From: Actinomycetota bacterium
GTDB taxonomy: Bacteria; Actinomycetota; Thermoleophilia; RBG-16-64-13
Direction of reading: 5' to 3'
DNA length: 64,000 bases
Assembly: GCA_012729575.1 (NCBI GenBank)
Contig: JAAYCW010000201.1
Location: forward strand, 981-64,980
Both the position numbers and the translations under genes were made by a program. The notes under the pieces were generated by a model. It did not search any database. It was given only the letters and a program-made list of their open reading frames with translations, and had not been told where the DNA came from. Shown here piece by piece: positions 1-64,000 of this stretch. Positions within the stretch are counted from its first letter, which is position 1, and each line of letters starts with the position of its first letter.

Positions 1-1
1 A

Positions 2-1009
2 TCCACGGCTAAGAAGCCCACACTCCTCCTCAGTCGCCGTATCCCTGAGCCTGGCTTCTCCTTAGTGCGCGAGGAGTTCACCGTAATCGGAGGTGAAGAG
101 GATAGACCCATGGGCCGCGCCGAGTTATTGCGGGGGGTCGAAGGTGTGGATGTCCTGCTCTGCCTGCTCACCGAGCCTGTGGACGGCGCGGTCATGGACG
201 CGTCCGGGGGCAGTCTTCGCGTCATCTCCAACATGGCTGTCGGCTATGACAACATCGACGTTCAGGCGGCTACGGAGAGGGGCATCCTGGTCACGAACAC
301 CCCAGGAGTGCTCACTGATGCCACCGCCGACCTTGCTTGGGCTCTGATTCTGAGTGTGGCCCGGCGCGTAGTCGAGGGCGATCATCTCGTCAGACAAGGG
401 CGTTTTGGGCGATGGAGTCCATTCCTGCTTCTGGGCCATGCCGTCGCGGGAGCCACTTTGGGGATCGTGGGGATGGGGCGCATCGGGCAGGCTGTGGCTC
501 GTAGGTCTCTAGGTTGGGACATGCGGGTCTTGTACACAAGGAAGAGCGGGCCTTTGGCCCAGGAGCAAGTGCCTGCAGGTGCGTGCTGGGAGTATCGGGA
601 CGAGTTGGACGGTTTGCTCTCCGAGGCGGACATCGTCAGTCTGCACGTTCCTCTGGATTCCACGACGCGACATCTGATGGGGTCGCGAGAGCTAGGGCTG
701 ATGCGGCCGGGGTCTTACCTCGTCAACACATCACGAGGGCCCGTGGTGGATGAGGATGCTCTCGTGCAATCGCTGCAGAGCGGGCATCTGGGCGGGGCCG
801 GCTTGGATGTCTACGAGGCCGAGCCCGGGCTCGCGGCCGGTCTGACGGATCTCGAGAACGTCGTGCTGCTGCCCCACCTAGGCAGTGCCACGGTCGAGAC
901 AAGGGGAATGATGTCGGAGTTGGCCGTGCGTAACGCCAGCGCTGCGGTGAGAGGGGAACCGGTCAACGTAGTCAACCCCGAAGTTCTTTCGCGTATGATG
1001 TCCGCGTGA
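2..1009 (+). CDS. D-isomer-specific 2-hydroxyacid dehydrogenase (glyoxylate/hydroxypyruvate reductase family), 5' partial; the reading frame is open to the window edge
   Basis: NAD-binding GxGxxG motif GIVGMGRIGQAVARR. Catalytic-domain signature RGPVVDEDALVQSL...GAGLDVYEAEP. The in-frame upstream translation KKPTLLLSRRIPEPGF looks like the typical GhrB N-terminus, so the true start lies at or before position 1. Confidence 0.85.
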   Translation, partial: STAKKPTLLLSRRIPEPGFSLVREEFTVIGGEEDRPMGRAELLRGVEGVDVLLCLLTEPVDGAVMDASGGSLRVISNMAVGYDNIDVQAATERGILVTNTPGVLTDATADLAWALILSVARRVVEGDHLVRQGRFGRWSPFLLLGHAVAGATLGIVGMGRIGQAVARRSLGWDMRVLYTRKSGPLAQEQVPAGACWEYRDELDGLLSEADIVSLHVPLDSTTRHLMGSRELGLMRPGSYLVNTSRGPVVDEDALVQSLQSGHLGGAGLDVYEAEPGLAAGLTDLENVVLLPHLGSATVETRGMMSELAVRNASAAVRGEPVNVVNPEVLSRMMSA

Positions 1010-1659
1010 GCGATGGCGACAGGAGATCGGGCTTCATGGCAGACGGGCGGCCGACGAGTGGCGAGGCGGAGGGTGACGCACCAAGGATGCGCCGTCGTCC
1101 GGTCGCCGCGCTGTTGCTCGTCGTTCTCGCGCTTGTGTTATGTGTTGGGTCGGGGCCGGCCTGCGATTCCGGTGGTGAAGAGGGCATTGTCGGGGGGGCC
1201 AGCTCGACCACCGGGCGGGGGGACACCGAGTCGGGCGACATCAAGGGATCCGTCGGCGATGAGATCAAGGTTGGCGACGCGGTCATCACCGTTCGCGCCC
1301 TGGACGCCACCTTCCAACCGGCTGTCCCCGAGCGGCGCCTGAGTGAGAGGATCCCGACTGGACTGGGCTCAGGTGAGTCTTTCTACCAGGCCTACGTGCG
1401 CGTGCAGAACACCGGGCTGACCCCGATAAGAGCGGACGCCGGCGATTTCGCATGTGTTGTCGGCGAATCTGTGGTCGAGATCGAGCCGGCCCGATCGGGT
1501 CCGCCTGCCCGTAGCCTGCTGAAGAACGCTTCTCTGGATCTGGTTCTGACATTCCAGGCGCAGGCCGGTTTCGAACCGATGCTGATCTACCGCCCCCCCT
1601 GGTACAAGGGCGTAATCACCGTGAGTCCCGAGGTCGAGGGAGCAACGACGACCGGCTGA
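1006..1659 (+). CDS. secreted beta-sandwich protein of unknown function (DUF4352-like)
   Basis: N-terminal hydrophobic signal segment LLLVVLALVLCVGSG after an Arg-rich n-region. Gly/Ser/Thr linker. Segment IKVGDAVITVRAL...YVRVQNTG resembles DUF4352. An alternative start at 1087 (MRRRPV) is possible. Confidence 0.4.
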   Translation: MSDGDRRSGFMADGRPTSGEAEGDAPRMRRRPVAALLLVVLALVLCVGSGPACDSGGEEGIVGGASSTTGRGDTESGDIKGSVGDEIKVGDAVITVRALDATFQPAVPERRLSERIPTGLGSGESFYQAYVRVQNTGLTPIRADAGDFACVVGESVVEIEPARSGPPARSLLKNASLDLVLTFQAQAGFEPMLIYRPPWYKGVITVSPEVEGATTTG

Positions 1660-1704
1660 GGAGAGGCTCCTCGGCGCACCGACGAAGAGGACTCCAGGCT
1701 CGGA

Positions 1705-2388
1705 TCAGCGCCAGGCGACCGCCCTCACAGGAGCTCCGTCGGCGTCGATGACGTTGAGGGGCAAGAAGGCGCAGGTGACAGGTCCTGGCCCGAGTTGGTC
1801 CAACCCTTGGAGATTCTCCGCGAGAAGTATCCCCTGTCTTAACAGGAGTCGGTGGACGGGATAAGGGTCGGCATCCAGACCGGGTCCGTCTGTTCCGACG
1901 AGACCGGCGCCGGAATCGAGCAACAACTGGGCCCCCTCAGTAGAGAGCAGCGCGCCCTCAGTCCACAGCAGAACCATGCCACCGGGCTCGGGGGGCGATG
2001 ACCGGAGTTCTTCGGCCAGGGCCACCACGTCGATCATGGGTGCTGCGTCTTTCGCGGGAGCGTGGGTCTCCCCTCTCGCCGCGTCAGCTGCGGAGGCTCC
2101 GATGGCTTCGGCCCCGAACTCAGGACGGCAGTCGATGATCACACCGGGTCCGAGGAAACGGCTGACAGGATATTGATCCAGAGTCGGTCCGTCGGGGAAG
2201 AGGTGGCGTGGTGCGTCAAGATGGGTCCCGGCATGCGACCCCAAGGATATGCGGGACACCTGGTATCCGTCGACCTCGTGAGTCCGGGCCGGCAGGATTC
2301 TCACCAAAGGGTCTCCGGAGACCCCGGGCATGCCCGGACGAAGGGGCAGGCTGAGGTCGACTATGTGCATGCGGAGCAGATCATCCAA
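1705..2388 (-). CDS. cyclase-family protein (kynurenine formamidase/arylformamidase-like)
   Basis: Cyclase signature HAGTHLDAPRH is present. About 227 aa. Its start codon overlaps the trpS stop, consistent with co-transcription with trpS. Confidence 0.8.
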   Translation of the reverse strand: MDDLLRMHIVDLSLPLRPGMPGVSGDPLVRILPARTHEVDGYQVSRISLGSHAGTHLDAPRHLFPDGPTLDQYPVSRFLGPGVIIDCRPEFGAEAIGASAADAARGETHAPAKDAAPMIDVVALAEELRSSPPEPGGMVLLWTEGALLSTEGAQLLLDSGAGLVGTDGPGLDADPYPVHRLLLRQGILLAENLQGLDQLGPGPVTCAFLPLNVIDADGAPVRAVAWR

Positions 2389-2390
2389 CT

Positions 2391-3362
2391 TCAGTAGGAT
2401 GTCGGGAGTCCCGTCGCCTCCCGCACTCTATGCATCACCTGCTGAGCGACGGCCCGGGCTCGCATACCGCCGTCTTTGAGGACATCCATCACGTAGTCCG
2501 TGTCCTTCTCGAGTTCGTGTCGGCGTTGCCGGAACGGAGCGAAGTACTCCTCGACCAGTTGGAGAAGCCGCTTCTTGACTTCTCCATACCCCATCCCTCC
2601 TGCTTCGTAGCGGGACTCCCATTCAGCCTTCTCCTCCGCAGAGGCAAGCAGACTTAAGAGAAGGAAGGGCGTGGACTGGTGAGGGTCCTTCGGAGCCTCG
2701 ACGGGGGCCGAGTCGGTGACGATGGACATGACCCTCTTCTTGAGGGCGTTACCCTCCTCGAATATCCCGATCTCGTTACCGTAGCTCTTGGACATCTTGC
2801 GTCCGTCGACGCCGGGGACGACCGCCGTCGATTCAAGGATATAGGGCTTCGGAATGACGAAGACCTCACCGAACTGCTGATTGAACTTGCCGGCGATATC
2901 CCGGGTCATCTCCAGATGCTGTTTTTGATCCTGCCCCACGGGGACCAATTCGGAGAGGTAGATGAGAATATCGGCTGCCTGCAGTACCGGGTAGGCGAAC
3001 AGACCGTGGTTGGGTGTCAGCCCCTGGGCGACCTTGTCCTTGTAGCTGACGGCGCGCTCGAGCAACCCCATGGGGGTCACGCAGGAGAGGATCCAGGTGA
3101 GCTCGGTGACTTCCGGGACGTCCTGCTGAGCGAAGAGGGCAGCCTGCTTGGGATCGAGGCCGAGAGCGAGAAGGTCTAGAGCCACCCCCATCGTGTATTC
3201 ACGCAACAGCGCCGGTTCCTGGACCGCTGTGAGGGCGTGATAACTTGCTATGAAGTAGAAGGGCTCATTCCCCTTCTGGAGGGTGATGTACTGGCGCAGA
3301 GCGCCGAAGTAGTTGCCCAGGTGGGGTCTGCCCGAGGGCTGTATGCCGGAGAGTATGCGCAT
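2391..3362 (-). CDS. trpS: tryptophan--tRNA ligase
   Basis: Class I aaRS HIGH-like motif GRPHLGNYFGA near the N-terminus and KMSKS motif KMSKSYGN. 323 aa, typical bacterial TrpRS length. Confidence 0.93.
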   Translation of the reverse strand: MRILSGIQPSGRPHLGNYFGALRQYITLQKGNEPFYFIASYHALTAVQEPALLREYTMGVALDLLALGLDPKQAALFAQQDVPEVTELTWILSCVTPMGLLERAVSYKDKVAQGLTPNHGLFAYPVLQAADILIYLSELVPVGQDQKQHLEMTRDIAGKFNQQFGEVFVIPKPYILESTAVVPGVDGRKMSKSYGNEIGIFEEGNALKKRVMSIVTDSAPVEAPKDPHQSTPFLLLSLLASAEEKAEWESRYEAGGMGYGEVKKRLLQLVEEYFAPFRQRRHELEKDTDYVMDVLKDGGMRARAVAQQVMHRVREATGLPTSY

Positions 3363-3480
3363 GATGATCCTAAGTGCCTGTCGGGGTCGGGGCGGCTCTT
3401 AGTGTAGCGGAGGCACCGCCGGGCCGCCACCGCGAGCAGAAAAGTCACGTTTCACGCGCCGAGCGTTATGACGCGCTTTT

Positions 3481-3496
3481 TGATATACATATATCA
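3481..3496. promoter_or_regulatory. AT-rich inverted repeat TGATATA-CA-TATATCA immediately upstream of the fumA-sdh operon (candidate operator or -10 region)
   Basis: Perfect 7-bp arms with a 2-bp spacer in an otherwise GC-rich region, 2-65 bp upstream of the candidate fumA starts. Confidence 0.35.
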
Positions 3497-3498
3497 GT

Positions 3499-4407
3499 AT
3501 GGAGTATGCTCACAAGGGAGAAGGCGTTTCGAGGGCTCGTCCTGAGCCGAGGAGGGGTGTCGTGAGGGAATTGGACGTTGCTCGGCTGACCGAGGTGGTG
3601 GCGAAACTCGCGGTGGATGCGTGCAACTACCTGGGCGACGACGTCGTGGCTTTCTTCGAGCAGGCGATAGCTCGAGAAGAGTCCGAGACCGGCAGGGATG
3701 TCCTTGCCCAGCTACTCGAAAACGCTGATCTAGCCAAGGATTCAGGGCGGCCTCTTTGCCAGGATACGGGTCTGGCCGTGGTGTTCTTGGAGATAGGCCA
3801 AGATGTCCACCTGGTAGGCGGAGATCTGGAAGCAGCGGTCAACGAAGGGGTACGGGTGGGCTACGTAGAAGGTTATCTGCGCAAGTCCGCAGTGGCCGAT
3901 CCGATCGGAGAGCGCAAGAACACGGCCGATAACACACCGGCCATGCTGCATACCCGCATCGTCCCCGGGGACAAAGTGCGGGTGGTGGTGGCCCCAAAGG
4001 GGGGCGGCGCTGAGAACATGAGCGCTATCGGCATGCTGAAGCCTGCCCAGGGCAGACAGGGCGCAATCGATTTCGTCGTCGACACGGTGAGCAAGGCGGG
4101 GCCCAACCCGTGTCCACCGATAATCGTCGGCGTCGGACTCGGAGGGACCTTCGAGAAGGCTGCCTATATGGCCAAGCACGCCCTGCTGCGCGAGGTGGGC
4201 TCTACCAACCCTGAACCTCGCTTGGCTGAACTGGAGGATGAGTTGGAGGAGCGCTGCAACGCTTTGGGTATCGGCCCCGCCGGCCTAGGCGGAACGGTCA
4301 CCGTGATTGACGTGTTCGTCGAAGAACTCCCGGCGCACATAGCCAGCATGCCGGTAGCGGTGAACATCCAGTGTCACTCCGCCCGACACAAGGAGGCAGT
4401 GCTCTGA
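3499..4407 (+). CDS. fumA: class I (Fe-S) fumarate hydratase, alpha/N-terminal subunit (FumA/TtdA-type)
   Basis: Hydro-lyase Fe-S type alpha-subunit conservation (CQDTGLAVVFLEIGQDVHL, GGGAENMS). Followed by the beta subunit and sdhCDAB. The true start may be GTG at about 3562, which has a GGAGGGG Shine-Dalgarno. Confidence 0.85.
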   Translation: MEYAHKGEGVSRARPEPRRGVVRELDVARLTEVVAKLAVDACNYLGDDVVAFFEQAIAREESETGRDVLAQLLENADLAKDSGRPLCQDTGLAVVFLEIGQDVHLVGGDLEAAVNEGVRVGYVEGYLRKSAVADPIGERKNTADNTPAMLHTRIVPGDKVRVVVAPKGGGAENMSAIGMLKPAQGRQGAIDFVVDTVSKAGPNPCPPIIVGVGLGGTFEKAAYMAKHALLREVGSTNPEPRLAELEDELEERCNALGIGPAGLGGTVTVIDVFVEELPAHIASMPVAVNIQCHSARHKEAVL

Positions 4408-4967
4408 TGGAACGAGTCATCACTACTCCGCTCACCGACGAGTTGGTAGCAGGCCTGCACGCGGGCGACCGGCTGCTCATCACCGGGAAGATATATACAG
4501 GCCGCGACGCCGCACACAAGCGGCTGGTCGAGCTCATCGACAAGGGCGAGCCTCTACCCATAGATCTCAGGGGGCAGGTCATCTACTTCGTAGGCCCTAC
4601 ACCCCCCAAGCCGGGCGAGGTGATCGGCTCTGCCGGTCCTACCACCTCCGGTCGGATGGACGCCTATTCACCGAAGTTGACCGCTCTCGGACTCAAAGGC
4701 ATGATCGGGAAAGGATCGCGGAATGAGGCCGTCAAGGAAGCCCTCAAACGCGACAAGGCAGTCTATCTGGCGGCGACGGGCGGGGCCGGTGCTCTGCTCG
4801 CTCAGCGCATCGTCTCAGCCCGGGTGGTCGCCTACGAAGATCTTGGCCCTGAGGCCATCAGGGAGCTGGAGGTGAAGGAGTTCCCGGTTGTGGTCATCAA
4901 TGACATGTACGGAGGCGACCTTTATGTGGAAGGGCGTCGGAAGTATGAAAGGAAGGGGGATTCTTGA
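4407..4967 (+). CDS. fumB: class I fumarate hydratase, beta/C-terminal subunit
   Basis: Beta-subunit pattern (ITGKIYTGRDAAHKRL, ATGGAGALLAQRI). TGATG stop/start overlap with the alpha subunit. Confidence 0.85.
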   Translation: MERVITTPLTDELVAGLHAGDRLLITGKIYTGRDAAHKRLVELIDKGEPLPIDLRGQVIYFVGPTPPKPGEVIGSAGPTTSGRMDAYSPKLTALGLKGMIGKGSRNEAVKEALKRDKAVYLAATGGAGALLAQRIVSARVVAYEDLGPEAIRELEVKEFPVVVINDMYGGDLYVEGRRKYERKGDS

Positions 4968-5362
4968 GCGCAAAACCTCGTGAGACGGCCAATGTGGGGG
5001 CCGGGCTCTGGAAGGCGACAGGCATGTGGGCCTGGCTGCTTTTCAGAATCAGCGGCCTGATCCTAGTTCTCTATCTGGGCGCCCATATCATCGTCACTTC
5101 GATGGGGCAGTTCGACAAGTTCGATGGTCTGATGGAGTTCTTCGACAAGCCGGTCATGGTTCTTCTCGATCTTGCCCTCGTGGTGGCCGTTCTCTATCAC
5201 GCGCTTAACGGGGTGCGGATCATCCTCATGGATTTCGGTGTCGGGATACAACGGCACAAGGTCGTCTTCTGGAGCGCCATGGCTGTGGTGGTCATCTGTT
5301 TCGCAATCTTCGCTTGGGTGGCCTTCACCTACATCATCACCGGTGAGGGGGTGACGAGTTGA
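4964..5362 (+). CDS. sdhC: succinate dehydrogenase cytochrome b subunit
   Basis: About 130-aa three-helix membrane protein with His ligands (YHALNGVR), directly upstream of sdhD/A/B. 4-bp overlap with fumB. Confidence 0.8.
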   Translation: MSAKPRETANVGAGLWKATGMWAWLLFRISGLILVLYLGAHIIVTSMGQFDKFDGLMEFFDKPVMVLLDLALVVAVLYHALNGVRIILMDFGVGIQRHKVVFWSAMAVVVICFAIFAWVAFTYIITGEGVTS

Positions 5363-5721
5363 GAGCTGAAGTCATCTCCACCCATAGAGGAGGCGTGTGG
5401 TCCTGGTTGTTCCAGCGGATCACGGCTGTCCTTCTAATCGTGTGCCTGGCGATCCATCTGATCTTCACGCACATACTGAACATCGGTGAACTCGATTCGG
5501 CTAATGTCGCCGCTCGCTTGGCCAATGCCGGCCTGACCGCGGTCGACATCATCTTGTTGGCGGCCGGAATCTACCATGCGCTGAACGGTCTGCGGATGGT
5601 GCTCATGGATTACTGGTTCACCTCTCGCACACGGGCCCTAACTCTGACCATCGTCCTCTGGGTGGTGGGTCTTGCGTTCATGGGCTATGGGACCTGGGCT
5701 CTCTGGCCCTGGATCAGTTAG
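5359..5721 (+). CDS. sdhD: succinate dehydrogenase hydrophobic membrane anchor subunit
   Basis: 120-aa three-TM protein with the conserved YHALNGLR motif, sitting between sdhC and sdhA. Confidence 0.8.
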   Translation: MRAEVISTHRGGVWSWLFQRITAVLLIVCLAIHLIFTHILNIGELDSANVAARLANAGLTAVDIILLAAGIYHALNGLRMVLMDYWFTSRTRALTLTIVLWVVGLAFMGYGTWALWPWIS

Positions 5722-5737
5722 GTAAGGTGAGGCAGAT

Positions 5738-7447
5738 ATGATCCACCATGATGTTATCGTCGTCGGCGGGGGCCTGTCCGGTTTGAGAGCTGCGATCGAA
5801 GCGAAAAGGGCCGGCGTCGACGTAGCCATCTTGTCTCAGGTCCATCCCGGACGGAGTCACTCCGGCCAGGCTCAGGGCGGCATCAACGCGGCGCTGGGCA
5901 ATCATCCCGACGGTCGCGACGACAATAGGGAGAAGCATGCCTTCGACACAGTGAAGGGCGGCGACTTCTTGGTCGACCAGGATTGCGCCGTGCAGATGGC
6001 CGAGGATGCTCCCCGGGTCATCTATGAGATGGACCACTGGGGTTGCCCGTTCAGCCGGTTTGAGGATGGCACCATCGCCCAGCGGCCGTTCGGCGGTGCC
6101 GGTTTTCCGCGCTGCTGCTATGGGGCCGACAAGACCGGCCATTATCTGCTCCACACCTTGGTCGAGCAGGCCTACAGACTGCAGGTCAAGATGTATGTAG
6201 AGCAGTATGTCGCCAGCCTCATCGTGCACGAAGGTGTTTGTCAGGGTGTGGTGGCTTACGACATGATCCGGGGCGGATTTGAGGCATTCACCGCTAACGC
6301 AGTGGTCATCGCCACCGGGGGGGCCGGTCGCACTTACAGCAATACCACGAACAGTCTGATCAGTACGGGCTGCGGCATGTTCATGGCCTACCACGCCGGT
6401 GTGCCGCTCAAGGACATGGAGTTCGTCCAGTTCCACCCCACCGGGCTCTACACCACCCAGATTCTGATGACTGAGGGCGCCCGTGGTGAGGGTGGCTATC
6501 TGATCAACGACAAAGGCGAGCGCTTCATGGAGAAGTACGCTCCCAAGTTCATGGAGCTTGCGCCGCGCGACATAACCGCGCGTTCCATCCAGATAGAGAT
6601 CAACGAAGGTCGCGGCATCGGGGGTAAGGGCTACGTTCACCTGGATTTACGGCATCTCGGTGCGGAAAAGATCCTGGAACGCCTCCCGGGGATCCGGGAT
6701 CTAGCCATCCACTTCGAAGGTGTGGACCCGATAGAAGAGCCCATACCGGTCGTTCCCAGCCAGCACTACTGGATGGGTGGTATCGACACCGATGTGAATG
6801 GGGCCACTGTGATGCCCGGCCTCTATGCGGCCGGAGAATGTGCCTGCGTATCCGTACACGGAGCCAACCGGCTTGGCGGCAACTCTCTGCTTGAGACGAT
6901 AGTCTTCGGCCGGAGGGCCGGCGCCGAGGTGGTGAGGTATCTGGAGACCTTGACGGACAGGCGGCCGAACGCACGGTCGGCTTTTGCCGCCGCACAGATG
7001 ATGGAGCAGAAAGTGGAGGAGTTGGGAGTTCGGGAGGGCAAGGAGAACGCCTACGAACTCCGCGCCGTGATGACCGAAGTGATGAAGGACCACTTCTTCC
7101 TCTTCCGCGATGAAGCAGCCATGAGAGAAGGCCTGGAGAGACTGCTCCAAGTGAAGGAGCGGGTCAAGAACATCAATCTCAGGTGGACAGGCAGTGTCTT
7201 CAACGTGGACATGATCCGGACCGTAGAGTTGGAGGGGATGGTCGATCTAGCCTTGTGTGTGGCAGTGGGAGCGCTGGAGCGGCAGGAGTCACGTGGGGCC
7301 CACTTCCGCACCGACTACAACACCCGCGACGACCTGAACTGGCTAAAACACACCCTGGCCTACTATCAGCCCGACGCGGCCGGTCCGCGTCTTGACTCCA
7401 AGCCAGTGACCCTCGGCCATTTCGAGCTACAGGAGCGGAAATACTGA
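5738..7447 (+). CDS. sdhA: succinate dehydrogenase flavoprotein subunit
   Basis: FAD-binding GGGLSG dinucleotide fold. His for covalent FAD (RSHSGQAQGG). HPTGL and RLGGNSL motifs. 569 aa. Confidence 0.95.
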   Translation: MIHHDVIVVGGGLSGLRAAIEAKRAGVDVAILSQVHPGRSHSGQAQGGINAALGNHPDGRDDNREKHAFDTVKGGDFLVDQDCAVQMAEDAPRVIYEMDHWGCPFSRFEDGTIAQRPFGGAGFPRCCYGADKTGHYLLHTLVEQAYRLQVKMYVEQYVASLIVHEGVCQGVVAYDMIRGGFEAFTANAVVIATGGAGRTYSNTTNSLISTGCGMFMAYHAGVPLKDMEFVQFHPTGLYTTQILMTEGARGEGGYLINDKGERFMEKYAPKFMELAPRDITARSIQIEINEGRGIGGKGYVHLDLRHLGAEKILERLPGIRDLAIHFEGVDPIEEPIPVVPSQHYWMGGIDTDVNGATVMPGLYAAGECACVSVHGANRLGGNSLLETIVFGRRAGAEVVRYLETLTDRRPNARSAFAAAQMMEQKVEELGVREGKENAYELRAVMTEVMKDHFFLFRDEAAMREGLERLLQVKERVKNINLRWTGSVFNVDMIRTVELEGMVDLALCVAVGALERQESRGAHFRTDYNTRDDLNWLKHTLAYYQPDAAGPRLDSKPVTLGHFELQERKY

Positions 7448-8175
7448 TGCCTGACATCAAGTTTCGCGTGAAGCGACAGGACCCGGGCGATAAGAAGAAC
7501 CCTGAGGCGCATTGGGAGGAGTACATCGTCCACTATGAGGGCGACAACCTGACCGTCCTCGAGGGTCTCTTCTACATCCAGGAGAAGTATGACGGAGGCT
7601 TGTCATTCCGGTACTGCTGCCGCGCGTCGATCTGCGGTAGCTGCGGTATGTACATAAACGGAGCGTACCGGTTGGCCTGCCAGACCAACGTCAAGCACCT
7701 CGACACTGATTTGATCACGGTAGCGCCGATGCCCCATCTGCCCCTGGTGAAGGACTTGGTAGTCGATATGGACGAGTTCTTCGCCAAATACGAGTACATA
7801 ATGCCGTGGCTCATCCGGCACTCCTCCGATCCTGAGAAGGAGTTGATCCAGTCACCCAAAGAACGCAAGAAGATCGACATGCCCGTCGACTGCATTCTCT
7901 GCGGGTGCTGCTATTCGAGCTGCCCGTCCGCTTGGGGTGAGGACAATTACCTGGGCCCCGCTGCACTGCTCAAGGCTCATCGCTTCGAGGTCGACTCGCG
8001 CGACGAGGGCGGTAAGGAGCGGATAGCACGTTGGAACAACGAGCGCGGCGTCTACCGGTGCCATACCATCATGAACTGCGTCGAGGCCTGCCCCAAGGAA
8101 CTCAACCCGACTGAGGGTATCCAGTGGCTCAAGAGGGCGGCGGTGCGGAGGAAGCTGCTCGGCAAAGCGAAGTAG
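7447..8175 (+). CDS. sdhB: succinate dehydrogenase iron-sulfur subunit
   Basis: 2Fe-2S ligands CCRASICGSC, 4Fe-4S CILCGCCYSSCP and 3Fe-4S CHTIMNCVEACP clusters. ATGA overlap with sdhA. Confidence 0.95.
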   Translation: MPDIKFRVKRQDPGDKKNPEAHWEEYIVHYEGDNLTVLEGLFYIQEKYDGGLSFRYCCRASICGSCGMYINGAYRLACQTNVKHLDTDLITVAPMPHLPLVKDLVVDMDEFFAKYEYIMPWLIRHSSDPEKELIQSPKERKKIDMPVDCILCGCCYSSCPSAWGEDNYLGPAALLKAHRFEVDSRDEGGKERIARWNNERGVYRCHTIMNCVEACPKELNPTEGIQWLKRAAVRRKLLGKAK

Positions 8176-8194
8176 ACGAGGCTGTCAGAATGCC

Positions 8195-8240
8195 GAGTCC
8201 TCCGGAGTCCCTATGACGTTGGCGGGACTCCGTAGGACTC
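8195..8240. terminator. 17-bp imperfect inverted repeat hairpin at the convergent sdhB / FAD-oxidase junction; no U-tract
   Basis: GAGTCCTCCGGAGTCCC ... GGGACTCCGTAGGACTC with one mismatch and a 12-nt loop. Located between two convergent gene ends. Confidence 0.3.
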
Positions 8241-11200
8241 GGCCAGCAACTCGATCGGGTGCACTGTCTCGGTGCCCGTAGCGTGGGCCAACTGCATCCG
8301 GCAGGTGCTGCACTCGCTGGCCAGTATGTCCGGAGCCGTTTGGGCGATACGTTCAAAGAGCGGCGCCCCCACCTGCATAGAGAGTTCATAGGTGTCCGTC
8401 TTCATTCCGAATGTCCCCGCCATGCCGCAGCAGCCGGCCGCCAGATCGATTACTTCGATGCCGGGGATCTCGCGGAGTAACTCCATGGCCGGGTTGCCGA
8501 TCTGCTGGGCTTTCAGGTGGCAAGGCTGATGGTACCCGATCCGAAGCGGCCTGCTTTCAGGGGGTTTGTCGGCCGGAGAGATCGTCGATGAGGCTGTGGC
8601 TGAAGTGGCCTTTCGGCTTCTCTGCCGGATAGGGCCGGCGGGTGGCCTCGCTTCCGGATGGTCGGCCCTTTCTCGCACCAAGAACTCTCCCAGGTCGCGA
8701 GTGGCATTCGCCACCAGAGAGCACTCCGGGCTCTTCCAGTAGTCAGGGTAGTGCACCTTGAAGGCGAAAGTGGCCGTGGGCTCGGCGCTGATAAGGAGGG
8801 CACCTGCTTTGATATGGGGGAGCACAGAGTTGATGTTGTGCTTGACGACGTCGCGAGCCTTGTTCGCGTAGCCGTAGAGCATCTCGGGAATGCCGCTTGG
8901 GCGCTGCCCGGGAATGATGACGTCCAGTCCGTGGGCTTGGAGGACCCGTTCGACCAACAGAGCGAGCCCAGGGTCGTTGTAGTTGGCGAAGAGGTCGTAG
9001 AAGTACACCACTGACCCACCGGCGAGCGCTCGTGTAGTACCCGAACGTCCAACGTCGCTGTCGCTGATTCCCGGCTGGGTGGACGAGGAGGGCGCGGCGC
9101 CATCGGCGCGCGCCCGGAGCATCTGATCGAAGCTCTTCGGGGCGAACGTCGCCATCGGCCGTCGCCGGTCGATCCGGAGTAGAGGCTCGGCCATGCGCCG
9201 CAGGGGCCGGTTGTTGAGCAGAGGGTTGGTCAGCCGCGCGGTATGGCGGCCGAGTCTCGACACGGTCTCCGCGTAGCTGAGCACCACCTCGGGTGGATAG
9301 GCCCGGTGCTCCGCCCGGTATCTACTCTTGGCCTCCAGCATCAGCTTGGGAATGTTCACGTTGGAGGGGCACTCGACGGCGCACATGCCACACTCTATGC
9401 AGTAGTCGGTGACTGCCTTGGTGGCCGCCTGTCCGTACGCGCTATCGGGGTCGAGCACACCCGTGATGATGGCCCGCAGTACGTTGGCCTTGGCCCGCGG
9501 CGAGGCGTGCTCCCGGTGGGTGGCCTTGTACACCGGACACATAGTGGTCGAGACAGCGCTCTTGCAGAGTGCGCAACCGTGGCAGCGCTCTATCTCGCTC
9601 TCATATCCTCTCGCGGAGAAATGAAGAAGGGGGCTTTGGGGCAATGTGCGATATGCGGGTCCATACCGCACATCTCGGAACAGTGTTCCGCCACTCTCCT
9701 GTGGGCCGACCTTCTTGCCCGGATTCATCAGGTCCTCGGGATCGAACGCTTCCTTGATGCGTTCGAACAGATCATACACCGCACTTCCATACATCTCTCT
9801 GAGTCGCGGTGTGTGGACCAGCCCGTCACCGTGCTCGCCTGACATGGTGCCCCTCACCCCAAGCACGTACTCGGAGACTTCGTCGTAGATACGCTGCATG
9901 ACACGCGCATCCTCAGGACTCTTGGGGTCCAGAACGGGCCGGGTATGGAGATTACCGTCGCCGGCGTGACCGACCATCACAGCGTCTACGCCTTCACGAT
10001 CGAAAAGCTTCTGAAGGAAGGCGACACAGGCCGGCAGCGCGGTGGGATGAACGGTGATGTCTTCTATGAAAGGGAGCGGTTGCCGTCCGCCCGGCATGCG
10101 CTGCATCAGAGCGACCGCCGACTTGCGCACCTTCCAGAGATGAACGGTCTGCTCAGCCGTGGTCGCCCGCACCAACTGGAGGGCGCCGGTCCCATCCAGA
10201 TGCCTTCGGAGATCGCTGAACTTCTCGTCCAACTCGTCCGTATCCTTTCCCTCAAACTCTATCAAGAGGGCCGTGTCCGTCTGGTCAGGGAGCATTACGT
10301 CGACGCGGGAATCATGCTTGCGCACCAGACTGAGGAAGCGCGAATCCATGATCTCCACTGCCGTGGGCGCCAAGGCGAGTATCCCCGGGACCGCCTCACC
10401 GGAGGCGAAAACCGAAGGGAAATAAGCCATCGCAATGCCACGTTTGGCCGGTAGAGGGACGAGATTGAGGGTCGCTTCGGTGACCAGCCCGAGCGTGCCT
10501 TCAGCGCCCACGAACAATCTCTGGAGTTGGGCAAGTGCCGGCACTGAGACTGCGCGGCCCGGATCTGCCGGTCCGGCGGTTGCTGCCGACCGTGCGTCGT
10601 CGGCCAAGACGGCTTCCACCCGATAACCGCAGGAGTTCTTGACCACTTGAGGCATAGCCCCATGTATCATGTCCTGAGCGGCGCGCAATTCTGGAAGCAC
10701 GGCGGCAAAAGCTCGGCCGGCAGCGGTATCGGAGGTTAACAGGTCGGTCAGTGGGTCGCTGTCCAGTTCAAGTGGCCGAGCGTGGAAGAGGCTGCCATCG
10801 GCCATCGCTACATCGAGAGCGAGAACATGGTCCTTGGTGGCGCCATAGGCGACCGAGCGGGCTCCCGAGGCGTTCGTGCCTATCATGCCCCCCAGGCTGC
10901 AGTGGTTCTCGCTTGACGGATCGGGAGCGAAGAAGACGTCGAACTGTCGCAGGTAGTGATTGAGCGAAGCCATGACCACGCCGGGTTGTACGCGCACCCA
11001 GGAGGCGTCCGGGGCCACCTCCAAAATGGAATGCATGTACCGGGTGAAGTCCACTTGGATGCCGGCGCCCACGGCTGCTCCATTCAGGCCGGAGCCCATA
11101 CCGCGTGCCACCAAAGCTATGCGCCGCTCGGCGGCGTAACTCACCAACCGCAGAACGTCGTGGGCGTCTCGAGGCGAAACGACTCCCAGAGGCTCGATCT

Positions 11201-11312
11201 GGCTCAGCCCGGCGTCGGTCGCATAAAGCCAGCGGCTGATAGGATCGAACTCGACATCTCCACGGATCATGGAGCGCAGGTCGCGTGCAACAGTATCGCG
11301 AAAGTCGGTCAT
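8211..11312 (-). CDS. FAD-binding oxidase fused to a Cys-rich Fe-S domain (GlcD-like plus GlcF/CCG-like; D-lactate/glycolate dehydrogenase family)
   Basis: N-terminal FAD-binding PCMH-type domain (GMGSGLNGAAVGAGIQVD, ENHCSLGGMIGTNASG). Central 4Fe-4S ferredoxin motifs (CHGCALCKSAVSTTMCP, CIECGMCAVECP). C-terminal CCG cysteine-rich domains. 1033 aa. Confidence 0.85.
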   Translation of the reverse strand: MTDFRDTVARDLRSMIRGDVEFDPISRWLYATDAGLSQIEPLGVVSPRDAHDVLRLVSYAAERRIALVARGMGSGLNGAAVGAGIQVDFTRYMHSILEVAPDASWVRVQPGVVMASLNHYLRQFDVFFAPDPSSENHCSLGGMIGTNASGARSVAYGATKDHVLALDVAMADGSLFHARPLELDSDPLTDLLTSDTAAGRAFAAVLPELRAAQDMIHGAMPQVVKNSCGYRVEAVLADDARSAATAGPADPGRAVSVPALAQLQRLFVGAEGTLGLVTEATLNLVPLPAKRGIAMAYFPSVFASGEAVPGILALAPTAVEIMDSRFLSLVRKHDSRVDVMLPDQTDTALLIEFEGKDTDELDEKFSDLRRHLDGTGALQLVRATTAEQTVHLWKVRKSAVALMQRMPGGRQPLPFIEDITVHPTALPACVAFLQKLFDREGVDAVMVGHAGDGNLHTRPVLDPKSPEDARVMQRIYDEVSEYVLGVRGTMSGEHGDGLVHTPRLREMYGSAVYDLFERIKEAFDPEDLMNPGKKVGPQESGGTLFRDVRYGPAYRTLPQSPLLHFSARGYESEIERCHGCALCKSAVSTTMCPVYKATHREHASPRAKANVLRAIITGVLDPDSAYGQAATKAVTDYCIECGMCAVECPSNVNIPKLMLEAKSRYRAEHRAYPPEVVLSYAETVSRLGRHTARLTNPLLNNRPLRRMAEPLLRIDRRRPMATFAPKSFDQMLRARADGAAPSSSTQPGISDSDVGRSGTTRALAGGSVVYFYDLFANYNDPGLALLVERVLQAHGLDVIIPGQRPSGIPEMLYGYANKARDVVKHNINSVLPHIKAGALLISAEPTATFAFKVHYPDYWKSPECSLVANATRDLGEFLVRERADHPEARPPAGPIRQRSRKATSATASSTISPADKPPESRPLRIGYHQPCHLKAQQIGNPAMELLREIPGIEVIDLAAGCCGMAGTFGMKTDTYELSMQVGAPLFERIAQTAPDILASECSTCRMQLAHATGTETVHPIELLAESYGVPPTS

Positions 11313-11465
11313 GGGTCTGAATGATAGCGCGGGTAGGCGGTTCGTGAGAGAATGCTCGGACGCCCGGGGGATACGCTTCCTGGGTGTCGAAGGTTCTATA
11401 CCTATGGAGGGATCTGAGCAGTGTGAAATGCGGTGCGTCCGCCTGTCCGTTGAAGGGGGTGAGTC

Positions 11466-12398
11466 ATGCTAGCCATTCTCAAGACGACCCCGGCGGGTCT
11501 TACCCGATCGGAGGAGTTCGAACCCGGCTCCTGGATCGATCTGGTCAGCCCCACGGAGGAAGAGCTTCAGCGAGTGAGCGAGGAACTGGCGATCCCGCTC
11601 GATCTGCTGAGGGGCCCACTGGACGAGGAAGAAAAATCGCGGATAGACGTGGAGGATGGTCTGACTCAAGTCATCGTGGATATCCCCGTGCTGGTCAGGG
11701 AGGACGACCAACGGGGTTACGAGACTATCCCGCTTGGGATACTCGTACATCCCGACTACCTCATCACCACGTGTCTCAGGCCCAATCCGATCCTCGGCGA
11801 GTTCGAGAGAGGTAGCGTCCGGGGCTTCGCCACCTTCTGGAAGACCCGCTTCCTCCTTCAGATACTCCTACGGGTCTCGGCCTTCTACCTGCGCTATTTG
11901 GGACGCATCGATCGCGAGACCGACAAGCTGGAGACCGAACTCCGCCAGTCCATGAAGAACGAGGAGATCTTCGACCTATTGGGTTTGCAGAAGTCGCTGG
12001 TGTACTTCACCACCTCGCTGCGCGCGAACGAGGCGGTCCTGCAGAAGCTTCTTCGGACGAAGACGGTGAAGATGTACGAGGAGGATGAGGATCTTCTCGA
12101 GGATGTGATAGTTGAGAACAGGCAGGCCTCGGAGATGGCGAAGATCTACGCAGACATCCTTACAGGGATGATGGACGCCTTCACCTCGGTCATCTCGAAC
12201 AACCTGAACCGGGTCATGAAGTTCCTCACGTCCGTGACCATCCTTCTGTCCATTCCGACGATCGTGGCCTCCATGTACGGGATGAACGTCGACCTGCCGT
12301 TTCAGCACTACTCGCACGCGTTCGTGCTGACCATCGTGATCTGGTTGGTGATCTCGGGGGCTCTGGCGTTGGTGTTCTGGAGGAAGAGATACCTCTAG
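11466..12398 (+). CDS. corA: magnesium/cobalt transporter CorA
   Basis: C-terminal two-TM region with the signature YGMNV (GMN motif). Acidic N-terminal cytoplasmic domain. 310 aa. Confidence 0.9.
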   Translation: MLAILKTTPAGLTRSEEFEPGSWIDLVSPTEEELQRVSEELAIPLDLLRGPLDEEEKSRIDVEDGLTQVIVDIPVLVREDDQRGYETIPLGILVHPDYLITTCLRPNPILGEFERGSVRGFATFWKTRFLLQILLRVSAFYLRYLGRIDRETDKLETELRQSMKNEEIFDLLGLQKSLVYFTTSLRANEAVLQKLLRTKTVKMYEEDEDLLEDVIVENRQASEMAKIYADILTGMMDAFTSVISNNLNRVMKFLTSVTILLSIPTIVASMYGMNVDLPFQHYSHAFVLTIVIWLVISGALALVFWRKRYL

Positions 12399-14239
12399 CG
12401 CCAGGGTGAGAGCGGTGGTTGCGAAGGCGCGCGCGGCTTGCGCCGCGCGCGCGGTACTGGAGGTTCGAGTAGACTCAGTTCGTCTGTGACCTCAAGAGTC
12501 TCTATGGGGACTACCCGCATCCGCTTGACGCCGGACAAGACCGCAAGGCCCGCAGCCAAGAATACTACCGCCAAGGGACCCAGAACGCCATATGCCCCTG
12601 AGACCGTCTGGACTATCAGGAACCACCAGGCCCTCCACCACCCCACGCCGTATCCAACGGCGATGTAGACGTAGAGGGCGACCGGGGCGATCAGCCCAAG
12701 CAGGAGCACCGGCGCGTTGGTGGTCAGCCTTTGCCGCCAGAATGCGCCTGAATATACGGGCTCCGCGAAGCAAGTTGCGAGCGGCCATGCCCAGGCGATG
12801 GTGAGGCTGATGAGGATCAAGAAAGGTGACCGGGAAAGAAGGAGCACCATGCCTATTAGAATGCTGAAGAAGCCTGTACAGAGACGGGCCATCTCGGTGG
12901 TGGCCCTGCCTTCTCGAGGCCGCAAGTAGCCCAGAAAACGGCGGGAGACAACGAAGACCACGAGTCCGACCAAGACGAGGATAAGGGTGGGTGCGAGTCG
13001 TGGTTGGGTGCTCGGCCCCAGAGAGGTGGGTACCTGGAAGCGGTACAGAGGAATCATGCCGACCCGAGACAGTATGTACATGAGCAGCATCAGGAGCGCC
13101 AAGGGCAACGCGAAAGACAGAAGGTTACGCAAATGTCTGAATGCAGCCGAAGCGCTGACGCGCGAGGAAAAGAGCCAGATCAGAAGGACTGCGAGGGTGG
13201 GCAACAACATCAGCACGGCCAGAAGAGTGACGGCCTGCTGGGTCAGATACCGGCCCGACCGCAGCAGCAGAGCAGTGCCGGGATCAGACGGCACCTCGGT
13301 ACCGGAATCCAGAGATAGAATCAGTCGTTCGATGCTGGCACCCTGAGTAGCCATACCAGCGGCTGTGGGGCTGCCGCTTCCGTGGTCGTACAATCGGAGA
13401 GAGGCGATACCTCTACTCAGCCCCGCTACCTGATCGCCTCTGGAAAGAGAGAGGGCACGATCTGCCGCCTGGCTGAGCAGGCCGGGCACGTTCAGATCGA
13501 GGCCGACATCGGCCAACGTGCGGCTGACGAGTTGGATGTACCAGCCGGGGGTGGTGCCTTGCGGAGCGGTCACTCCTGCAGTCAGGGAGGTGGTACGCTC
13601 TTTCCCGAGGCCGTGGATCGAGAGGATCGTCGAGACATGCTCAGCGAGTCCGCTCTCCTTCAGGAAGTGGTCTATTCCCACTCCGCCCGTGCCGATATCC
13701 TCAGTGGATAAGAAGACCAGGGTCTTCTGGTGGGGTCTGGCCCAGAATACCTGGATCAGTTCCAGTAAGATCGCAGTCCCGCTCGCATAGTCCAGCGGCT
13801 GGAAGTTCACCACATCTTCTACGGTGGGAATGTCCCGCGGTGCTGCGAGAACGATTGTCTCTCTGCTCGCTCCCTGCAACACCACGGCGACATTGCGGAC
13901 CGTGATCTCCTCGTGACCCATCGGCGTCTGGAACTCAGTGACCGTGGCTAGATCGGGGTCGGGGAGTTTCTCGGCGATCCAATTGACTACATCGCGCGAA
14001 TCCGCTGAGTCCAGAGTACGGTCGGGATAGTACTTGAGCATGTCCTCCGCCGCGCGGAAGGCGCGGTTGGAGTCAAAGAAGGTGGGGCCGGTTGCCAACT
14101 CGACGCTCGATTCGGGAGAAGAGATGGACAGGAAGACCACGGCGCCCGCCAATATCAGGAGGCCGGCGCAGACAACGTACGCCGTCTTTCTCCATTGCCG
14201 GATGCGGTCGACGAGGCGCCGGCGGATAGTAAGGGGCAT
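12395..14239 (-). CDS. polytopic membrane protein with an M28-peptidase-like (possibly inactive) extracytoplasmic domain
   Basis: N-terminal TM helix, then a segment resembling M28 aminopeptidases (DYASGTAILLELIQVF...LVFLSTEDIGTGGVGIDHF). The HxD zinc motif is not evident. The C-terminal half has 8 or more predicted TM helices. Confidence 0.3.
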   Translation of the reverse strand: MPLTIRRRLVDRIRQWRKTAYVVCAGLLILAGAVVFLSISSPESSVELATGPTFFDSNRAFRAAEDMLKYYPDRTLDSADSRDVVNWIAEKLPDPDLATVTEFQTPMGHEEITVRNVAVVLQGASRETIVLAAPRDIPTVEDVVNFQPLDYASGTAILLELIQVFWARPHQKTLVFLSTEDIGTGGVGIDHFLKESGLAEHVSTILSIHGLGKERTTSLTAGVTAPQGTTPGWYIQLVSRTLADVGLDLNVPGLLSQAADRALSLSRGDQVAGLSRGIASLRLYDHGSGSPTAAGMATQGASIERLILSLDSGTEVPSDPGTALLLRSGRYLTQQAVTLLAVLMLLPTLAVLLIWLFSSRVSASAAFRHLRNLLSFALPLALLMLLMYILSRVGMIPLYRFQVPTSLGPSTQPRLAPTLILVLVGLVVFVVSRRFLGYLRPREGRATTEMARLCTGFFSILIGMVLLLSRSPFLILISLTIAWAWPLATCFAEPVYSGAFWRQRLTTNAPVLLLGLIAPVALYVYIAVGYGVGWWRAWWFLIVQTVSGAYGVLGPLAVVFLAAGLAVLSGVKRMRVVPIETLEVTDELSLLEPPVPRARRKPRAPSQPPLSPWR

Positions 14240-14329
14240 TTAAGACTCCGGTTCGATTGGGGTCTGCCTGATTTTATGCCCCAGGTAACGGAAGAGGCAA
14301 ATGGCTGCCCCGGAGGGCCTGCAGAACGG

Positions 14330-14563
14330 CTACGCCCGCCTCCGCCTCTCTGCGATCATCCGCTCGATCATCCGATCAGCGATGATGGCGGCCGGGACGT
14401 GGTAGCGGCCGGTTCGTACCAGCTCATGGATGGTCTGCAGACGGGAAGCGGGTTCCGCGGCGTTCAAATCCTGGTCCGACCCGACCTGGTCAGGTAAGAA
14501 GGTTTTTTCGAGAGCCATATCCGCGGCCTCTTCGCTCGTTGACTTCTCGGCTCTATCGCTCAT
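14330..14563 (-). CDS. FlgM-like anti-sigma factor family small protein
   Basis: 77 aa with a disordered acidic N-terminus. The C-terminal helix (RLQTIHELVRTGRYHVPAAIIADRMIERMI) matches the FlgM pattern of conserved G-x-Y and IA residues. Confidence 0.45.
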   Translation of the reverse strand: MSDRAEKSTSEEAADMALEKTFLPDQVGSDQDLNAAEPASRLQTIHELVRTGRYHVPAAIIADRMIERMIAERRRRA

Positions 14564-14654
14564 GCTATGCTTCCTATCGGCCGGATGGGCTGGATGGTTT
14601 ACACGGAGAGTAAAAATCCGTGGCGGTTAACAGCCATGTTGGAAGGGCAATGAA

Positions 14655-15890
14655 TTGGCCATCGACTTGATCAGCATCGACGAAGCGAGGGCGCGCATCC
14701 TAGCAGAAGCCTCGCCCCTTGCCACTGAATCTCGCCCCCTGGCGGACGCTCTCGGCATGGTCCTGGGGGAGGAGATCGTAGCGGCTCACAGCGTCCCTCG
14801 CTTCGACAACGCCGGGATGGATGGATACGCCGTCAGATCGGTCGACACGATCGGCGGAACTCCCGATTCTCCGCGCAGGCTCAGTGTTGTTGAGACGATA
14901 CCGGCGGGTCGAGCGCCGGCCAGGGAACTGGGGAGTGGTGAAGCTGCGAAGATCATGACCGGAGCGCCTGTTCCCCAGGGGGCGGACGCAGTGATCCAGT
15001 CTGAGTTAACAGAAGAGTCGGACAATGAGGTGCTCATCTTCGACTCGACGGATCCGGGCAAGAATATCCGCTGTGCCGGCGAGGACGTCATGGCAGGTGA
15101 CCGGGTCATGGGGTTGGGTGACGCGCTTGGCCCGGCGGAGATCGGGCTGATAGCAAGCCTCGGGTATCCCACGGTGGTGGTTCACAGACGCCCTCGCGTG
15201 GCGATCGTGTCTACCGGCAGTGAGCTGATTGAGGTGGATAGGCCTCTAGGTCCCGGCCAGATTCACAATTCCAACAGCTACTCACTCCAAGCTCAGTGCC
15301 GACAACTGGGCATCGATCCGATGATGCTCGGCATCGTCCCCGATGATTATGAGTCGACGCTGCAGCTCATGCGGAAGGGCATGGAATACGACGTGCTGCT
15401 CACCTCGGGAGGAGTCTCGGTGGGACAGTTCGATTTCGTGAAAGATGTTCACGACGAACTGGGCGTGGAGAGACGCTTGTGGGGAGTCAGGATGAAGCCG
15501 GGGAAACCGCTCGCCTTTGGAGTGCGCGGTGACACCTTGGTGTTTGGTCTTCCAGGCAATCCGGTATCGGTGATGGTGTCGTTCGAGTTGTTCGTGCGGC
15601 CGGCTCTGCTGCGTTTGATGGGCCATCGAAAGACCACAAGGCCGCTCTATCGGGCCATCATCACGGAGGATGCTGCGAACAGCGACGGCCGGGTGTTCGT
15701 GGTCAGGGTGAGGGCTTGGCGGGAGAACGGTTGCTGGCGGGTCAGTACGACCGGCCCGCAGGGATCCGGCATCCTGCGTTCCATGGTGGGTGCGAACGGT
15801 CTTGCCTTTGTTCCAGGGGGATCCAGGGGGGTACGTGCCGGTGAGGAAGTGGATTTTCTGTTGCTGCGGGAGGACTTGGAAGAGCTGTGA
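14655..15890 (+). CDS. moeA: molybdopterin molybdenum/tungsten transferase MoeA
   Basis: Gephyrin/MoeA architecture with conserved GMDGYAVR and GGVSVG motifs and the PGNPVS motif. 411 aa. Confidence 0.9.
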   Translation: MAIDLISIDEARARILAEASPLATESRPLADALGMVLGEEIVAAHSVPRFDNAGMDGYAVRSVDTIGGTPDSPRRLSVVETIPAGRAPARELGSGEAAKIMTGAPVPQGADAVIQSELTEESDNEVLIFDSTDPGKNIRCAGEDVMAGDRVMGLGDALGPAEIGLIASLGYPTVVVHRRPRVAIVSTGSELIEVDRPLGPGQIHNSNSYSLQAQCRQLGIDPMMLGIVPDDYESTLQLMRKGMEYDVLLTSGGVSVGQFDFVKDVHDELGVERRLWGVRMKPGKPLAFGVRGDTLVFGLPGNPVSVMVSFELFVRPALLRLMGHRKTTRPLYRAIITEDAANSDGRVFVVRVRAWRENGCWRVSTTGPQGSGILRSMVGANGLAFVPGGSRGVRAGEEVDFLLLREDLEEL

Positions 15891-16035
15891 TTGGAATAGG
15901 GAAGGTCGCGGGTTGGGATGTTTGCCCCGGAAGCCTTAGCGAGATAGAATAGACATGATGAGATGGTTAGTTCGACAGTGGCGCGGTGGTGATGCAGACG
16001 GCATACCCGTGCTAATTATGAAGGTAGTCCATTGG

Positions 16036-16066
16036 GCCTAGCAGCTTGCGCTGCTGGGCTTTTTTG
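16036..16066 (+). terminator. Rho-independent terminator/attenuator hairpin (10-bp GC-rich stem, TTGC loop, T6 tract)
   Basis: GCCTAGCAGC-TTGC-GCTGCTGGGC followed by TTTTTTGTTG. About 145 nt downstream of the moeA stop and 45 nt upstream of the small HTH ORF. Confidence 0.6.
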
Positions 16067-16110
16067 TTGTGCGGTATTCAGGCAATCGTTCAGTTTGGAA
16101 AGGAGATCTC

Positions 16111-16296
16111 ATGGCCAACCACTTCACCCCCGAGGAATTGGCAGAGGAGCTGGGTACCGAGACTCGAGATGTGATCCAGCTTTGTGTCAGAGAAGGCATC
16201 CCCATATATAAGGGGAAGATCGATCGAAGTCTTCTTACGGCGGTGATGAAGGCCAAGGGTATCCAGCTTCCGAAGACCCAGGTCGCGGCGGTCTAG
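16111..16296 (+). CDS. small helix-turn-helix DNA-binding protein (excisionase/MerR-like HTH)
   Basis: 61 aa. AAGGAG Shine-Dalgarno 9 bp upstream of the ATG. Sequence EELAEELGTETRDVIQLCVREGIPIYKG fits the excisionase-type HTH pattern. Convergent with the exonuclease gene (4-bp overlap). Confidence 0.45.
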   Translation: MANHFTPEELAEELGTETRDVIQLCVREGIPIYKGKIDRSLLTAVMKAKGIQLPKTQVAAV

Positions 16297-18290
16297 GTAG
16301 CCGAGTAGGCTCTGCCGAGGGGCGCAGACCCCGGTACAAGCAGGGAACGCGCCTCTTCGACGAGGCGCATCTTGGTTTCTTCCCAATCAGATGTGTCTGC
16401 TCCCGGCCCGGGAAGGGAAACCTTGAGAGTCCGGTCGGTTTCATGAACCCAATGCCGCAGAGCCAGGAGCAGGTCCAAGTCTTCTTGTTGTACGGCCACG
16501 AGTGAAGCGGTGGCATCAGACTGATGATCGCGGCTCGCGTCGCGGATAGAGTCCAGGGCCGTGCGAATGCTTTCTTCTGCTTGTGCCGGATGGAACGATA
16601 CAGGGTCTTGTAGGTTGCCGTTCCAAATTAGGTTCAGCCGGACCGAAGGGCCATCCCCGTTGCTGGTATGAGGCCACAGGATCGCGAATCTCAGTCTCTG
16701 GGCTTCGGCCAAGGACGCGTAGGAACGGCGGATGGTGAGCAGGTGTTCGCTCGCTTCCTTGATCTTCTGCGCCTCGTCGTGCCGTCTCTGCCGGGAGAGA
16801 TCCCTAATCATGTCATTTGCGCGCTCAAACGGGTCTGGAAGATCTGTATCATCGCGGCCTGCCAACCAGTCGAGTATCGTCAGAACCAGAGCGTCGTGCT
16901 CACGCCTTGTGCGAATATCGTTCGAGCAGGGTGCCAAGCACTGGTTCTTTCCGGCGCGCGCGCAGGGACGATCGTTTGGGCGTCTGGGGCAGCGGCGGAC
17001 GGGATAGCAGTGGTGTAGAAGGTCGAGGGCTGCCTGCACACGTGCACGGCCTCGGAACGGCCCCATCACCAGAGGACCCCGCGCCGGTCGAGCGCGCGAC
17101 TCCTGGGCAGCCAGCCACTTGGGAGCTCTGCTGCTTGCGAACAGGTTTAGGCCCGGTCCTGCTCCACCAGCCTTGATGTAAGCATATGTCTCCGGCCTGG
17201 TCCCGTACATGTTGCACGTAGGGCGGTGCTCGAGTATCAGCCGGTGCTCGTGGACGAGCGCCTCCAAGGGTGTGGGGGCCTCATCCCAGTCGATACGCTC
17301 TACGAGTCTCACTGCCTGTCGCATTCTCCGATTGCGGTCAGAACCGGGTACGAAATGCGCGCGGACCTCTTCCCCCAGTTTGTCGGCCCTACCCACGTAT
17401 ACGATGCGGTCGTCCCTGTCGAGGAAGCGATACGTACCAGGGCGTCTCGGCAGGTCTCGCGTCAGCCGAAGCTTGTCCATACCAGATCGCGAAGAAGGGT
17501 TGAGGTAGGCGCGCAGTTCCTCCAGCCGACTTACTCCATGTTCCTGGAGACGGCCCACCAAAGTGATGAACACGTGTGCGGCCGCTTGCGCATCGGCAAG
17601 AGCCCGATGGCAGGCGAGGACGGGCGCGTCCAGAGCTTCCGCGACTGTACGAAGCCGGTAGTTCGGTAGACCCGGCGCCAAAGCTCGGGCAAGCGGCAGG
17701 GTGTCGATCGCTCCTTCTCCCAGCCTCTGTCCTTTCAGCCGTCGCAGTTCGTAGTTAAGGAACCCGACATCGAACGCCGCGTTATGGGCGACGACCACGG
17801 CGCCCTCGAGAAACTCCAGTAGATCGGGGATGACCTTCTCAATACGGGGGGAATCGGCCACCATCTCCTCGGTTATCCCCGTGAGGTGCGTGATTATCGG
17901 GGGGATGGGCCGCTGGGGATTCACCAGAGTGCTGAAATGGCCGACTTCTCGCAATCCCTCGATGCGAACGGCCCCGATCTCGGTGATCTTGCCGGTACCC
18001 GCTCGAGCTCCGGTTGTCTCAAGATCAAGAGCTACAAACGGTATCTCTGCCAGGTCCGGGTCAGCCATTTCCCACCGGTTCAGAGAGATCTGTGGGGTCA
18101 CGGTCATGTGCCAACAGAATCGGCGGTCATGACGCACCAGCGCGTCAAGTATCTGTCCGCAGAGCCTGGCCGGAGCCTTGGGCGAAGCAAGGAGCAGACA
18201 GGCGGCTTCAACGGCGTCAAGAGGCTCTCCGTGGACCAACAAGGCCTCGTGGAGTCGATCGGCCACATTCAGAGAGAGTTGTAACTGCAT
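16293..18290 (-). CDS. DEDDh 3'-5' exonuclease (DnaQ/epsilon-like) fused to a UvrC-like GIY-YIG nuclease domain (Cho/Rv2191-like)
   Basis: Exo I FVALDLETTG, Exo II VVAHNAAFDVGFL, Exo III CHRALADAQAAAHV. GIY-YIG core GTYRFLDRDDRIVYVGRADKL...EALVHEHRLILEHRPTCN. UvrC-type Cys cluster CYPVRRCPRRPNDRPCA...CLAPCS. The longest ORF extends to 18386; the start at 18290 (MQLQLS) is chosen to leave room for the divergent fabZ promoter. Confidence 0.75.
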   Translation of the reverse strand: MQLQLSLNVADRLHEALLVHGEPLDAVEAACLLLASPKAPARLCGQILDALVRHDRRFCWHMTVTPQISLNRWEMADPDLAEIPFVALDLETTGARAGTGKITEIGAVRIEGLREVGHFSTLVNPQRPIPPIITHLTGITEEMVADSPRIEKVIPDLLEFLEGAVVVAHNAAFDVGFLNYELRRLKGQRLGEGAIDTLPLARALAPGLPNYRLRTVAEALDAPVLACHRALADAQAAAHVFITLVGRLQEHGVSRLEELRAYLNPSSRSGMDKLRLTRDLPRRPGTYRFLDRDDRIVYVGRADKLGEEVRAHFVPGSDRNRRMRQAVRLVERIDWDEAPTPLEALVHEHRLILEHRPTCNMYGTRPETYAYIKAGGAGPGLNLFASSRAPKWLAAQESRARPARGPLVMGPFRGRARVQAALDLLHHCYPVRRCPRRPNDRPCARAGKNQCLAPCSNDIRTRREHDALVLTILDWLAGRDDTDLPDPFERANDMIRDLSRQRRHDEAQKIKEASEHLLTIRRSYASLAEAQRLRFAILWPHTSNGDGPSVRLNLIWNGNLQDPVSFHPAQAEESIRTALDSIRDASRDHQSDATASLVAVQQEDLDLLLALRHWVHETDRTLKVSLPGPGADTSDWEETKMRLVEEARSLLVPGSAPLGRAYSAT

Positions 18291-18402
18291 CAGTGCGGTC
18301 AGACGTCCAGAGAAAGGCGTTTCCTTGAAAAGGGCAGGGCCATCCTGGAAAATACTAGCACCCTGAAGGCAGGGGGGCGGGAACACCCGAATCGAGGGAG
18401 AA

Positions 18403-18831
18403 GTGTTGGACCGACGAGAGATCGAGGCGATCCTGCCTCATCGTGATCCATTTCTGTTGCTGGACCGGGTGATCGACCTGGTGCCGGGGGATCATGCAGT
18501 AGCGGAGAAAGACATCTTGGACGACGACTATGTCTTCAGAGGCCACTTCCCCGGACACCCCGTCTTTCCCGGTGTTTTGCAGCTCGAAGCCATGGCGCAG
18601 ACGGGGGCGGTAGCGCTTCTATCAGAACCCGAAGCCAGGGGCAAGATCATCCTCTTCGCCGGGGCCGACCGCGTGCGCTTTCGCCGCCCTGTCGTGCCGG
18701 GCGATGTTCTCCGTCTGGAGACACGCTTGACGGAACGCCGAGGAAGAATCGGCAGAGGCGAGGGAAAGGCGTTTGTCGGTTCAGAACTGGCCTGCAGCGG
18801 CACCTTGACCTTTGCGATAGCCGAATCCTGA
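18403..18831 (+). CDS. fabZ: 3-hydroxyacyl-ACP dehydratase FabZ
   Basis: Hotdog fold with the LPHRDPFLLLDRV and HFPGHPVFPGV signatures. GTG start with a GAGGGAG Shine-Dalgarno. Confidence 0.9.
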   Translation: MLDRREIEAILPHRDPFLLLDRVIDLVPGDHAVAEKDILDDDYVFRGHFPGHPVFPGVLQLEAMAQTGAVALLSEPEARGKIILFAGADRVRFRRPVVPGDVLRLETRLTERRGRIGRGEGKAFVGSELACSGTLTFAIAES

Positions 18832-19902
18832 GTGATGTCTGGGCCTCGACTCGCCTCCCTGGCCGGGAGACCCGTCACCATCGGTGGTTTGGGCTCCTAT
18901 CTACCCGGCAGGGTCCTGACCAACGAGGATCTAGCCGCAGTACTCAATACTTCGGATGCGTGGATAACGCAGCGCACCGGGATAAAGCAGCGTCGGGTGG
19001 CCGAGTCTGGAGCCAGTTCGTCAGACCTGGGCATAGCGGCTGCACGGGCAGCGTTATCGGACTCAGGGCTCTCGCCGGACGAGATCGGTCTGGTGATAAC
19101 CGCCACCATCTCCCCCGACCGGATCATGCCGGCGACGGCTTCGCGCGTCGCCTACGAATGCGGTTGCACGAATGCAGGCGCCTGCGATGTCTCGGCCGGT
19201 TGCACGGGCTTCGTATACGCTCTCTCCATGGCGGCGGGGATGGTGGCGGCCGGCCTCCACGATCACGTCTTGGTGGTCGGTGCCGAGGTGATCTCGCGAG
19301 TCCTGGACTGGGAGGACCGTTCCACGGCGGTACTCTTTGGCGACGGAGCGGGCGCGGTAGTCGTCTCGCCGGTCCCGGAAGCGGTGATGACCGGAGGGAG
19401 AGGGTCAGGCGGCATACTCGGTTTCGACCTGGGGTCAGACGGCTCGGGAGAAGAGATCCTGATGATCCCCGCTGGAGGATCGCGGTTGCCGGCATCATGC
19501 GCAACGGTGGAAGCTCGACAGCACTACATGCAGATGAATGGTAGAGAAGTGTACAAATTCGCTGTTCAAGTGGTGGCGCGATCTGCCGGGCGGGTTCTGG
19601 AAAAGTGTGGTCTGTCTGTATCCGATGTGGACCTGTTCGTACCCCATCAGGCTAATCTGCGTATCATCGAGAAAGCTATCAAGAAGCTCGGGATACATGA
19701 GGATAGGGTGTACACGAACCTCGAGAAGTACGGCAACACATCCTGCGCTTCCATCCCCCTGTGCTTGACCGAGGCCCGGGCAGAGGGCAGACTCAAGAAT
19801 GGTGATCTGGTGCTGCTGATGGGTTTCGGCGCCGGGCTGAGCTGGGGTGCGTGTCTGCTGGAATGGGGCTGCGGACGCGGCGCTGTCGACGAGAGGGGCT
19901 GA
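18832..19902 (+). CDS. fabH: 3-oxoacyl-ACP synthase III
   Basis: KAS III active-site Cys in AGCTGFVYAL, His in VPHQANLRII, Asn in GNTSCASIP. Confidence 0.92.
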   Translation: MMSGPRLASLAGRPVTIGGLGSYLPGRVLTNEDLAAVLNTSDAWITQRTGIKQRRVAESGASSSDLGIAAARAALSDSGLSPDEIGLVITATISPDRIMPATASRVAYECGCTNAGACDVSAGCTGFVYALSMAAGMVAAGLHDHVLVVGAEVISRVLDWEDRSTAVLFGDGAGAVVVSPVPEAVMTGGRGSGGILGFDLGSDGSGEEILMIPAGGSRLPASCATVEARQHYMQMNGREVYKFAVQVVARSAGRVLEKCGLSVSDVDLFVPHQANLRIIEKAIKKLGIHEDRVYTNLEKYGNTSCASIPLCLTEARAEGRLKNGDLVLLMGFGAGLSWGACLLEWGCGRGAVDERG

Positions 19903-19903
19903 T

Positions 19904-20845
19904 ATGGGAGGATTACTCGTCTTATGCCCCGGCCAGGGGAGCCAGGCGGCGGGAATGGCCGAGCATCTGTGGGATTATCCCGCCGCGAGGCAGGCGTTTA
20001 CCGAAGCCGGCGAGGTACTTGGGTGGGACATAGGTGAGTTGTGCCTGCACGGTTCCATGGATGAACTGACGCGCACCGATCGGACGCAGTTGGCCATCTT
20101 GGCGTGCAGCGTCGCGGTATGGAAGGTCTTGGAGTCTCAAGGTGCCGTCTGCACAGTTGGGGCGGGGCATTCTCTGGGAGACTTCTCGGCTCTCGTGGCC
20201 ACCGGACACATGTCCTTCCCGGACGCGCTGCGGGTGGTGGATGTGCGAGGCAGAGAAATGCAGGCCTGTGCCGAGGTGCGGGGTGGAACGATGGCCGCCG
20301 TCATCGGTCTGGATAACGAGGTCGTGGAAGAGGTGTGCTCCTCCTTGCCTGAGGTCTGGCTCGCCAACTACAACTCCCCCGGCCAGGTGGTTATCTCCGG
20401 GTCCATAGAATCGGTTCGGGCTGCGGGTGAGGCGGCCCAGGCCAAGGGCGCCCGGCGAGTGCTGGAACTGCCGGTGTCGGGGGCGTTCCATACCCCGTTC
20501 ATGGCTGGTGCGGCCGACGCGCTCGCGGAAGCCCTGGCGGCGGTCAGATTCAAGGTCGGCTGTGCGCGCTTCTTCTCGACCACAGAGGTAAGGTATCCGG
20601 CTCCTGAAGAGCTACCTGAAGTGCTGGCCCGGCAACTGATGTCGCCGGTCAAATTCATGCAGAGCGCACAGGCTCTGCTGACCGGGGAGGATGCTCCAGT
20701 GCGCGGCCTGGAGATCGGGCCCGGGAACGTGCTTACCGGATTGATGAAGAGGACTGCGCGTGATTTCCCAATGGGTGCCACTGGAGACGCCGACGCCTTG
20801 AGGAGCGCGCTGACTTTGGAAACGGAGGTTTCAGATGGGCAATGA
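19904..20845 (+). CDS. fabD: malonyl-CoA:ACP transacylase
   Basis: GQGSQ and GHSLGDFSAL active-site serine motifs. The ATG at 19904 is 1 nt after the fabH TGA stop. Confidence 0.9.
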   Translation: MGGLLVLCPGQGSQAAGMAEHLWDYPAARQAFTEAGEVLGWDIGELCLHGSMDELTRTDRTQLAILACSVAVWKVLESQGAVCTVGAGHSLGDFSALVATGHMSFPDALRVVDVRGREMQACAEVRGGTMAAVIGLDNEVVEEVCSSLPEVWLANYNSPGQVVISGSIESVRAAGEAAQAKGARRVLELPVSGAFHTPFMAGAADALAEALAAVRFKVGCARFFSTTEVRYPAPEELPEVLARQLMSPVKFMQSAQALLTGEDAPVRGLEIGPGNVLTGLMKRTARDFPMGATGDADALRSALTLETEVSDGQ

Positions 20846-21590
20846 GGCCGCACCGCTTGAAGGCCGGGTCGCTCTCGTCACGGGCGCAGCTCGAGGCATC
20901 GGCCGGGCCATCGCTCTGCGCCTGGCTGAGGATGGAGCCAAGGTGGCGATAGTCGATCTCTCTGAGAACGGGGGCGAGGCTGCACGTGAGATCGAACGGG
21001 TTACGGGGGGGCCGACGACCTTCGTGCGGGCAGATATCTCGAGAGAAGTGGAGGCTCGGGAGGCCGTGGCCGCCATTGAAAAGGCGCTGGGTCCCGTGGA
21101 CATTCTCGTCAATAACGCTGGGATCACGCGGGACGGTTTGGCCTTGGTCATGGATGAAGCCGATTGGGATGCCGTGTTGACGGTGAATCTTAAGGGAGCC
21201 TTCCTTATGAGCAAGGCGGTGCTCCGGGGGATGATCAAGCGGCGTCGGGGCTCCATCGTGAGCATCTCCAGTGTGGTGGCCCGGCGTGGTAATGCCGGTC
21301 AGGTCAACTACTCGGCGGCTAAGGCTGGGCTCATAGGTCTCACCAAGTCCCTTGCGAGAGAAGTGGCCTCGCGGAACGTTCGGGTCAATGCAGTTGCTCC
21401 TGGGTACATCGAGACGGAGATGACGGCGGCGCTGGAAGAAACGGCAAGAAACGCCATCATGAACCAAGTTCCGCTGGGACGGATCGGAAAGCCTGAGGCC
21501 GTAGCCGACGCCGTTGCCTTTCTGGCCGGGGACTCGGCCTCGTTCATCACCGGGGTGGTGTTGCCGGTAGACGGTGGTCTCGGTATCTAG
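20835..21590 (+). CDS. fabG: 3-oxoacyl-ACP reductase
   Basis: SDR with TGAARGIG cofactor motif, NNAG, and catalytic YSAAK. 251 aa. Confidence 0.9.
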   Translation: MGNEAAPLEGRVALVTGAARGIGRAIALRLAEDGAKVAIVDLSENGGEAAREIERVTGGPTTFVRADISREVEAREAVAAIEKALGPVDILVNNAGITRDGLALVMDEADWDAVLTVNLKGAFLMSKAVLRGMIKRRRGSIVSISSVVARRGNAGQVNYSAAKAGLIGLTKSLAREVASRNVRVNAVAPGYIETEMTAALEETARNAIMNQVPLGRIGKPEAVADAVAFLAGDSASFITGVVLPVDGGLGI

Positions 21591-21611
21591 GACGGATTAG
21601 GAGTCGCGGAT

Positions 21612-22874
21612 ATGAGCGGTGCTCTGGGGACGATCGAACTGAAGCGGGTGGTTATCACCGGACTGGGGATCATCTCGCCCGTCGGGACGGGGAAGGATGT
21701 CTTCCTCCAGGCTCTGTTGGCTGGACGCTCGGGTGTCAGGAGGATCGCGCGTTTCGACACGACGGAGTTCCCGGTCAAGATCGGAGCGGAGGTCCGGGAT
21801 TTCGACGCCTTGGCCTTCATCGACAAGAAGTGGGCCAAGCGCATGGACCGCTACGCGCAGTACGGCGTCGCCGCCGCTACGATGGCCCTGGAGGACTCCG
21901 GGTATCCAATCGGCGAGGATCCATTCGCCGTGGGAGCGCTTATCGGTTCGGGGGTGGGCGGTCTTGACACCTTCATGGAGCAGACCGGGATTCTTCTCGA
22001 GAAGGGCCCCACGCGGGTGAGTCCGTTCTTCATCCCGATGATGATCCCTAACATGGCCTCGGCCTGCAGTTCCATCCTGCTTGGGCTCAAGGGCCCGGTG
22101 AACGCCACCTGCACTGCATGCGCGGCAGGCACGATGGCGCTGGGGGACGCATTCTCGCTGATCAGGCGGGGGGATGCTACGGCCATGTTCGCCGGTGGAG
22201 CGGAAGCGGCGGTCAACCAAGTGGGAATGTCGGCATTCGCCGCCCTGCGGGCTATATCGTTTCGAAATGACGAGCCCGAGAGAGCCAGCCGGCCCTTTGA
22301 TGCAGACCGAGATGGATTCGTGATGGGGGAAGGTGCGGGAGTGCTCGTGCTGGAAGAGGCACAACACGCGCTCGATCGCGGAGCCCATATCTACGCGGAA
22401 GTGTGCGGCTACGGCTTGACGGGGGATGCCTCGCACCTCACCGAGCCTGATGAGACGGGAGAGCCGGCCGGCCTGGCCATGAGCAGAGCTATAAGGGATG
22501 CGGGGATCGACCCCTCCGAGGTCGATTACGTGAACGCACATGGGACGTCTACTCCTTTGGGCGACATCATGGAGACCCAAGCGATCAAGCGGGCACTGGG
22601 CGCTCACGCTGCGCAGGTGATGGTGAGTTCCAACAAGAGCATCTTCGGCCACTGTCTTGGTGCCGCCGGGGCGCTGGAGGCGGCGGCCACAGTGCTCTTC
22701 ATGGAGGTTGGCAGAGTGGCTCCCACTATCAACCTGGAGAACCCCGATCCAGCGTGTGATTTGGATTACGTTCCCAACGTGGCCAGAGACGCGCAGGTGG
22801 ATGTCGCCGTGTCAAACAGCTTCGGATTCGGCGGCCACAACGCAGCGATCGTGCTTCGCAGGTGGCATGGCTAA
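21612..22874 (+). CDS. fabF: 3-oxoacyl-ACP synthase II
   Basis: KAS II Cys (ATCTACAAG), His (HGTSTPLGD) and His (GFGGHNAAIVL) motifs. 420 aa. Confidence 0.9.
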   Translation: MSGALGTIELKRVVITGLGIISPVGTGKDVFLQALLAGRSGVRRIARFDTTEFPVKIGAEVRDFDALAFIDKKWAKRMDRYAQYGVAAATMALEDSGYPIGEDPFAVGALIGSGVGGLDTFMEQTGILLEKGPTRVSPFFIPMMIPNMASACSSILLGLKGPVNATCTACAAGTMALGDAFSLIRRGDATAMFAGGAEAAVNQVGMSAFAALRAISFRNDEPERASRPFDADRDGFVMGEGAGVLVLEEAQHALDRGAHIYAEVCGYGLTGDASHLTEPDETGEPAGLAMSRAIRDAGIDPSEVDYVNAHGTSTPLGDIMETQAIKRALGAHAAQVMVSSNKSIFGHCLGAAGALEAAATVLFMEVGRVAPTINLENPDPACDLDYVPNVARDAQVDVAVSNSFGFGGHNAAIVLRRWHG

Positions 22875-23715
22875 ATACGTCACGATACAGGTCGCTCGGA
22901 GGGAGACTCCGCCTGCGCCGCAGGCCCCAGGTGAGCACTGCAAGAAATGCAATGCCTCTCTGGCCGCGGGCGAGTTGGAACGTGCACTTCGGGTGTGTCC
23001 ACACTGTTCGTACCACTACCCTCTACCGGCGCACGAACGGATAGCCCAACTAGCCGACAAAGGCTCGGTCGGCTTCATCGCCGAAGAGGTGCAGGCCGTC
23101 GACCCGCTCGACTTCGTCGATGTCAAAACCTACCCCGAGCGTTTGTCGACCGCGAAGTTCGAGACCGGTTTGAGCGAGGCGTTTCTGGCGGCGCTGTGCG
23201 ATATCTCCGGGGTTCCAGCGGCGCTGGGGGTGTTAGATTTTCGATTCTTGGGCGGCTCGATGGGGTCGGTAGTGGGTGAGAGGTTCCATCGTCTTGCCAG
23301 GGCTGCAGTCGAAGAACGCCGGCCCCTGGTGGTTGTGGCCGGCTCAGGCGGCGCCCGCATGCAGGAGGGGCTGTTTTCCTTGATGCAGATGGCGAAGACC
23401 GTTGTGGCCGTACAGATGCTGGCGACTGCCCGGTTGCCCTACGTGGCCATCCTCACTCATCCGACCACAGGCGGCGTGTTCGCCAGTTTCGCCACTATTG
23501 CCGACGTCATCATGGCTGAACCCGGAGCCGTGATGAGCTTCGCGGGGGCTCGGATCATCGAACAGACGACCCGGGAGAAGCTGCCTCCTGGTTTCGGCTC
23601 TTCCGAATCGCAGCTGACACACGGGCAGGTCGACATGGTGGTCGACCGCAGGCAACTGAGGGAGAGGTTGGCGCTGTGCCTTTCCTTTCTGATGGGCGGT
23701 CAGACCGGTGGGTGA
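22867..23715 (+). CDS. accD: acetyl-CoA carboxylase carboxyltransferase beta subunit
   Basis: N-terminal Zn ribbon CKKCNASL...CPHCSYH followed by the carboxyltransferase domain (GGSMGSVVGE). The ATG at 22867 overlaps the fabF stop by 8 bp. Confidence 0.9.
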   Translation: MAKYVTIQVARRETPPAPQAPGEHCKKCNASLAAGELERALRVCPHCSYHYPLPAHERIAQLADKGSVGFIAEEVQAVDPLDFVDVKTYPERLSTAKFETGLSEAFLAALCDISGVPAALGVLDFRFLGGSMGSVVGERFHRLARAAVEERRPLVVVAGSGGARMQEGLFSLMQMAKTVVAVQMLATARLPYVAILTHPTTGGVFASFATIADVIMAEPGAVMSFAGARIIEQTTREKLPPGFGSSESQLTHGQVDMVVDRRQLRERLALCLSFLMGGQTGG

Positions 23716-24535
23716 GTCAAGGACACCCGAAGTCGCCTGGGAGAAGGTGCAGCTTGCGCGGCACCAAGAGCGACCTCAGACTCTTGACTACATCGCGCAG
23801 ATGGTGTCCGAATTCTTAGAGCTGAGTGGGGACCGTCTCCACGGCGACGATAAGGCAGTGGTGGGCGGGTTGGCCGTTGTGGGGACCCGGCGTGTGGTCC
23901 TTATGGGCCACCAGAAGGGCCACACTCTGCAAGAGCGTCAGGAGCGCAGCTTTGGTATGGCCAGGCCGGAGGGCTACCGCAAAGCCATACGTTTGGCTCG
24001 CCTCGGCGAGAAGTTTGCTCTACCCGTGGTGACGCTGGTGGACACGCCGGGTGCGTATCCCGGCAAGGACGCGGAGGAGGGCGGACAGGCCGGCGCAATC
24101 GCTCGGAGCATCGAGACGTTCGCACGTCTGATGGTTCCGACGGTGACCGTCATCATTGGAGAAGGTGGCTCCGGCGGCGCCCTTGCCTTGGCTGTCGCGG
24201 ACCGGGTTCTGATGCTTGAGAACTCCGTCTACTCTGTCATATCCCCGGAAGGCTGTGCTGCCCTGGTCTGGCGTGACGCGGCCGCGGCCGCCCAGGCCGC
24301 CGCCGCCCTTCGAGTCGGAGCTCAGGACCTCCTCAAATTAGGCCTGATTGACGTGGTGATCCCGGAGCCGGCAGGGGGTGCGCACGTCGACCACGCTGCA
24401 ACTGCCGAGGCGGTCATGCGGGAGATAGACCTTGCACTGAAGGAGCTGGAGGGGATCGATCCCAGCGAGCGGCTGCGTCTTAGATACGAGAAGTATCTGA
24501 ATATGGGAAGCTACGCGACGGCATACGGGAGATAA
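23708..24535 (+). CDS. accA: acetyl-CoA carboxylase carboxyltransferase alpha subunit
   Basis: Typical AccA sequence (LARHQERPQTLDYI, VTLVDTPGAYPG, GEGGSGGALALAVAD). 8-bp overlap with accD. Confidence 0.9.
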   Translation: MGESRTPEVAWEKVQLARHQERPQTLDYIAQMVSEFLELSGDRLHGDDKAVVGGLAVVGTRRVVLMGHQKGHTLQERQERSFGMARPEGYRKAIRLARLGEKFALPVVTLVDTPGAYPGKDAEEGGQAGAIARSIETFARLMVPTVTVIIGEGGSGGALALAVADRVLMLENSVYSVISPEGCAALVWRDAAAAAQAAAALRVGAQDLLKLGLIDVVIPEPAGGAHVDHAATAEAVMREIDLALKELEGIDPSERLRLRYEKYLNMGSYATAYGR

Positions 24536-25017
24536 GGCAGCCAGGCCTCCGGGACCACCTTGTGCGAAGCCAGCACAAAATCACCCGGGGCGGGGGGCCG
24601 CGGTCTGCGCGAGGGCTTCATCCCCACCTCTGAAGGAAGGCAGGCCCCCTTGCGGACGTTGCAGGCGGCGCAGCAGGTGATGACGTTATCCCACGAGGTG
24701 AGGCCGCCACGGCTTCGGGGGACGATGTGGTCGATAGTCAGATGGTGGGTACTGCCGCAATATTGACAACGGAACCCGTCGCGCGCCAGTATGGCCCTTC
24801 GCGAGAGACGTCTTCCCTCAGCGCGGGGCAGGCGCACGTAGTAATTGAGCCTTATCACCGAAGGCGTGGCCAAGGCAGCCCTCTCTGACCGGATAAGGTG
24901 AGCACCTGCTTCCACGGTCTCCGCCTTGCCCTTCAGCAATAACACGATAGCGCGGTTTGTCGAGCAGACGTTGACCGGCTCATAGGTGGAGTTCAGCACA
25001 AGGACCGGACGAACCAA
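24511..25017 (-). CDS. standalone HNH endonuclease (about 169 aa)
   Basis: HNH core CQYCGSTHHLTIDHIVPRSRGGLTSWDNVITCCAACNVRKG. Probable TTG/GTG start near 25017, preceded by a GGGGGTGG Shine-Dalgarno. The longest ORF (to 25203) would overlap rarA on the opposite strand. Confidence 0.7.
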   Translation of the reverse strand: MVRPVLVLNSTYEPVNVCSTNRAIVLLLKGKAETVEAGAHLIRSERAALATPSVIRLNYYVRLPRAEGRRLSRRAILARDGFRCQYCGSTHHLTIDHIVPRSRGGLTSWDNVITCCAACNVRKGACLPSEVGMKPSRRPRPPAPGDFVLASHKVVPEAWLPYLPYAVA

Positions 25018-25148
25018 GCCCACCCCCCAGTGGAGCGTTTTTGGACATTCTAGCTGATGATGCACCCGGTTTGAGCCTTCGTGAGCGATCAGTCCCGGCT
25101 GGCCCTGTGCGCCACCTGCCCGCCGATAGCCTGCGCTGCTAGAATCAA

Positions 25149-26507
25149 ATGATGAACGGTGAGGATCTCTTCGATGCAGGTCTGAAGGCCGACCTCTCGG
25201 CAAATGCTCCGTTGGCGGCGCGTTTGCGCCCTCGCAAGCTTGATGATGTGGTCGGCCAGCCCCACCTTCTGGGGGAGGGGGCCTCTTTGCGAGTGGCGAT
25301 CGAGACCGGCACCGCCGGCTCCATGATCTTCTTTGGTCCTCCCGGTACCGGCAAGACGACGGTAGCGCGTCTGGTGGCCTTGGAGACCGGGTCCGCGCGT
25401 GAAGAGCTATCCGCGGTCAGTTCGGGGGTTGCTGAGGTACGCAAGGTGATCGATCGCGCCCGGGACCGGCGGGGGCAGGCCGGGCAGCGTACCATCCTAT
25501 TCATCGACGAGATTCACAGGTTCTCCAAAGCCCAGCAGGATGCTCTACTTCACGCCGTCGAGGACGGGGTCATCACGCTGATCGGTGCGTCTACCGAGAA
25601 CCCGTATTTTGAGGTCATCCCCGCGTTGATATCTCGGTGCGAGCTGTATGAGTTTCAGACACTGTCCAAAGCCGACATCCGAACGCTGCTGGATAGAGGC
25701 CTGGCCCTCCGACGGCAGGATCTTAGAGCCGGAGACTCGCCGGTGTCTGTGGGCGACGAGGTTCTCGAGCTCATCGCCGCAGGGGCATTGGGCGATGCGC
25801 GCCGAGCGCTGTCTATTCTCGATCGCTCCCTTGTTCTTGCTGAGTCGAGAGGCCTTGGCCGGCTCGATACTGCAACGGTCGAGGAGGCGGCACAACGCAA
25901 ACTGGTGCTGTACGACAAGGGGGCGGATGCGCACTACGATGTGATCTCGGCCTTCATCAAGAGTCTTCGTGGTTCCGATCCAGACGCGGCCCTGTACTAC
26001 CTAGCCGTCATGCTTACCGGGGGCGAGGACCCGAAGTTCGTTGCGCGCCGTATGGTGATATTCGCCTCAGAGGATATCGGTAACGCAGATCCACGGGCCC
26101 TCGAAGTGGCGGTTGCGGTGTCGCGTGCAGTGGAGTTCGTGGGGCTGCCTGAGTGCGGGCTCAACCTGGCTCAAGGAGTGACCTATCTCAGCTGCGCGCC
26201 CAAATCCAACGCTTCGTACCTGGGTCTGGAGGCTGCGCAGAGAGAGATCGAGAAACACGGCGCTCTGGCGCCTCCTGTCTTTTTGCGCAGCACCGGATAC
26301 GCAGGAGCGAAGTCGCTGGGGCATGGTGTAGGCTATGAATACCCTCATGACCGCGGGGGCTACGTGGCTCAGCGCTATCTGCCCGAGGCTCTCCGGGGGC
26401 GGGAGTTCTACCGACCGACGGCGGAGGGCGAAGAGGCTCGTGTGCAGAAGTTCCTAGAAGCGATGAGAGCGCTTAGGCGGGGCGCATCGGAAGGCGGGGA
26501 AACCTGA
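25149..26507 (+). CDS. rarA: replication-associated recombination protein A (AAA+ ATPase MgsA/RarA)
   Basis: Walker A GPPGTGKTT. Walker B ILFIDEIHRF. The C-terminal MgsA helical domains are conserved. 452 aa. Confidence 0.9.
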   Translation: MMNGEDLFDAGLKADLSANAPLAARLRPRKLDDVVGQPHLLGEGASLRVAIETGTAGSMIFFGPPGTGKTTVARLVALETGSAREELSAVSSGVAEVRKVIDRARDRRGQAGQRTILFIDEIHRFSKAQQDALLHAVEDGVITLIGASTENPYFEVIPALISRCELYEFQTLSKADIRTLLDRGLALRRQDLRAGDSPVSVGDEVLELIAAGALGDARRALSILDRSLVLAESRGLGRLDTATVEEAAQRKLVLYDKGADAHYDVISAFIKSLRGSDPDAALYYLAVMLTGGEDPKFVARRMVIFASEDIGNADPRALEVAVAVSRAVEFVGLPECGLNLAQGVTYLSCAPKSNASYLGLEAAQREIEKHGALAPPVFLRSTGYAGAKSLGHGVGYEYPHDRGGYVAQRYLPEALRGREFYRPTAEGEEARVQKFLEAMRALRRGASEGGET

Positions 26508-26669
26508 TCTTTTGTCAAGGATGCAGAAGTACCGCCGATACAAATCGGAGCGGGTCCCTTCACCGTTGGCGGCCCAGGAGGCCCGGAATCGAAACAAGGC
26601 CGTGGAGTAAGATGGAGTTGGTGGTTGAGGCCTAGCCGCGAGGGTAAGGCGGCAAGGAGGAGTATCGCG

Positions 26670-27614
26670 ATGCATGGGATATCAACTTTCCTTCTAGGAG
26701 GCTTGGTGGGAGCTGCGTTGGGCTATCTGGCGTCGAGGAGGAAGCCGCAAGGCGTCGACGCAAACCAGGCGGATAGTCTTGCAGAGACACCATCGCTCAG
26801 TAGAGTCGAACCTGTGGAAGAACCGAGTTCGCAGCCCGAGACTGCTGCGGTGGAGACCACTCAGGCCACCGCCGTCATGGAAGCGCCCGCCGAAGAGGTC
26901 ACCGACGCCGAGTTGGAGGCCGCCGACGGGTGGGCGGTCGCCGAGGTGGCTCTTGAGGAGCCGTCGGTTGACAGGATAGTTGCCGAGGAGTCGCCGGCGA
27001 CTGAAGTGCCTATCGAGGAGCCGCTTGAGGCAGATCTGCCGGCCGAAGAGACTCTCGGTCCTGAGGCCGCTGAGCTTGTAGCGGGGGTGGTTTCTCAGAC
27101 CGAGGCGGTTTCCGTCGACAGTCCACCCGTGTCGCCGATCGACGATCTGAAGGCCCGGATCGAAGAAACGCGCCGACGTATTCGACAGGAACTCGAACAG
27201 CCTTTCGTCTCGACGGTTGAGACCGAGGATAGGGATGATTGGGTAAACTCCCCTGCCGTTGTGTCGGTTGATCAGACCGAGGTTGCGCCGTCTACCGAGG
27301 CGGAGCAGCCGGATTATGACATTGGTCCGATGGAGTCTTCTGGTGACTCATCGGAAAAAATAGTTGAAGAGATCGATGAAGAGATCGATGAAGAGCCCTC
27401 GTCGGGGGCGGTCGACTATGATTCGATGAAGAGCCGGATCGAATCGACCCGCAGCCGACTCAAGGCCAAAGCTTTCGACGCGATGATGATGGGCGAATCG
27501 GCGCTGCTCTCGCGAGATCCACAAGACGTGGATCAGGTGCAATCGAATCTCCCCGTCGTGGACAGTGAGATCGACCAGACGATCGAGACCAGTCTGCGCG
27601 AGGAAGAAGCCTAG
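26670..27614 (+). CDS. membrane-anchored, highly acidic low-complexity protein of unknown function
   Basis: AAGGAGG Shine-Dalgarno before the ATG at 26670. One N-terminal TM helix (ISTFLLGGLVGAALGYLA). The remainder is E/D/P/V/A-rich with tandem EEID repeats. Confidence 0.5.
   Translation: MHGISTFLLGGLVGAALGYLASRRKPQGVDANQADSLAETPSLSRVEPVEEPSSQPETAAVETTQATAVMEAPAEEVTDAELEAADGWAVAEVALEEPSVDRIVAEESPATEVPIEEPLEADLPAEETLGPEAAELVAGVVSQTEAVSVDSPPVSPIDDLKARIEETRRRIRQELEQPFVSTVETEDRDDWVNSPAVVSVDQTEVAPSTEAEQPDYDIGPMESSGDSSEKIVEEIDEEIDEEPSSGAVDYDSMKSRIESTRSRLKAKAFDAMMMGESALLSRDPQDVDQVQSNLPVVDSEIDQTIETSLREEEA
27366..27395 (+). repeat. perfect 12-bp tandem repeat (GAAGAGATCGAT x2.5) encoding (EEID)n
   Basis: Read directly in the sequence, inside the acidic-protein CDS. 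Confidence 0.8.
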
Positions 27615-27632
27615 CGTAGGCCGGGAAGAGGA

Positions 27633-28709
27633 CTAGGTGTAGCTCTCAGGCGCGTCCTCACTGGGAGGCAGGAAGCCCTCCTCTTGGTGAGCTGCGCGGG
27701 GCATGTGCAACGGTCTGCGGAATAGGTTGCGCAAGTCTGTCCAAGAAGCATCCCGGGATCCCTCCACTATCTCGAGGAACCCCTTCACCTTGGCATCCAG
27801 ATTATCGACGTGGTGGAGAATCAAGGCCTCGATGGTCTTGGGGCGCTTGGGCGAACCCCATTCGAGCTCTCCGTGGTGGCTGACGATACAGTGAAGCAAC
27901 TCTTGAAGCTTGGCATCGGGGAATGTCGACAATCCCTTCGCCTTTTCCGATACTAAGGTGACCCCTTGAATGACATGGCCCAGGAGACGCCCGGCGTCTG
28001 TGAAGTCGATGCCCGTCTCGAAAGTGAGTTCTGCAGTCTTGCCGACGTCGTGGAGCAAGGCTGCGGTCATCAGAAGATCCCGGTTGACTCGCCCGTACTG
28101 CTGACCGACGAAGTCGCACAGGTCGGCGACCGCGACGGTGTGCTCCATCAAACCGCCCAGATAGGCGTGATGATAGAGTTTTGCGGCTGGTGCCGTGGTG
28201 AACACCTCGTAGAAGTCAGCGTCGCCGAATATGACTTCCAGGAGTGCAGCGTAGTCACGGTCGCGCACGGAATCGACGTGGAATCGCAGAAAGCCTTTGA
28301 GTTCGTCGATGTCCCGATAGGTGCAGGGGAGGAAATCGCGGGGTTCGGCAGACCCGGGTGGGGCGGCTGAGATCTTGGAGGCTTCCAGCTGGGGTCTGTT
28401 CTGATACTCGGACACGCGGGCGGCGACTAGTACTAGGTCTCCCACCTTGATGGCAGAGTCCATTGCCGCCGTCTCCCAGACAGTGCAGTCGACCGTGCCC
28501 GTGCGGTCGCCCAGTCTCAGCTTGAAGAAAGGTTTGCCCGCCTTGGTCTGCCGGGTCTCCTTGCTCGAGAGCAGGTAGACGCCGCTCACCGCAGAACCGG
28601 GCTTGAGATCGCACACCAGGGTGCGTCTCCTAGCGTCGTTCGCAACCCTCTCGCTGTTGAGGGAAGCTCCCAGGTCAAGTTGATCGTCGTTCACGGTATC
28701 CTCGTTCAA
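27633..28709 (-). CDS. yhaM: 3'-5' exoribonuclease YhaM-like (OB-fold plus HD domain)
   Basis: N-terminal OB-fold region. HD phosphohydrolase motifs HHAYLGGLMEHTVAV and LLHDVGKTAEL. Confidence 0.7.
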   Translation of the reverse strand: MNEDTVNDDQLDLGASLNSERVANDARRRTLVCDLKPGSAVSGVYLLSSKETRQTKAGKPFFKLRLGDRTGTVDCTVWETAAMDSAIKVGDLVLVAARVSEYQNRPQLEASKISAAPPGSAEPRDFLPCTYRDIDELKGFLRFHVDSVRDRDYAALLEVIFGDADFYEVFTTAPAAKLYHHAYLGGLMEHTVAVADLCDFVGQQYGRVNRDLLMTAALLHDVGKTAELTFETGIDFTDAGRLLGHVIQGVTLVSEKAKGLSTFPDAKLQELLHCIVSHHGELEWGSPKRPKTIEALILHHVDNLDAKVKGFLEIVEGSRDASWTDLRNLFRRPLHMPRAAHQEEGFLPPSEDAPESYT

Positions 28710-28794
28710 ACTCGCACCGCCCGCGTCTGATATCCGGCGGCCCAGGTTATTGTATCTGAGTCATCGGATGCCGAGGCTCCAGCAGGTCTCTGGA

Positions 28795-30363
28795 TCAGTG
28801 GGGCAGGAAAGGTATACGGGCTCCGTCTGCCTCCTTGCGCTTGTAGAAAAAGAAAGCCGGTATCACCGCTACACCGATGATGATGGCGGCGATGAGGAAG
28901 AACTCTCCAAACACGGTGTGGGCCGCCTCCTTAGTAGCCAAGGCGGCTGCATCCTTCATGGCCTGCCACTCTGCGTCGGACAGGCCGGATGGCCTGATGA
29001 TCGGCGTGACTATGCCGGTTGCCAGCGAGTTGAAACGGCGCACTCCCCACGAGCTGAGGGCGGACAGGCCCACCACCATCCCCACCATACGAGAGACCGT
29101 CACCAGGGCCGAGCTGGTAGTCATCCACCTGGGACCTCCGGCCGAGATGACACTGGCACCTATGGGACCGATCACCAAACCGAAACCGAGGCCACTGATC
29201 ATGAGATCCCGGGTCATCACCAACTCGGTCGGATCGAGGGGCCAACGGCTCACGAGCAGATAGCCGCCTGCCGCTATCAAGAATCCGAACACCGCCGTTG
29301 CCCGGTAGCCCACCCAGTCTGCCAGCCAACCGCCGATGACGGCGCCCACGGGAATCATCAGCGTCAGCCGGATGAGAAGGAGACCACCCTCGATCTCAGT
29401 CATGCCAAAGAGCGTGTAGGCGTAGAGAGGGATCTCCACCATTCCGATGATCAATGCTGCTCCGACCAGCACGTGTGCGATGTTGGCAGCCGCGAACGCC
29501 GGTCGCTTGAAGAATTCCAGACGGATAAGCGGCCTATGATGGTGCCGCTCGAACAATACGAACCCTATGAATGCCACGGCACTAACGACAAGCCAAGGCC
29601 ACTTCACAGGGGTGGCCGTAGTTGCCGAGCCGGCCTCGATGGTCTGGGTGCCGGTGCCGAGCCCCATGGTGATTCCCGCCAGAGCTAAGGCCATCAGGCC
29701 TGCCCCAACGTAATCGACCCGTCCCCTATGCCACCAGCGGAGCTGTTCTCCGGAGGCTTCATCTTCAGTGGTTGTCCCGCCGGCGTAACTCAGACCCGGT
29801 CGGAGGAGATGCCAACAGACCGGGATCAAGACGAGACAGAGGGGGATGTTGACGAAGAAGATCAAGCGCCAGCTCCAGAGTGAAGACAGAGCGGCGCCAT
29901 AGATGGGACCGAGTACTCCTCCGGCCTCAGCGGCTCCTCCAACAATCCCCAGGACTAGGGCACGCCGTCCCGGGGGGAACATGTCGGCGCCGGCCGCCAT
30001 GGCGATAGGTACCAGCGCTCCCCCTCCCGCAGCTTGAACCACCCGCGCGCCCACGAACAGCCCGAGGTGGTCCAAGACCACGCAGAGCGCGCTCCCCAGC
30101 ATGAAGAGAGCCAAAGCCAACATGGCCATGGGTCGTCTCCCCCGCACGTCGGCCAGGCGTCCGAACAGGGGCATGGCCACAGTGTAGCCGAGGAAATACG
30201 CAGTGATGATCCACCCGGCGTCGTTGAGGTGGGCCAGATCGATGTACAGCGATCGCATGATCGAGGGCATGACCGTGAGGACCATGGTCTGGTCGAGCGC
30301 GGCGACGAACACGGCCGCGCAAAGCACCGTCATCGCGAATATGGCTCGACGGGAGGTGCGCAC
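28795..30363 (-). CDS. MFS transporter, DHA2 (14-TMS EmrB/QacA/P55-like) drug/lipid efflux family
   Basis: Fourteen predicted TM helices. MFS motif A-like GRLADVRGRRPM. 522 aa. Confidence 0.85.
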   Translation of the reverse strand: MRTSRRAIFAMTVLCAAVFVAALDQTMVLTVMPSIMRSLYIDLAHLNDAGWIITAYFLGYTVAMPLFGRLADVRGRRPMAMLALALFMLGSALCVVLDHLGLFVGARVVQAAGGGALVPIAMAAGADMFPPGRRALVLGIVGGAAEAGGVLGPIYGAALSSLWSWRLIFFVNIPLCLVLIPVCWHLLRPGLSYAGGTTTEDEASGEQLRWWHRGRVDYVGAGLMALALAGITMGLGTGTQTIEAGSATTATPVKWPWLVVSAVAFIGFVLFERHHHRPLIRLEFFKRPAFAAANIAHVLVGAALIIGMVEIPLYAYTLFGMTEIEGGLLLIRLTLMIPVGAVIGGWLADWVGYRATAVFGFLIAAGGYLLVSRWPLDPTELVMTRDLMISGLGFGLVIGPIGASVISAGGPRWMTTSSALVTVSRMVGMVVGLSALSSWGVRRFNSLATGIVTPIIRPSGLSDAEWQAMKDAAALATKEAAHTVFGEFFLIAAIIIGVAVIPAFFFYKRKEADGARIPFLPH

Positions 30364-30401
30364 TGTAGCAGTCTTCGCGCCGGTCGTCTGTCCGGTCTCG
30401 G

Positions 30402-31130
30402 CTATAGCGGCGCCTCGACGTCCACATGGGTATCCAAGTCGGAGAGGACGATACTTCGCCAGACTTTGGGATCCTCGTTGGCCGTCGCCGCTCCGGCTAT
30501 GTCCACCTCGTAGACCAGGCTGTCATCGACCCCGATCCAGATATCGGTGTGGAAACTCTCGGTCACTCCGAGATCGACCAGGCCGGCGATCGCTTTGACC
30601 TCTTCGTCCGCAGTCTGCCCGGCGATGTGATAGGTCTTGACCCCGCCCTTGTTCTCACGGCCTTCATATGAGACGCCGGTGATGCGGTCGAGTATGCGTA
30701 TGGTCCCGGCGCCGAGGCTCAGCTTGCCAACGGGGCTCTCGGCGGCCGGCACACTTAGCCACTTCTGAGAGATGGGATCCTGGATGTAATAGGTATCGCC
30801 CAGCGCCACTATTCCTACCGTGACCGGAAGACCTGCATAAGTGGCATCGACGGTAGACACCATGTCGCCCGCAGCGTTGATATCACCGGTCATGCGGGCG
30901 ATCTCCAGCCCTCCACCAGGCTTGGCCGATTCCGGCTGGTGCACCTCGTAGACGAAGTGGAAGCCTTTGATCTCCTTCATCCTAGCGGAGGCGGAGGCGA
31001 GGACCTCCCGAGGGTCCACGTCGGCTTCGTCACCTCCACAAGCCAACAGGCAGGTCGGCAAGGCAAGCGCCAAGAGGACGGTCACGACGAGGATGACTCT
31101 GCAGTGAACCGGATACCCGCGGTCGTTCAT
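30402..31130 (-). CDS. LppX/LprAFG-family-like lipoprotein (LprG-like)
   Basis: Signal peptide with lipobox LLACGG. About 240 aa, the LprG size class. It is the immediately upstream partner of the MFS transporter, as in the mycobacterial lprG-p55 operon. Confidence 0.45.
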   Translation of the reverse strand: MNDRGYPVHCRVILVVTVLLALALPTCLLACGGDEADVDPREVLASASARMKEIKGFHFVYEVHQPESAKPGGGLEIARMTGDINAAGDMVSTVDATYAGLPVTVGIVALGDTYYIQDPISQKWLSVPAAESPVGKLSLGAGTIRILDRITGVSYEGRENKGGVKTYHIAGQTADEEVKAIAGLVDLGVTESFHTDIWIGVDDSLVYEVDIAGAATANEDPKVWRSIVLSDLDTHVDVEAPL

Positions 31131-31237
31131 GATCCCATTATGTATCCTTGTAGGAGAGCGGACAAGCGCAGGGCTGTAAGCGGCAGTGCTGAGTAGTTGG
31201 TACAATACCGGCGTAGTGTGCCTCAGTACGACGGGGG

Positions 31238-31717
31238 ATGTCTATGGCGCCCGAAAACCGACATGCGCATCCGAATTACGCTTCGGGCGAGGACTACATC
31301 CTGGAGTTCCGCAGCTTCCGGTATGGCTTCAACACGATCGACTTCGGGCAGAGGGTGGAGATGGCTGCCGTAGAGCTCGGCTTGGTCGAGGCTGGAATGC
31401 TTCTCCACGACGAGCGTGCCGATCTGGTGCAACTGGTGGCCGGAGGAAGTGTCGAGTTCCCGGTCAGCCCTCTGGGGGAATATCTGCTGCAGCGCGGCGA
31501 CGAGGTGTTGAGTCTTCACGGTGAGGACCTCGTGTACTGGCTGCGAGAGTTGGTGTTCCGCAGTGCCTGGCTCGATTTGCGGCTGATTGAGGGACAACTT
31601 GAGGTCGCGTTTGACGACGAGAATGGGACATTTGCCTACTTTCCCGCCGGACATCGTTCGCGGCGGATAGGTCCGCCTCCTCATCCGTCCTGGCGCGAGG
31701 TGGCATACACCCGCTGA
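31238..31717 (+). CDS. hypothetical protein
   Basis: 159-aa ORF with GC-rich codon usage; no recognisable motif. Confidence 0.3.
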   Translation: MSMAPENRHAHPNYASGEDYILEFRSFRYGFNTIDFGQRVEMAAVELGLVEAGMLLHDERADLVQLVAGGSVEFPVSPLGEYLLQRGDEVLSLHGEDLVYWLRELVFRSAWLDLRLIEGQLEVAFDDENGTFAYFPAGHRSRRIGPPPHPSWREVAYTR

Positions 31718-31725
31718 GCGGTGCC

Positions 31726-32067
31726 ATGCCTGATAGATCCGTTCAGACGCTACGCCTGATTCTCAAGAAGGCGTTCAGCAGGTACTACTTGGCTTTGGCT
31801 ACGCCTGCCATAGCTGATCCGACGGAGGCTTTCGGCGCCGCCCAGGAATACCTGTCCGCGCTCAGAGCGGAGTTGGGTACGGAGGAGTTTATGCAGAGGC
31901 TGGACGACGAGACCACGACTCTGGCGGGCCAGATCGAACAGGACCTGCGGCAGAGATGGAGAGACCGCGACCATCCGCCGGAGATCGTCGATCTGGAAGA
32001 TCGGCTACGTGAGTGTCTGGAATACGGTCTTGCCAGACTGTACGGCAGCCCTGGGCAGTCCCGGTAA
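31726..32067 (+). CDS. hypothetical protein
   Basis: 113-aa ORF directly after the previous one; helical, acidic; no recognisable motif. Confidence 0.3.
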   Translation: MPDRSVQTLRLILKKAFSRYYLALATPAIADPTEAFGAAQEYLSALRAELGTEEFMQRLDDETTTLAGQIEQDLRQRWRDRDHPPEIVDLEDRLRECLEYGLARLYGSPGQSR

Positions 32068-32075
32068 GACCGCCG

Positions 32076-32723
32076 ATGACGGAGTTCTTCGAGAATTGGC
32101 TCATCCCGCTGCTACGCGACTACGGTCTGCTTATTGTGTTCTTGACAATGGCCGCCGAGAGCGCCTGTATCCTCATCCCGAGCGAGATTGTGGTCCCCTA
32201 CGGCGGCTTCTTGGCCGCCCAAGGTCACACGCATCTATGGATGGTGATCGCCGTAGCGACGGCGGCCAACCTGGTCGGGTCGATCATCGCCTACCTGGTG
32301 GGGCGGTACGGCGGCCGAGCATTGTTCTTGAAGTACGGACGCTATGTAGGCGTACGCACCCACCATCTGGACAAGGCCGACCAGTGGTTCGAGCGCCGGG
32401 GAGAGGTGACAGTCTTCTTCACACGCATGATGCCGGGAGTGCGGACCTTCATCTCCCTTCCGGCGGGGATCGCGAAGATGCCTGTGGGCAGGTTCTTGTT
32501 CTACTCTCTTCTAGGGGCGGTCCCGTGGAATGCTGCTCTGGCCTACCTGGGTTATGGAGCCGGCAAGGCTGCAGGGGAAGATCCTTGGGGCAGCCTACAG
32601 GAACAGTTCAGCCGCTACAACCACATCTTCTACATCGTGCTGGCAGTCGTTGTCGTAGCTTTGGTTGCCTGGGTATTGTGGCGTTGGCGGCGTCGCGAAT
32701 CTTCGGCGTCCGATGAGTCCTAG
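32076..32723 (+). CDS. DedA/SNARE-associated family membrane protein
   Basis: DedA signature ([50 protein letters not shown]). ATG at 32076. Confidence 0.8.
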
Positions 32724-33502
32724 AGCACCATACTGAGGAACTTCTGGGTGCGCGGTTCTTTCGGGCTGGCGATCATTTCTCGAGGGTCACCCTCCTCAAC
32801 GACCACTCCGCCGTCCATGAAGATCAACCTAGAGCCCACCTCGCGAGCGAAGCCCATCTCGTGCGTGACGACCACCATAGTCATTCCGGACTCCGCCAAG
32901 CTCTGCATGACGCCCAAGACTTCCGCGACCAGCTCGGGGTCAAGGGCGGAGGTGACCTCATCGAAGAGCATCATGTCGGGCTTCATGGCCAGAGCACGGG
33001 CTATCGCGACGCGCTGTTGCTGACCACCCGATAGCTCCTCCGGCAAGGCCTGTGCCTTGTCGGCCAGTCCCACTTGATCAAGCAGGTCGCGGGCAATCCT
33101 CTCAGCCTCCGCCCTAGACTTCCTCTGGACCTTCATAGGGGCCATCATCACGTTCTGCAAAGCGTTCTTGTGGGGGAACAGGTTGAAGCTCTGGAAGACC
33201 ATGCCGATCCGTTGTCGTATCTTGTTGGGATCGGTCCTTGGCCCATGCAGGTCCTCACCTTCGATGATCACCTTGCCCTTCTGGATCGGCTCAAGTCCGT
33301 TGATGCAGCGGAGCATGGTCGACTTACCCGATCCGGACGGTCCGATGACCACCACCACCTCTCCCTTCGTGACGGTGAGATTAATACCCTGTAGCACGTC
33401 AAGGTGTCCGAACGACTTGTGGACATTTACCAGTTCGATCATCGTATTGGTGCCTGGCACAGCAGGCAGCGGGCTCACGTCATCCTTGAACTTGCTGCTC
33501 AC
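32720..33502 (-). CDS. polar amino-acid ABC transporter ATP-binding protein
   Basis: Walker [13 protein letters not shown] signature [15 protein letters not shown]. Walker [12 protein letters not shown]. Confidence 0.9.
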
Positions 33503-34257
33503 CAGCCCTCACCCCCCTTGGGTACCTGACCAGCAATATCCGAATCGAATAGCTTCTTCTCAGCCTCTGGGGTGATGCCCGAAGGGGGCTTACCCCCCGG
33601 TTTCGACTTGCGGCGCCGGTTCTCCATCATGGCGGCGATCCGAATCAGGGGGATTGTGAAGGCGAGGTAGATAAGCGCTGCGACCGTCAGCGGTGTCGAG
33701 TTGGCGACTACCCCCATCTTCTCCTTAGCGGTGAACAGAAGTTCCGGAACCGAAATAACCGACATGAGAGCGGTGTCTTTGATCATTGCGATGAATTCGT
33801 TGGTGAGGGGTGGGACCACCAGCTTCACCGCCTGCGGAAGAATGACATAACGCATCGCTTGACCACCGGTCATGCCCAAAGAACGGGCCGCCTCGGTTTG
33901 ACCCTTGGGAATGGCCTGAATGCCGGCCCGAAAGATCTCCGCGGAGTAGGCGCCGTAACACAAGGTTAGACCAAGCACGCCCGAAGTCAGCTCGTTGAGC
34001 TTTATGCCCGCGTGGGGAAGGCCATAGTAGATGAAGATGAACAGCAGCAGCAACGGCAAGCCGCGAAAGACGTCGATGTATGCACCGGCCAAGTAACGAA
34101 GAGGGCGAAACCGTGAGAGGCGGATCAAGGATAGGATCAGTCCCCAGGTCCAGGCGCATATCAGGCCGAGCACCAGAACCTCGATCACGATAGGCAGCTG
34201 CTGGACGAGGAGCCAAAGCGAGTCCTTGAATATCTCCCCGTTGAAGAATGCGTTCAC
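33499..34257 (-). CDS. polar amino-acid ABC transporter permease
   Basis: EAA-like loop in a 5-TM permease (HisM/GlnP family). Overlaps the ATPase gene by 4 bp. Confidence 0.85.
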
Positions 34258-34391
34258 CAGACCACCTCCGGTCGCCTACTAGTCACCCTGCTTCAGCATA
34301 CAAGAGAGAAAAGGGTCAGAGCTCAAGCTCCGACCCTTTTCTGGAGACCGTACTCTCGATCGGCATGCCGAAGCCGGTGTTATCCGACAGA

Positions 34392-35237
34392 TCACTCGAC
34401 GCCGGTCAGGCCCCACTTGTCGCATATCTTCTGGTAGATGCCTTCCGCCTTGAGCTCCGCGAGTGCCGTATTCATGGCTTCCAGCAGACTCGTATTCTCC
34501 TTCTTGATGGCGTAGCCGTAATCGTTGACCGTCACGATGCCGCCGGTGTTGGCGAACTTCGCCTTGTAGTCTTCGTTTGTTTGGATGATATAGGCGTTGA
34601 CCGGCTCATCGTTCACGACGGCCTGGACCCGTTCCGCGGCCAGATCCTGGAATGCGGTCAGGATGTCAGGGTATTTCTTGATCTCCTTCACTCCCTCGAT
34701 CTCTTCTACGGCAAACTGGCCTGTGGTATCGACCTGCACGCCGACGATCATGCCGGCCAACTGATCGGCAGAGGTCACTGGAGCGTCGATGGGAGCTGTG
34801 ATAGCCAAGATGCCCGGCAGGTAGGCATCCGTGAAGTTGACCTGCTCGAGCCGCTCTTCGGTGATGCTCATGGCGGACATGATGATATCGTAGCGGTCGC
34901 CAAGAAGGCCAGGGATGATCCCGTCCCAAGCAGTCGACACCACCTGGAGTTTCAGACCCATCTTGTGCGCAAGAGCCGTGCACAGATCAACGTCGAAGCC
35001 CTTGTAGCCGCCGGCCTCATCAGAGAACTCCATCGGCGGGAAAGCGGTGTCAGAACCGCCCAGGATCCAGCCGTCCTCGATGGTCTCCGGTTTTTCGATA
35101 GCATCCGACTTCTCAACCGCTGCGATGAAGTCATCTACGTTCTCCTCCGCGTAGTCGCTCCCGCAACCCGCGGTCGCTGGTATGAGGGCCATCACCACCA
35201 GCAACAAAGCGACCAACAGAATATGATTCTTCTTCAA
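34392..35237 (-). CDS. amino-acid ABC transporter substrate-binding lipoprotein
   Basis: Signal peptide plus lipobox ATAGCGS. SBP_bac_3-like domain. 281 aa. Confidence 0.85.
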   Translation of the reverse strand: MKKNHILLVALLLVVMALIPATAGCGSDYAEENVDDFIAAVEKSDAIEKPETIEDGWILGGSDTAFPPMEFSDEAGGYKGFDVDLCTALAHKMGLKLQVVSTAWDGIIPGLLGDRYDIIMSAMSITEERLEQVNFTDAYLPGILAITAPIDAPVTSADQLAGMIVGVQVDTTGQFAVEEIEGVKEIKKYPDILTAFQDLAAERVQAVVNDEPVNAYIIQTNEDYKAKFANTGGIVTVNDYGYAIKKENTSLLEAMNTALAELKAEGIYQKICDKWGLTGVE

Positions 35238-35442
35238 CTCACCCTCCTCCTAGATGCGCGCACGGGTCTTTCGACGACAGAGATATCCGCGAGGACCCGA
35301 GTCGCAATCTGCATGACCATAACCCACAGTGTATCTTTTATCATGCCAAACAGTATCATGTCTTCGCTAACCTCGTGAATCTGCGCTGTACCAGACGACA
35401 GATCCTGATCTGATCAGCGCAGGGTATACTTCCGCTTCGATT

Positions 35443-36537
35443 ATGGGCCGTCCAAAGTCATCCATATCCGTGTCCGCCGCTTCTATCCTCGGTGCGGCAC
35501 CAGTTGTCGATGCGCTCTTCTGCGAGGAGACCGCGAGCGGTGGTGTGCGGTGCACTCTGTGCCCGCATCACTGCGTGGTGAGCGAGAACACCGAGGGACT
35601 CTGCAAGGTGCGCGGGGTGCGTGATGGTCGCCTGGTTGCGCTCACCTACGCTCGGCCTGCGACGATCATCAGTGACGAGATCGAGAAGAAACCGCTGTTT
35701 CACTTCCATCCCGGCACCCGCGCACTCTCGCTGGGCGGCTACGGCTGTAATGTGCTCTGTTCGGGGTGCCAGAATTGGCAGATTTCCCACGCAAGCGCGC
35801 GAACCGAGACCACTCGCCTGCCGGTGCTGATGCCGGCCGACGCAGTCGCCATGGCTCAGAAGCACAAGCTTGCGGGAGTAGTCTTCACTTACAACGACCC
35901 GGTGGTGTGGATCGAGTACGTGCATGATGTCTGCGCTGCCTTCAAGGAGGCCGGGCTCTACACGGCGTTCATAACGGCCGCCTATCTGAACGAGGATGCC
36001 TTGGATTATGTCGCGCCTGTGCTCGATGCTTTCAAGTTCGATCTGAAAGCGGCCACCCCCGAATCATGGGCCAACTTGACCAAGGTGAAGGATCCGGAAC
36101 CGGCCTACGCGGCGACCGTGCGCGCCAGAGAGGTACACGGCTGTCACGTGGAAGTCGTTTCCAACATCGTCCCGAGCATCAACGACGACGATGCCAGTCT
36201 GTCGGCCATGGCCTGCTGGGTCCGCGACAACCTCGGTCAGAATACACCGTGGCACGTGACGCGCTTCATCCCGGAATTCGAACTGTCGTATCTTGCCGCC
36301 ACTCCGATCAAGACCCTGGAGCGTGGGGTCCGGCTTGGCAAGGCGGCGGGGCTTAGGTTCGTCTACCTCGGCAATGTTCCCGACCATCCCGGGCGGCATA
36401 CCGTCTGTCCCGGATGTGGTCGGACGGTCATCCGCCGAGACGAGCCGAAGATCGACGGATCGGGAGTGGAGCGGGGGCTCTGTCTGGCCTGTGGCGAAGA
36501 TCTGGGAATCATCTGGGATGCGCGCGGGGTCTCCTGA
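35443..36537 (+). CDS. AmmeMemoRadiSam-system-type radical SAM enzyme (PFL-activase-like)
   Basis: N-terminal Cys-rich segment CTLCPHHCVVSENTEGLCKVRGVRDGRLV. EKKPLFHF motif. Radical SAM CX3CX2C (GCNVLCSGCQNWQIS). Confidence 0.65.
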   Translation: MGRPKSSISVSAASILGAAPVVDALFCEETASGGVRCTLCPHHCVVSENTEGLCKVRGVRDGRLVALTYARPATIISDEIEKKPLFHFHPGTRALSLGGYGCNVLCSGCQNWQISHASARTETTRLPVLMPADAVAMAQKHKLAGVVFTYNDPVVWIEYVHDVCAAFKEAGLYTAFITAAYLNEDALDYVAPVLDAFKFDLKAATPESWANLTKVKDPEPAYAATVRAREVHGCHVEVVSNIVPSINDDDASLSAMACWVRDNLGQNTPWHVTRFIPEFELSYLAATPIKTLERGVRLGKAAGLRFVYLGNVPDHPGRHTVCPGCGRTVIRRDEPKIDGSGVERGLCLACGEDLGIIWDARGVS

Positions 36538-36616
36538 CACGCCCGGCTTGTTTAAGGGCTCCCACATGACGGGTAGCATTTTGACGGAGTGAATGTGCGA
36601 ATGATCATCGGAGTCT

Positions 36617-37111
36617 GTGGAACCAATAGCTGAACAGACTGGCGGTCGGGGCGGGGGTGGGCGTGGGCCCGTATCCCTCGTCATACCATGTAGGGCCGAA
36701 TATGTCGGCCTCTGCCGGCTGGTTGCGGGCGCTATCGGGAACCGCGAATCGCTGGATGAAGAAACCATCGCCGACATGAAGCTGGTGGTGACCGAAGCCT
36801 GTACCTGCTTCGTTGCACACCCGGACGAACAGACTTCTCCTGACGCCGACGGAAGCGTCGGAGAATCACCAAATTCTTTGCGCGTCGACTTCAATGTGAC
36901 CGCGGACTCCTGGACCATCATCATCTCCGACCCGGAACGCCGGTGTCACATAGCGCGACTCGGTCGCTGCGACCCCAAGAGCGAGAATGCCATGGGACTC
37001 ACCATCATAAAGGCCCTTGTCGACCGGATGGAGCAAACGGACAGCGGGGACGAGGGTAGCGTCCTGCGCCTGGTCAAGCGGCTGTCGCCTCGAACAGAGC
37101 CGGCCGACTGA
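36617..37111 (+). CDS. anti-sigma regulatory factor-like protein (RsbW/HATPase_c family, probable pseudo-kinase)
   Basis: Matches the RsbW-like layout (DMKLVVTEACTCFVAH, LRVDFNVTADSWTIIISDPERR, GLTIIKALVDRM). The N-box Asn is replaced in TEACTC, so ATP binding is doubtful. Confidence 0.5.
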   Translation: MEPIAEQTGGRGGGGRGPVSLVIPCRAEYVGLCRLVAGAIGNRESLDEETIADMKLVVTEACTCFVAHPDEQTSPDADGSVGESPNSLRVDFNVTADSWTIIISDPERRCHIARLGRCDPKSENAMGLTIIKALVDRMEQTDSGDEGSVLRLVKRLSPRTEPAD

Positions 37112-37189
37112 GCCTCTGACTAGTAGCGCTGGAGGGGCGGCCTGGGTGCCCCTCCGGTCCGGAAGAGTGCCATGCTACACTGAGACGCC

Positions 37190-39298
37190 ATGAGGCTTGC
37201 CGGTACCCGATGCCGTTTTACCCCGGTGATGGTGGCTACTCTTGCGGCTGTTCTCTGCATAACTCTATCGCTGGCCGCGTTTGTGGCCGTGGCTATGCTC
37301 TGCTTCCCGTCACCCGCGTTCGCATCACCCTCACCACTCTCTTTGATCGTCGATCGCCCGTTAAGCGCTATGGACGAGAGTCTGACTCTGCGCGTGGAGG
37401 GTGAAATGACGAGGTCGCTCGACGGGGACGATTTGGTTCTACACGTAAGAGGCCCCGCCGGGCAGTCACAAGTAGGGCAGTCTGGTCTCCGACTGCCGGA
37501 GGCTGCCAAGATCGTCGCAACCCTTGGCGCGACGGCGGCCACGGGTAGTGATGTAGCTGAGACCGTCGGGGTGGACCTGATCGCCGACCCTGCATCTGGA
37601 ATGTTAAGGGCTGAGATCTCGCTGGCAGACACGATACTGACCGAACCAGGCGCCTATCTGCTGGTTGTACAGCTGGAGTCGTTGGGTGAGGTGTCGGCGA
37701 GTGGACAAACCTGGGTGGGGAAGGCTGAAGTCCGGGACGAGCCGCTTGATCTTGCCTTCATCTGGCCGGTCTCTCTTGGGATCCACCGTGATACGGACGG
37801 ACATTTCTTCGATCGGTGCTTGGACGAAGCTGTAGGGCAGAACGCTGAAGATATTGGGGATCTTGGCGGTCTAGTGGCTCTCTCGAGCCTATTCCCCGAT
37901 TGGGAGTTCTCTCTGGCGCCGGAGCCTGTGCTGCTGACGCAACTCCGTGATATGGCCGATGGTTACGTCAGTGTCTCCGAGTCGGGGGATGAAGAGGAGA
38001 TATCGGCCAACGACCCGCCGGCGCTGTACGCAGCTGAGATACTGGCGGGGTTCGCTGCTCTCCACGGTGACCAGTCGGTAGAGGTGGTGGCCGGACCGTA
38101 CTGTAGCGCCGATCTCAGTGCGCTTGCATCTGAGGGGTGGCGGGATGGTCTGCAGCAGATCCTCATGGGCAAGCAGGAGATCCAACAGACTCTGGGATTG
38201 CAGACACCGCCGAACGGAGCTCGTTCTCCCGATCTGGACCTGACCAGCGATGCCGTCTTCTATTACGCCGAGGCGTCAATCGATCACGTGGTGGTCGACG
38301 CGGGCCTGCGGGACCTGCTGGCAGAGCCGGTCGCAGAAGGTACAGTCGCGGTCAGAGCGCGGAACTCCGCCAATAGTCGAGTGACCTTGGTCTTCGCGGA
38401 TACGGAGTTGAGTCATCACATGAGCTATCCGTGGGACGCGGGCGTCTTCTCGGCCGCATTGGCGGCGAAACTGGCTGCTGGGGAGACAAGTGCCCTGGTC
38501 TTGACTCCCGCTGTCGAATTCGAACTCATCCCGCGGGAGTATCTCGAAAGCATCGGGGAGATCCTCGACGGATCTGCATGGATCCGGACATTGACGCTGT
38601 CGGGACTACTGCGTGCTCACGGCCCGGATACCCGCCCGGTCCTGCTGATGCCCTCGACCGGGAACTCGGGAGGCTATATCGAGGACTCGCTTCTCTCAGC
38701 CGTGAAGGTCGCGCACGCCGCGGTTAGCGACTTGGGTGCCGTCGCCGACACCGTTCACGCTCCCGTGGAGGATGCTCACAGGTTGCTGTATATGGCGCAA
38801 AGCCGTTGGTGGTGGCGGGCTGAGACCAGTCCCCGGGAAGCCAGTATCGGCATGGACTACGCGGAAGAGGCGCGCTCGCTGGCTCAACAGGAGTTGGAGA
38901 AGATACGTCTCTTGGGGGGCGGTTCGAAAACCATCATGGGTGCGGAAGGAACGGTCGACGTGATCCTTCAAAACGGCGCGGAGTACCCGGTGACCGTGGA
39001 GGTAGAGTTAGCGGCACAAGGAATGCACCTACTTCAAGGAAGCTCGGTCGAACTCGAACTTGGACCCGGCCGAACGGAAATACAGGTGCCGCTCGCCGGG
39101 GGGGAAGGTTCACAGAGACTCGAGGTCGCACTCGTGGTCGGCGCCAGCGTCCTCGGGGAAACCGGCTACGATTTGCGCTTTGTCACGATCATGACCGTTC
39201 TGCCGTGGATAGTCGTTGCAGCGTTGGTGCTGGTGGCAGGTTTGGCGCTACTGATATATCGGTCGGTTCGGAAACGAAGAACCCGAAGAGCGGCCTGA
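37190..39298 (+). CDS. large secreted protein with a C-terminal membrane anchor, unknown function
   Basis: N-terminal signal/TM segment (VMVATLAAVLCITLSLAAFVAVAML). About 640-aa extracytoplasmic region. C-terminal TM helix plus a basic tail (VAALVLVAGLALLIYRSVRKRRTRRAA). Confidence 0.45.
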   Translation: MRLAGTRCRFTPVMVATLAAVLCITLSLAAFVAVAMLCFPSPAFASPSPLSLIVDRPLSAMDESLTLRVEGEMTRSLDGDDLVLHVRGPAGQSQVGQSGLRLPEAAKIVATLGATAATGSDVAETVGVDLIADPASGMLRAEISLADTILTEPGAYLLVVQLESLGEVSASGQTWVGKAEVRDEPLDLAFIWPVSLGIHRDTDGHFFDRCLDEAVGQNAEDIGDLGGLVALSSLFPDWEFSLAPEPVLLTQLRDMADGYVSVSESGDEEEISANDPPALYAAEILAGFAALHGDQSVEVVAGPYCSADLSALASEGWRDGLQQILMGKQEIQQTLGLQTPPNGARSPDLDLTSDAVFYYAEASIDHVVVDAGLRDLLAEPVAEGTVAVRARNSANSRVTLVFADTELSHHMSYPWDAGVFSAALAAKLAAGETSALVLTPAVEFELIPREYLESIGEILDGSAWIRTLTLSGLLRAHGPDTRPVLLMPSTGNSGGYIEDSLLSAVKVAHAAVSDLGAVADTVHAPVEDAHRLLYMAQSRWWWRAETSPREASIGMDYAEEARSLAQQELEKIRLLGGGSKTIMGAEGTVDVILQNGAEYPVTVEVELAAQGMHLLQGSSVELELGPGRTEIQVPLAGGEGSQRLEVALVVGASVLGETGYDLRFVTIMTVLPWIVVAALVLVAGLALLIYRSVRKRRTRRAA

Positions 39299-39300
39299 CG

Positions 39301-40593
39301 TCAAGCGCTCTTTCTCTCGTCTATCGGCACGTAGTCGCGGGCGAGACCCCCTGTGTAGATCTGGCGAGGACGATACAGTGTGGCTCCGCCCTCGTTGACC
39401 TCTCTCCAATTGGCGATCCAACCCGGCAGGCGCCCCATGGCGAAGATCACGGTGAACATATTCACCGGGATACCCATAGCTCGTAGAATCACGCCCGAGT
39501 AGAAGTCCACATTGGGGTACAGGCGGCGCTCGACGAAATAAGGGTCGTTTAGGGCCACGTCCTCCAGGCGCTTGGCGATTTCAAGCAGCGGGTCGCGCTC
39601 CCTCATCTTGCCCAGCAGGTTATCGGCCAACTCCTTCATGATGCTGGCGCGAGGATCGTAGTTCTTGTACACGCGGTGGCCAAAACCCATGAGGCGAAGA
39701 GTTGAGTTCTTGTCCTTGACCTGCCGGATATAGTCATTCAGATCGACGTTATCGTCGTGGAGGTGCTGGAGCATCTCCACGACCGCCACATTGGCGCCTC
39801 CGTGTAGCGGTCCCCACAGCGCGCACACTCCGGCGGCGCAACTGGCGAACATATTGGCCCCCGAAGAGGCCACCATCCGCACGGTGCTCGACGAGCAGTT
39901 CTGCTCGTGGTCGGCATGTAGGATGAGGATCAGCTGTAGTGCCGCCACCGTGTCGGGATCGGGCTCATAATCGCGGAAAGGTATCGAGAACATCATGTGG
40001 AGAAAGTTGCTGCAGTAGTCCAGGTGCGGCTTGGGATAGACGATGGGCAGGCCGATGGACGCCTTGTAGCTGGCCGCCGCAATGGTTCGGATCTTGCTGA
40101 TCAGCCGGGCCGCGGCTATCTGGAAGGTGGCGGGGCTTTCCATCTCGATTAGGCTGGGCTCGTAGCAGCTCATAGCGTTGATCATCGCCGAGAGGATCGC
40201 CATGGGATGACCGGTCGACGGGAAACCATCGAAGTGCTTGTAAAGCCCTTCGTGGATCATCTCGTACTTGGTGAACAGGCCGCTCCAGCATCTCAATTGT
40301 TCCCGGGTGGGCAATTCACCGTAGATGAGCAGCCAACAGGTCTCGACGAAGGTGCTCTTTCGCGCCAGTTGCTCGATGGGTATCCCTCGGTAGCGAAGGA
40401 TTCCCTGGTCGCCGTCAATGAAAGTGATCGCTGAGCGGCAGGACCCGGTGTTGTAGTATCCCTCGTCCAAGGTAATGAATCCGGTAGTCTCTCTCAACTT
40501 CGTTACGTTGATGGCCCGATCACCCTCCGCTCCGTCGACGACCGGAAGGTGATAGGTGTCGCCACCGACTGAGAGGGTGGCCTGCTCTAACAT
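39301..40593 (-). CDS. gltA: citrate synthase
   Basis: Citrate synthase signature GFGHRVYKNYDPRA and catalytic-His context LHGGANV. Start at MLEQATLSVGGDTYHLPVV (430 aa) chosen over the longer ORF. Confidence 0.9.
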   Translation of the reverse strand: MLEQATLSVGGDTYHLPVVDGAEGDRAINVTKLRETTGFITLDEGYYNTGSCRSAITFIDGDQGILRYRGIPIEQLARKSTFVETCWLLIYGELPTREQLRCWSGLFTKYEMIHEGLYKHFDGFPSTGHPMAILSAMINAMSCYEPSLIEMESPATFQIAAARLISKIRTIAAASYKASIGLPIVYPKPHLDYCSNFLHMMFSIPFRDYEPDPDTVAALQLILILHADHEQNCSSSTVRMVASSGANMFASCAAGVCALWGPLHGGANVAVVEMLQHLHDDNVDLNDYIRQVKDKNSTLRLMGFGHRVYKNYDPRASIMKELADNLLGKMRERDPLLEIAKRLEDVALNDPYFVERRLYPNVDFYSGVILRAMGIPVNMFTVIFAMGRLPGWIANWREVNEGGATLYRPRQIYTGGLARDYVPIDERKSA

Positions 40594-40749
40594 GTGCGTC
40601 GCCCTTTCTGCTCCGGACACTGCTGTGGCCCATGCTTGGACGCGGTTTGCATTCAGATCCTTGTCGACAGCGCGACCCGCTCTGGGCATCTCACTTGACA
40701 GTCTACCGCTCTCGCCGTTCGACGCTCGGATGGTAAACTCCCCGGTGAC

Positions 40750-41928
40750 ATGGAATCTTGGCACGGCCACTTACTGAAAGAACGAGTCGATCAGAGCAGT
40801 CTGCTGATCCAGGGCAATCGTGCCTGCGTGTTGGGCGCCCTTGACGCCGGAGTCCGGTTCTACGCGGGGTATCCGATAACTCCCAGTTCGGAGATCATGG
40901 AAGCCATGGCCGTCGAACTGCCGCGGATCGGGGGCGTTTTCGTACAGATGGAGGATGAGATCGCCTCCATATGTGCGTGCATCGGCGCCTCTCTCACCGG
41001 CGAGGTCGCGATGACCGCCACCTCCGGCCCGGGTTTCTCTCTGATGCAGGAGGCTCTCGGGTACGCGATCATGGTGCAGGCTCCGCTGGTTGTTGTTGAC
41101 GTTATGCGGTCGGGGCCTTCTACCGGCCGGCCCACCGCTCCCTCGCAGGCCGACGTGATGCAGGCGCGTTGGGGTACGCACGGCGATCATCCGGCCATCG
41201 TGCTTGCAGCATCGAATGTGGCGGATATGTACCGGCTCACAATGGCCGCGGTTCGTTTCGCCCTACGATTCCGGACGCCTGTAACGCTGTTGGCCGACCA
41301 GGTAGTCGGCCAGATGCGCGAGAGTTTTTCGGAGGAGCTTCTTGGTCGCTACCGTCTGACCAGCGGTGATTTCGATTTCACGCCTGGGTACCTTCATCCT
41401 GATCTGGCCCGAGAGGTACATCTGCCGCACGTTCTGGGTTCTGGAGAGTATCCGCACGTGACCGGGCTGTTTCACGACGAGACCGGGTTCCCAACGAATG
41501 ATCCGGAGAAGACCGACAAGTTCTTGCGTGAGCTTTACAACAAGGTAGCTCACCACCGAGACGAGCTCTGCCTCTACGATGTCAAGAACGAGGGCAGGGG
41601 TCGGGTGTGTATCGTGGCCTACGGTTCCTGCGCTCGGAGCGCTCGGGCGGCATGGAGGCTGGCCGATCAGGAAGGGTTGTCGGTCGAGGTTCTCCACCTG
41701 TACACGTTGTTCCCGTTGCCTGTGGAGATCGTTCAGAAGGTCGCTCGACGGGTGGAATTTATGATCATCCCCGAACTCAACCTGGGCCAGTACGCTCACG
41801 AGGTCCGCAAGATGGCCGAGCAGTGGACCACGGTCATCGGCATTGGCAAGACCGACGGCACTCTCATCACCCCACGCGAGATCCTCGATCGGATTGCCGA
41901 GCTGGTCGGTAAGTACGAAAGCGTGTAA
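40750..41928 (+). CDS. korA: 2-oxoacid:ferredoxin oxidoreductase alpha subunit
   Basis: OFOR alpha N-terminus LIQGNRACVLGALDAGVRFYAGYPITPSSEI. 392 aa. Confidence 0.85.
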   Translation: MESWHGHLLKERVDQSSLLIQGNRACVLGALDAGVRFYAGYPITPSSEIMEAMAVELPRIGGVFVQMEDEIASICACIGASLTGEVAMTATSGPGFSLMQEALGYAIMVQAPLVVVDVMRSGPSTGRPTAPSQADVMQARWGTHGDHPAIVLAASNVADMYRLTMAAVRFALRFRTPVTLLADQVVGQMRESFSEELLGRYRLTSGDFDFTPGYLHPDLAREVHLPHVLGSGEYPHVTGLFHDETGFPTNDPEKTDKFLRELYNKVAHHRDELCLYDVKNEGRGRVCIVAYGSCARSARAAWRLADQEGLSVEVLHLYTLFPLPVEIVQKVARRVEFMIIPELNLGQYAHEVRKMAEQWTTVIGIGKTDGTLITPREILDRIAELVGKYESV

Positions 41929-41931
41929 TCG

Positions 41932-42786
41932 ATGGCGCTTGAGATAGAACAGTTCCTTCGGACAGATCGGTTGCCCCATATCTGGTGTCCGGGATGCGGG
42001 TTGGGCATTATCACCGGCGCCTTTTTGCGGGCGATCCTGGATCTGGGTCTCACTCGGGAGAACACTGTGGTGGTGAGTGGGATCGGCTGCTCGAGCCGAG
42101 CGGCCGGTTATCTGAATCTGAACACGGTACACACCATCCACGGCCGGGCGCTTCCGGTTGCCACCGGCATCAAGATGGCCCGTCCTGACTTCACTGTGAT
42201 TGTGCTGACCGGTGACGGCGATGGCGCAGCCATCGGGGGTAACCATCTGATTCACTCCTGCCGGCGCAACATCGATCTCACCTGCATCCTCTTCAACAAC
42301 CAGATCTACGGCATGACCGGCGGCCAGTTCTCGCCGACCATGGATCCGGGGGGTAACGCGACGACCGCTCCCTATGGCCAACTGGAGCCTTCGTTCGACT
42401 TGTGCCGTTTGGCTGAAGCGGCGGGCGCCACTTTCGTGGCGCGAGGCACCGCGGCCGGCGTTCGCCAGATTGAGAAGATCATCAAGCAGGGCGTCCAACA
42501 TCCGGGATTCGCCTTCATCGAGGCCGTGGTTCCTTGTCCCACTGAATATGGGAGACGCAACAAACCGGCGAAAGCCGTGGACATGCTCGAAGAGGAACGG
42601 AAACGGTCGATATCTGTGAGTAAGGCGGCCAAGTTGTCGCCCGAGGAACTCGAGGGCAAGATCGTGACCGGAGTGCTCTTCCAGGATGTCGAGAGGCGTG
42701 AGTTCCAGAGCACTTACGCAGAGACCGTGGCTCGCGTGAAAGACGCCGAACTGGCGCGACGGTTGGCGGAAGGGGCCGGAGAATGA
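41932..42786 (+). CDS. korB: 2-oxoacid:ferredoxin oxidoreductase beta subunit (TPP-binding)
   Basis: WCPGCG near the N-terminus. TPP motif GDGDGAAIGGNHLIH. Confidence 0.85.
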   Translation: MALEIEQFLRTDRLPHIWCPGCGLGIITGAFLRAILDLGLTRENTVVVSGIGCSSRAAGYLNLNTVHTIHGRALPVATGIKMARPDFTVIVLTGDGDGAAIGGNHLIHSCRRNIDLTCILFNNQIYGMTGGQFSPTMDPGGNATTAPYGQLEPSFDLCRLAEAAGATFVARGTAAGVRQIEKIIKQGVQHPGFAFIEAVVPCPTEYGRRNKPAKAVDMLEEERKRSISVSKAAKLSPEELEGKIVTGVLFQDVERREFQSTYAETVARVKDAELARRLAEGAGE

Positions 42787-43463
42787 GCATGGTGGACGGA
42801 ACAACACCATCTCCGATCGGGTCTGATCAAGCCCCCACAAGTACCCCTTCATCTGCTCAATGGGAAGGGTTGCTGTTCGGCCGGGAGTATGTGGAGGTTC
42901 GGTTCGGCGGCAGCGGTGGTCAGGGAGTGATACTCATGGGTGTGATCCTGGCGACGGCAGCCACGCTCGACCATCATCGCGTTGTGCAGACGGAATCGTA
43001 TGGACCTGAAGCCCGGGGAGGATATAGCCGCAGCGACGTGATCATCTCCAGTGAACCAGTGGACTACCCTGAACTGGAAAGGGCCCATCTCTTGGTGGCT
43101 CTCTCCCAGTTGGCAGCGTCGCAGTACATCGGCACTCTGCGCAATGACGGTATCTTCATATACGATTTAGAGAAAGTCGTTGAGCCCCCGGTCTTCAAGG
43201 GGATCACTTTCGCTATCCCCTTCACCGAGATGGCCCTAGAGGAGACCGGTAGGACGCAGACGACGAACATCCTGGCACTGGGAGCGGTGACGAGTATCAC
43301 CGGACTCGTATCTGTGGAGTCACTGCGGAAAGCGGTGACGGGCAGAGTACCGGCCGGCACTGAGGAGATCAACAACCGAGCGCTGATCCGGGGCCTGGGT
43401 ATCGACCCTGCGGAGTGGCAGAACGGCGGCGCCAGGGCCTACGGCTTGCCGGTAGATCGGTAG
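42783..43463 (+). CDS. 2-oxoacid:ferredoxin oxidoreductase gamma subunit
   Basis: POR/KOR gamma-family sequence (GSGGQGVILMGVILATAA). 4-bp overlap with korB. Confidence 0.75.
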   Translation: MSMVDGTTPSPIGSDQAPTSTPSSAQWEGLLFGREYVEVRFGGSGGQGVILMGVILATAATLDHHRVVQTESYGPEARGGYSRSDVIISSEPVDYPELERAHLLVALSQLAASQYIGTLRNDGIFIYDLEKVVEPPVFKGITFAIPFTEMALEETGRTQTTNILALGAVTSITGLVSVESLRKAVTGRVPAGTEEINNRALIRGLGIDPAEWQNGGARAYGLPVDR

Positions 43464-43472
43464 GGTATACGT

Positions 43473-45311
43473 ATGCTTGTAGCCGGCATCGATGTTGGGG
43501 CTAAGAACGTCCACGCAGTCCTGATCAAGGACGGGGATGTAGTTGCCAGAGCGGAGGTCGCCTCCGGTTTTGACCACGACGAGTCGGCGGAGCGAGGCTT
43601 GCGGGAGGCGGTCCGACTTGCCGGCGTCACGTGGGAAGACATCGATTCGGTGGCCGTCACCGGCGCTGGTCGCAAAGCGCTTGCCTATGCCGCAGAAAAG
43701 CCTACTGAGATAGCAGCTGATGCACGGGGAGCCTTCGCTCTCTTTCCAGAGGCTCGTACTGTCGTCGATGTGGGGGCTGATGAAGCGAGGGCCATCCGAT
43801 TGGAGCCCGGCGGCAAGGTGGTCGATTTTGCGGTCAACGAGAAATGTGCAGCGGGAGCGGGCGCTTTTGTGGAGGCCATGAGCCGGGCGACCGAGATGTC
43901 GCTGGAGGATTTTGCCGAGGCGTCCCTCCACTCCACCGAGACCATACCTATGAACGCCCAGTGTACGGTGTTCGCGGAGTCGGAGGTGGTGAGTCTCATC
44001 CATGCGAACACGCCCTCGACGAACATCGCGCGGGCTGTTCATGATGCCATGGCCAGCCGAGTGTCAGCCATGGTCCGGCGCATCGGCGTAGAAGATCCAG
44101 TAGTCCTAGGTGGTGGGACAGCTCTCAACGTGGGATTCGTCAACTCCCTGTCGGAGGCTCTTGGCGGAGTGCATATTCACGTACTGCCGGATCCGGGCTT
44201 CCTTGGGGCCCTTGGGGCTGGGCTCATCGCTTGGGAATCGGCACAAAATCCAGAGCGTTCTCAGCCCGACCGACCCCCGAGGCCACAAAGCTCACAACGC
44301 GGCACTGCTACCGCAAGAGACGGGGCGGTTCTCGCAGACGGACTCGTTGAAAGAGAAACGGCTGGAGAGAGAGACTTCTGGCGATGGAGCGAGAGGTCTT
44401 GGTTCGATGGCGATTTGGACCCGCAAGAAATATCGGTCTTGACCGTAGGAGTGGATGTGGGGTCGGTCAGCTCCCAGGCCGTCATCCTCGGGGATGGGAG
44501 ACTGCTTTCGTACTTCTCCACTCGTACCGGCTCGTCCAGCCCGGATAGCGCCGTGAAGGCGTTCCGGGGGGCGAGCGAACCCTTAGGGATCACTCTGGAC
44601 GATGTGAGCTATGCGGTTGGTACCGGATACGGGCGTGTCAACGTGCCTTTCGCGGATCGCACCCTCACGGAGATAGCGTGCCATGCCCGCGGAGCCAATT
44701 TCATGGCCGGTCCCAGTGTCCGTACCATACTTGACATGGGAGGGCAGGACTGCAAGGTGATCCGCTGTGATGAGCGGGGCAAGGTGCTCAACTTCATCAT
44801 GAACGACAAGTGTGCAGCGGGGACCGGCAGAGGTATGGAGGTCATCGCCGATGTTCTGGGAGTCCCTGTAGAGGATATTGGGCGCCGCTCTTTCGAGACA
44901 GACGAAGAACCACCCCCGGTCAGCAATGTGTGTGTAGTGTTCGCGAAATCAGAAGCTACTTCCCTGCTCAGGGCGGGGTGGAGCGTGAATCGTGTGCTCG
45001 CAGCTTATTGCGCCGCCATGGCGCAGCGCGTGGCCGGGCTTATAGAGCGTATGCAGGTGGAGCGAGAGTTCTTCATCACGGGTGGGATCGCCAAGAATAT
45101 CGGAGTGACCCGTCGTATAGAACGGTTGATCGGTGTGGAAGCCCTGAAGCTCCCAGAGGATTCGATGCTCGACCCGCAGATGGCGGGAGCCTTGGGTGCG
45201 GCGCTTTTCGCTCATTCGCTGTCTCGCAAAGCAGAGAGAGAAAGAAGTACCGGCGTAGCGGCGCCCCGTAAGGCGACGGCTGCTGACGCCAAGGTGACTC
45301 CAGCTGAGTAG
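43473..45311 (+). CDS. tandem-domain BadF/BadG/BcrA/BcrD(HgdC)-type ATPase (CoA-substrate-specific enzyme activase family)
   Basis: Two ASKHA/activase domains, each carrying the NEKCAAGAG / NDKCAAGTGRGMEV Cys motif. N-terminal GIDVGAKNVHAV and second-domain VGVDVGSVSSQAV phosphate-1 loops. Confidence 0.75.
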   Translation: MLVAGIDVGAKNVHAVLIKDGDVVARAEVASGFDHDESAERGLREAVRLAGVTWEDIDSVAVTGAGRKALAYAAEKPTEIAADARGAFALFPEARTVVDVGADEARAIRLEPGGKVVDFAVNEKCAAGAGAFVEAMSRATEMSLEDFAEASLHSTETIPMNAQCTVFAESEVVSLIHANTPSTNIARAVHDAMASRVSAMVRRIGVEDPVVLGGGTALNVGFVNSLSEALGGVHIHVLPDPGFLGALGAGLIAWESAQNPERSQPDRPPRPQSSQRGTATARDGAVLADGLVERETAGERDFWRWSERSWFDGDLDPQEISVLTVGVDVGSVSSQAVILGDGRLLSYFSTRTGSSSPDSAVKAFRGASEPLGITLDDVSYAVGTGYGRVNVPFADRTLTEIACHARGANFMAGPSVRTILDMGGQDCKVIRCDERGKVLNFIMNDKCAAGTGRGMEVIADVLGVPVEDIGRRSFETDEEPPPVSNVCVVFAKSEATSLLRAGWSVNRVLAAYCAAMAQRVAGLIERMQVEREFFITGGIAKNIGVTRRIERLIGVEALKLPEDSMLDPQMAGALGAALFAHSLSRKAERERSTGVAAPRKATAADAKVTPAE

Positions 45312-45319
45312 TAGGCCCG

Positions 45320-45613
45320 ATGATAGCGAATTACGGATACGAGGATGGATCCGGCTTCTATTACATCACCATCGATGGTGATGTCTGTGCCGAGTGTGAG
45401 CACCACGGGTGTGTCACCGCATGTCCCCAAGGCGTGTACGCAATCGAGCTGGATGACTACGATGATCTCGTCGCCGTCGTGACCGAGAACGCCAGGAAGC
45501 GCCTCCGCGAGTTGTGCTCGCCCTGCAAAGGGCAGAACGGGAGCGGAGGCATCCAGCGCATCCTCCCCTGTACGAGTGCCTGCCCGAGGGGCGCACTTCG
45601 GCACAGCTGGTAG
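45320..45613 (+). CDS. small ferredoxin-like Cys-rich protein
   Basis: Two 4Fe-4S-like motifs (CAECEHHGCVTACP and CSPC...CTSACP). 97 aa, immediately after the activase. Confidence 0.45.
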   Translation: MIANYGYEDGSGFYYITIDGDVCAECEHHGCVTACPQGVYAIELDDYDDLVAVVTENARKRLRELCSPCKGQNGSGGIQRILPCTSACPRGALRHSW

Positions 45614-45635
45614 TGGGTATCGCGCCTCGTCTGGC

Positions 45636-46181
45636 ATGGATAAGGATGGCAAGGGTTCCGTCGACTGCGTGACGCTGGGTGTGCTGTCCGATACCCACGG
45701 TCATCTCCACACCGAGGTGCGAGAGGCACTGGTTGGCGTCGACCACATAGTGCACGCGGGCGATGTGGGCGGCCCTGAGGTCCTATCCGAGTTGCGGATG
45801 CTTGCGCCGGTTACGGCGGTGAGAGGCAACTGCGACCTGGATTCCTGGGCGGACGCACTGCCCGTCAGAGGTGAGTTGGAGCTAGCAGGTGTCCGCATCT
45901 TGGTCGGGCACATCGCGAATAGGCTGCGCGGCTGTCCCAACACGGACGGCTATGACCCAACTGCGGGATTCGCTGTGGTGATCACGGGTCACACTCACGT
46001 CGCGGCGCTCGAGAAGCGTGGAGGCGTGCTGTATCTCAACCCCGGCTCCGCGGGCCCGACCCGGTTCGGGCGCCCTCGCACCGTCGCCCGTGTCACTATT
46101 AGACCAGATCGCACCCACGGACCTGGACACCACCGGTACCAGGTACGCATTGATGCCGAGATCATCACGGTCTTGGACTGA
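45636..46181 (+). CDS. YfcE/MJ0936-family metallophosphoesterase
   Basis: Motifs GVLSDTHG, HAGDVGG, GHTHV. About 180 aa. Confidence 0.75.
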   Translation: MDKDGKGSVDCVTLGVLSDTHGHLHTEVREALVGVDHIVHAGDVGGPEVLSELRMLAPVTAVRGNCDLDSWADALPVRGELELAGVRILVGHIANRLRGCPNTDGYDPTAGFAVVITGHTHVAALEKRGGVLYLNPGSAGPTRFGRPRTVARVTIRPDRTHGPGHHRYQVRIDAEIITVLD

Positions 46182-46263
46182 TGGACCAGGCAGAGTGACG
46201 AGGCGCTCCCCTTGTCGGAAACGACGAGGGGAGCGCCTCGGTCAGAACGGTCGTCAGTCGGCC

Positions 46264-47478
46264 CTATAGACTCCGGGCCACGTGAGTGGTCAGCTCACCC
46301 AGCCGGTAGGTGTAGCTACCCATCTCGTTGTCATACCAGCCGAAGACCTTCACGTGGGTGAGCGGCACGCGATGCTCTCCGCAGATTCCCGGGAGCTTCA
46401 GGTCGACGAAGCCGGTGCGGGTGTGGGTCTCGATCCCCTCGATTACAACGGCCGCGTCCTCACCAAGCATGTCGGCCGACACGTTCTGTTCGTCACTGTA
46501 CTTGACTAATCCGCGCGCCTCTCCCTCAGCCGCTTCTCTGTAGATGGCGTTGATGTCGTCACGATCGACCGAGACGGTTCCATCCGGCGATGCTTCGGTC
46601 TGGAAGGTCACATTGAGGATGATCAGGCTCACACTTGCTGTAGGTATGCGGACTGAATCGGCCATGAAGCCTATCTGCGCGATCTCAGGCATGACCTGCT
46701 CGAGAGCTTTGGCAGCGTTGGTCGAAGTGATGATGACGTTGTTCAGTCCCGACCGGGTCTTACGAAGATCGCTTGCTCCCGAGCCGGGGACGGCATCGAG
46801 GACGGGTTGGCTGTTTGTGACCGCATGGACCGTGCTCATGCCGGCAGTGAGCATGTTGCGGGTGAGGTCGCGGGCGAGGAGGGGCCGCATCATATGGGCG
46901 AGGGCTGTAGTGGTACAGGAGGCGGCAGATACGAGTTTGTGCTTCCCCGGGTCGAAATCGAGGTGGTTGATCCCATGGATCAGGATGGCCGCGTCTTCCG
47001 GCGTCGGCACCCCTTTGACTTTGCTCTTGAAGGGAGCACTCAACAAGACGGCCCGCGCACCGGCTGCCAAGTGGCCTCGGACCGAGCCTTTGGCGGAATC
47101 GACCTCTGCATGTGGGTCGAGGAACTTGCCGGTGCAGTCCACCACCAGATTGACACCATGATCGCGCCAGGGGATATCTTTCGGATTCCTGACTTCCCTG
47201 AGGAAGACGATCTCCCTGCCGTGGGCGCGGAGCACGCCGGTTGACTCGTCGATCACCTTGACGTCGGGCCGGCCTCTGTGTCCGTCTAGATAGCGGTGCA
47301 GCGGCCCGTAGGTGCTGTCTTTGGCAACGTACTCTGCTATGGATTCAAGTGATGTTCCCACCTGACGGCCGACGTTGACCACAAACCGATCGAACCCCTC
47401 GTGGCCAAGGTGGTACCAGAGGGTCAATTTGCCGATCCGGCCTAGACCATTGATGCCCAACGTTCTTGGAGCGCTCAT
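46264..47478 (-). CDS. glyceraldehyde-3-phosphate dehydrogenase family protein, atypical long form (404 aa)
   Basis: NAD fold GINGLGRIGK. Catalytic Cys context ASCTTTALAH. STNAAKAL and C-terminal WYDNEMGSY match GAPDH. Contains insertions relative to the 335-aa canonical enzyme. Confidence 0.7.
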   Translation of the reverse strand: MSAPRTLGINGLGRIGKLTLWYHLGHEGFDRFVVNVGRQVGTSLESIAEYVAKDSTYGPLHRYLDGHRGRPDVKVIDESTGVLRAHGREIVFLREVRNPKDIPWRDHGVNLVVDCTGKFLDPHAEVDSAKGSVRGHLAAGARAVLLSAPFKSKVKGVPTPEDAAILIHGINHLDFDPGKHKLVSAASCTTTALAHMMRPLLARDLTRNMLTAGMSTVHAVTNSQPVLDAVPGSGASDLRKTRSGLNNVIITSTNAAKALEQVMPEIAQIGFMADSVRIPTASVSLIILNVTFQTEASPDGTVSVDRDDINAIYREAAEGEARGLVKYSDEQNVSADMLGEDAAVVIEGIETHTRTGFVDLKLPGICGEHRVPLTHVKVFGWYDNEMGSYTYRLGELTTHVARSL

Positions 47479-47539
47479 CCGTATCCCTTTCTCTTAGGTC
47501 GGGTGGTTATGAACACTTACATCGCTCTACTTACACCGC

Positions 47540-50500
47540 TCATGGCGACGACGAGGTACGCTTCCGCATGGGTACGCAGCCAAGGAAAATGTTGCCCGTA
47601 CGGCCGTCTACCGACAGCCAGTCCCCCGCTCTTATCTCAGTGCCGGCCAAACGAGCTATTCCCGGTTGTTCCAGCACCTCCAAGGCGCGGCAATCAACAA
47701 CGGCCGTCTTACCGAGACGTTTAGCGGTGACGGCGGCGTGTGACGTGGATCCACCTCGGGCGGTGAGCAGCCCGGAGACCCTAGTGATCATAGCAATGTC
47801 CTCGGGGACTGTGTCGGGCCGTAGGAGTACGATCCTGTCCTCTGGTGCCTCCTCAATGAGGCGGTCGATTTGCTCCATATTGATGGCCACCCGGCCGCAG
47901 AAGGCCCCGCCGGCTACCCCCATCCCCACTGCGACAGGGGGTCCGTACCTGGGCGATGACACGTCGAAGAAGGGGGCGTCCGCTTGTGGCTCGTGCACCA
48001 TGGCGCGCTTCTGGAGGATGTAGAGATCGTCTCCCGAAGCCGACTCAAAGGTGAACTCTATCTCCTGAGGGTCATGCTCTCGCTTCGCCACGAGGTCACG
48101 GGCTACTTCGAGTAGTCGTCCGTAGACCTGCGGGTAGTCTTTTTCCAGTGAGTGCTCTATTCCCTGGTACGTTGGGCTACCAAGCCGCTGGGCCTCCGAG
48201 ACGGGCCACGGGAACACCAAACCCCCGACTAGGTCCTCTCCCTGGCTGCGGACGGTGAAGTCTCCGAAAAGGCGGACCTGGCTGCTGTAGGGCTCTAGTG
48301 GGTTGCGGGTGAATGTCACCCCGGACCCTGACTCGCGGCTGAGGTTTCCGAACACCATCTGTTGGACAACCACGGCCGTGCCCCATTCTGGGGCTACGCC
48401 CAAGTATCGACGGTACAGCCTGGCTTCAGGCGAATCCCATGAATCGAGGACCTTCTGTACGCAGCCCACGACTTGGCGGAAGGGATCGTCCATGAACCTC
48501 ACCCCCATGTCCTTTGCCCGGGCCTTGTACGCGAAAGCCAGTTCTCGCATATGCTCAGGCGTGAAGTCGAGTTTGCGCTCAATCCCGTACCGAATCTTGA
48601 ACTCGTTCATCATGGCGTCAAAGATGTCGCGGTCGATGCCCGCGGACATGGCCCAAGACTGTAGGAATCGCCGGTACGAGTCCCAGGCCGCCCAGTCGAA
48701 GCCCTGTTTACGAGAGAGAGCCTCCGCCAGCTTGTCGTTCAACCCCACGTCGACGAAGGTCGACATGAGCCCCGGCATGGAGATCGCTGCGCCGGAACGG
48801 ATGGAGAGAGTGAGCAAACGCGCAGGGTCGCCAAGCCGGAGTCCCGTCTCCTTCTCCAGCCGGGAGATGGCCGCTCGGATTCTCTCAAGAGTGTCATCGA
48901 ATAGAGGCCGGTACTTCATCGCGGGTCGGGCGCTGAATAGCTCGGTCGCGAGGATGAAACCGCGCGGAACCTGGTGGCCGTAAGAGGCCATCTGCTTGAG
49001 TCCGAGGCCCTTAAAACCCAGCGTCATCTGGTCGTCGACACTAGGTCTGGGTTCGTGGATGGGTGAGATGAGACGCTCCGGGTCGTAGTTCATCATGCGG
49101 GTGAGAGCGTGATTGCTCAGGCGCCCGGTGAGCGTGGAGATCTGCCGAAGAGCCGCCGATACATAGCGGTCGAGAGCCTGCATACCCAGTGCCGATACCA
49201 GCACCTCGCGCAGTACCATCTCGGATACGGCATCCAGTGACATGCCGCGTATCTCGCACTGTCGGGGATCGTGCTCGAGCACGGTATGTAGCACTTGGTC
49301 ATGGCTCAAGATCGAAGTGCGGGAAAGCTCGGTCACCGATCCGACTATGAACTGGAACACATTCCTGTATTGATGGAATGTGAAGTTGTAACTGCTCAGG
49401 CCGGATTCGAGTAGACGGAGGTTCGCCGCCAAGCTCCGGGAGTCGACGCCGTCGGCGGCCAGAGCGCGAACGAACCGGTGGATCTTGGCCGCCATGCGCC
49501 GCAGCGTGTCCCGGGTGACGTAGGAGTAGGTACTGTCCGCGACCAGGTCCTCGAGGAGACGCGCTACCAGTCTTTCCACCCGGAAGGATAGTCCGAGCGC
49601 GTCGAACTTCGGTTCCGTGTAGGTGCCGTACATCGACGGGATCCCGGCTGCGATGTGGCGTTTCTGGTATATGTTCTCGACTGCCGAGGAGGGCGCGGGG
49701 TCCAGGATGATCGTCTGCAGGTTTTCGAGGACCTTGAGGGCGGCATCGAGCAGACGCTCTCGCGTGGACTCCCGGGGCCTCTTCTGCCATGCAGTGAGAG
49801 CCTTGGTGAAGGCGCTACGGGTCGCCGAGTCAAGTCGCAGATGCTGCTTTACTGCCGCTCCGACGTCAGCCGCCGACAGAGAGTACTTCTGCGCGAGCAG
49901 TTGGTGCGTGCGGACCATGAGGCTGACCCGCCTGGGCCCCTGGGAATCCGAGTCCTTGCCCGGCGGAAGTTGGGCAAGTAGTTCTTCAAGGGTCGCGACC
50001 TGCATTCTGATGAGACGATCGAGGAACGCCTCTACGTCTGGGGATGGTGTCTCCACGGCGGCGGTCTGGGGAGTCCGGCCCTCCATCCTGGCCAGTAGAC
50101 TCATCAGGACCTCGTGCGGCTCCTCGGCCCATTTCTGTTCTCTCTTCACAGCAGCCAGCGTGTTCGCCGACAAGTACGAGGCGAGCCCGGAAGGGTCGAG
50201 AGTGGCCCAGTAGGTGAGGACGGCGCGGGAAAACGCGACAAGCCGGTTGGACGACTCTGCGTGAGATTGCTTGCGGAGGAAGTGCATGAGGGTATCTTGC
50301 CGGCCGCAGATCTCGTCCAGCTCGGTCGAGACGGCCCGGAGTTCACCCTCGGCACCGACATCGTTGAAGTAGACCGGGAAGGCCCGCAGAAGTTGCTTCG
50401 CGACAAAGTAAATGGGTCGAATGTCGGCGTTGAGGAAGCGGGTCACATCCCGTTGAAAGAGGTCGGTGTCGGCGATGTAGACGCCTCCCAGGCGCAACTG

Positions 50501-51739
50501 TACGTTGAGCGCAGCCGCAAGCCTCTCGTAAAGGGCAGGGTTGGCCTCGATGATGTGCATCCAACACCTGATCTTAGGCAGGTGAAACGGGTTGACGACG
50601 GTCTCCCAGTCGTCGGTAGCGCCTTGGATGTCAGGGTACTGGAAGCGCCAGGAGAGGACGTCCTCTATCAAGTGGTCGGCTGCGGCCACGTTACCGGCTT
50701 CGCCGATGGCCACGCCGATGGCCTCATAACACAGGAAGCGCATGAGCAGGAATTGATTGTCCCGCGCTCGGAAGAACCGGGTCAGGCGGCTGAGGATCCG
50801 GTCGACATCCATGTGCCTCTCCGGCTTCATGAGCTGGCGCACGACGGCAAGCAGGTCGACCATCACTTCGTTCTGGCGATAGCCAAGAGTGTCATCCTTG
50901 AGGAAATACAGACAGACTGCGAAGCGGTCCTCGAGATTGTCGATTCGGAACACTTGGTTGATCGCTCCATCGAGGATCTCTGAGAAAGTGGGGAGCTCGG
51001 GGGACAGAAGCTCATCCGCTGCAACTGCCTCAGCTCTCTTTACTAGATCGGCCACCCTCTTGGGCGCCAGATCGGTGAAGCTGGAGGCTACAGCGTCACG
51101 GTCGGTGAGCTCGGCCTCTCCAGAAAGAGCCCACTCAGGTATGGGTAGGCGCTCGGCGACCCTTCGGTAGCCGAGGAGAAGAAGTGAACGGTAGAGCTCC
51201 GAGTAGGCGGTCGAGAGGACCGGACGCCGACCGGCGGCTTCGACAAGGCCCCGCAGCAGTGTGTCTCGCTCCAGAGCCGCAAGTGGTTGGAGCGGTACGA
51301 ATCGGGCTAGGCAGTCTGCGATATTCAGCAGAGGCTCATCGTATTCTTCCGAATGAGGACCGGTCAGGGCGGCCGTACACCAAGCGAGAAGTTGTCTCAG
51401 CAAGAGAGAAGCCTGTTGGGAGCTGAGGGGTGTGTCCAGCAGGTCCAGCATCAGTTCTGAGAGCAGAGTGAAGGCCTCGCGCCGATTCTCCGAGCGCTCG
51501 AAGTAGGTCCAATTCCTCAGCAGGATCGTCTGAAAACCATCGATCAGCAGATCCGCGTTGCGATAGCTGTGGAAGTATTCGGCCAAAGTCTCAGCCAGGG
51601 GCACGCGCACACCGTGGTATCCCTCCACCGCCTTCAGCAGGGGCTTGTAGCGATCAGGGATCACGGCCGGCTGAGCGGTCCCGGGGAGATTGGCCCTGAG
51701 AGCGTCTGAGTCGACCAGCGTTTCGATCGGGTCCATCAT
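47540..51739 (-). CDS. 1399-aa multidomain protein: ~860-aa N-terminal region of unknown function, then a PPDK/PEP-synthase-type ATP-grasp nucleotide-binding domain, then a PEP-utilising-enzyme phosphohistidine swivel domain; no PEP/pyruvate TIM barrel
   Basis: PPDK_N-like segment starts at about residue 880 (GFKGLGLKQMASYGHQVPRGFILATELF ... RSGAAISMPGLMSTFVDVGLND). Mobile His domain (LLTARGGSTSHAAVTAKRLGKTAVV) at the C-terminus. The N-terminal 860 aa are Leu/Ala-rich helical with no recognisable motif. Confidence 0.7.
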   Translation of the reverse strand: MMDPIETLVDSDALRANLPGTAQPAVIPDRYKPLLKAVEGYHGVRVPLAETLAEYFHSYRNADLLIDGFQTILLRNWTYFERSENRREAFTLLSELMLDLLDTPLSSQQASLLLRQLLAWCTAALTGPHSEEYDEPLLNIADCLARFVPLQPLAALERDTLLRGLVEAAGRRPVLSTAYSELYRSLLLLGYRRVAERLPIPEWALSGEAELTDRDAVASSFTDLAPKRVADLVKRAEAVAADELLSPELPTFSEILDGAINQVFRIDNLEDRFAVCLYFLKDDTLGYRQNEVMVDLLAVVRQLMKPERHMDVDRILSRLTRFFRARDNQFLLMRFLCYEAIGVAIGEAGNVAAADHLIEDVLSWRFQYPDIQGATDDWETVVNPFHLPKIRCWMHIIEANPALYERLAAALNVQLRLGGVYIADTDLFQRDVTRFLNADIRPIYFVAKQLLRAFPVYFNDVGAEGELRAVSTELDEICGRQDTLMHFLRKQSHAESSNRLVAFSRAVLTYWATLDPSGLASYLSANTLAAVKREQKWAEEPHEVLMSLLARMEGRTPQTAAVETPSPDVEAFLDRLIRMQVATLEELLAQLPPGKDSDSQGPRRVSLMVRTHQLLAQKYSLSAADVGAAVKQHLRLDSATRSAFTKALTAWQKRPRESTRERLLDAALKVLENLQTIILDPAPSSAVENIYQKRHIAAGIPSMYGTYTEPKFDALGLSFRVERLVARLLEDLVADSTYSYVTRDTLRRMAAKIHRFVRALAADGVDSRSLAANLRLLESGLSSYNFTFHQYRNVFQFIVGSVTELSRTSILSHDQVLHTVLEHDPRQCEIRGMSLDAVSEMVLREVLVSALGMQALDRYVSAALRQISTLTGRLSNHALTRMMNYDPERLISPIHEPRPSVDDQMTLGFKGLGLKQMASYGHQVPRGFILATELFSARPAMKYRPLFDDTLERIRAAISRLEKETGLRLGDPARLLTLSIRSGAAISMPGLMSTFVDVGLNDKLAEALSRKQGFDWAAWDSYRRFLQSWAMSAGIDRDIFDAMMNEFKIRYGIERKLDFTPEHMRELAFAYKARAKDMGVRFMDDPFRQVVGCVQKVLDSWDSPEARLYRRYLGVAPEWGTAVVVQQMVFGNLSRESGSGVTFTRNPLEPYSSQVRLFGDFTVRSQGEDLVGGLVFPWPVSEAQRLGSPTYQGIEHSLEKDYPQVYGRLLEVARDLVAKREHDPQEIEFTFESASGDDLYILQKRAMVHEPQADAPFFDVSSPRYGPPVAVGMGVAGGAFCGRVAINMEQIDRLIEEAPEDRIVLLRPDTVPEDIAMITRVSGLLTARGGSTSHAAVTAKRLGKTAVVDCRALEVLEQPGIARLAGTEIRAGDWLSVDGRTGNIFLGCVPMRKRTSSSP

Positions 51740-53064
51740 TCTTCCTGCCGTTCGAGTGCGGACTCTGTGTCCTGCTCCTCCTCCAACTCGCTGCTGCCCT
51801 CTGCCTCCTCATCAAGACGGGTGAGGAGCACCCGGCAGATGCGCATACCGTCGACCTCGAGCACCTTAGCGTGGAAGTTGCCCACCTGAGCCTCGTCCCC
51901 CACTTGGGGACGGCGCTGCAACTGTTCAAAAACCCGGCCTCCCAGAGTTGGGAAGCCCTCCTCGGGGATCTGCAGACCCAGAGTTTCCTCCAAGTACTCG
52001 ATACGGGCGGCGCCGTCCACCGAATAACTGCCGTTGTCGTTGCTCTCCACCTCGGGCGCTTCCAAGTCGAATTCGTCTTGAACCTCACCGATGAGTTCCT
52101 CCACGACATCTTGGATGGTCACGATCCCGGCGGTACCGCCGTGCTCGTCCACGACGATTATGAGTGGGGTACGGGTACTCTGGAAGCGCTGGAGAGCCAC
52201 CTCGATGTTGGATGTCTCCGCGATGAAGCCGATGGGGCGCAGCAGGCGGCGCAGAGCGGCGTCGCGGGGAGCCCGGTATAGGTCTTTGACGTGCACGTAC
52301 CCGACGATGTTGTCCACATCCTCTTCGTATACGGGATAGCGTGTATGGTTGGTCTCTGCGATGTCGTCAATAGCTTGGGCGACCGTGAGCGATGTGGGCA
52401 GGGCAGCCATCTCGGTCCGGGGCACCATGATCTCGGTGACCGTTTGGTCACCGAATGTCAAAGCGCGGCGCATGAGCGTCTGCTCCACCTCGTCAATGTG
52501 TCCCACTTCCTGGCTGGCTTCTATGATCATCCGCAGCTCCTCCTCGGAATGGGCGAGCTCGCGTTCTGAGGCGGGCTTGATATGGAAGATCCTGAGAATG
52601 CCCGCCGCCGATGCGTACATGAGCCAGGTGATGGGCTTCGTGATCAGGTAGACCCAGCGTAGGGGCATGGCGACGAACAGTGCAGACCCCTCCGCCTTAC
52701 GGATCGCCACGGACTTGGGCACCAGCTCTCCGAAGATGATGGTAAGGAAGGTTACGAGAACGAAGGCGATCGCGGCCGCGGCCACAGGGTTCATGACGAT
52801 GCCGAAGACATCTGAAAACGCCTCGGCTCCCAGCCAGCCCAATCCCATACTGGCGACTGTGACCCCCAGCTGGGTCGCCGAGAGATACGCGTCGAGGTGG
52901 TTGACGATGTGGTTGGCTACCCGTGCCCGTTTGTTGCCGGTCGCTGAGAGTTCGGCCATCCGTGTGTCGCGGACTTTGACGATGGCGAACTCAGCCAGAA
53001 CGAAGAATGCGTTGACCATCACCAGCAGAAAGACGCCGATGATTTTGACGGCAGTCGGGTTCAT
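51736..53064 (-). CDS. CNNM/CorC-HlyC family transporter (DUF21 TM domain, CBS pair, CorC_HlyC)
   Basis: Four N-terminal TM helices (DUF21). Tandem CBS domains. C-terminal transporter-associated domain. ATGA overlap with the downstream 1399-aa gene. Confidence 0.85.
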   Translation of the reverse strand: MNPTAVKIIGVFLLVMVNAFFVLAEFAIVKVRDTRMAELSATGNKRARVANHIVNHLDAYLSATQLGVTVASMGLGWLGAEAFSDVFGIVMNPVAAAAIAFVLVTFLTIIFGELVPKSVAIRKAEGSALFVAMPLRWVYLITKPITWLMYASAAGILRIFHIKPASERELAHSEEELRMIIEASQEVGHIDEVEQTLMRRALTFGDQTVTEIMVPRTEMAALPTSLTVAQAIDDIAETNHTRYPVYEEDVDNIVGYVHVKDLYRAPRDAALRRLLRPIGFIAETSNIEVALQRFQSTRTPLIIVVDEHGGTAGIVTIQDVVEELIGEVQDEFDLEAPEVESNDNGSYSVDGAARIEYLEETLGLQIPEEGFPTLGGRVFEQLQRRPQVGDEAQVGNFHAKVLEVDGMRICRVLLTRLDEEAEGSSELEEEQDTESALERQEE

Positions 53065-53185
53065 CGGAAAATCACCCTGCTAACGGGCAGTGAGGGAGAG
53101 TGAAGACTGAGGGGATCGTCCTGCGTGTCCATTTTGCTACAAACAAGCATAGCATAAGCGGCCGATTCTCTAGGCGCAGGCCCTC

Positions 53186-53247
53186 GCGCCACGAAGGCTC
53201 TTGCACCACGGAGACCCCTACGCCACGTGAGCCTTTGCGCCATGGGG
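53186..53247. repeat. array of four imperfect direct repeats, GC[GA]CCA[CT]G core, spaced about 17 bp apart, in the upstream region of the CNNM operon
   Basis: gcgccacgaagg / gcaccacggag / acgccacgtgag / gcgccatgggg, read directly 120-180 bp upstream of the CNNM start codon. Confidence 0.5.
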
Positions 53248-53285
53248 CTTCCAGATGGCTGAATCACCATCGGGGTCGGCGTCGT

Positions 53286-54248
53286 TCAGCGTTTACGCGC
53301 AGAGTCCTCCAGCACGGGCTCAAGCAGCCCCCACGCTTCCTCAGCCGTCTCCACGAACGAGAAGATCTCCAGATCGCCCGGACTGATCACGCCTTCTTCG
53401 ACCAGGGCGGAGAAGTTGATGATCCGCTCCCAGTAGTCCCGACTGAAGAGGAGAACCGGGATGGGCTTGATCTTGCGAGTCTGGATGAGCGTGAGACCCT
53501 CGAATAACTCGTCGAGAGTCCCGAATCCCCCGGGGAAGACCACCAGGGCGATTGCGCGCATCATGAAGTGCATCTTGCGGAGAGCGAAGTAGTGGAAGTT
53601 GAAACACAGATAGGGGGTGATGTAAGGGTTAGGTCTCTGTTCAAAAGGCAGGACGATATTGAGGCCGACCGTCTCGGCTCCCACGTCGTCCGCGCCTCTG
53701 TTGGCGGCTTCCATAATGCCGGGGCCACCTCCGGTGACCACAACCGCTCGGTATGGGCCGTGTGCGGAACTCCGGGAACCAGCCTTGGCGGATGGTTGGA
53801 GTGATCCCGATATCATCTGCCCTAGTCGCCGGGCCTCCTCGTAATAGCTGCTCTTGGCGACGAGAGCTCGTGCGGTCCGCGCTCGGTCAGCAGCCGCCGG
53901 GTCGGCCGGGTTCTGAGCCGCCGCCTGTTCCGCCTCGGCCAAGAAAGCGGTGGCGTCCTCGGGAGCGGGGATGCGGGCACTGCCGAACATGACCACGGTA
54001 GCCCCGATGCCGCGGTCTCTCTGCAGGATCTCAGGTTTCAGATACTCCAGCTGCAGACGGGAGGCGCGAAGCTCGTCTCGCAACAAGAAATCAGGATCGG
54101 CGAATCCAAGTTTATAGGCGGCTGAACTGGTCTGCGGCGTCTCCGGATCGAGATCCGAATGCCGTCTGTCCTCCTCGGCGGAGGGGAAAGTCCTCGCGGG
54201 CTGTACCTTCTTTGAAGCTCGCTTTCGACCACGAAGTTGTTCTGCCAT
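53286..54248 (-). CDS. LOG-family (TIGR00730) nucleotide 5'-monophosphate nucleosidase, long form
   Basis: LOG motifs GGGPGIMEAANRGA and PGGFGTLDELFE. N-terminal extension of about 100 aa. Confidence 0.8.
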   Translation of the reverse strand: MAEQLRGRKRASKKVQPARTFPSAEEDRRHSDLDPETPQTSSAAYKLGFADPDFLLRDELRASRLQLEYLKPEILQRDRGIGATVVMFGSARIPAPEDATAFLAEAEQAAAQNPADPAAADRARTARALVAKSSYYEEARRLGQMISGSLQPSAKAGSRSSAHGPYRAVVVTGGGPGIMEAANRGADDVGAETVGLNIVLPFEQRPNPYITPYLCFNFHYFALRKMHFMMRAIALVVFPGGFGTLDELFEGLTLIQTRKIKPIPVLLFSRDYWERIINFSALVEEGVISPGDLEIFSFVETAEEAWGLLEPVLEDSARKR

Positions 54249-54273
54249 GCGCGTCTCTTTCTTTGAGGCGGTG

Positions 54274-55620
54274 CTATTCCTTGCGGAGATCGATCACGTG
54301 CTGGGTCTTCCCTTCGCTTCTCTCGATAGCCCCGGGCTCCTTGAAGACTACGCCCACATTGATGCCTATGATGTCCTTCACGTTCTTCTGGATGCTTTGC
54401 TTGAGCCCGACCAAGGTCTCGTGCTCGGTGAAGGTGGTGACGTCGTCTGTTGACAGGATGCCCTCGGACACCTCCTTGTAGAGGCCGGGGGAAATCTCCA
54501 CTTGGATCTCTAGATTGTCCAAAGCCCCTTTGCGGCTGACGACCAGACGATAGTGCGGTTCCACGCGGGGGGACATGAGCAGCACCGACTCCACTTGGCT
54601 GGGGAAGACGTTGACCCCCCGGATGATGAGCATGTCGTCCGTGCGCCCGGCGATGCGATCCATGCGCGTATTTGTCCGACCACAGACGCAGGGCTCCGAA
54701 TTCAGCCTTGTGATATCGCCGGTGCGGTAGCGGATGAGCGGAAACGCTTCTTTGGTAAGCGTGGTGATGACCAGTTCGCCCCATTCGCCCTCTGGAAGGA
54801 CCTCGGCCGTGTCGGGATCGATTATTTCCGGCAGGAAATGATCTTCGTTTAGATGTAAGCCGTCCTGGGCTTCGACGCACTCGCACGATACCCCCGGACC
54901 GATGATCTCGGAGAGACCGTAGATGTCGCATGCTTTGATGTTCCACTTGCGTTCGATGTCTCTGCGCATGGCTTCAGACCAGGGTTCTGCACCGAAGACG
55001 CCCACCCTGAGAGGGAACCTGGTGACGTCCAGTTTGAGTTGCTGAGCGACATCCCACACATAGAGGGCGAAACTCGGTGTGCAGCAGAGAACGGTGGTGC
55101 CGAAGTCCTGCATGAGCATCAACTGGCGCTGCGTGTTGCTCCCCGAGATGGGGATCACTGAAGCGCCTATGAGCTCGGCGGCATAGTGCGCGCCCAGCCC
55201 TCCCGTGAACAGACCATAACCGTACGCGACTTGGACTATGTCGTCCTCGGTGGTTCCCGCGCAGGCGAGCGCCCGCGCACAGGCGTTCGCCCACATGGCT
55301 ACGTCGTTGCGCGTGTAGCCGACAGTGGTCGGCTTGCCCGTGGTGCCTGAGGAGGCGTGGATCCGGACGACTTCCTTCATCGGAGTGGCGAAGAGCCCGA
55401 ACGGATACTGGTCGCGCAGGTTGTACTTCCGGGTCATGGGCAGACGCGCGAGGTCTTCGACTCCTCGGATCTGCTCAGGCCCGATGGCGACCTTGTCAAA
55501 GAGGTCACGGTAGAATGGAACTCGATCGTAGACTCGTTTGACCAGGGCCTTCAGGCGCTCTGACTGGAGTTGCCTGAGATCCTCCCGGTTCATACACTCG
55601 TGCTCGCGATCGAAGATCAT
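54274..55620 (-). CDS. paaK: phenylacetate--CoA ligase family protein (PaaK-like adenylate-forming enzyme)
   Basis: N-terminus [23 protein letters not shown] is typical of PaaK. AMP-binding core SSGTTGKPT. 448 aa. Confidence 0.85.
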
Positions 55621-55783
55621 CTCTGTTTCCCCTTCTACGGCTTGTAGGACGCCCTCAGGCGCGTGTCTTTCGGCGGTGTCGTCGTGCGATGGTATAGGCA
55701 GTAGGGGAAACCGTCAACCGCCGGGCTGGAGGCTGGACGCAACTCGCAACCTGGGGGCGATAGTGGCCACCCCTCGATTCTGA

Positions 55784-56473
55784 TCAGACCTTGAACGCCG
55801 AGGGGCAGAGGTCCTGGAGAACGCAGTTGTCGCACTGCGCGCGCTTGGCGGTGCACACCGCGCGGCCGTGTTCTATCAGTAGATACGTGAGCCGGAACCA
55901 GTCGGCCCGGGGGATTATCTCCAGCAATTCCCGTTCGATCCTGTCAGAGTTGGCAGACGCGACCAGCCCCAGCCTTTGGCTAAGCCTATTCACATGCGTG
56001 TCGACGGCGATGCCCGCTTCCGGATCTGTGGCATAGGCCTCCGGGTGTGCATTGCCGAGCACGATATTGGCGGTCTTTCTGGCCACTCCAGGCAGAGTCA
56101 GAAGCTCAGCCATACTCGCAGGAATCTCACCCCCGTAATCCAGAAGTACCTTCTGAGCCGCGGCGATTATGTGCTTCGTCTTGTTTCTGAAGAAACCCGT
56201 CGGCCTGATATCCTGCTCGAACTCGGCCGGGTCTGCCGACGCGTAATCCTCGATCGTTCGGTACTTCTGAAACAACGTGGCAGTAACCTGGTTGACCATT
56301 TTGTCGGTACATTGAGCCGAAAGGATCACCGAGACCAGCAACTCCCAGTCGGTGGTGAACTCGAGTACTATCCCGGCGTCGGGGTAGGCGTCGCGGAGAC
56401 GCGAGACCACTTCGTTCGCACGAGCGGCTTTGTCTCTAGCTCCCGTCCGTATCATCCTCTTCCCCATGCCCAT
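55784..56473 (-). CDS. nth: endonuclease III (DNA glycosylase/AP lyase)
   Basis: HhH-GPD (LPGVARKTANIVL) and C-terminal 4Fe-4S cluster CTAKRAQCDNCVLQDLC. The longest ORF extends to 56548. Confidence 0.85.
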   Translation of the reverse strand: MGMGKRMIRTGARDKAARANEVVSRLRDAYPDAGIVLEFTTDWELLVSVILSAQCTDKMVNQVTATLFQKYRTIEDYASADPAEFEQDIRPTGFFRNKTKHIIAAAQKVLLDYGGEIPASMAELLTLPGVARKTANIVLGNAHPEAYATDPEAGIAVDTHVNRLSQRLGLVASANSDRIERELLEIIPRADWFRLTYLLIEHGRAVCTAKRAQCDNCVLQDLCPSAFKV

Positions 56474-56673
56474 CACCTCTGGCTCGGTTTGGCTGTGCCG
56501 TCGTTCACACACTTCTCCTGGCGGAATCATACGGCATGGTCGGTGCATAAGGCAGTCTGTTGCCCGGGGTGCAGTCCTTGTTTACAATGGTGCCGGTCTA
56601 AGGGGCGACGAGCGCTCAGACCGAGCCGCGCAGTGCGACCGGGCGTGACGGCGTATGTCTGCGCCTGGAAGGA

Positions 56674-58482
56674 GTGATCGTGGACTTCTATCAGGGCAAG
56701 GTACTGCGGATCGATCTAACTCACGGCATCGCTCAGACCGAGCCGCTCAACCCGGAGTGGGCTGAGCGCTACATCGGCGGTAAAGGCCTGCTCCTGCGGT
56801 ACATGTGGGAGTACGTCACGCCGCGGGTCGATCCGTGGGCTCCCGAGAACCCAATCTTTCTCGTCACGGGACCTTTCGCCGGCACCAACGTCAGTACGGC
56901 CTCTCGTCTGGTAGTGGGGGCGAAGAGTCCGGTGACGGGCATCTTGGATGACAGCTATGTAGGGGGGTCGTTCGCTCCCGAGATGAAGTTCGCGGGATAC
57001 GATCTCCTCATCATCTCGGGCAAAGCTCCGGAACCTACCGTGATTTGGGTCAAAGATGGCAAGGTTGAGTTCCTGCCGGCTCGGGACAAGTACTGGGGTC
57101 TCAAGACCTCGGAAATCGAGGAGGCGTTGCGGGAAGATCTCGACGAGAACGCCAAGGTGCTTTCTATCGGGCCGGCGGGCGAGAACCTGATCCCCTGGGC
57201 GTGCTTGAGCACCGATCAGTTCCACAAAGCGGGTCGGGGGGGGCACGGAGCTTTGTTCGGCTCCAAGAACCTGAAAGCCGTCGCTATCCGTGGCACCGGG
57301 TCGGTCAGGGTCGGCGACGCACGCGGGTTTCTGGCCGATATCGAGCGGATTCACCGGGAACATGTTCTCACCGACTTCAATCTCTGGGCTAACGAGGAGG
57401 GTACTCCCGTCTTGGTCGACCCGGTGAACGGAGCGGGGGCTCTGCCCACTCGTAATTGGTCCGCAGGGAGTTTCGAAGGGATCGACGGTATCAACTCCGA
57501 TGCCTTCCAGAGCGTGAAGGTGGCTAATCGAGCGTGCTACCAGTGTGCCCTGGGGTGCCGGCAGGTCCACGTGGCAGGTGGAGTCAAGAGCGAAGGCCCC
57601 GAGTTCGAGACGATCGCCCTCTGCGGTTCCAACTGCGGGATAGGTGACCTGGAAGCCCTGATGCGCTTCAACAGTGAATGTGACGAATGGGGTTTGGACA
57701 CCATCTCCTCGGGATCGGTCGTGGGACTGGCCATGGGTATGGCCGAGGAAGGCATCGCCGATTTCGGACTGCGGTTCGGCGAGGTGGAGGCCTATGTCGC
57801 TGCACCCGCTCTGATCGCACAACGGGAGGGGATCGGAGTCGAGCTCGCCTTGGGGGCACGCGCGCTGGCCTCGAAATACGGGGTACCGGATATGGCCATG
57901 GAGGTGAAGAATCTCGAACTGCCCGGGTACGATCCTCGCGGTGCTTTTGGCATGAGTATCAGCTACGCGACTTCCGACCGCGGAGGTTGCCATATGAGGG
58001 CGTATCCGATCGCGGACGAGGTGCTGGAAGGCACTCGGCCGGCGGATAGTCTGGAGGGGAAGGCGGAGCAGGTCATCAAAGGCAACGTAGCCAATGGTTT
58101 CATCGGGCAGAACTTCAGCTCGGTGAAATTTAGCGGCATCTGGTGCGATTTTTGGGCGGTCGACCCGGACCAACTGAGCCAGATGTTCAGCCATCTGTTC
58201 AAGCGGAGGTTCACTGAGGACGAAGTCATGCTCACCGGCGAGCGCATCTGGAATCTTGGGAGGTTGCTCAATCTGCGCGAGGGTGTGGAGCCCGACACTC
58301 TTCCCCGCCGGCTCTATGAGGCGGAGTACGCATTCGCCGACGGCCCATCGGCGGGAAAGGCCATTGGAGAAGAGGCGTTCAGAGAAGCTCTCCGAGAGTA
58401 CTACCGGCTGCGCGGCTGGGATGAGACGGGAAGGCCCACGGAGGAGAAGCTGGCTGAGTTGGGAGTGGACGTCCGCCTCTGA
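56674..58482 (+). CDS. aor: aldehyde:ferredoxin oxidoreductase (tungstopterin AOR family)
   Basis: AOR_N and AOR_C architecture. Conserved sequence (GGKGLLLRYMWEY, CYQCALGC, GGCHMRAYP). GTG start with a GAAGGAG Shine-Dalgarno. 602 aa. Confidence 0.9.
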   Translation: MIVDFYQGKVLRIDLTHGIAQTEPLNPEWAERYIGGKGLLLRYMWEYVTPRVDPWAPENPIFLVTGPFAGTNVSTASRLVVGAKSPVTGILDDSYVGGSFAPEMKFAGYDLLIISGKAPEPTVIWVKDGKVEFLPARDKYWGLKTSEIEEALREDLDENAKVLSIGPAGENLIPWACLSTDQFHKAGRGGHGALFGSKNLKAVAIRGTGSVRVGDARGFLADIERIHREHVLTDFNLWANEEGTPVLVDPVNGAGALPTRNWSAGSFEGIDGINSDAFQSVKVANRACYQCALGCRQVHVAGGVKSEGPEFETIALCGSNCGIGDLEALMRFNSECDEWGLDTISSGSVVGLAMGMAEEGIADFGLRFGEVEAYVAAPALIAQREGIGVELALGARALASKYGVPDMAMEVKNLELPGYDPRGAFGMSISYATSDRGGCHMRAYPIADEVLEGTRPADSLEGKAEQVIKGNVANGFIGQNFSSVKFSGIWCDFWAVDPDQLSQMFSHLFKRRFTEDEVMLTGERIWNLGRLLNLREGVEPDTLPRRLYEAEYAFADGPSAGKAIGEEAFREALREYYRLRGWDETGRPTEEKLAELGVDVRL

Positions 58483-58513
58483 GTCCCCTCGATCCACCAA
58501 GAAAGGATGCCGC

Positions 58514-58993
58514 ATGCCTTACGTGATGATAGACAACAAGAAATGCACCGGTTGCCGCATGTGCGAGTTGGCCTGCTCGGCCTGGCATGAGGGAGCGTAC
58601 CGGCCGTCTGTTGCGCGCCTTCACGTTGACGTCGAGCCCACGAGTGCCCATGTTCGGGGTCATACCTGTCTTCAGACGGCCTGCGCTAAGTGTGAGGAGG
58701 CCTGTCCTGTGGAGGCCATAGAGCGCCACCCCATCACTGTTAGGGCGGTGGGCCTGGAGCCCGTTGAGGGCTACGTCTTGAAAGTGAACGAGGATCTCTG
58801 CACCGGGTGTGGCGTCTGCTACGACGTCTGCCCGCAAGGTGTCATCCATGAGCATCCCGAGCGCAAGGTGGCCTTCAAGTGCGACCTGTGCGATGGCGAG
58901 CCCCAGTGTGTTGCTTTCTGCCAGAACCCTCACGTCTTGGCGATCGACGTGCGGCAGAGCAAGGCGGAGAAGGCGGCCGCCGCGCCCGCATAG
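58514..58993 (+). CDS. 4Fe-4S ferredoxin-domain protein (probable AOR electron partner)
   Basis: CTGCRMCELAC, CAKCEEACP, CTGCGVCYDVCP and CDLCDGEPQCVAFC cluster motifs. ATG at 58514 with a GAAAGGA Shine-Dalgarno. Confidence 0.8.
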   Translation: MPYVMIDNKKCTGCRMCELACSAWHEGAYRPSVARLHVDVEPTSAHVRGHTCLQTACAKCEEACPVEAIERHPITVRAVGLEPVEGYVLKVNEDLCTGCGVCYDVCPQGVIHEHPERKVAFKCDLCDGEPQCVAFCQNPHVLAIDVRQSKAEKAAAAPA

Positions 58994-59027
58994 GGCCCCG
59001 GCTTCCTGTGGCCGAATAGTGACGTCC

Positions 59028-59297
59028 ATGGCGAGGGTCTTCCTGAAATTGCCCGTTGGCCTGGTTGGACCACAGGGGTCTGCCCGAGCGGAATGCCAAG
59101 GCCGCACCGTGCTTGAGGCTCTGCATGATTGCGTCTCCTCCAGACCGGCGTTGAGATCGCGCATCTTCCGCGACGACGGGAGCGTGTGGGTGGGCGTCTT
59201 TCTCAACGGCCGCAACGTACGGCAGCGGGAAGGACTGGAGACTCTTCTCGTCGACGGTGATGAGATACGGATTCTGCCCCCAATAGCCGGCGGATAG
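59028..59297 (+). CDS. moaD: MoaD/ThiS-family sulfur carrier (C-terminal GG)
   Basis: 89-aa beta-grasp-like sequence ending ILPPIAGG, directly downstream of the AOR/ferredoxin genes. Confidence 0.65.
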   Translation: MARVFLKLPVGLVGPQGSARAECQGRTVLEALHDCVSSRPALRSRIFRDDGSVWVGVFLNGRNVRQREGLETLLVDGDEIRILPPIAGG

Positions 59298-59357
59298 CGA
59301 TAACAGGTAGATAGGCTTGCTAGAATGGCGGGGTTTCTGCTGAAGTGCGGCCCCTGA

Positions 59358-59966
59358 GTGGGGAGATGCGTCATCGGTAGCAGCAGTGCGCAGCGTTTGA
59401 TTGTCGGCATCACAGGTGCGTCCGGCACGGTGTACGGGGTCCGGCTGCTCGAAGTACTTCGCGAATTGGGCGTCGAGACCCATCTTGTTATGACCCAGGC
59501 GGCGGAGCGGGTGGCCCGACTCGAAAAGGGGCTCACTGCGGCCGAGCTAAGAGCGCTGGCGGACCTCTCTTATGAAAACAGTAATATCGGAGCCCCGGTT
59601 GCTTCGGGCTCATTTCTTTCCCTCGGGATGGTGGTCGTTCCCTGTTCGATCAAGACTCTGTCCTCGATTGCTCGGTCCACCAGCGATACACTTCTGACGA
59701 GAGCCGCCGACGTCATGTTGAAGGAGAGGCGTCGGCTGATTCTGGTTGTTCGCGAAACGCCTCTCCACCTAGGGCACCTGCGGATGATGACGGACGTGAC
59801 CGAGTGCGGGGCGGTGGTGCTGCCTCCCGTACCCGGCTTCTATCACGAGCCCTGCACGGTGGGTGACCTGGTCGATCACACCGTTGGCAAGATCCTCGAC
59901 CAGCTCGGGTTGGAGCACGATCTGTTCAAGCGCTGGCAAGGAGAACAGGGGACCGGCGGTGAATGA
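59358..59966 (+). CDS. ubiX: flavin prenyltransferase UbiX
   Basis: Flavoprotein fold IVGITGASG. Conserved sequence LVVRETPLHLGHL...PPVPGFY. Alternative (GTG) start. Confidence 0.85.
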   Translation: MGRCVIGSSSAQRLIVGITGASGTVYGVRLLEVLRELGVETHLVMTQAAERVARLEKGLTAAELRALADLSYENSNIGAPVASGSFLSLGMVVVPCSIKTLSSIARSTSDTLLTRAADVMLKERRRLILVVRETPLHLGHLRMMTDVTECGAVVLPPVPGFYHEPCTVGDLVDHTVGKILDQLGLEHDLFKRWQGEQGTGGE

Positions 59967-60432
59967 TGAACTGTGGGCCCGGGTGGCGGGGTATCTGGGT
60001 GCACATCACACAATGACCATCGCGACTGTTGCTCCGGGTGGGAACGTGCCCCATGCAGCGTGCGTCTTCTACGCTGTGGATGACGCCCTCCGGCTGGTGT
60101 TCCTGAGCAAGCCGGACAGCGTCCACGGGACTCACATCGGCAAGGCGGCACCCGTGGCGGTCACGGTCACGGAGACCTACGACGACTGGGAGATGATCCA
60201 GGGAGTGCAGCTCTGGGGAGAAGCGAGGCTTCTGAGTGGGGCGACGAAGGCGCGTGCGTTCACTCTTTACCTGGGCCGGTTCCCCTTCGTACGTGATTTG
60301 ATGGAACGTCCCGGCTTGACCGAGACGCTTCGGCGTATCGGGGTCTACCGAATCGTGCCTCAGAAGATAGCGTTCACCGACAATAGCACGGGGGTCTTTG
60401 GCCGAGAGATCCTCAGAACGGCTGCGGAGTGA
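59959..60432 (+). CDS. pyridoxamine 5'-phosphate oxidase-like FMN-binding split-barrel protein
   Basis: PNPOx-like fold (HHTMTIATVAPGGNVPHAACVFYAVDD). Probable GTG start overlapping the ubiX stop. The longest ORF starts at 59863, inside ubiX. Confidence 0.55.
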   Translation: MNDELWARVAGYLGAHHTMTIATVAPGGNVPHAACVFYAVDDALRLVFLSKPDSVHGTHIGKAAPVAVTVTETYDDWEMIQGVQLWGEARLLSGATKARAFTLYLGRFPFVRDLMERPGLTETLRRIGVYRIVPQKIAFTDNSTGVFGREILRTAAE

Positions 60433-60436
60433 CCGG

Positions 60437-62176
60437 ATGGAGATGAAGAGGACCGACAGGGCTTCGATAGAGCGGCGCCGTCGTGACCGGCGCCGCCGCC
60501 TCTTGTTGCGATGGTTGGTACTCCTAGCCTGCCTGGTCATTGCGGTGCTGGTAGTCCTGTTTCTGGTACGCGGGTGTAGCGACGACCCCGCCGGTCCTGA
60601 GACCGGGAGCCAAACGAGTTCCGAGACACTGGCCACTGAAGAAGGACCTGAGTCTGATGCGTTGGAGACCACAAGTACCGCCGGGTCATCTGGGGGCGCA
60701 GATACCACCGCCATGCCGAACCCGAGCACGACCGTGAGTGGTGGCTCGAGTCCCAACACGACCATCGTCGAGTATGACCCCGGTCGGCCCGGAGACGAAC
60801 GCGTGCCCGGCAGCTTCTACGGCCCCATCAATACTACGTTCGAGGGTCTCACCATGTTCCGCGGCAATGCGTCCCGGACGTACTACGGTGAAGGCCCGGT
60901 GCCTTCGGGTCCTGAGATTCTCTGGAGGTTCGGCCCGATGACCGGCGGGGCGAGCGAAGCCCTGAAGTATCCCACCGGCACCGGCTGGACCGGTCAGCCA
61001 TGTGTCTTTGAGAGGGACGGGAAGACCTGGGTGGTCTTCGGCGCGTACGACTTCAAGATCCACTTCTTGGATGCCGAGACGGGCGAGAAGCTGATACCCG
61101 ATTTCGAAGGCGGCGACATCTTCAAGGGGTCGGTCGTAGCGGATCCGGATGGTTACCCGCTGGTCTTCATGGGTTGTGCAGACGACAAATGGCGCATCAT
61201 CGCGATCGATAGAGAGGAGCCGACGGAACTTTTCCATCTCGACTCCAACGAACTGCCGCGCAGACTCTGGTACGGAGACTGGGATTCGAGTGTTGTCATC
61301 CGCAACGACTACGCGTTCCTGGGCGGAGAGAACAGCCACTTCTACATCCTCAAGCTCAACCGGGGTTACGCTGACGGCAAGGTCACCGTGGATCCTCAGA
61401 TCGTTCTCGACTACCCTGGATGGACTGCATCGCTTCTCGACAAGCTGGGCAGCAAGGATGTCTCCATAGAGAACTCTCCTTGTTTGGTCGGAGACAGGGT
61501 CTACTTCTCCAACGGCGGGGGCCTCGTCCAGGGTTTGGACGTAAGCGCCACCCTCAGAGAACTGGCGGAGGGCGAAGCACCGGCTACGGGAGTGGAGGCG
61601 TACCCCAAGGTATTCCATTATTGGACCGCCGGCGACACCGATGCCACCATCGTCGCCGACGAGCAGGGTTATCTGTACGTCTGCCAGCACTCCGACAAAC
61701 GGTCCAGCACGGCAGTTGAGCGCTATCAGGAAGTGGGGCAGATAATCAAGCTCGATCCACGTCAGAATGGAGAAGGACAGGATCCCATTGTGTGGTCGCA
61801 GAAGGCCACCAAGCTGTCGGGTGGAGAATCGGGTGTGTGGGCTACCGCGTGCCTGTACAAGGATATGCTGTATGTCCCGACTCATGGTGGGGCGCTTCTG
61901 GGCATCGATCGGGAGACGGGGGAACTGGTGTGGCAGAAGACTCTCACCGAGCACGCCTGGGCCAGTTGCGTAGTGGTCGATGGGACCCTCATCGTGGGCG
62001 ACACCTATGGGGTTCTGCACGCTTGGGACGTGAGCGACACCCGGGTCGATCCACCGGTGGTATGGGAGTACAAGCTTGAGAGCGGCAGCGCCCTGGAGTC
62101 GACACCGGCTGTATGGAAGGGCAAGATCTTCGTGGGCTGCCGCGACGGGTACTTCTACTGCTTTGGAGACGAATAG
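60437..62176 (+). CDS. PQQ-like beta-propeller repeat protein with an N-terminal membrane anchor
   Basis: Arg-rich N-terminus plus TM helix (LLACLVIAVLVVLFLV). S/T/G linker. Repeated PQQ-like blades (GELVWQKTL, DGTLIVGDTYGVLHAWD, GKIFVGCRDGYFYCF). Confidence 0.7.
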   Translation: MEMKRTDRASIERRRRDRRRRLLLRWLVLLACLVIAVLVVLFLVRGCSDDPAGPETGSQTSSETLATEEGPESDALETTSTAGSSGGADTTAMPNPSTTVSGGSSPNTTIVEYDPGRPGDERVPGSFYGPINTTFEGLTMFRGNASRTYYGEGPVPSGPEILWRFGPMTGGASEALKYPTGTGWTGQPCVFERDGKTWVVFGAYDFKIHFLDAETGEKLIPDFEGGDIFKGSVVADPDGYPLVFMGCADDKWRIIAIDREEPTELFHLDSNELPRRLWYGDWDSSVVIRNDYAFLGGENSHFYILKLNRGYADGKVTVDPQIVLDYPGWTASLLDKLGSKDVSIENSPCLVGDRVYFSNGGGLVQGLDVSATLRELAEGEAPATGVEAYPKVFHYWTAGDTDATIVADEQGYLYVCQHSDKRSSTAVERYQEVGQIIKLDPRQNGEGQDPIVWSQKATKLSGGESGVWATACLYKDMLYVPTHGGALLGIDRETGELVWQKTLTEHAWASCVVVDGTLIVGDTYGVLHAWDVSDTRVDPPVVWEYKLESGSALESTPAVWKGKIFVGCRDGYFYCFGDE

Positions 62177-62308
62177 CCGGGGAAATGGGGCCCGTCCAGG
62201 TCTCCGGGCCTCATGCAAGGAGCGCCTCCGGTCGATAGTCTTCCCAGCGGAGTGCGTTCTAGAAGTCTTCTCCATCGATGCAGAAAGGCCCTTCGTCCAG
62301 AGCTCATT

Positions 62309-62521
62309 ATGAGCGATCCCATCATGGCAAAATGCCCGGTCTGCGGCAAGCTCGTCCTTATTACTGCGGATGTCGTGGCATCGGCCGGACAGCTCAGCGA
62401 CCGGCGACGCGAGCAGCTGACGCGGGCTCTCTGTGGATGCTGGGTGACCCGGCTCCCCGACGGAGAGGTAGCGCGTCTGGTAAGCGCTCTCATGACGAGG
62501 GATGACTGCGGCGATCGTTGA
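62309..62521 (+). CDS. small Cys-containing hypothetical protein (possible zinc ribbon)
   Basis: 70-aa ORF. CPVCGK near the N-terminus and CGCW/DDCGD later. No recognisable family. Confidence 0.25.
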   Translation: MSDPIMAKCPVCGKLVLITADVVASAGQLSDRRREQLTRALCGCWVTRLPDGEVARLVSALMTRDDCGDR

Positions 62522-62600
62522 ATGACCAAGCTCTTGTGGGCGTGAGCGCCTGCGTGGACGGTCGCTTTCCGGCGCGAGTGAAGCGGGGTCTTCGAGGGAT

Positions 62601-64000
62601 TCAGGGCTTTTCGGCTATGATCTCCCACGGACTGGTATTTGCCACGTCGGCGCTTGTGAGCCAAGCCCGCCGTGCTTCTCCCGCGCCGAACTCCAGGTTC
62701 TGGAAATCGCTGGGGCTGTGGGCATCGCTACAGATCACCAGAGTTGCACCCAGAGCTGCGGCGCGACGGGCGGCCGGCGCGGTGAGATCCAGACGGTCCG
62801 GCGAGCCATTGATCTCAAGGTAAGTTCCGGTCTCAACGGCCAGTCGAGCCAGCGAGTCAATGTCGACGTCGTAAGGCTCACGACGGCCCAGCAAGCGGCC
62901 GGTGGGGTGCCCGATGGAGCGCACATAAGGACTGCGCATGGCACTCGCGAGTCGCTCCATAATCTTCGTCTGTGGTTGTCCAAACCCTGAATGGATGCTG
63001 GCAGTGACGAAATCGAGGCGGGCTAAGGCCTCCTCAGGGAGGTCGAGTCTGCCATCGGTCAGGATGTCCACTTCGATACCGGCAAGGATCCGGATCCCCT
63101 CGATCCCAGCGTCGAGTTCTCGTATGGCATCAATCTGAGCCGCCAGACGTTCGGGACAGAGTCCTCCCGTCATGGCCAAAGATTGAGAATGATCGCAGAA
63201 GCAGAGGTAATCCAGCCCCTGCTCGCGGGCCGCCACGGCCATCTCCTCAAGACCGGCGCGGCCGTCGGTCCAGTCGGAATGGACGTGCAGATCGCCTCTG
63301 AGGTCGGAACGGTGGACCAGATCAGGGAGAACACCGGTCGCGGAGGCCTCTATCTCCCCCTGGTCCTCTCGCAATTCCGGCGGGATGTAGCGTAACGCAA
63401 CTGTCTCGTAGACCTGCTCCTCGGTGGTGCACGTGATAAGACGGCCGGACTCAAGGTGCTCCACGTGGTACTCGCTGATCTTGAAGCCCCGTTGTTGCGC
63501 ATAAGCCCGCAAGGCCACGTTGTGGCCGGCGCTCCCTGTGAAATGCTGCAGAAGGTTGCCGTACGATTGCGGTGAAACCACCCGTAGGTCCACGCCAAGA
63601 CCGTTATGGGTCCTGGCGGCGAGCTTGGTCTCACCGCGTTCGACTACCCGAGCTATCTGGGGAAGTCCGCTGAAGGCGCTCATCACCGCTACCGGGTCCG
63701 CAGAAGCCGCCACCAGATCGATATCCCGAACTGTCGGACACTGTCGTCGAAGGCTGCCCGCGTAGTCGGCTCGAACGACCATCGGAAGCCTGCGTAACTC
63801 GGCAACCATGTGAGCTGCCTGTGGTTCCACCAGGGTACGCAGGCGCCGCGGTTCCTTGCCTTCCGCTGCGCGGATCGTCAAGGTTTCGAGGGCGCGAAGC
63901 AGGTTCGTCTCGGTCTTATCACCTAGGCCGGGGATCTCTCGGATGCGTCCTTCACGACACGCTCGCTCCAAATCACGGAGATCCGCGACCCCGGCGGTCT
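62601..64000 (-). CDS. polX: DNA polymerase X family protein with C-terminal PHP phosphoesterase domain, 5' end beyond the window
   Basis: HhH IPGLGDKT. Pol beta-like palm. PHP domain motifs (DLHVHSDWTDG, CDHSQSL, CSDAHS). The ORF is open to the window edge. Confidence 0.85.
   Translation of the reverse strand, partial: TAGVADLRDLERACREGRIREIPGLGDKTETNLLRALETLTIRAAEGKEPRRLRTLVEPQAAHMVAELRRLPMVVRADYAGSLRRQCPTVRDIDLVAASADPVAVMSAFSGLPQIARVVERGETKLAARTHNGLGVDLRVVSPQSYGNLLQHFTGSAGHNVALRAYAQQRGFKISEYHVEHLESGRLITCTTEEQVYETVALRYIPPELREDQGEIEASATGVLPDLVHRSDLRGDLHVHSDWTDGRAGLEEMAVAAREQGLDYLCFCDHSQSLAMTGGLCPERLAAQIDAIRELDAGIEGIRILAGIEVDILTDGRLDLPEEALARLDFVTASIHSGFGQPQTKIMERLASAMRSPYVRSIGHPTGRLLGRREPYDVDIDSLARLAVETGTYLEINGSPDRLDLTAPAARRAAALGATLVICSDAHSPSDFQNLEFGAGEARRAWLTSADVANTSPWEIIAEKP

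Follow-up and report, generated by a model that had tools for sequence, protein, structure and literature searches.

Organization of the amrS locus

The window, i.e., the whole 64,000-nucleotide stretch of Actinomycetota DNA analyzed here, contains an open reading frame of 364 codons on the plus strand that runs from an ATG at 35443 to a stop codon ending at 36537. Its product is assigned below to AmrS, the radical SAM enzyme of the AmmeMemoRadiSam system. The gene lies between an ABC transporter operon and an anti-sigma-like gene, as a preliminary description of this DNA had stated and as Pfam annotation bears out. The features of the locus are:

32720–35237, minus strand: polar amino-acid ABC transporter (ATPase, permease, and binding protein; Pfam ABC_tran, BPD_transp_1, and SBP_bac_3)
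32720–33502, minus strand: ABC transporter ATPase
33499–34257, minus strand: ABC transporter permease
34392–35237, minus strand: SBP_bac_3 binding protein
35238–35442, no strand: divergent intergenic region of 205 bp between the binding-protein gene and amrS, presumably holding both promoters
35443–36537, plus strand: amrS, AmmeMemoRadiSam-system radical SAM enzyme, 364 aa; GTG 35470 is a possible alternative start
35551–35604, plus strand: N-terminal Cys4 module C37-x2-C40-x3-C44-x9-C54, presumed metal or auxiliary Fe-S site
35746–35769, plus strand: radical SAM motif C102-x3-C106-x2-C109 in GCNVLCSGCQNWQIS, inside the Pfam Radical_SAM match
36406–36492, plus strand: C-terminal Cys4 module C322-x2-C325 ... 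C347-x2-C350, probably zinc-ribbon-like
36617–37111, plus strand: HATPase_c_2 protein of RsbW-like anti-sigma/serine-kinase type, 164 aa (PF13581, 46.3 bits)
37190–39298, plus strand: 702-aa protein that matches DUF6049 weakly (PF19516; 25.5 bits vs a gathering score of 30.1)

No obvious Shine-Dalgarno sequence was seen upstream of the ATG at 35443. A GTG at 35470 is a possible alternative start, and one public gene call begins at residue 35 (330 aa). The stretch ‘ALFxE’ at residues 24–28 is kept in the homologues of the lineage, so the true start must be at or before approximately residue 23. Residues 101–115 (GCNVLCSGCQNWQIS) carry the CX3CX2C motif formed by C102, C106, and C109, and residues 78–88 read DEIEKKPLFHF; all of the motifs previously quoted for this protein, i.e., the cysteine cluster, EKKPLFHF, and GCNVLCSGCQNWQIS, are present. 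Public metagenome assemblies record an identical protein, in 34 blocks.

The closest NCBIfam models to the transporter binding protein are those of lysine/arginine/ornithine, glutamine, and cystine binding proteins, all of which scored below cutoff. RsbW models fell far under their cutoffs for the HATPase_c_2 protein, and the 702-aa protein had no NCBIfam match. The three genes amrS, HATPase_c_2, and the 702-aa gene share a strand, with gaps of 80 bp and 79 bp between them. Consensus scans found no promoter-like site in the 205-bp intergenic region and no terminator-like site; a weak promoter-like site lies at 36581–36608, ahead of the HATPase_c_2 gene.

We compared this arrangement with four orthologous loci of the lineage (L007, L009, L097, and L098). 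HATPase_c_2 follows amrS in L007, L009, and L098 and is missing in L097, whereas orthologues of the DUF6049-like protein (~690 aa) are found downstream of amrS in all four. Synteny with the relatives extends over the entire 20 kb (HD, MFS, LppX, VTT, ABC, citrate synthase, and POR genes), which indicates that the order of the genes around amrS is a product of limited divergence and not of selection for linkage. Neither the HATPase_c_2 nor the DUF6049-like gene adjoins amrS in any of the 80 listed loci from outside the lineage that are described below.

Three variations were observed within these loci. In L097, the earliest-branching lineage member, a 234-bp gap (L097:11086–11320) occupies the place where the HATPase_c_2 gene otherwise sits. 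In L007, a gene for a 220-aa TatD-family-nuclease-associated radical SAM protein (L007:9339–10001, plus strand; TIGR04038, 171 bits) lies directly upstream of amrS, with its stop codon overlapping the amrS start; this gene is absent from the window, L009, L097, and L098. Two adjacent plus-strand ORFs of the window without Pfam or NCBIfam matches, at 31238–31717 (157–159 aa) and 31726–32067 (113 aa), are conserved in every lineage locus that was inspected, with their order unchanged.

The window also encodes a 2-oxoacid:ferredoxin oxidoreductase, an aldehyde:ferredoxin oxidoreductase, and BcrAD/BadFG-type proteins, a predicted complement that is consistent with an anaerobe. The host belongs to a lineage of uncultured anaerobic Actinomycetota, some relatives of which are labelled Thermoleophilia.

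The protein belongs to the AmrS family

Comparison with NCBIfam models placed the protein in TIGR04337 (AmmeMemoSam_rS) with a score of 274.7 bits (E = 8.9e-82; curated cutoff 220), the match spanning residues 26–359 of the protein and positions 3–334 of the 349 in the model. The next best model, PflA (TIGR02493), reached 40 bits against a cutoff of 231.75; TIGR02494 reached 35 bits (cutoff 174), and CutD, HypD-AE, HPD-AE, and other activase models reached 19–30 bits (cutoffs 360–500). Taken together, all glycyl-radical activase models including PflA scored 19–40 bits against cutoffs of 130–500. Pfam recognized the generic Radical_SAM domain only. The membership of TIGR04337 proposed in the preliminary description is confirmed by these scores, and an assignment to PflA or another activase, which it had named as the outcome speaking against that proposal, was not obtained.

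More than 100 protein clusters at 70–83% identity to AmrS were found among its 120 best matches. The named relatives in this set come from metagenome-assembled genomes labelled Actinobacteria, Actinomycetia, or Thermoleophilia, and NCBI already lists several of them (77–79% identity) under the name ‘AmmeMemoRadiSam system radical SAM enzyme’. The window protein shares with the family the CX3CX2C motif in a GCNxxCxxCQN context, the (D)xIEKKPL motif, both Cys4 modules, and a length of ~340–360 aa. Judged from its sequence, the ORF is a bona fide and intact AmrS of an already catalogued family.

Conservation and divergence of the lineage

Conservation was assessed in 83 AmrS sequences from outside the lineage and eight from within it. 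The radical SAM cysteines C102, C106, and C109 were 100% conserved across this sample. Each cysteine of the N-terminal Cys4 module was present in at least 99% of the 83 non-lineage sequences and in 8/8 lineage sequences, and these cysteines were invariant in alignments A1 and A2. Those of the C-terminal module were conserved in 96–99% of non-lineage and 8/8 lineage sequences; the motif is missing from the shorter AmrS of Segatella. AmrS of the window retains 11 of the 11 family-conserved cysteines, as well as N103, Q110, and N111 in the radical SAM motif and E81, K82, K83, P84, and L85. Of the 69 positions with a conservation of 85% or more among non-lineage sequences, it retains 61 (median for the family 67, minimum 60).

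Purifying selection acts on the gene: comparisons with four orthologues gave dN/dS values of 0.10–0.15, with dS near saturation, and 106 alignment columns were invariant across 33 lineage AmrS sequences.

The lineage nevertheless differs from the remainder of the family. The score of 274.7 bits on TIGR04337 is lower than those of all ten other members that were scored (279–466 bits). Four positions (79, 179, 209, and 241) that are 86–100% conserved outside the lineage carry other residues within it: P79, invariant elsewhere in the family, is glutamate in 8/8 lineage sequences, Y209 (98% elsewhere) is tryptophan in 8/8, and N179A and L241N are likewise fixed in 8/8. A neighbour-joining tree, built without support values, placed the lineage on a long stem and as sister to a group containing a Chloroflexota/Dehalococcoidia clade. 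Among the matches listed, 7 of the 11 best-matching non-lineage loci had an adjacent partner gene of the AMMECR1 or Memo type (L015, L016, L017, L019, L020, L023, and L024). As the related Chloroflexota clade mostly keeps adjacent or fused partners, adjacency has perhaps been lost on the way to the Actinomycetota lineage. The divergence of the lineage, i.e., its long stem and fixed substitutions, allows for a shift in partner or substrate use, but does not show one.

Predicted fold and chemistry

A sequence search of the PDB with AmrS returned a sole match, the pyruvate formate-lyase (PFL)-activating enzyme 3C8F (E = 5.6e-4). An AlphaFold model of AmrS had a mean pLDDT of 73.7 and a pTM of 0.78, with low confidence in the cluster-binding loop (residues 100–124) and in residues 67–80. 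The closest Foldseek match of this model was again PFL-activating enzyme 3C8F (E = 2e-10; target TM 0.70), followed by lipoyl synthase, NifB, RlmN, HydE, and viperin. Among solved structures, PflA (PDB 3C8F/3CB8; TIGR02493) is thus nearest in both sequence and fold, with a compact radical SAM core that forms a partial barrel and has a protein as its substrate. However, it is only ~17% identical to AmrS of the window and has neither the Cys4 module found at the N terminus of the latter nor the zinc-ribbon-like one at its C terminus.

By homology, C102, C106, and C109 would bind a [4Fe-4S] cluster that would reductively cleave S-adenosylmethionine to yield a 5'-deoxyadenosyl radical, which in turn would abstract a hydrogen atom from the substrate of AmrS. 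The catalytic core of the enzyme would fold as a compact barrel like that of the pyruvate formate-lyase activase, with a family-specific Cys4 module on either side; both modules are probably metal-binding and may help to hold a macromolecular substrate or partner. This combination of an activase-like barrel with two Cys4 modules suggests that the substrate or partner is a macromolecule.

AMMECR1 and Memo genes are absent from the surroundings of amrS

AMMECR1 genes persistently neighbour those of a radical SAM enzyme and a ring-opening-dioxygenase-like protein, with fusions also occurring, and a shared pathway has been predicted, possibly a modification of RNA bases that uses the conserved cysteine of AMMECR1 (Balaji and Aravind, PMC2034487). 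‘Memo-Ammecr1 systems’ are also cited in PMC7159879. In the literature that was searched, no AmrS had an experimentally established function.

We searched for Memo (PF01875) and AMMECR1 (PF01871) genes with profiles seeded from two Memo+AMMECR1 fusion proteins annotated amrB, encoded on Ideonella and Segatella plasmids, in which both domains were confirmed by Pfam. The profiles were iterated on the 80 listed amrS loci, growing to 25–28 sequences each, and run against six-frame translations of the window, same-region copies (L001–L006), and orthologue loci (L007–L009). The window matches the ENA contig ERZ27268616:k141_385971 (124,116 bp) exactly at both ends, which gave access to flanks on the same contig of 7.6 kb to the left (L094) and 8.2 kb to the right (L096), for a total of 79.8 kb.

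Neither Memo nor AMMECR1 was detected with all filters off in the six frames of these 79.8 kb, of the same-region copies, or of the orthologue loci L007–L009, the best E-values being at least 1. Pfam annotation of the genes in the window and flanks (~80 kb) likewise contained no Memo and no AMMECR1 domain; it also contained no glycyl-radical enzyme gene (PFL-like, Gly_radical). The local absence of both partners that had been noted earlier is therefore confirmed across 79.8 kb of the same contig. Partners encoded just outside the window, which had been named as evidence against an orphan gene, were found neither in the 7.6 kb to the left nor in the 8.2 kb to the right. We also inspected the neighbourhoods of homologues, as had been proposed: precomputed Pfam annotation of four orthologues (L007, L009, L097, and L098) showed no Memo or AMMECR1 within ±10 kb. 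One of these, L007, is from a 3.56 Mb relative, the 3.56 Mb lineage contig being ERZ25039495:contig_18476.

Stand-alone amrS genes are common

We asked how often amrS adjoins its partners by listing 80 amrS loci from different GTDB species representatives (33–44% identity), obtained by a search of genome contigs. A partner (Memo and/or AMMECR1) was found within the available flank in 24 of these 80 loci. Among the listed loci flanked on each side by 5 kb or more, 13/33 had a partner and 20/33 (61%) had none. The two domains differed: a partner was found in 13 of 24 well-flanked bacterial loci and in none of nine archaeal ones, leaving 11/24 bacterial and 9/9 archaeal loci partner-less. Across all archaeal amrS loci, well-flanked or otherwise, none of the 24 among the matches listed had an adjacent partner. 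The nine partner-less loci that were scored against TIGR04337 all passed (279–466 bits), which indicates that they are real family members.

Full-length amrS-like genes were also found on six plasmids, two of which carry Memo/AMMECR1 on the same replicon and four of which do not. The annotated amrS of Trichlorobacter lovleyi stands alone beside yicC, gmk, and nadD. A plasmid search for actinobacterial AMMECR1/Memo returned only the Ideonella and Segatella fusions, while a match on a Mycobacterium plasmid (H7) was partial and had no partner nearby.

These counts do not support, as a rule, the earlier statement that members of the family are normally encoded with, or fused to, their partners; a partner accompanied amrS in 13 of the 33 well-flanked listed loci. 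The description of the window gene as an ‘orphan’ holds for its local context, but not as an oddity, given that the stand-alone gene is the majority state in the sample. Because this is the commonest arrangement, the window locus is ordinary in this respect; only a genome-wide lack of the partners would set it apart.

For comparison, the AmrS-AmrB-AmrA cassettes of the Ideonella plasmid (L010), Segatella (L012), and a member of the Chloroflexia (L016) contain a homologous radical SAM component (33–44% identity). They differ from the window in having a Memo+AMMECR1 fusion beside amrS or fused to it, whereas the window has none. Several unusual partner architectures were seen among the listed loci. 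In the Chloroflexia MAG, a single frame of ~833 codons (L016:9965–12463, plus strand) joins amrS, a short Memo domain, and AMMECR1 in a triple fusion. A truncated or divergent Memo domain (~100 bits, vs ~300 elsewhere) is fused to a full AMMECR1 in Chloroflexota and Thermovorax loci (L015:11081–12406, L019:11011–12357, L024:11052–12449, and L071:8549–9964). In a KSB1 MAG (L054:11031–13078), a Memo-AMMECR1 fusion is directly followed by a second, stand-alone AMMECR1 gene.

Partner use of AmrS

We consider it likely that the window encodes a functional AmrS of the usual pathway, with AmrA and AmrB encoded elsewhere in the genome. The enzyme would act in one pathway with these AMMECR1-type (AmrA) and Memo-type (AmrB) proteins; partners encoded elsewhere seem to be the norm for archaea and to occur in about half of bacteria. 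The TIGR04337 family is defined by genome-wide co-occurrence with its two partners, according to its TIGRFAMs description. Given this definition and the base rate of adjacency, there is a good chance that unlinked partners are present in the genome of the lineage; as no partner was seen around amrS or its four orthologues, they remain an assumption.

An AmrS that has become independent of its partners, with AMMECR1 and Memo lost and the enzyme acting on a changed substrate, either by itself or together with a new partner, is in our view unlikely. The ~80 kb of contig and the surroundings of the four orthologues are free of partners, as such a loss would predict, yet non-adjacency is the majority state of the family and thus says little about partner loss. 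The long branch, the lowest TIGR04337 score of those compared, and the fixation of P79E, Y209W, N179A, and L241N at otherwise near-invariant positions would also fit this reading, as would the adjacent or fused partners of the sister-group Chloroflexota clade, linkage having perhaps been lost in the present lineage. On the other hand, all of the cysteine modules are complete, most of the conserved positions are retained, and the co-occurrence on which the family is defined extends to both partners. There is a small chance that this order-level lineage of anaerobic Actinomycetota has kept a strongly conserved but divergent AmrS while losing AMMECR1 and Memo, so that the function of the enzyme is separable from the three-protein system. 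Decay of the gene into a relic after loss of the AmmeMemoRadiSam system could likewise account for a score that is low for the family and for the lack of partners nearby; however, the frame is intact, dN/dS is low, 106 columns are invariant within the lineage, and the catalytic and metal-binding cysteines are all present. We rejected a relic or pseudogene on the basis of dN/dS and motif retention, and regard it as the least probable of the readings considered, with next to no chance of being correct.

Two further readings concern what AmrS might act on or with. It could form a functional unit with one or both of its downstream neighbours, the HATPase_c_2 protein and the DUF6049-like protein of 702 aa, or act on a product of the upstream transporter. 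The common strand and short gaps are compatible with this, as is the order amrS, HATPase_c_2, and ~690-aa gene kept in orthologues at 70–76% identity; but the entire 20-kb region is syntenic in these same relatives, the HATPase_c_2 gene has a promoter-like site ahead of it, and L007 has an unrelated radical SAM gene between transporter and amrS. We rejected a functional link to either of the two downstream neighbours since neither recurs at amrS in the 80 diverse listed loci and HATPase_c_2 is missing in L097, and consider a unit of this kind very unlikely. Even less credit is due to the possibility that the protein is a glycyl-radical-enzyme activase mis-filed as AmrS. JGI pipelines call many of the relatives ‘pyruvate formate lyase activating enzyme’, and the PFL-activating enzyme is the nearest solved sequence and fold. 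The HMM scores, on which we rejected a PflA-type identity, nevertheless pass TIGR04337 and fall far below cutoff for PflA and the other activase models; moreover, the N- and C-terminal Cys4 modules are specific to AmrS and the 80-kb region has no annotated glycyl-radical enzyme gene.

The AmmeMemoRadiSam system is widespread and has human homologues, AMMECR1 and MEMO1. A partner-free AmrS, if true, would be a useful handle on this system and a natural ‘minimal’ case in which to study AmrS function. The present evidence gives a normal family member in the commonest arrangement and does not establish a partner-free case. As a by-product, the analysis corrects the assumption that amrS normally adjoins its partners: among the listed loci, adjacency to AMMECR1/Memo is confined to bacteria and to approximately half of their well-flanked loci. 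With adjacency at this level in bacteria and in 0/24 archaeal loci listed, missing neighbours are no flag for ‘orphans’. The window locus itself differs from the related Chloroflexota clade, where AmrA and AmrB genes are adjacent or fused, in their absence within ~80 kb; its protein differs from the family in its lower HMM score and four substitutions.

Other features of the contig

Several additional features were noted away from amrS. A compact fatty-acid synthesis cluster at 18403–24535 (plus strand) encodes a FabA/FabZ-like dehydratase, a malonyl-CoA:ACP transacylase, a ketoreductase, a ketoacyl synthase, and an AccA-like carboxyltransferase. A 614-aa ORF at 12395–14239 (minus strand) has a coding-like codon composition and no Pfam match. 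Toward the right end of the window, the gene of ORF 60398–62176 starts later, at ATG 60437, and that of ORF 62601–63971 runs past the window edge. Approximately 6–7 kb beyond this edge, a baeRF_family10 (bacterial/archaeal release-factor-like) gene follows a 96-aa ORF (L096:19796–20941).

Follow-up and report, generated by a model that had tools for sequence, protein, structure and literature searches.

A single-chain BzdP-BzdQ-type ATPase encoded between korABG and a ferredoxin gene, with no neighbouring HGD-D client, in a Thermoleophilia-type lineage

The window analysed here, i.e. the whole 64-kb stretch of DNA, carries an operon-like cluster in which the genes of a 2-oxoacid:ferredoxin oxidoreductase (korABG) are followed by the gene of a fused, two-domain ATPase and by that of a small ferredoxin. 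Related genomes have kept this arrangement with no nearby gene for a catalytic partner of the HGD-D family (PF06050), the client of such ATPases. Our preferred reading, to which we assign a probability of roughly 55%, is that the cluster encodes a self-contained chain running from a 2-oxoacid through Kor and ferredoxin to an ATP-driven electron injector, and that this injector serves an HGD-D client encoded at an unlinked site.

The ATPase gene (43473..45311, + strand, ATG start) encodes a protein of 612 aa, which a first-pass annotation of the sequence had described as a tandem HgdC/BadF-type activase with two complete activase domains. Two such domains are present: PF01869 (BcrAD_BadFG) matched two stretches of the protein in the Pfam scan (345 bits), and each half alone passed the NCBIfam activase model TIGR00241 (205.7 bits for the N-terminal and 207.9 bits for the C-terminal half; cutoff 125.4). 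The notion of a generic duplication had to be given up, since the protein appears specifically to be a BzdP-BzdQ-type heterodimer in the form of a single chain. The C-terminal, BzdQ-like half (residues 297-612; 44361..45311, +) alone scored 409.4 bits with the BzdQ equivalog model TIGR03192, above its cutoff of 380.2, and members of the protein's cluster are named 'benzoyl-CoA reductase, bzd-type, subunit Q' by both NCBI and JGI. The N-terminal, BzdP-like half (residues 1-262; 43473..44258, +) was above cutoff for the generic activase model only, and no BzdP-specific model matched it in the NCBIfam scan. Its co-orthology with the BzdP-like gene is supported by synteny and the tree only; the gene preceding the Q-like gene consistently has it as best match, including at loci with an HGD-D pair above the BzdN/BzdO cutoffs. 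The BcrA and BcrD equivalog models were not reached by the ATPase (131 versus 578 bits and 122 versus 313 bits respectively).

Both halves carry the cluster motif whose Cys the first-pass annotation had noted, NEKCAAGAG at residues 122-130 and NDKCAAGTG at residues 444-452, and each half contains a second candidate ligand, in NAQC164TVFAESEV and SNVC487VVFAKSEA. The Cys motifs of both halves align with those of HgdC (1hux), HadI (4eht) and MbdQ (9gai_D). Accordingly positioned are C125 (43845-43847) and C164 (43962-43964) in the first half, and C447 (44811-44813) and C487 (44931-44933) in the second; these residues do not vary among 47 relatives, and neither do the nucleotide-binding motifs; the four Cys are likewise invariant in alignment A1. 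From their sequence context, C125/C164 and C447/C487 are the presumed ligands of a [4Fe-4S] cluster bridging the halves. The nucleotide motifs of the Q-like half are canonical and conserved (DVGSVSSQ, DMGGQDCK and GGIAKN), while in the P-like half DVGAKN and DVGADE replace DxGSTxxK and DxGGQD. Decay was ruled out as the reason for these deviant phosphate-binding motifs, because GIDVGAKN and DVGADEARAI occur throughout the BzdP-like group, also in clusters above the BzdN/BzdO cutoffs; the deviation is therefore a trait of the subfamily.

In an AlphaFold2 model of the ATPase (mean pLDDT 86.9), two well-folded domains are joined by a disordered linker of ~35 residues, with pLDDT <50 at residues 273-298 (44289..44366, +). 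Foldseek returned target-normalised TM-scores of ~0.9 against HadI, MbdQ, HgdC, MbdP and DCCP-R. In the closest relatives (L041, L080 and L083), the site of the linker is occupied instead by a stop codon and a second start, i.e. their P and Q proteins are unfused. An assembly artefact can be ruled out as the source of the fusion, because independent contigs from NCBI, ENA, Logan and JGI all encode the same 612-aa protein.

Eight nucleotides separate the ATPase stop (45311) from the start of the ferredoxin gene (45320..45613, +), and its 97-aa product, which had been described as Cys-rich, contains eight Cys that presumably hold 2x[4Fe-4S]. The pattern is CxxCxxxxCxxxCP ... CxxCx14CxxxCP, a spacing atypical in comparison with CxxCxxCxxxCP. 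Fer4_9 was the top Pfam match, under its cutoff (25.3 bits versus 27); no PDB match was found by sequence, and the AlphaFold2 model was unusable (pLDDT 46). Nonetheless a family is recognizable: the eight Cys, an N-terminal M(I/K)ANYGYxDGSG and a C-terminal HSW are kept in 45 homologues encoded downstream of a BzdQ-like gene, i.e. at the bzdM position. This family follows the Q-like gene at loci related to ours (class A), at sister loci and at Bzd-type loci. We had also considered the protein as a delta subunit of Kor, and rejected this because the same family follows the Q-like gene at loci without any Kor.

On its other side, the ATPase gene starts after a gap of 9 nt behind the korG stop (43463), which bears out the earlier statement that a kor operon adjoins upstream. 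The first of the three genes, korA (40750..41928, +), encodes the alpha subunit of a 2-oxoacid:acceptor (ferredoxin) oxidoreductase, with Pfam matches to POR_N and PFOR_II and an NCBIfam match to NF006412 (464 bits, cutoff 411); its counterparts in related class A loci are 84-86% identical to it. The beta (TPP-binding) subunit is encoded by korB (41932..42786, +), which matches Pfam TPP_enzyme_C and has as its best NCBIfam match NF007207, named 2-oxoglutarate:ferredoxin oxidoreductase beta (306 bits, cutoff 364). The gamma subunit gene korG (42783..43463, +; started at 42789 by gene callers) matches Pfam POR. Of the three, korA scores above its NCBIfam equivalog cutoff, and korB and korG score under theirs. 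No terminator-like site was found between the genes from korG through the phosphoesterase gene that follows the ferredoxin; a scan for sigma-70-like promoter sites likewise found none, which is uninformative for a high-GC actinobacterium. Judged from this operon-like spacing, a single operon probably spans korABG and the genes of the fused ATPase and the ferredoxin. The downstream neighbour is a conserved YfcE/Metallophos_2 phosphoesterase gene (45636..46181, +; Pfam and NCBIfam matches), which also follows the ferredoxin genes at class A loci and the sister locus L094 and is possibly the last gene of the operon. Elsewhere in the window are a citrate synthase gene divergent from kor, fumarase and fumarate reductase/succinate dehydrogenase genes and, 9-13 kb downstream of the ATPase locus, genes for a PaaK-like CoA ligase and an aldehyde:ferredoxin oxidoreductase.

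The order kor-ATPase-ferredoxin, whose conservation had been left as a check, was found at 32 loci in 30 Thermoleophilia/Gaiellales-type assemblies and is kept in 26 of the 26 class A loci with upstream coverage; in these relatives, korG either overlaps the P-like gene or adjoins it. Strong purifying selection acts on the ATPase and on the ferredoxin. Estimates of dN/dS were ~0.04-0.12 for both ATPase halves and ~0.07-0.16 for the ferredoxin, similar to the ~0.02-0.23 of the Kor subunits; these values, all well under 1, come from comparisons of deeply diverged species in which dS is saturated. In 24 class A sequences, the reading frames are intact and no ligand Cys or nucleotide motif has changed, and the class A ferredoxin is of full length in at least 120 distinct clusters formed at 90% identity. 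In other phyla, the order HGD-D, HGD-D, P-like, Q-like, ferredoxin, which is the bzdNOPQM order, occurs at 28 of 45 loci, and at one locus (L082) the HGD-D pair is above both the BzdN and the BzdO cutoff. Three Bzd-type clusters (L081, L084 and L088) have OFOR genes from other subfamilies no more than 10 kb away, and L078 has a KorG-like ORF. None of the genomes among the best 80 matches had both a kor-linked and an HGD-D-linked arrangement. Orphan BzdPQ(-M) modules are common in other phyla too.

The absence of a catalytic partner beside the ATPase, already remarked upon in the first-pass annotation, held throughout the window: there is no HGD-D gene in the 43 kb upstream or the 18 kb downstream. 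Specifically, no HGD-D homologue was detected in the 64 kb by tblastn with six and then two further HGD-D proteins, by an HMM built from 66 HGD-D sequences and run against all ORFs of ≥50 aa, or in Pfam scans of about 50 ORFs. Likewise, no HGD-D gene was found within 10 kb in the 32 related class A loci, and neither the window nor any class A locus contains BzdN or BzdO (TIGR03190 and TIGR03191). The P/Q spacers of some relatives were inspected as the seat of a hidden client and discarded: segments of 5-6 kb encode NTP_transf_5, Wzz/ParA-like and GNAT proteins, and shorter ones of 0.7-0.85 kb hold a MazEF pair. Three HGD-D sequences put forward as coming from the same organism were also dismissed, two (P0165 and P0177) as belonging to low-GC organisms (36-42% GC) and the third (P0187) as coming from unrelated samples and having a single-domain activase of its own. 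We found nothing specific in the literature on orphan BzdPQ modules or on this module in Thermoleophilia.

A possible origin of this state is visible in a sister lineage, in which this locus, again flanked by the GAPDH, PPDK-like and CNNM genes, contains an additional block of ~10 kb between the ferredoxin genes and the phosphoesterase gene. The block encodes a LytTR two-component system, an enoyl-CoA hydratase, an ApbA-like reductase, a CoA ligase and a Had-like HGD-D pair, such that at L094, L093 and L071 the ATPase-ferredoxin module lies next to an HGD-D pair at the orthologous position of the chromosome; no kor gene was found within 10 kb upstream at the sister locus. If adjacency to HGD-D is ancestral, loss of the sister-type block would best account for the lack of a client, because the sister lineage carries this Had-like block at the same locus. 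When the sister HGD-D was used as query, 18 clusters of ≥71% identity were among the matches listed, versus at least 120 for the class A ferredoxin, and none of the best 120 matches lay on class A contigs of 1.36-1.78 Mb; the ferredoxin query recovered class A contigs of 1,772,513, 519,842 and 148,220 bp from the same database. Close orthologues of the sister HGD-D, to which that search extends, thus appear to be absent from this lineage.

On the reading that we prefer, Kor would oxidize a 2-oxoacid, probably 2-oxoglutarate, and reduce the 97-aa 2x[4Fe-4S] ferredoxin, which in turn would reduce the [4Fe-4S] cluster held by C125/C164 and C447/C487 between the ATPase halves. Binding and hydrolysis of ATP in the BzdP-BzdQ pseudo-heterodimer would then lower the potential of the cluster, and the electron would be injected into a transiently docking catalytic partner. 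This partner would most likely be an HGD-D family enzyme encoded elsewhere, of the 2-hydroxyacyl-CoA dehydratase, benzoyl-CoA reductase (BCR) or double-cubane type. We infer the direction of electron flow through Kor by analogy with BCR systems, and the 2-oxoacid, as well as the existence and nature of the remote client, are assigned in the same provisional manner.

Counting against this reading are the failure to find any client in the 64 kb or within about 10 kb at the 32 related loci, and the apparent lack of close sister-type HGD-D orthologues in this lineage. In addition, the client block is gone lineage-wide while the ATPase is kept, a pattern that re-purposing of the module would also give. 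The ATPase and ferredoxin might then serve the co-transcribed Kor, or another low-potential acceptor, and any client would lie outside the HGD-D family; possible variants are an ATP-driven, reductive Kor (succinyl-CoA + CO2 to 2-oxoglutarate) and reductive re-activation of Kor. Such a function is favoured by the translational coupling or close contact that class A has conserved between korG and the P-like gene, by strong purifying selection on the ATPase with no client nearby, by the apparent absence of sister-type HGD-D orthologues from class A and by a neighbourhood of central carbon metabolism. However, every relative of solved structure that we found (HadI, HgdC, MbdPQ and DCCP-R) has an HGD-D family partner, 2-oxoacid:ferredoxin oxidoreductases are not known to require an activator, and class A genomes may hold more distant HGD-D members elsewhere. 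In addition, Kor beside BCR modules has a simpler documented role, that of electron donor (PMC9973337; PMC5736913). We therefore consider re-purposing unlikely. Its fullest form, in which the Thermoleophilia-type clade has uncoupled a BzdPQ-type injector and its ferredoxin from any HGD-D and wired them into the korABG operon, ATP driving or re-activating Kor (e.g. in the reductive carboxylation of succinyl-CoA) or feeding a new class of very-low-potential acceptor, seems to us slightly less likely again.

Less probable again is that the ATPase belongs to a genuine Bzd-type BCR, with bzdNO and the ring-cleavage genes located elsewhere and anaerobic degradation of benzoate or other aromatics as its function. 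The score of the C-terminal half (409 versus 380 bits for BzdQ), the database names of the cluster members, the ferredoxin at the bzdM position, and the PaaK-like CoA ligase and aldehyde:ferredoxin oxidoreductase genes downstream would fit this proposal. In contrast, the nearest client-bearing relatives use a Had-like pair that falls far under the BzdN and BzdO cutoffs (101.7 versus 453.8 and 138.9 versus 448.6 bits) and is accompanied by an ApbA-type reductase, a CoA ligase and an enoyl-CoA hydratase; this set looks like part of a 2-hydroxyacyl-CoA dehydratase route rather than of ring reduction. Moreover, no BzdN/O, dienoyl-CoA hydratase or ring-hydrolase gene was found in the 64-kb window, and the BzdQ equivalog model evidently takes in Q-like subunits of non-BCR clients. 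Finally, a non-functional remnant decaying after deletion of the client block would agree with the absence of that block and with the insertions that the P/Q gap of relatives has accepted (the MazEF and 5-6 kb cassettes), but this explanation is highly improbable and largely refuted by the conservation data, namely the intact frames and invariant motifs of the 24 class A sequences, dN/dS values well under 1 across deeply diverged species and the at least 120 ferredoxin clusters still of full length.

ATP-driven injectors of this family reach potentials far below that of ferredoxin and power some of the hardest anaerobic reductions, and knowing the target of such an injector is normally enough to identify the pathway. 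In the present case, an entire clade, frequent in soil, sediment and digesters and represented by at least 120 ferredoxin sequence clusters, has retained injector, ferredoxin and electron source together in one conserved and selected operon without a neighbouring target. Should the target merely be unlinked, this would be a clean natural case of modular, shared use of a BzdPQ-type module, and a 'BzdQ' annotation need not mean benzoate degradation. Should these genomes hold no HGD-D protein, a new type of client would be indicated.

Among the known systems, the activators HadI (4eht) and HgdC (1hux) were the best matches to both halves in sequence and fold (172-200 bits; TM 0.92-0.94) and share the cluster-binding motifs. 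These activators act catalytically and are homodimers of one gene product, whereas the ATPase here consists of two diverged paralogous halves, its P-like half has altered phosphate-binding motifs, and it comes with a dedicated ferredoxin and Kor; a point of likeness is the Had-like client of the sister lineage. DCCP-R (7yyl), which reduces double-cubane cluster proteins in an ATP-dependent manner, shares the fold (TM 0.90) and the principle of ATP-driven electron injection, but is a more distant homodimer (114-134 bits) whose client DCCP is an HGD-D family protein, of which none was seen at our locus. MbdPQ of the 3-methylbenzoyl-CoA reductase MbdONPQ (9gai) aligns over the full length of both halves (TM 0.91 for MbdQ and 0.89 for MbdP; ~29-35% identity), both being nearer to MbdQ than to MbdP; MbdP and MbdQ are two polypeptides that form a stable complex with MbdON, whereas the two halves here are fused.

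Thauera Kor has two subunits and Kor here has three (alpha, beta and gamma). Catalytic BcrBC genes are present in Thauera and not at this locus, and the BcrA and BcrD models were not reached here. The logic of the two systems may nonetheless be alike, with electrons passing from 2-oxoglutarate through Kor and a dedicated 2x[4Fe-4S] ferredoxin to a BcrAD-type ATPase, as in BcrABCD/KorAB of Thauera aromatica, where the kor genes are also clustered, in that case with the reductase genes (PMC9973337; PMC5736913). A passage in PMC9973337, citing Doerner & Boll (2002), has KorAB supplying reduced ferredoxin to BCR in Thauera, and korAB together with bzdV has been termed the 'BCR ferredoxin-regenerating system' (PMC5736913). 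By this analogy, ferredoxin regeneration as known for class I BCR could be the rationale for Kor beside the present module (PMC9973337; PMC5736913). The Thauera BCR is a permanent heterotetramer, whereas docking of the BzdPQ module on its catalytic dimer is regarded as no more than transient (PMC11971306). BzdM is the donor ferredoxin (PMC5658619). Compared with BzdPQ of Aromatoleum/Azoarcus sp. CIB, the locus described here differs in that P and Q are one polypeptide, bzdNO are absent, korABG lie directly upstream and the host is an actinobacterium. It resembles CIB BzdPQ in the subunit-bridging [4Fe-4S] cluster expected from two Cys per half, and CIB BzdPQ plus BzdM in gene order, i.e. P-like, Q-like and then a small ferredoxin, which we liken to BzdM by the position of its gene rather than by sequence.

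The ORF at window positions 43473-45311 (+) encodes a fused two-domain ATPase of 612 aa. Two activase domains, each with a cluster Cys motif, had been described in the first-pass annotation, and both were recovered: Pfam places two stretches of PF01869 (BcrAD_BadFG, 345 bits) in the protein, and the halves, scanned separately, scored 205.7 bits (N-terminal) and 207.9 bits (C-terminal) with the activase domain TIGR00241 (NCBIfam cutoff, 125.4 bits). The cluster motifs are NEKCAAGAG (residues 122-130) and NDKCAAGTG (444-452), and each half has a second Cys motif, NAQC164TVFAESEV and SNVC487VVFAKSEA respectively. In each half the two Cys line up with the equivalent motifs of HgdC (1hux), HadI (4eht) and MbdQ (9gai_D), and all four are invariant in 47/47 sequences examined. 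AlphaFold2, with 42 homologues as input, predicts two well-folded domains and a disordered joining segment (residues 273-298; mean pLDDT 86.9); Foldseek returned target-normalised TM scores of 0.88-0.94 against HadI, MbdQ, HgdC, MbdP and DCCP-R. The fusion is real, because independent contigs in NCBI (MAG GCA_034676965.1, 'Actinomycetota bacterium'), ENA (biogas-fermenter assemblies), Logan and JGI all encode exactly this protein.

The C-terminal half alone scored 409.4 bits with the BzdQ equivalog TIGR03192 (NCBIfam cutoff, 380.2), while the N-terminal half passed the cutoff of the generic activase model only. A scan with one genome per GTDB species yielded 79 loci, which we annotated by profiles built from the window genes and from proteins of the catalytic partner family HGD-D (PF06050). 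The order HGD-D, HGD-D, N-half-like, C-half-like, small ferredoxin, i.e. that of bzdNOPQM, was found in 28/45 loci from other phyla. The HGD-D pair of locus L082, the sole example tested, exceeded the cutoffs for BzdN (511.7 versus 453.8) and BzdO (729.5 versus 448.6). Across loci, the N-half-like (P-like) and C-half-like (Q-like) genes are consistently distinct paralogues, and the unusual N-terminal-half motifs GIDVGAKN and DVGADEARAI are common to all P-like subunits. Judged by gene order and these sequence features, the 612-aa protein is probably a BzdP-BzdQ-type heterodimer in one fused chain, and the ferredoxin gene behind it occupies the place of bzdM. In its closest relatives (L041, L080 and L083) a stop codon is retained, with P-like and Q-like genes overlapping or a few bases apart, and its position corresponds to a linker of ∼35 residues in the window protein. 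Fused P-Q versions of 570-610 aa also arose in other phyla.

As first noted, 2-oxoacid:ferredoxin oxidoreductase genes, korA (40750-41928), korB (41932-42786) and korG (42783-43463), lie directly upstream of the ATPase gene, and a 97-aa ferredoxin-like protein with eight Cys (45320-45613) directly downstream. The gaps are 9 nt (korG to ATPase) and 8 nt (ATPase to ferredoxin), and no terminator-like sites were found between these genes. In 45 sequences of the ferredoxin family the eight Cys are invariant, and the N-terminus M(I/K)ANYGYxDGSG and a C-terminal HSW are conserved. Public data hold at least 120 distinct 90%-identity clusters of its homologues (73-99% identity). The dN/dS ratios, which are qualitative only because dS is saturated, were ∼0.04-0.12 for the two ATPase halves, 0.07-0.16 for the ferredoxin and ∼0.02-0.23 for the Kor subunits, indicating that both halves and the ferredoxin are under strong constraint. 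This constraint, together with the number of ferredoxin clusters, argues that the kor-ATPase-ferredoxin arrangement is common and maintained.

The same arrangement recurs in 32 loci from 30 assemblies of Thermoleophilia/Gaiellales-type MAGs (class A), whose proteins are 72-90% identical to the window protein. Their order is DUF6049, citrate synthase (-), korA, korB, korG, P-like, Q-like and 97-aa ferredoxin, usually followed by a Fer2_4 + Fer4 protein and then by Metallophos_2, GAPDH (-), a PPDK-like gene (-) and CNNM (-). kor lies upstream of the P-like gene in all 26 class A loci with upstream sequence, so the synteny that the first reading had proposed to test is conserved; an HGD-D gene within ∼10 kb was found in 0/32. 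In the window lineage the Fer2_4 protein has been lost as well.

This Fer2_4 (2Fe-2S) plus 2x[4Fe-4S] protein of ∼380-490 aa, which resembles the N-terminus of HoxU, NuoG and [FeFe]-hydrogenase, is encoded after the small ferredoxin in the majority of class A, sister and Bzd-type loci (e.g. L094:1992-3146, L071:12078-13262 and L062:10926-12395), whereas L051, L080 and the window lack it; it may offer electrons another way into the module. Two class A genomes carry korA-korB-korG in two tandem copies upstream of the ATPase genes (L044:4564-9982 and L046:4500-10082), with both KorA copies 84-86% identical to window KorA. The gap between the P-like and Q-like genes looks like a hotspot for insertions. 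At L073:10822-11419 a minus-strand MazF/PemK toxin (128 aa, PF02452) and a MazE/PrlF-like antitoxin (78 aa) separate the BzdP-like and BzdQ-like genes; similar spacers of 0.7-0.85 kb occur in L054, L057 and L061 (at least L054 has the conserved L073 spacer sequence), and one of ∼0.45 kb in L042. Elsewhere a 5-6 kb cassette lies between intact genes (L062:5107-9886 and L055:4004-10009, also L047, L069 and L070), encoding an NTP_transf_5 protein, a Wzz/GNVR-ParA-like (tyrosine-kinase-like) protein and small Pfam-less proteins, in L055 also one GNAT/S24-like protein.

Six loci (S-type: L012, L035, L071, L074, L093 and L094; 64-72% identity) are sister to class A in a neighbour-joining tree without bootstrap. 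They read P-like, Q-like, ferredoxin, Fer2_4 protein, histidine kinase, LytTR regulator, then enoyl-CoA hydratase, ApbA-type reductase, acyl-CoA ligase, HGD-D and HGD-D. Behind the HGD-D pair of L094 follow Metallophos_2, GAPDH (-), a 1399-aa PPDK-like gene (-) and CNNM (-), orthologous to the window flanks (GAPDH 65%, PPDK-like 57.5% over 1386 aa, Metallophos 49%). By these shared flanks, the window locus is the S-type chromosomal site minus a ∼10-kb block with the client. No kor was found in the 10 kb upstream of S-type loci L071, L012, L035 and L074, and no genome among the best 80 scan matches had both arrangements. HGD-D adjacency is seen in the sister group as well as in most outgroup loci, so a single loss of HGD-D linkage at the base of class A, with juxtaposition to kor, is the most parsimonious history. 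HadB/HadC are the nearest match to the S-type HGD-D pair, which nevertheless scores far under every NCBIfam equivalog cutoff; with ApbA-type reductase, ligase and hydratase adjoining this Had-like pair, the S-type client looks like part of a 2-hydroxyacyl-CoA dehydratase route rather than of ring reduction.

That no dehydratase or reductase catalytic subunits lie nearby held throughout the 64 kb: HGD-D was found neither by tblastn with eight query proteins from three HGD-D subtypes, nor by an HMM of 66 sequences against all window ORFs of ≥ 50 aa, nor in Pfam scans of ∼50 window ORFs. As a proxy for a genome-wide search, we queried the database with an S-type HGD-D protein. The best 120 matches comprised 18 clusters of ≥ 71% identity from S-type loci or short contigs, matches of 52-61% identity from low-GC organisms, and distant matches from other phyla; none was on a class A contig, including three of 1.36-1.78 Mb. 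These contigs are in the database, since a ferredoxin search recovered proteins from exactly the same ones. Within the reach of these best 120 matches, a close orthologue of the S-type client is thus probably absent from class A genomes, which may still encode more distant HGD-D family members. Many loci of Desulfobacteraceae, Desulfomonile and Desulfocarbo carry orphan P-Q(-ferredoxin) modules; for at least nine, ≥ 4 kb of upstream sequence is available and no HGD-D is present. Conversely, other organisms have orphan HGD-D pairs without an ATPase within 10 kb. Unlinked modules are therefore not unusual. Four loci of low-GC organisms mirror the orphan ATPase in this way: their HGD-D pairs lack an ATPase gene within 10 kb in L089 and L090, and anywhere on the 8-9 kb contigs in L091 and L092. 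Their conserved cluster encodes an ApbA-type reductase, CoA ligase, thiolase with DUF35-like protein, two HGD-D, enoyl-CoA hydratase, 3-hydroxyacyl-CoA dehydrogenase, PaaK-like ligase and indolepyruvate:ferredoxin oxidoreductase.

The rest of the window holds central-metabolism and housekeeping genes, including fab, acc and GAPDH, with citrate synthase divergent from kor. Next to the genes for the A and B subunits of fumarate reductase/succinate dehydrogenase (5738-8175) and for class I fumarase (3499-4967) lies that of a 1033-aa protein in which a GlcD-like FAD-linked oxidase is fused to 4Fe-4S dicluster and CCG domains (GlcF/HdrD-like; 8211-11312, -). In the 1399-aa PPDK-like protein (47540-51739, -), which lies beside GAPDH in class A and the sister locus alike, PPDK_N and the PEP-utilizers mobile domain match just the last ∼500 residues; the N-terminal ∼900 have no Pfam or NCBIfam match. 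Genes for an aldehyde:ferredoxin oxidoreductase (56674-58482), a Fer4 polyferredoxin-like ORF overlapping its end (58256-58993), a UbiX-type flavoprotein (59358-59966) and a PNPOx-like protein (59863-60432), together with a PaaK-like ligase (54274-55620, -), hint at aryl-acid or aldehyde metabolism.

In class I benzoyl-CoA reductases (BCRs), a BcrAD/BzdPQ-type dimer holds a bridging [4Fe-4S] cluster, and ATP hydrolysis drives an electron from reduced ferredoxin to the catalytic dimer; the donor ferredoxin is BzdM (PMC5658619). Thauera aromatica uses KorAB, a 2-oxoglutarate:ferredoxin oxidoreductase, to return this ferredoxin to its reduced state, and korAB and bzdV have been named the 'BCR ferredoxin-regenerating system' (PMC9973337, PMC5736913). 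Several other Bzd-type clusters (L081, L084 and L088) have oxoacid:ferredoxin oxidoreductase genes of unrelated subfamilies (24-37% identity to window KorA) no more than 10 kb away, and L078 has a KorG-like ORF at such a distance, which argues that this association arose repeatedly. We favour, with a probability of roughly 0.55, a chain in which KorABG would take electrons from a 2-oxoacid and reduce the 97-aa ferredoxin, which would in turn supply the fused ATPase and, through it, an unlinked client. The main alternative, that the module took on a new role once its client was lost and possibly acts on Kor itself, strikes us as rather unlikely, and a genuine BCR role with bzdNO elsewhere as somewhat less likely again. 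Decay of the module is highly improbable and runs counter to its observed conservation.

Both the components and the working principle of such a chain are already known from BzdPQM, KorAB-Fdx-BCR and HadI/HgdC. New are the single-chain P-Q form in this lineage, its placement in one operon with a three-subunit Kor, and the lineage-wide absence of a neighbouring client although the injector is under strong selection. Also new is the sister lineage's pairing of a 'BzdQ'-scoring Q subunit with a Had-like, dehydratase-type pair, because of which a database name like 'benzoyl-CoA reductase subunit Q' reads too much into these genes.

Follow-up and report, generated by a model that had tools for sequence, protein, structure and literature searches.

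Genes and features at the locus

The 64-kb window (the whole stretch of DNA that was analysed) encodes a 404-aa long-form GAPDH paralogue, here designated GAPL, at positions 46264..47478 of the minus strand, beginning with an ATG. These boundaries agree with those in an earlier note on this DNA, with the strand corrected: the orf lies on the minus strand, and the plus-strand translation of the same interval is full of stops. The GC3 of the orf is 0.74, similar to that of the neighbouring genes.

The conserved genomic partner of GAPL is a 1399-aa PPDK-derived phosphotransferase, designated DIK (47540..51739, minus strand). The two genes are co-directional and separated by exactly 61 bp (47479..47539, minus strand), just as the earlier note had described; within the spacer an RBS-like AAGGGA precedes the GAPL start codon by about 7 nt, and no terminator-like hairpin was found. 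The start of DIK is overlapped by 4 nt by a CNNM/CBS/CorC_HlyC transporter gene (51736..53064, minus strand), and the CNNM gene and DIK are probably co-transcribed in the window. Past the other end of the pair, 24 nt beyond the GAPL stop codon, is a stem-loop with a 14-bp G+C-rich stem (46199..46240, minus strand; −44.1 kcal/mol, z = −4.9), which separates GAPL from the YfcE gene that converges on it and is terminator-like; it probably marks the end of the operon. A scan for promoters and terminators around the GAPL and DIK genes gave nothing above chance, and an Rfam search of the 64-kb window returned no RNA family.

Active site, insertions and cofactor site of GAPL

Both GAPDH domains are recognised in GAPL by Pfam, with Gp_dh_N at 57.6 bits and Gp_dh_C at 84.4 bits, each over its cut-off. 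All of the GAPDH motifs noticed previously are present: GINGLGRIG (residues 8–16), SAASCTTT (184–191), STVHAVT (215–221) and WYDNE (381–385). The catalytic Cys188 (nt 46915–46917, minus strand) falls within SAASCTTT, and the catalytic His218 (nt 46825–46827, minus strand) within STVHAVT. GAPL has the residues of a phosphorylating GAPDH (S187-C188-T189, H218, T221, R239 in DLRKTR, T253, R277 in VRIPT, and Y-D-N-E), with equivalents found for the canonical Cys149/His176 pair, S148, T150, T179, R195, T208 and R231; both anion-site arginines are retained, and these catalytic and phosphate-site residues are invariant in 40 aligned sequences from many phyla. GAPL is accordingly predicted, from its sequence, to be a catalytically intact GAPDH of the phosphorylating type.

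The approximately 70 additional residues had been attributed to internal insertions, and alignment against canonical 332–335-aa GAPDHs of related loci resolves eight of these: +4 after beta-B, +14 at residues 58–72, +8 at 121–132, +9 at 151–162, +4 in the S-loop (229–235), +1 at 268–270, +8 at 295–304, and +17 at 358–375, the last reaching about 30 residues in relatives. The NAD-specifying Asp32 is absent. GAPL has N35-x-G37-R38 instead of the canonical N-D32, there are zero acidic residues in V33-V-N-V-G-R-Q-V-G41, and N-x-G-R is near-invariant across the clade. As a general rule for Rossmann folds, an Arg together with the lack of an acidic residue at the end of beta-B fits the use of NADP(H); the absence of such a residue in GAPL, its invariant Arg38 and the S-loop insertion are consistent with this preference. 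There are also changes adjacent to the pocket, where the equivalent of N146 is Ala, that of D181 is Ser, Thr or Asn, and, in this lineage, that of G209 is Asn. With 28 close homologues as input, AlphaFold2 modelled GAPL at a mean pLDDT of 46.7, too low for the pocket or the insertions to be read from the model.

GAPL belongs to a long-form clade

Against TIGR01534, the equivalog model for type I GAPDH, GAPL scores 298.4 bits, under the cut-off of 367.2 bits, whereas the canonical GAPDHs of related loci score 404–455 bits and exceed it. Its identity to canonical type I enzymes is about 33–35%, compared with 62% among the canonical copies themselves, and it groups outside all of the canonical enzymes, in a deep "long-form" clade of its own. 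The sub-threshold score, the low identity (about 33%), the separate clade and the missing Asp32 together indicate that GAPL is not an ordinary GapA, in agreement with its first description as a divergent GAPDH-family paralogue. It is also distant from specialised families, scoring 157.4 bits against the ArsJ-associated GAPDH model NF033735 (cut-off 450) and 132 and 122 bits against the Epd models TIGR01532 and NF010058 (cut-offs 530 and 539).

The earlier note had proposed searching for a canonical gap-pgk-tpi cluster elsewhere, and one coexists with GAPL in the loci of relatives: where GAPL is 72–75% identical to the protein described here, a canonical gap-pgk-tpi operon lies in the same locus, directly beside DIK, and GAPL is therefore a paralogue in these relatives. 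A canonical type I GAPDH, scoring 425–455 bits against TIGR01534, shares the locus with GAPL in six Thermoleophilia and six deltaproteobacterial loci, and in most of these 12 the canonical gap gene is adjoined by pgk and/or tpi. The best explanation of these sequence relationships is that GAPL is a second GAPDH, representing a deep and undescribed long-form clade, and is not the housekeeping copy.

Domain organisation of DIK

The N-terminal 900 residues of DIK (49040..51739, minus strand) form an all alpha-helical, repeat-like domain with no Pfam match and no PDB sequence match; fold searches with a model of this domain gave generic helical-repeat matches only. Two polar blocks within it are conserved across phyla, at residues 376–500 (nt 50240–50614, minus strand) and 688–724 (nt 49568–49678, minus strand), the second of which contains KRHIAAGIPSMYGTY. 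Both are rich in invariant Arg, Lys, His, Asp and Glu, and these charged residues would suit an anionic ligand.

The remainder of the protein is related to PPDK. It includes an ATP-grasp (PPDK_N) nucleotide-binding domain at residues ~904–1250 (nt 47990..49030, minus strand; Pfam, 72 bits), with the segment RSGAAISMPGLM at residues 981–992, and a phospho-histidine swivel (PEP-utilizers) domain at residues 1301–1382 (nt 47594..47839, minus strand; 63 bits), in which the predicted catalytic His1334 (nt 47738–47740, minus strand) lies within GGSTSHAAV. A PDB profile match aligns DIK residues 907–1396 with PPDK residues 16–514 at 303 bits, and members from different phyla retain both the TSH motif (1332–1334) and the motifs of the nucleotide site. 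DIK has no PEP-utilizers_C match and lacks the PEP/pyruvate TIM barrel, since the protein ends 17 aa past the His domain. It scores 335.6 bits against the PPDK model TIGR01828 (cut-off 843), and its C-terminal half scores 258.8 bits against the Rv1127c-type model NF004531 (cut-off 456).

Conservation of the DIK-GAPL pair

Of 82 loci, from about 15 phyla, 73 retain DIK and GAPL together, which bears out the earlier suggestion of a functional link between the GAPDH and the phosphotransferase-like gene upstream of it. Three arrangements occur: 46 of the 73 pairs are in tandem (median spacer ~89 bp), another 19 converge and eight diverge. The distances among DIK proteins co-vary with those among GAPL proteins (r = 0.84, Mantel p = 0.001). 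Four loci (L030, L057, L062 and L073) have GAPL without DIK within about 4–10 kb on either side. The carriers are anaerobic bacteria; among them are syntrophs, amino-acid fermenters, taxa of digesters and sediments, and the cultured Petroclostridium and Fusibacter.

Clustering of orfs from all 82 loci identified no third conserved gene, with nothing beyond DIK and GAPL present in more than eight loci. Only gap, pgk and tpi recur as neighbours, near the pair in 12 loci; a Pfam census of 212 neighbours (115 nearest and 97 second-nearest) is otherwise random, with no recurring transporter. The CNNM gene adjoins DIK-GAPL only in the window and in two close relatives (L001 and L002), in the same order, and the remaining 79 loci lack it; it is a sublineage-specific neighbour outside the conserved module. 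In a sister long-form clade the GAPDH gene follows a divergent PGK-family gene, and DIK therefore occupies the place of a partner that handles 1,3-bisphosphoglycerate.

Several candidate fusion proteins were considered and set aside. P0317 (682 aa), which joins PPDK_N to a GAPL N-terminus and could be read as a Rosetta-stone fusion, is an artefact of a frameshift, its junction being rich in Arg and Pro, and the long "fusions" P0259, P0298 and P0389 are canonical GAPDHs joined to PGK, TIM or HEAT repeats and are unrelated. A full-text literature search returned nothing relevant on a DIK-GAPL pair or on a 3-phosphoglycerate dikinase; the one pertinent paper describes the truncated PPDK VadK (PMC13400623).

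A proposed two-protein module

DIK and GAPL are probably a pair of enzymes, so far undescribed, that work at the triose-phosphate stage of sugar metabolism; triose-phosphate chemistry is indicated by gap, pgk and tpi being the only recurring neighbours and by the retention of all phosphate-site residues in GAPL. A "non-glycolytic role" had been suspected for this protein; the implied move away from triose-phosphates sits poorly with these same neighbours and residues and is perhaps too strong.

We favour, tentatively and as something short of probable, a two-protein module in which DIK would make or consume the 1,3-bisphosphoglycerate that GAPL handles. The gene structure, the conserved motifs, the paralogy, the pairing across phyla and the domain anatomy of DIK are observed, whereas the substrate, direction and cofactor, and any physical complex or channelling, are points that we infer. 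DIK would spend ATP (yielding AMP and PPi or Pi) in phosphorylating His1334, and the swivel domain would then carry the phosphoryl group to a carboxylate, most likely that of 3-phosphoglycerate, bound either by the helical domain, at its conserved polar blocks, or within the active site itself of a docked GAPL. GAPL would then reduce the acyl-phosphate so formed, 1,3-bisphosphoglycerate, to glyceraldehyde-3-phosphate, with NADPH as the probable cofactor. The net result would be an ATP-to-AMP-driven, PGK-independent gluconeogenic route, and in the reverse direction ATP could be gained from AMP and PPi. A more specific form of the proposal, which we regard as possible but doubtful, is that the two proteins constitute a physical machine, a 3-phosphoglycerate, phosphate dikinase/NADP-GAPDH that interconverts 3-phosphoglycerate and glyceraldehyde-3-phosphate free of PGK and with channelled 1,3-bisphosphoglycerate; the GAPL active site may then be the missing acceptor domain of the dikinase.

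Some observations run against the module. PGK and a canonical GAPDH are present, often adjacent, so that a PGK-free bypass looks redundant unless its direction, energetics or cofactor differ. The four loci with GAPL and no nearby DIK also count against it, and the substrate of GAPL could be another phosphorylated aldehyde. In addition, the one truncated PPDK that has been characterised is a regulatory, autophosphorylating kinase and not a metabolic dikinase.

That last precedent underlies the main rival. VadK (Rv1127c) of Mycobacterium tuberculosis has the same core of ATP-grasp and His domains without the PEP/pyruvate barrel, autophosphorylates on its swivel His in an ATP- and Mg-dependent manner, and binds the enzymes encoded next to it, regulating their pathway (PMC13400623). 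DIK might likewise be an autophosphorylating histidine kinase and scaffold that transfers no phosphoryl group to a metabolite, its helical-repeat domain binding GAPL (perhaps also canonical GAPDH or PGK) and tuning flux at the triose-phosphate node. The NF004531 match of the C-terminal half of DIK agrees with this, as does the predicted fold of the N-terminal domain, a helical repeat typical of protein-binding scaffolds. We nonetheless judge it rather unlikely: a regulator has no obvious need of a dedicated, catalytically intact GAPDH paralogue across about 15 phyla, the 259-bit score is below the NF004531 cut-off while the true PPDK model scores higher (336 bits), and the invariant charged blocks are as reminiscent of a ligand site as of a protein interface.

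The pair might instead act on a different anionic aldehyde/acyl-phosphate couple in a pathway apart, such as erythrose-4-phosphate/4-phosphoerythronyl-phosphate or that of some other phospho- or sulfo-sugar acid, in which case the glycolytic genes beside the pair would be of secondary significance. GAPDH paralogues with altered substrates exist, Epd being one, and the distance of GAPL from canonical enzymes, its eight insertions and its changes at the N146, D181 and G209 equivalents would all be compatible with another substrate. This reading is decidedly unlikely given the conservation of both anion-site arginines and of T179 and T208, the low scores against the Epd models, and a neighbourhood in which genes of no other pathway are conserved.

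We consider it very unlikely that GAPL is simply the ordinary GAPDH of this organism, placed beside DIK without meaning. The 64-kb window contains no canonical gap, pgk or tpi, and the public annotation of the protein is GAPDH, both of which would fit a housekeeping enzyme; against this stand the canonical operon beside DIK in relatives whose GAPL is 72–75% identical, the separate clade and sub-threshold TIGR01534 score, and a pairing with DIK that survives rearrangement and cross-phylum transfer. Finally, the transporter link and ArsJ analogy drawn in the earlier note, in which an unstable acyl-anion product of GAPL would be exported by the CNNM protein, were rejected as extremely improbable, for although CNNM, DIK and GAPL are co-directional, with the CNNM/DIK overlap and the same order in L001 and L002, the CNNM adjacency is not conserved, no transporter family recurs, the NF033735 score is far below its cut-off, there is no arsJ gene, and CNNM/CorC proteins are annotated as Mg/Co or polyamine exporters.

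Implications

In bacteria the interconversion of glyceraldehyde-3-phosphate and 3-phosphoglycerate is commonly regarded as the work of a single reversible GAPDH/PGK pair that is common to glycolysis and gluconeogenesis. If the proposed module is correct, the energetics or cofactors of this step would differ in many anaerobes, and metabolic reconstructions and ATP-yield estimates for carriers of the pair would change. In its more specific form, as a physical machine, it would constitute a third, previously unrecognised energetic bypass of the Embden-Meyerhof pathway, after those of PK/PPDK-PEPS and PFK/FBPase, and one widespread in energy-limited anaerobes. If the regulatory reading is the right one, the newly described VadK principle, in which PPDK-derived histidine kinases control adjacent enzymes, would reach beyond mycobacteria, to the central carbon metabolism of diverse phyla. 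Current annotations of the two genes are wrong or incomplete, reading 'GAPDH', 'pyruvate, orthophosphate dikinase' or 'hypothetical protein'.

Comparison with known systems

GAPL shares with canonical type I GAPDH (GapA, TIGR01534) the two-domain fold, the Cys/His pair, the Ps and Pi residues and WYDNE, but differs in its eight insertions (four residues of which lengthen the S-loop), in lacking Asp32, in its deep separate clade, and in being partnered with a dikinase-like gene, whereas the canonical gene fills the gap-pgk-tpi slot in relatives. In Bacillus subtilis, GapA is the glycolytic NAD enzyme and GapB the gluconeogenic NADP enzyme. The situation here is similar in that two GAPDH paralogues share a genome and the second, lacking the acidic residue that specifies NAD, seems suited to another direction or cofactor; GapB, however, is a type I enzyme of ordinary length that still uses PGK, whereas GAPL belongs to the long-form clade and has a non-PGK partner. 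The ArsJ-associated GAPDH (NF033735) is likewise a paralogue recruited to a non-standard operon, but the GAPL locus lacks arsJ (MFS) and its neighbour is a lineage-specific CNNM gene.

Residues 907–1396 of DIK resemble PPDK and PEP synthase, with the ATP-grasp and swivel domains and the nucleotide-site and TSH motifs; unlike these enzymes, DIK lacks the TIM barrel and has a 900-aa helical domain at its N-terminus. DIK resembles VadK in having an ATP-grasp and His core without the barrel and in being encoded next to a metabolic enzyme. VadK, however, is about 490 aa long, has no helical N-terminal domain and has partners in the methylcitrate cycle, whereas DIK is 1399 aa long, occurs in anaerobes of many phyla and has a dedicated GAPDH paralogue. 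Proteins of the NF004531 (VadK/Rv1127c-type) family are ~490–530 aa long, consist of the ATP-grasp and His domains only and score at least 456 bits, and DIK falls outside it. The proposed module also has a parallel in the PGK-GAPDH couple, in which a kinase-type enzyme and a GAPDH are encoded together and share an acyl-phosphate, as DIK and GAPL would; DIK is unrelated to PGK, and with 3-phosphoglycerate as its substrate the cost or gain would be two phosphoanhydride bonds (ATP/AMP), against one for PGK.

The GAPL gene and its transcript

GAPL, a long-form GAPDH paralogue, is encoded by a 404-aa ORF with an ATG start at 46264..47478 on the minus strand; the plus-strand translation of this interval is interrupted by stops, and its third-position G+C (0.74) is similar to that of neighbouring genes. 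A Pfam search detected both GAPDH domains, and every GAPDH motif described in the earlier note is present: GINGLGRIG (residues 8-16), SAASCTTT with Cys188, STVHAVT with His218, and WYDNE (381-385). The partner gene upstream, which encodes the 1399-aa PPDK-derived phosphotransferase DIK (47540..51739, minus strand), is co-directional with GAPL at a spacing of exactly 61 bp, just as that note had it. This spacer contains a Shine-Dalgarno-like AAGGGA, and no terminator-like site was detected in it. On the 3' side of the GAPL stop, where GAPL and the YfcE-phosphoesterase gene converge, is a 14-bp G+C stem-loop (46199-46240, minus strand; -44.1 kcal/mol, z = -4.9) without a U tract. It probably terminates the GAPL transcript and is likely to be an actinobacterial-type terminator that works in both directions.

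GAPL belongs to a divergent GAPDH clade

Among NCBIfam models, type I GAPDH matches GAPL best, with 298 bits where the curated cut-off is 367; the Epd models TIGR01532 and NF010058 score 132 and 122 bits (cut-offs 530 and 539) and a 480-aa GAPDH model 120 bits (cut-off 431). The closest solved structure is the T. cruzi glycosomal GAPDH (E = 1e-38, roughly 30% identity).

In one alignment we compared 37 long-form family members, drawn from many phyla, with three canonical GAPDHs taken from the same loci. Residues of the catalytic and phosphate sites (S187, C188, T189, H218, T221, R239, T253, R277 and Y-D-N-E) are invariant in this alignment, and the internal insertions noticed earlier resolve into eight relative to canonical GAPDHs, among them four residues in the S-loop and, ahead of WYDNE, a hairpin that varies between 17 and 30 aa. 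The canonical N-D32 is replaced by N-x-G-R-x-V-G. GAPL thus departs from the curated type I family both in its score and in the missing Asp32. In Rossmann folds an acidic residue at the end of beta-B bears on NAD versus NADP(H) use; because this position is not acidic here and is adjacent to an invariant Arg, NADP(H) use by the long-form enzymes is plausible.

When 1.84 billion representative proteins were searched exhaustively, full-length long-form clusters (375-451 aa) score 215-423 bits at 37-53% identity, whereas canonical 335-350-aa GAPDHs start only at about 137 bits, leaving a gap in scores. A neighbour-joining tree, which is distance-based and carries no support values, separates long-form proteins (GAPL included) and canonical ones into two clades joined by a long branch. 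GAPL is 33% identical to the canonical GAPDH of a related Thermoleophilia MAG, which itself is 62% identical to a deltaproteobacterial canonical GAPDH. Two long-form-like proteins from the search, P0308 and P0321, lack the catalytic Cys along with further residues of the active site (LGNQFS replaces SAASCTT, for example) and may be pseudo-enzymes.

GAPL and DIK form a two-gene cassette

With one genome scanned per GTDB species, at least 581 long-form relatives came to light; the 80 best loci and two more from an exact protein look-up make up the set of 82 analysed here. The best 80 are from Thermoleophilia, Gaiellales and Acidimicrobiia, together with Fermentibacter, Acidobacteriota, Syntrophorhabdus, Smithella, Syntrophobacterales, Geobacter, Bacteroidales, Lentimicrobium, Cloacimonadota, several Clostridia, Calditrichales, Sumerlaeota, Spirochaetales, Chloroflexia, Methylomirabilota, Gemmatimonadetes, Myxococcales and Magnetococcales. 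DIK lies within 10 kb of GAPL in 73 of the 82 loci, in tandem upstream of it in 46 (median spacer about 89 bp), convergent in 19 and divergent in eight; of the nine loci in which it was not found, five are accounted for by contig ends and four (L030, L057, L062 and L073) are genuine.

ORF clustering across all 82 loci yields GAPL and DIK as the only conserved families, with no other family in more than eight loci. In a Pfam census of 115 nearest and 97 second-nearest neighbours the most recurrent families are canonical GAPDH (5) and TIM (2), and the remainder appear random. GAPL and DIK constitute an inseparable two-gene cassette to which gap, pgk and tpi are recurrently attached. Pairwise distances of the two proteins are correlated (r = 0.84, Mantel p = 0.001), with a contribution from shared species history. 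The Fermentibacter pair is nearest to the Gaiellales-type pair, whereas identity is only 56-57% for other Thermoleophilia pairs (L024, L053), which indicates joint horizontal transfer of the pair.

A cultured Petroclostridium encodes, in its complete genome (CP124862.1), a 1362-aa DIK and a 417-aa GAPL separated by 30 bp; here (1808267-1829520) the pair adjoins a hydrogenase-maturation cluster (hypF, hypC, hypD, hypE, hycI) and an insertion sequence (DDE_Tnp_1). A long-form GAPDH is also present on a 3.84-Mb Fusibacter contig.

Canonical gap genes accompany the pair

Six Thermoleophilia loci (L006, L007, L010-L013), whose long-form proteins are 72-75% identical to GAPL, are ordered tpi < pgk < gap < DIK, and GAPL is divergent; their gap is of the canonical type, with 450 bits against TIGR01534 in L010. 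Canonical GAPDH also adjoins the pair in six deltaproteobacterial loci (L023, L031, L032, L034, L036, L079), at 421-455 bits in the five scored and by tblastn only in L034. The order is gap>pgk>GAPL> in L031 and <pgk<gap GAPL> <DIK<glpC<glpB in L079, a Syntrophaceae MAG, where glpB and glpC (15541-18017, minus strand), for anaerobic glycerol-3-phosphate dehydrogenase subunits, are upstream of DIK and co-directional. The long-form GAPDH is therefore a paralogue in the family and in near relatives.

More distant clade members differ in context. P0243 (53% identity to GAPL) is downstream of a DIK gene, P0257 and P0262 (41-45%) lie behind a 441-aa PGK-family gene that is highly divergent, P0248, P0267 and P0274 (37-48%) stand alone, and P0251 (41-44%) comes after a lamin-tail-domain/PKD gene instead of DIK. 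From these contexts, the slot beside the dehydrogenase holds either a PGK-like kinase or DIK. The 441-aa protein matches Pfam PGK over its full length (49-54 bits), and an ordinary PGK used as tblastn query did not match its genes (L086:587-1909, L087:90-1412, L088:66-1391, directly upstream of the P0257 and P0262 GAPDHs). These three contigs are short, with about 40% G+C; they carry a second unusual kinase/GAPDH pair.

The DIK protein

DIK consists of three parts, an N-terminal helical domain (residues 1-900), a PPDK ATP-grasp nucleotide domain (residues ~904-1250) and a phospho-histidine swivel domain (1301-1382; GGSTSH1334AAV), and in a family profile residues 907-1396 align to PPDK residues 16-514 (303 bits). 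Since the chain stops 17 residues past the swivel domain, the PEP/pyruvate barrel is absent. The nucleotide-site and TSH motifs are kept across 52 DIK sequences from many phyla; judged by motif, DIK should be able to phosphorylate histidine with ATP, its usual acceptor domain being missing. Over the same sequences the N-domain evolves fast except for two strongly conserved, charge-rich blocks, at 376-500 (including H386, R391, DTD424-426, K448, GAEG462-465, R468, DE475-476, RKQ489-491 and H493) and 688-724 (E688, Y691, KRH693-695, GIPSMYG699-705, E709, K711 and R720), within which the predicted structure is weakest.

Other genes in the window

The start of DIK is overlapped by 4 nt by a CNNM/CBS/CorC transporter gene (51736-53064, minus strand), upstream of which is a LOG-family (Lysine_decarbox) gene (53286-54248, minus strand) whose product has an N-terminal extension of about 165 aa without any match. 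The LOG-CNNM-DIK-GAPL order is confined to the closest relatives (L001, L002), as is recurrence of LOG, PaaK, Nth and YfcE. A three-subunit 2-oxoacid:ferredoxin oxidoreductase (POR_N, TPP_enzyme_C, POR) occupies 40750-45311 (plus strand) together with a 612-aa protein, encoded after it, in which two BcrAD_BadFG ATPase domains are fused (544 bits to the BzdQ model); L001 and L002 have a similar block with separate ATPase genes. This block, and a group at 54274-59297 comprising a PaaK-like phenylacetate-CoA ligase (579 bits, just below the 646 cut-off), an aldehyde:ferredoxin oxidoreductase and a ThiS/MoaD-like gene, suggest aromatic amino-acid fermentation. A 1033-aa fusion of FAD-linked oxidase, 4Fe-4S dicluster and CCG domains (8211-11312, minus strand) is a YdiJ-like or glycolate-oxidase-like single-chain enzyme. 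Three well-formed ORFs (1006-1659, plus, 217 aa; 12395-14239, minus, 614 aa; 26625-27614, plus, 329 aa; GC3 0.66-0.75) gave no Pfam match.

Proposed function and relation to known systems

1,3-Bisphosphoglycerate, both product and substrate of GAPDH, is normally handled by PGK. A phosphotransferase locked to a GAPDH would therefore most simply serve to make or use this acyl-phosphate, and we tentatively favour such a role for DIK. ATP (+Pi) would phosphorylate the DIK histidine, releasing AMP (+PPi); E-His~P would then convert 3-phosphoglycerate to 1,3-bisphosphoglycerate, which GAPL would reduce with NAD(P)H to glyceraldehyde-3-P and Pi. The acceptor site could lie in the conserved blocks of the DIK helical domain; alternatively, the active site of GAPL could play this part while the helical domain acts as a dock. 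Acyl-phosphate-to-histidine transfer has chemical precedent in bisphosphoglycerate mutase. Textbook hydrolysis energies would place the dikinase step near equilibrium, so it could drive gluconeogenesis, pulled by PPi hydrolysis, or make ATP from AMP and PPi.

The main alternative, somewhat unlikely, is that DIK is a regulator like M. tuberculosis VadK (Rv1127c), described in 2026 as a truncated PPDK that autophosphorylates on His422, binds adjacently encoded methylcitrate-cycle enzymes and regulates their flux (PMC13400623). The modelled helical-repeat N-domain of DIK would suit a scaffold, but a regulator does not obviously require a dedicated, catalytically intact paralogue. That GAPL acts on a different phosphorylated aldehyde is improbable. 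A plain housekeeping GAPDH is less probable still: tight clustering with GapA and status as sole GAPDH, which the earlier note had set against its own reading, do not hold for the family and near relatives. In favour of this reading, canonical gap, pgk and tpi are absent within the 64-kb window. The transporter-coupled, ArsJ-like role hinted at in that note is scarcely credible, with CNNM recurring in the closest relatives only and the ArsJ-associated GAPDH model scoring 157 bits against a cut-off of 450.

Since full-text literature searches returned no description of the GAPL-DIK pair or of a 3-phosphoglycerate dikinase, we regard the new GAPDH clade and the new PPDK-derived architecture as an undescribed conserved module. 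Publicly, DIK proteins are labelled 'pyruvate, orthophosphate dikinase', 'PEP/pyruvate-binding domain-containing protein' or 'hypothetical protein'. DIK resembles the first two-thirds of PPDK but lacks its defining third domain, and scores below the cut-offs of both the PPDK and the Rv1127c-type family models; GAPL, by its residues, resembles a GAPDH with an intact phosphorylating active site.
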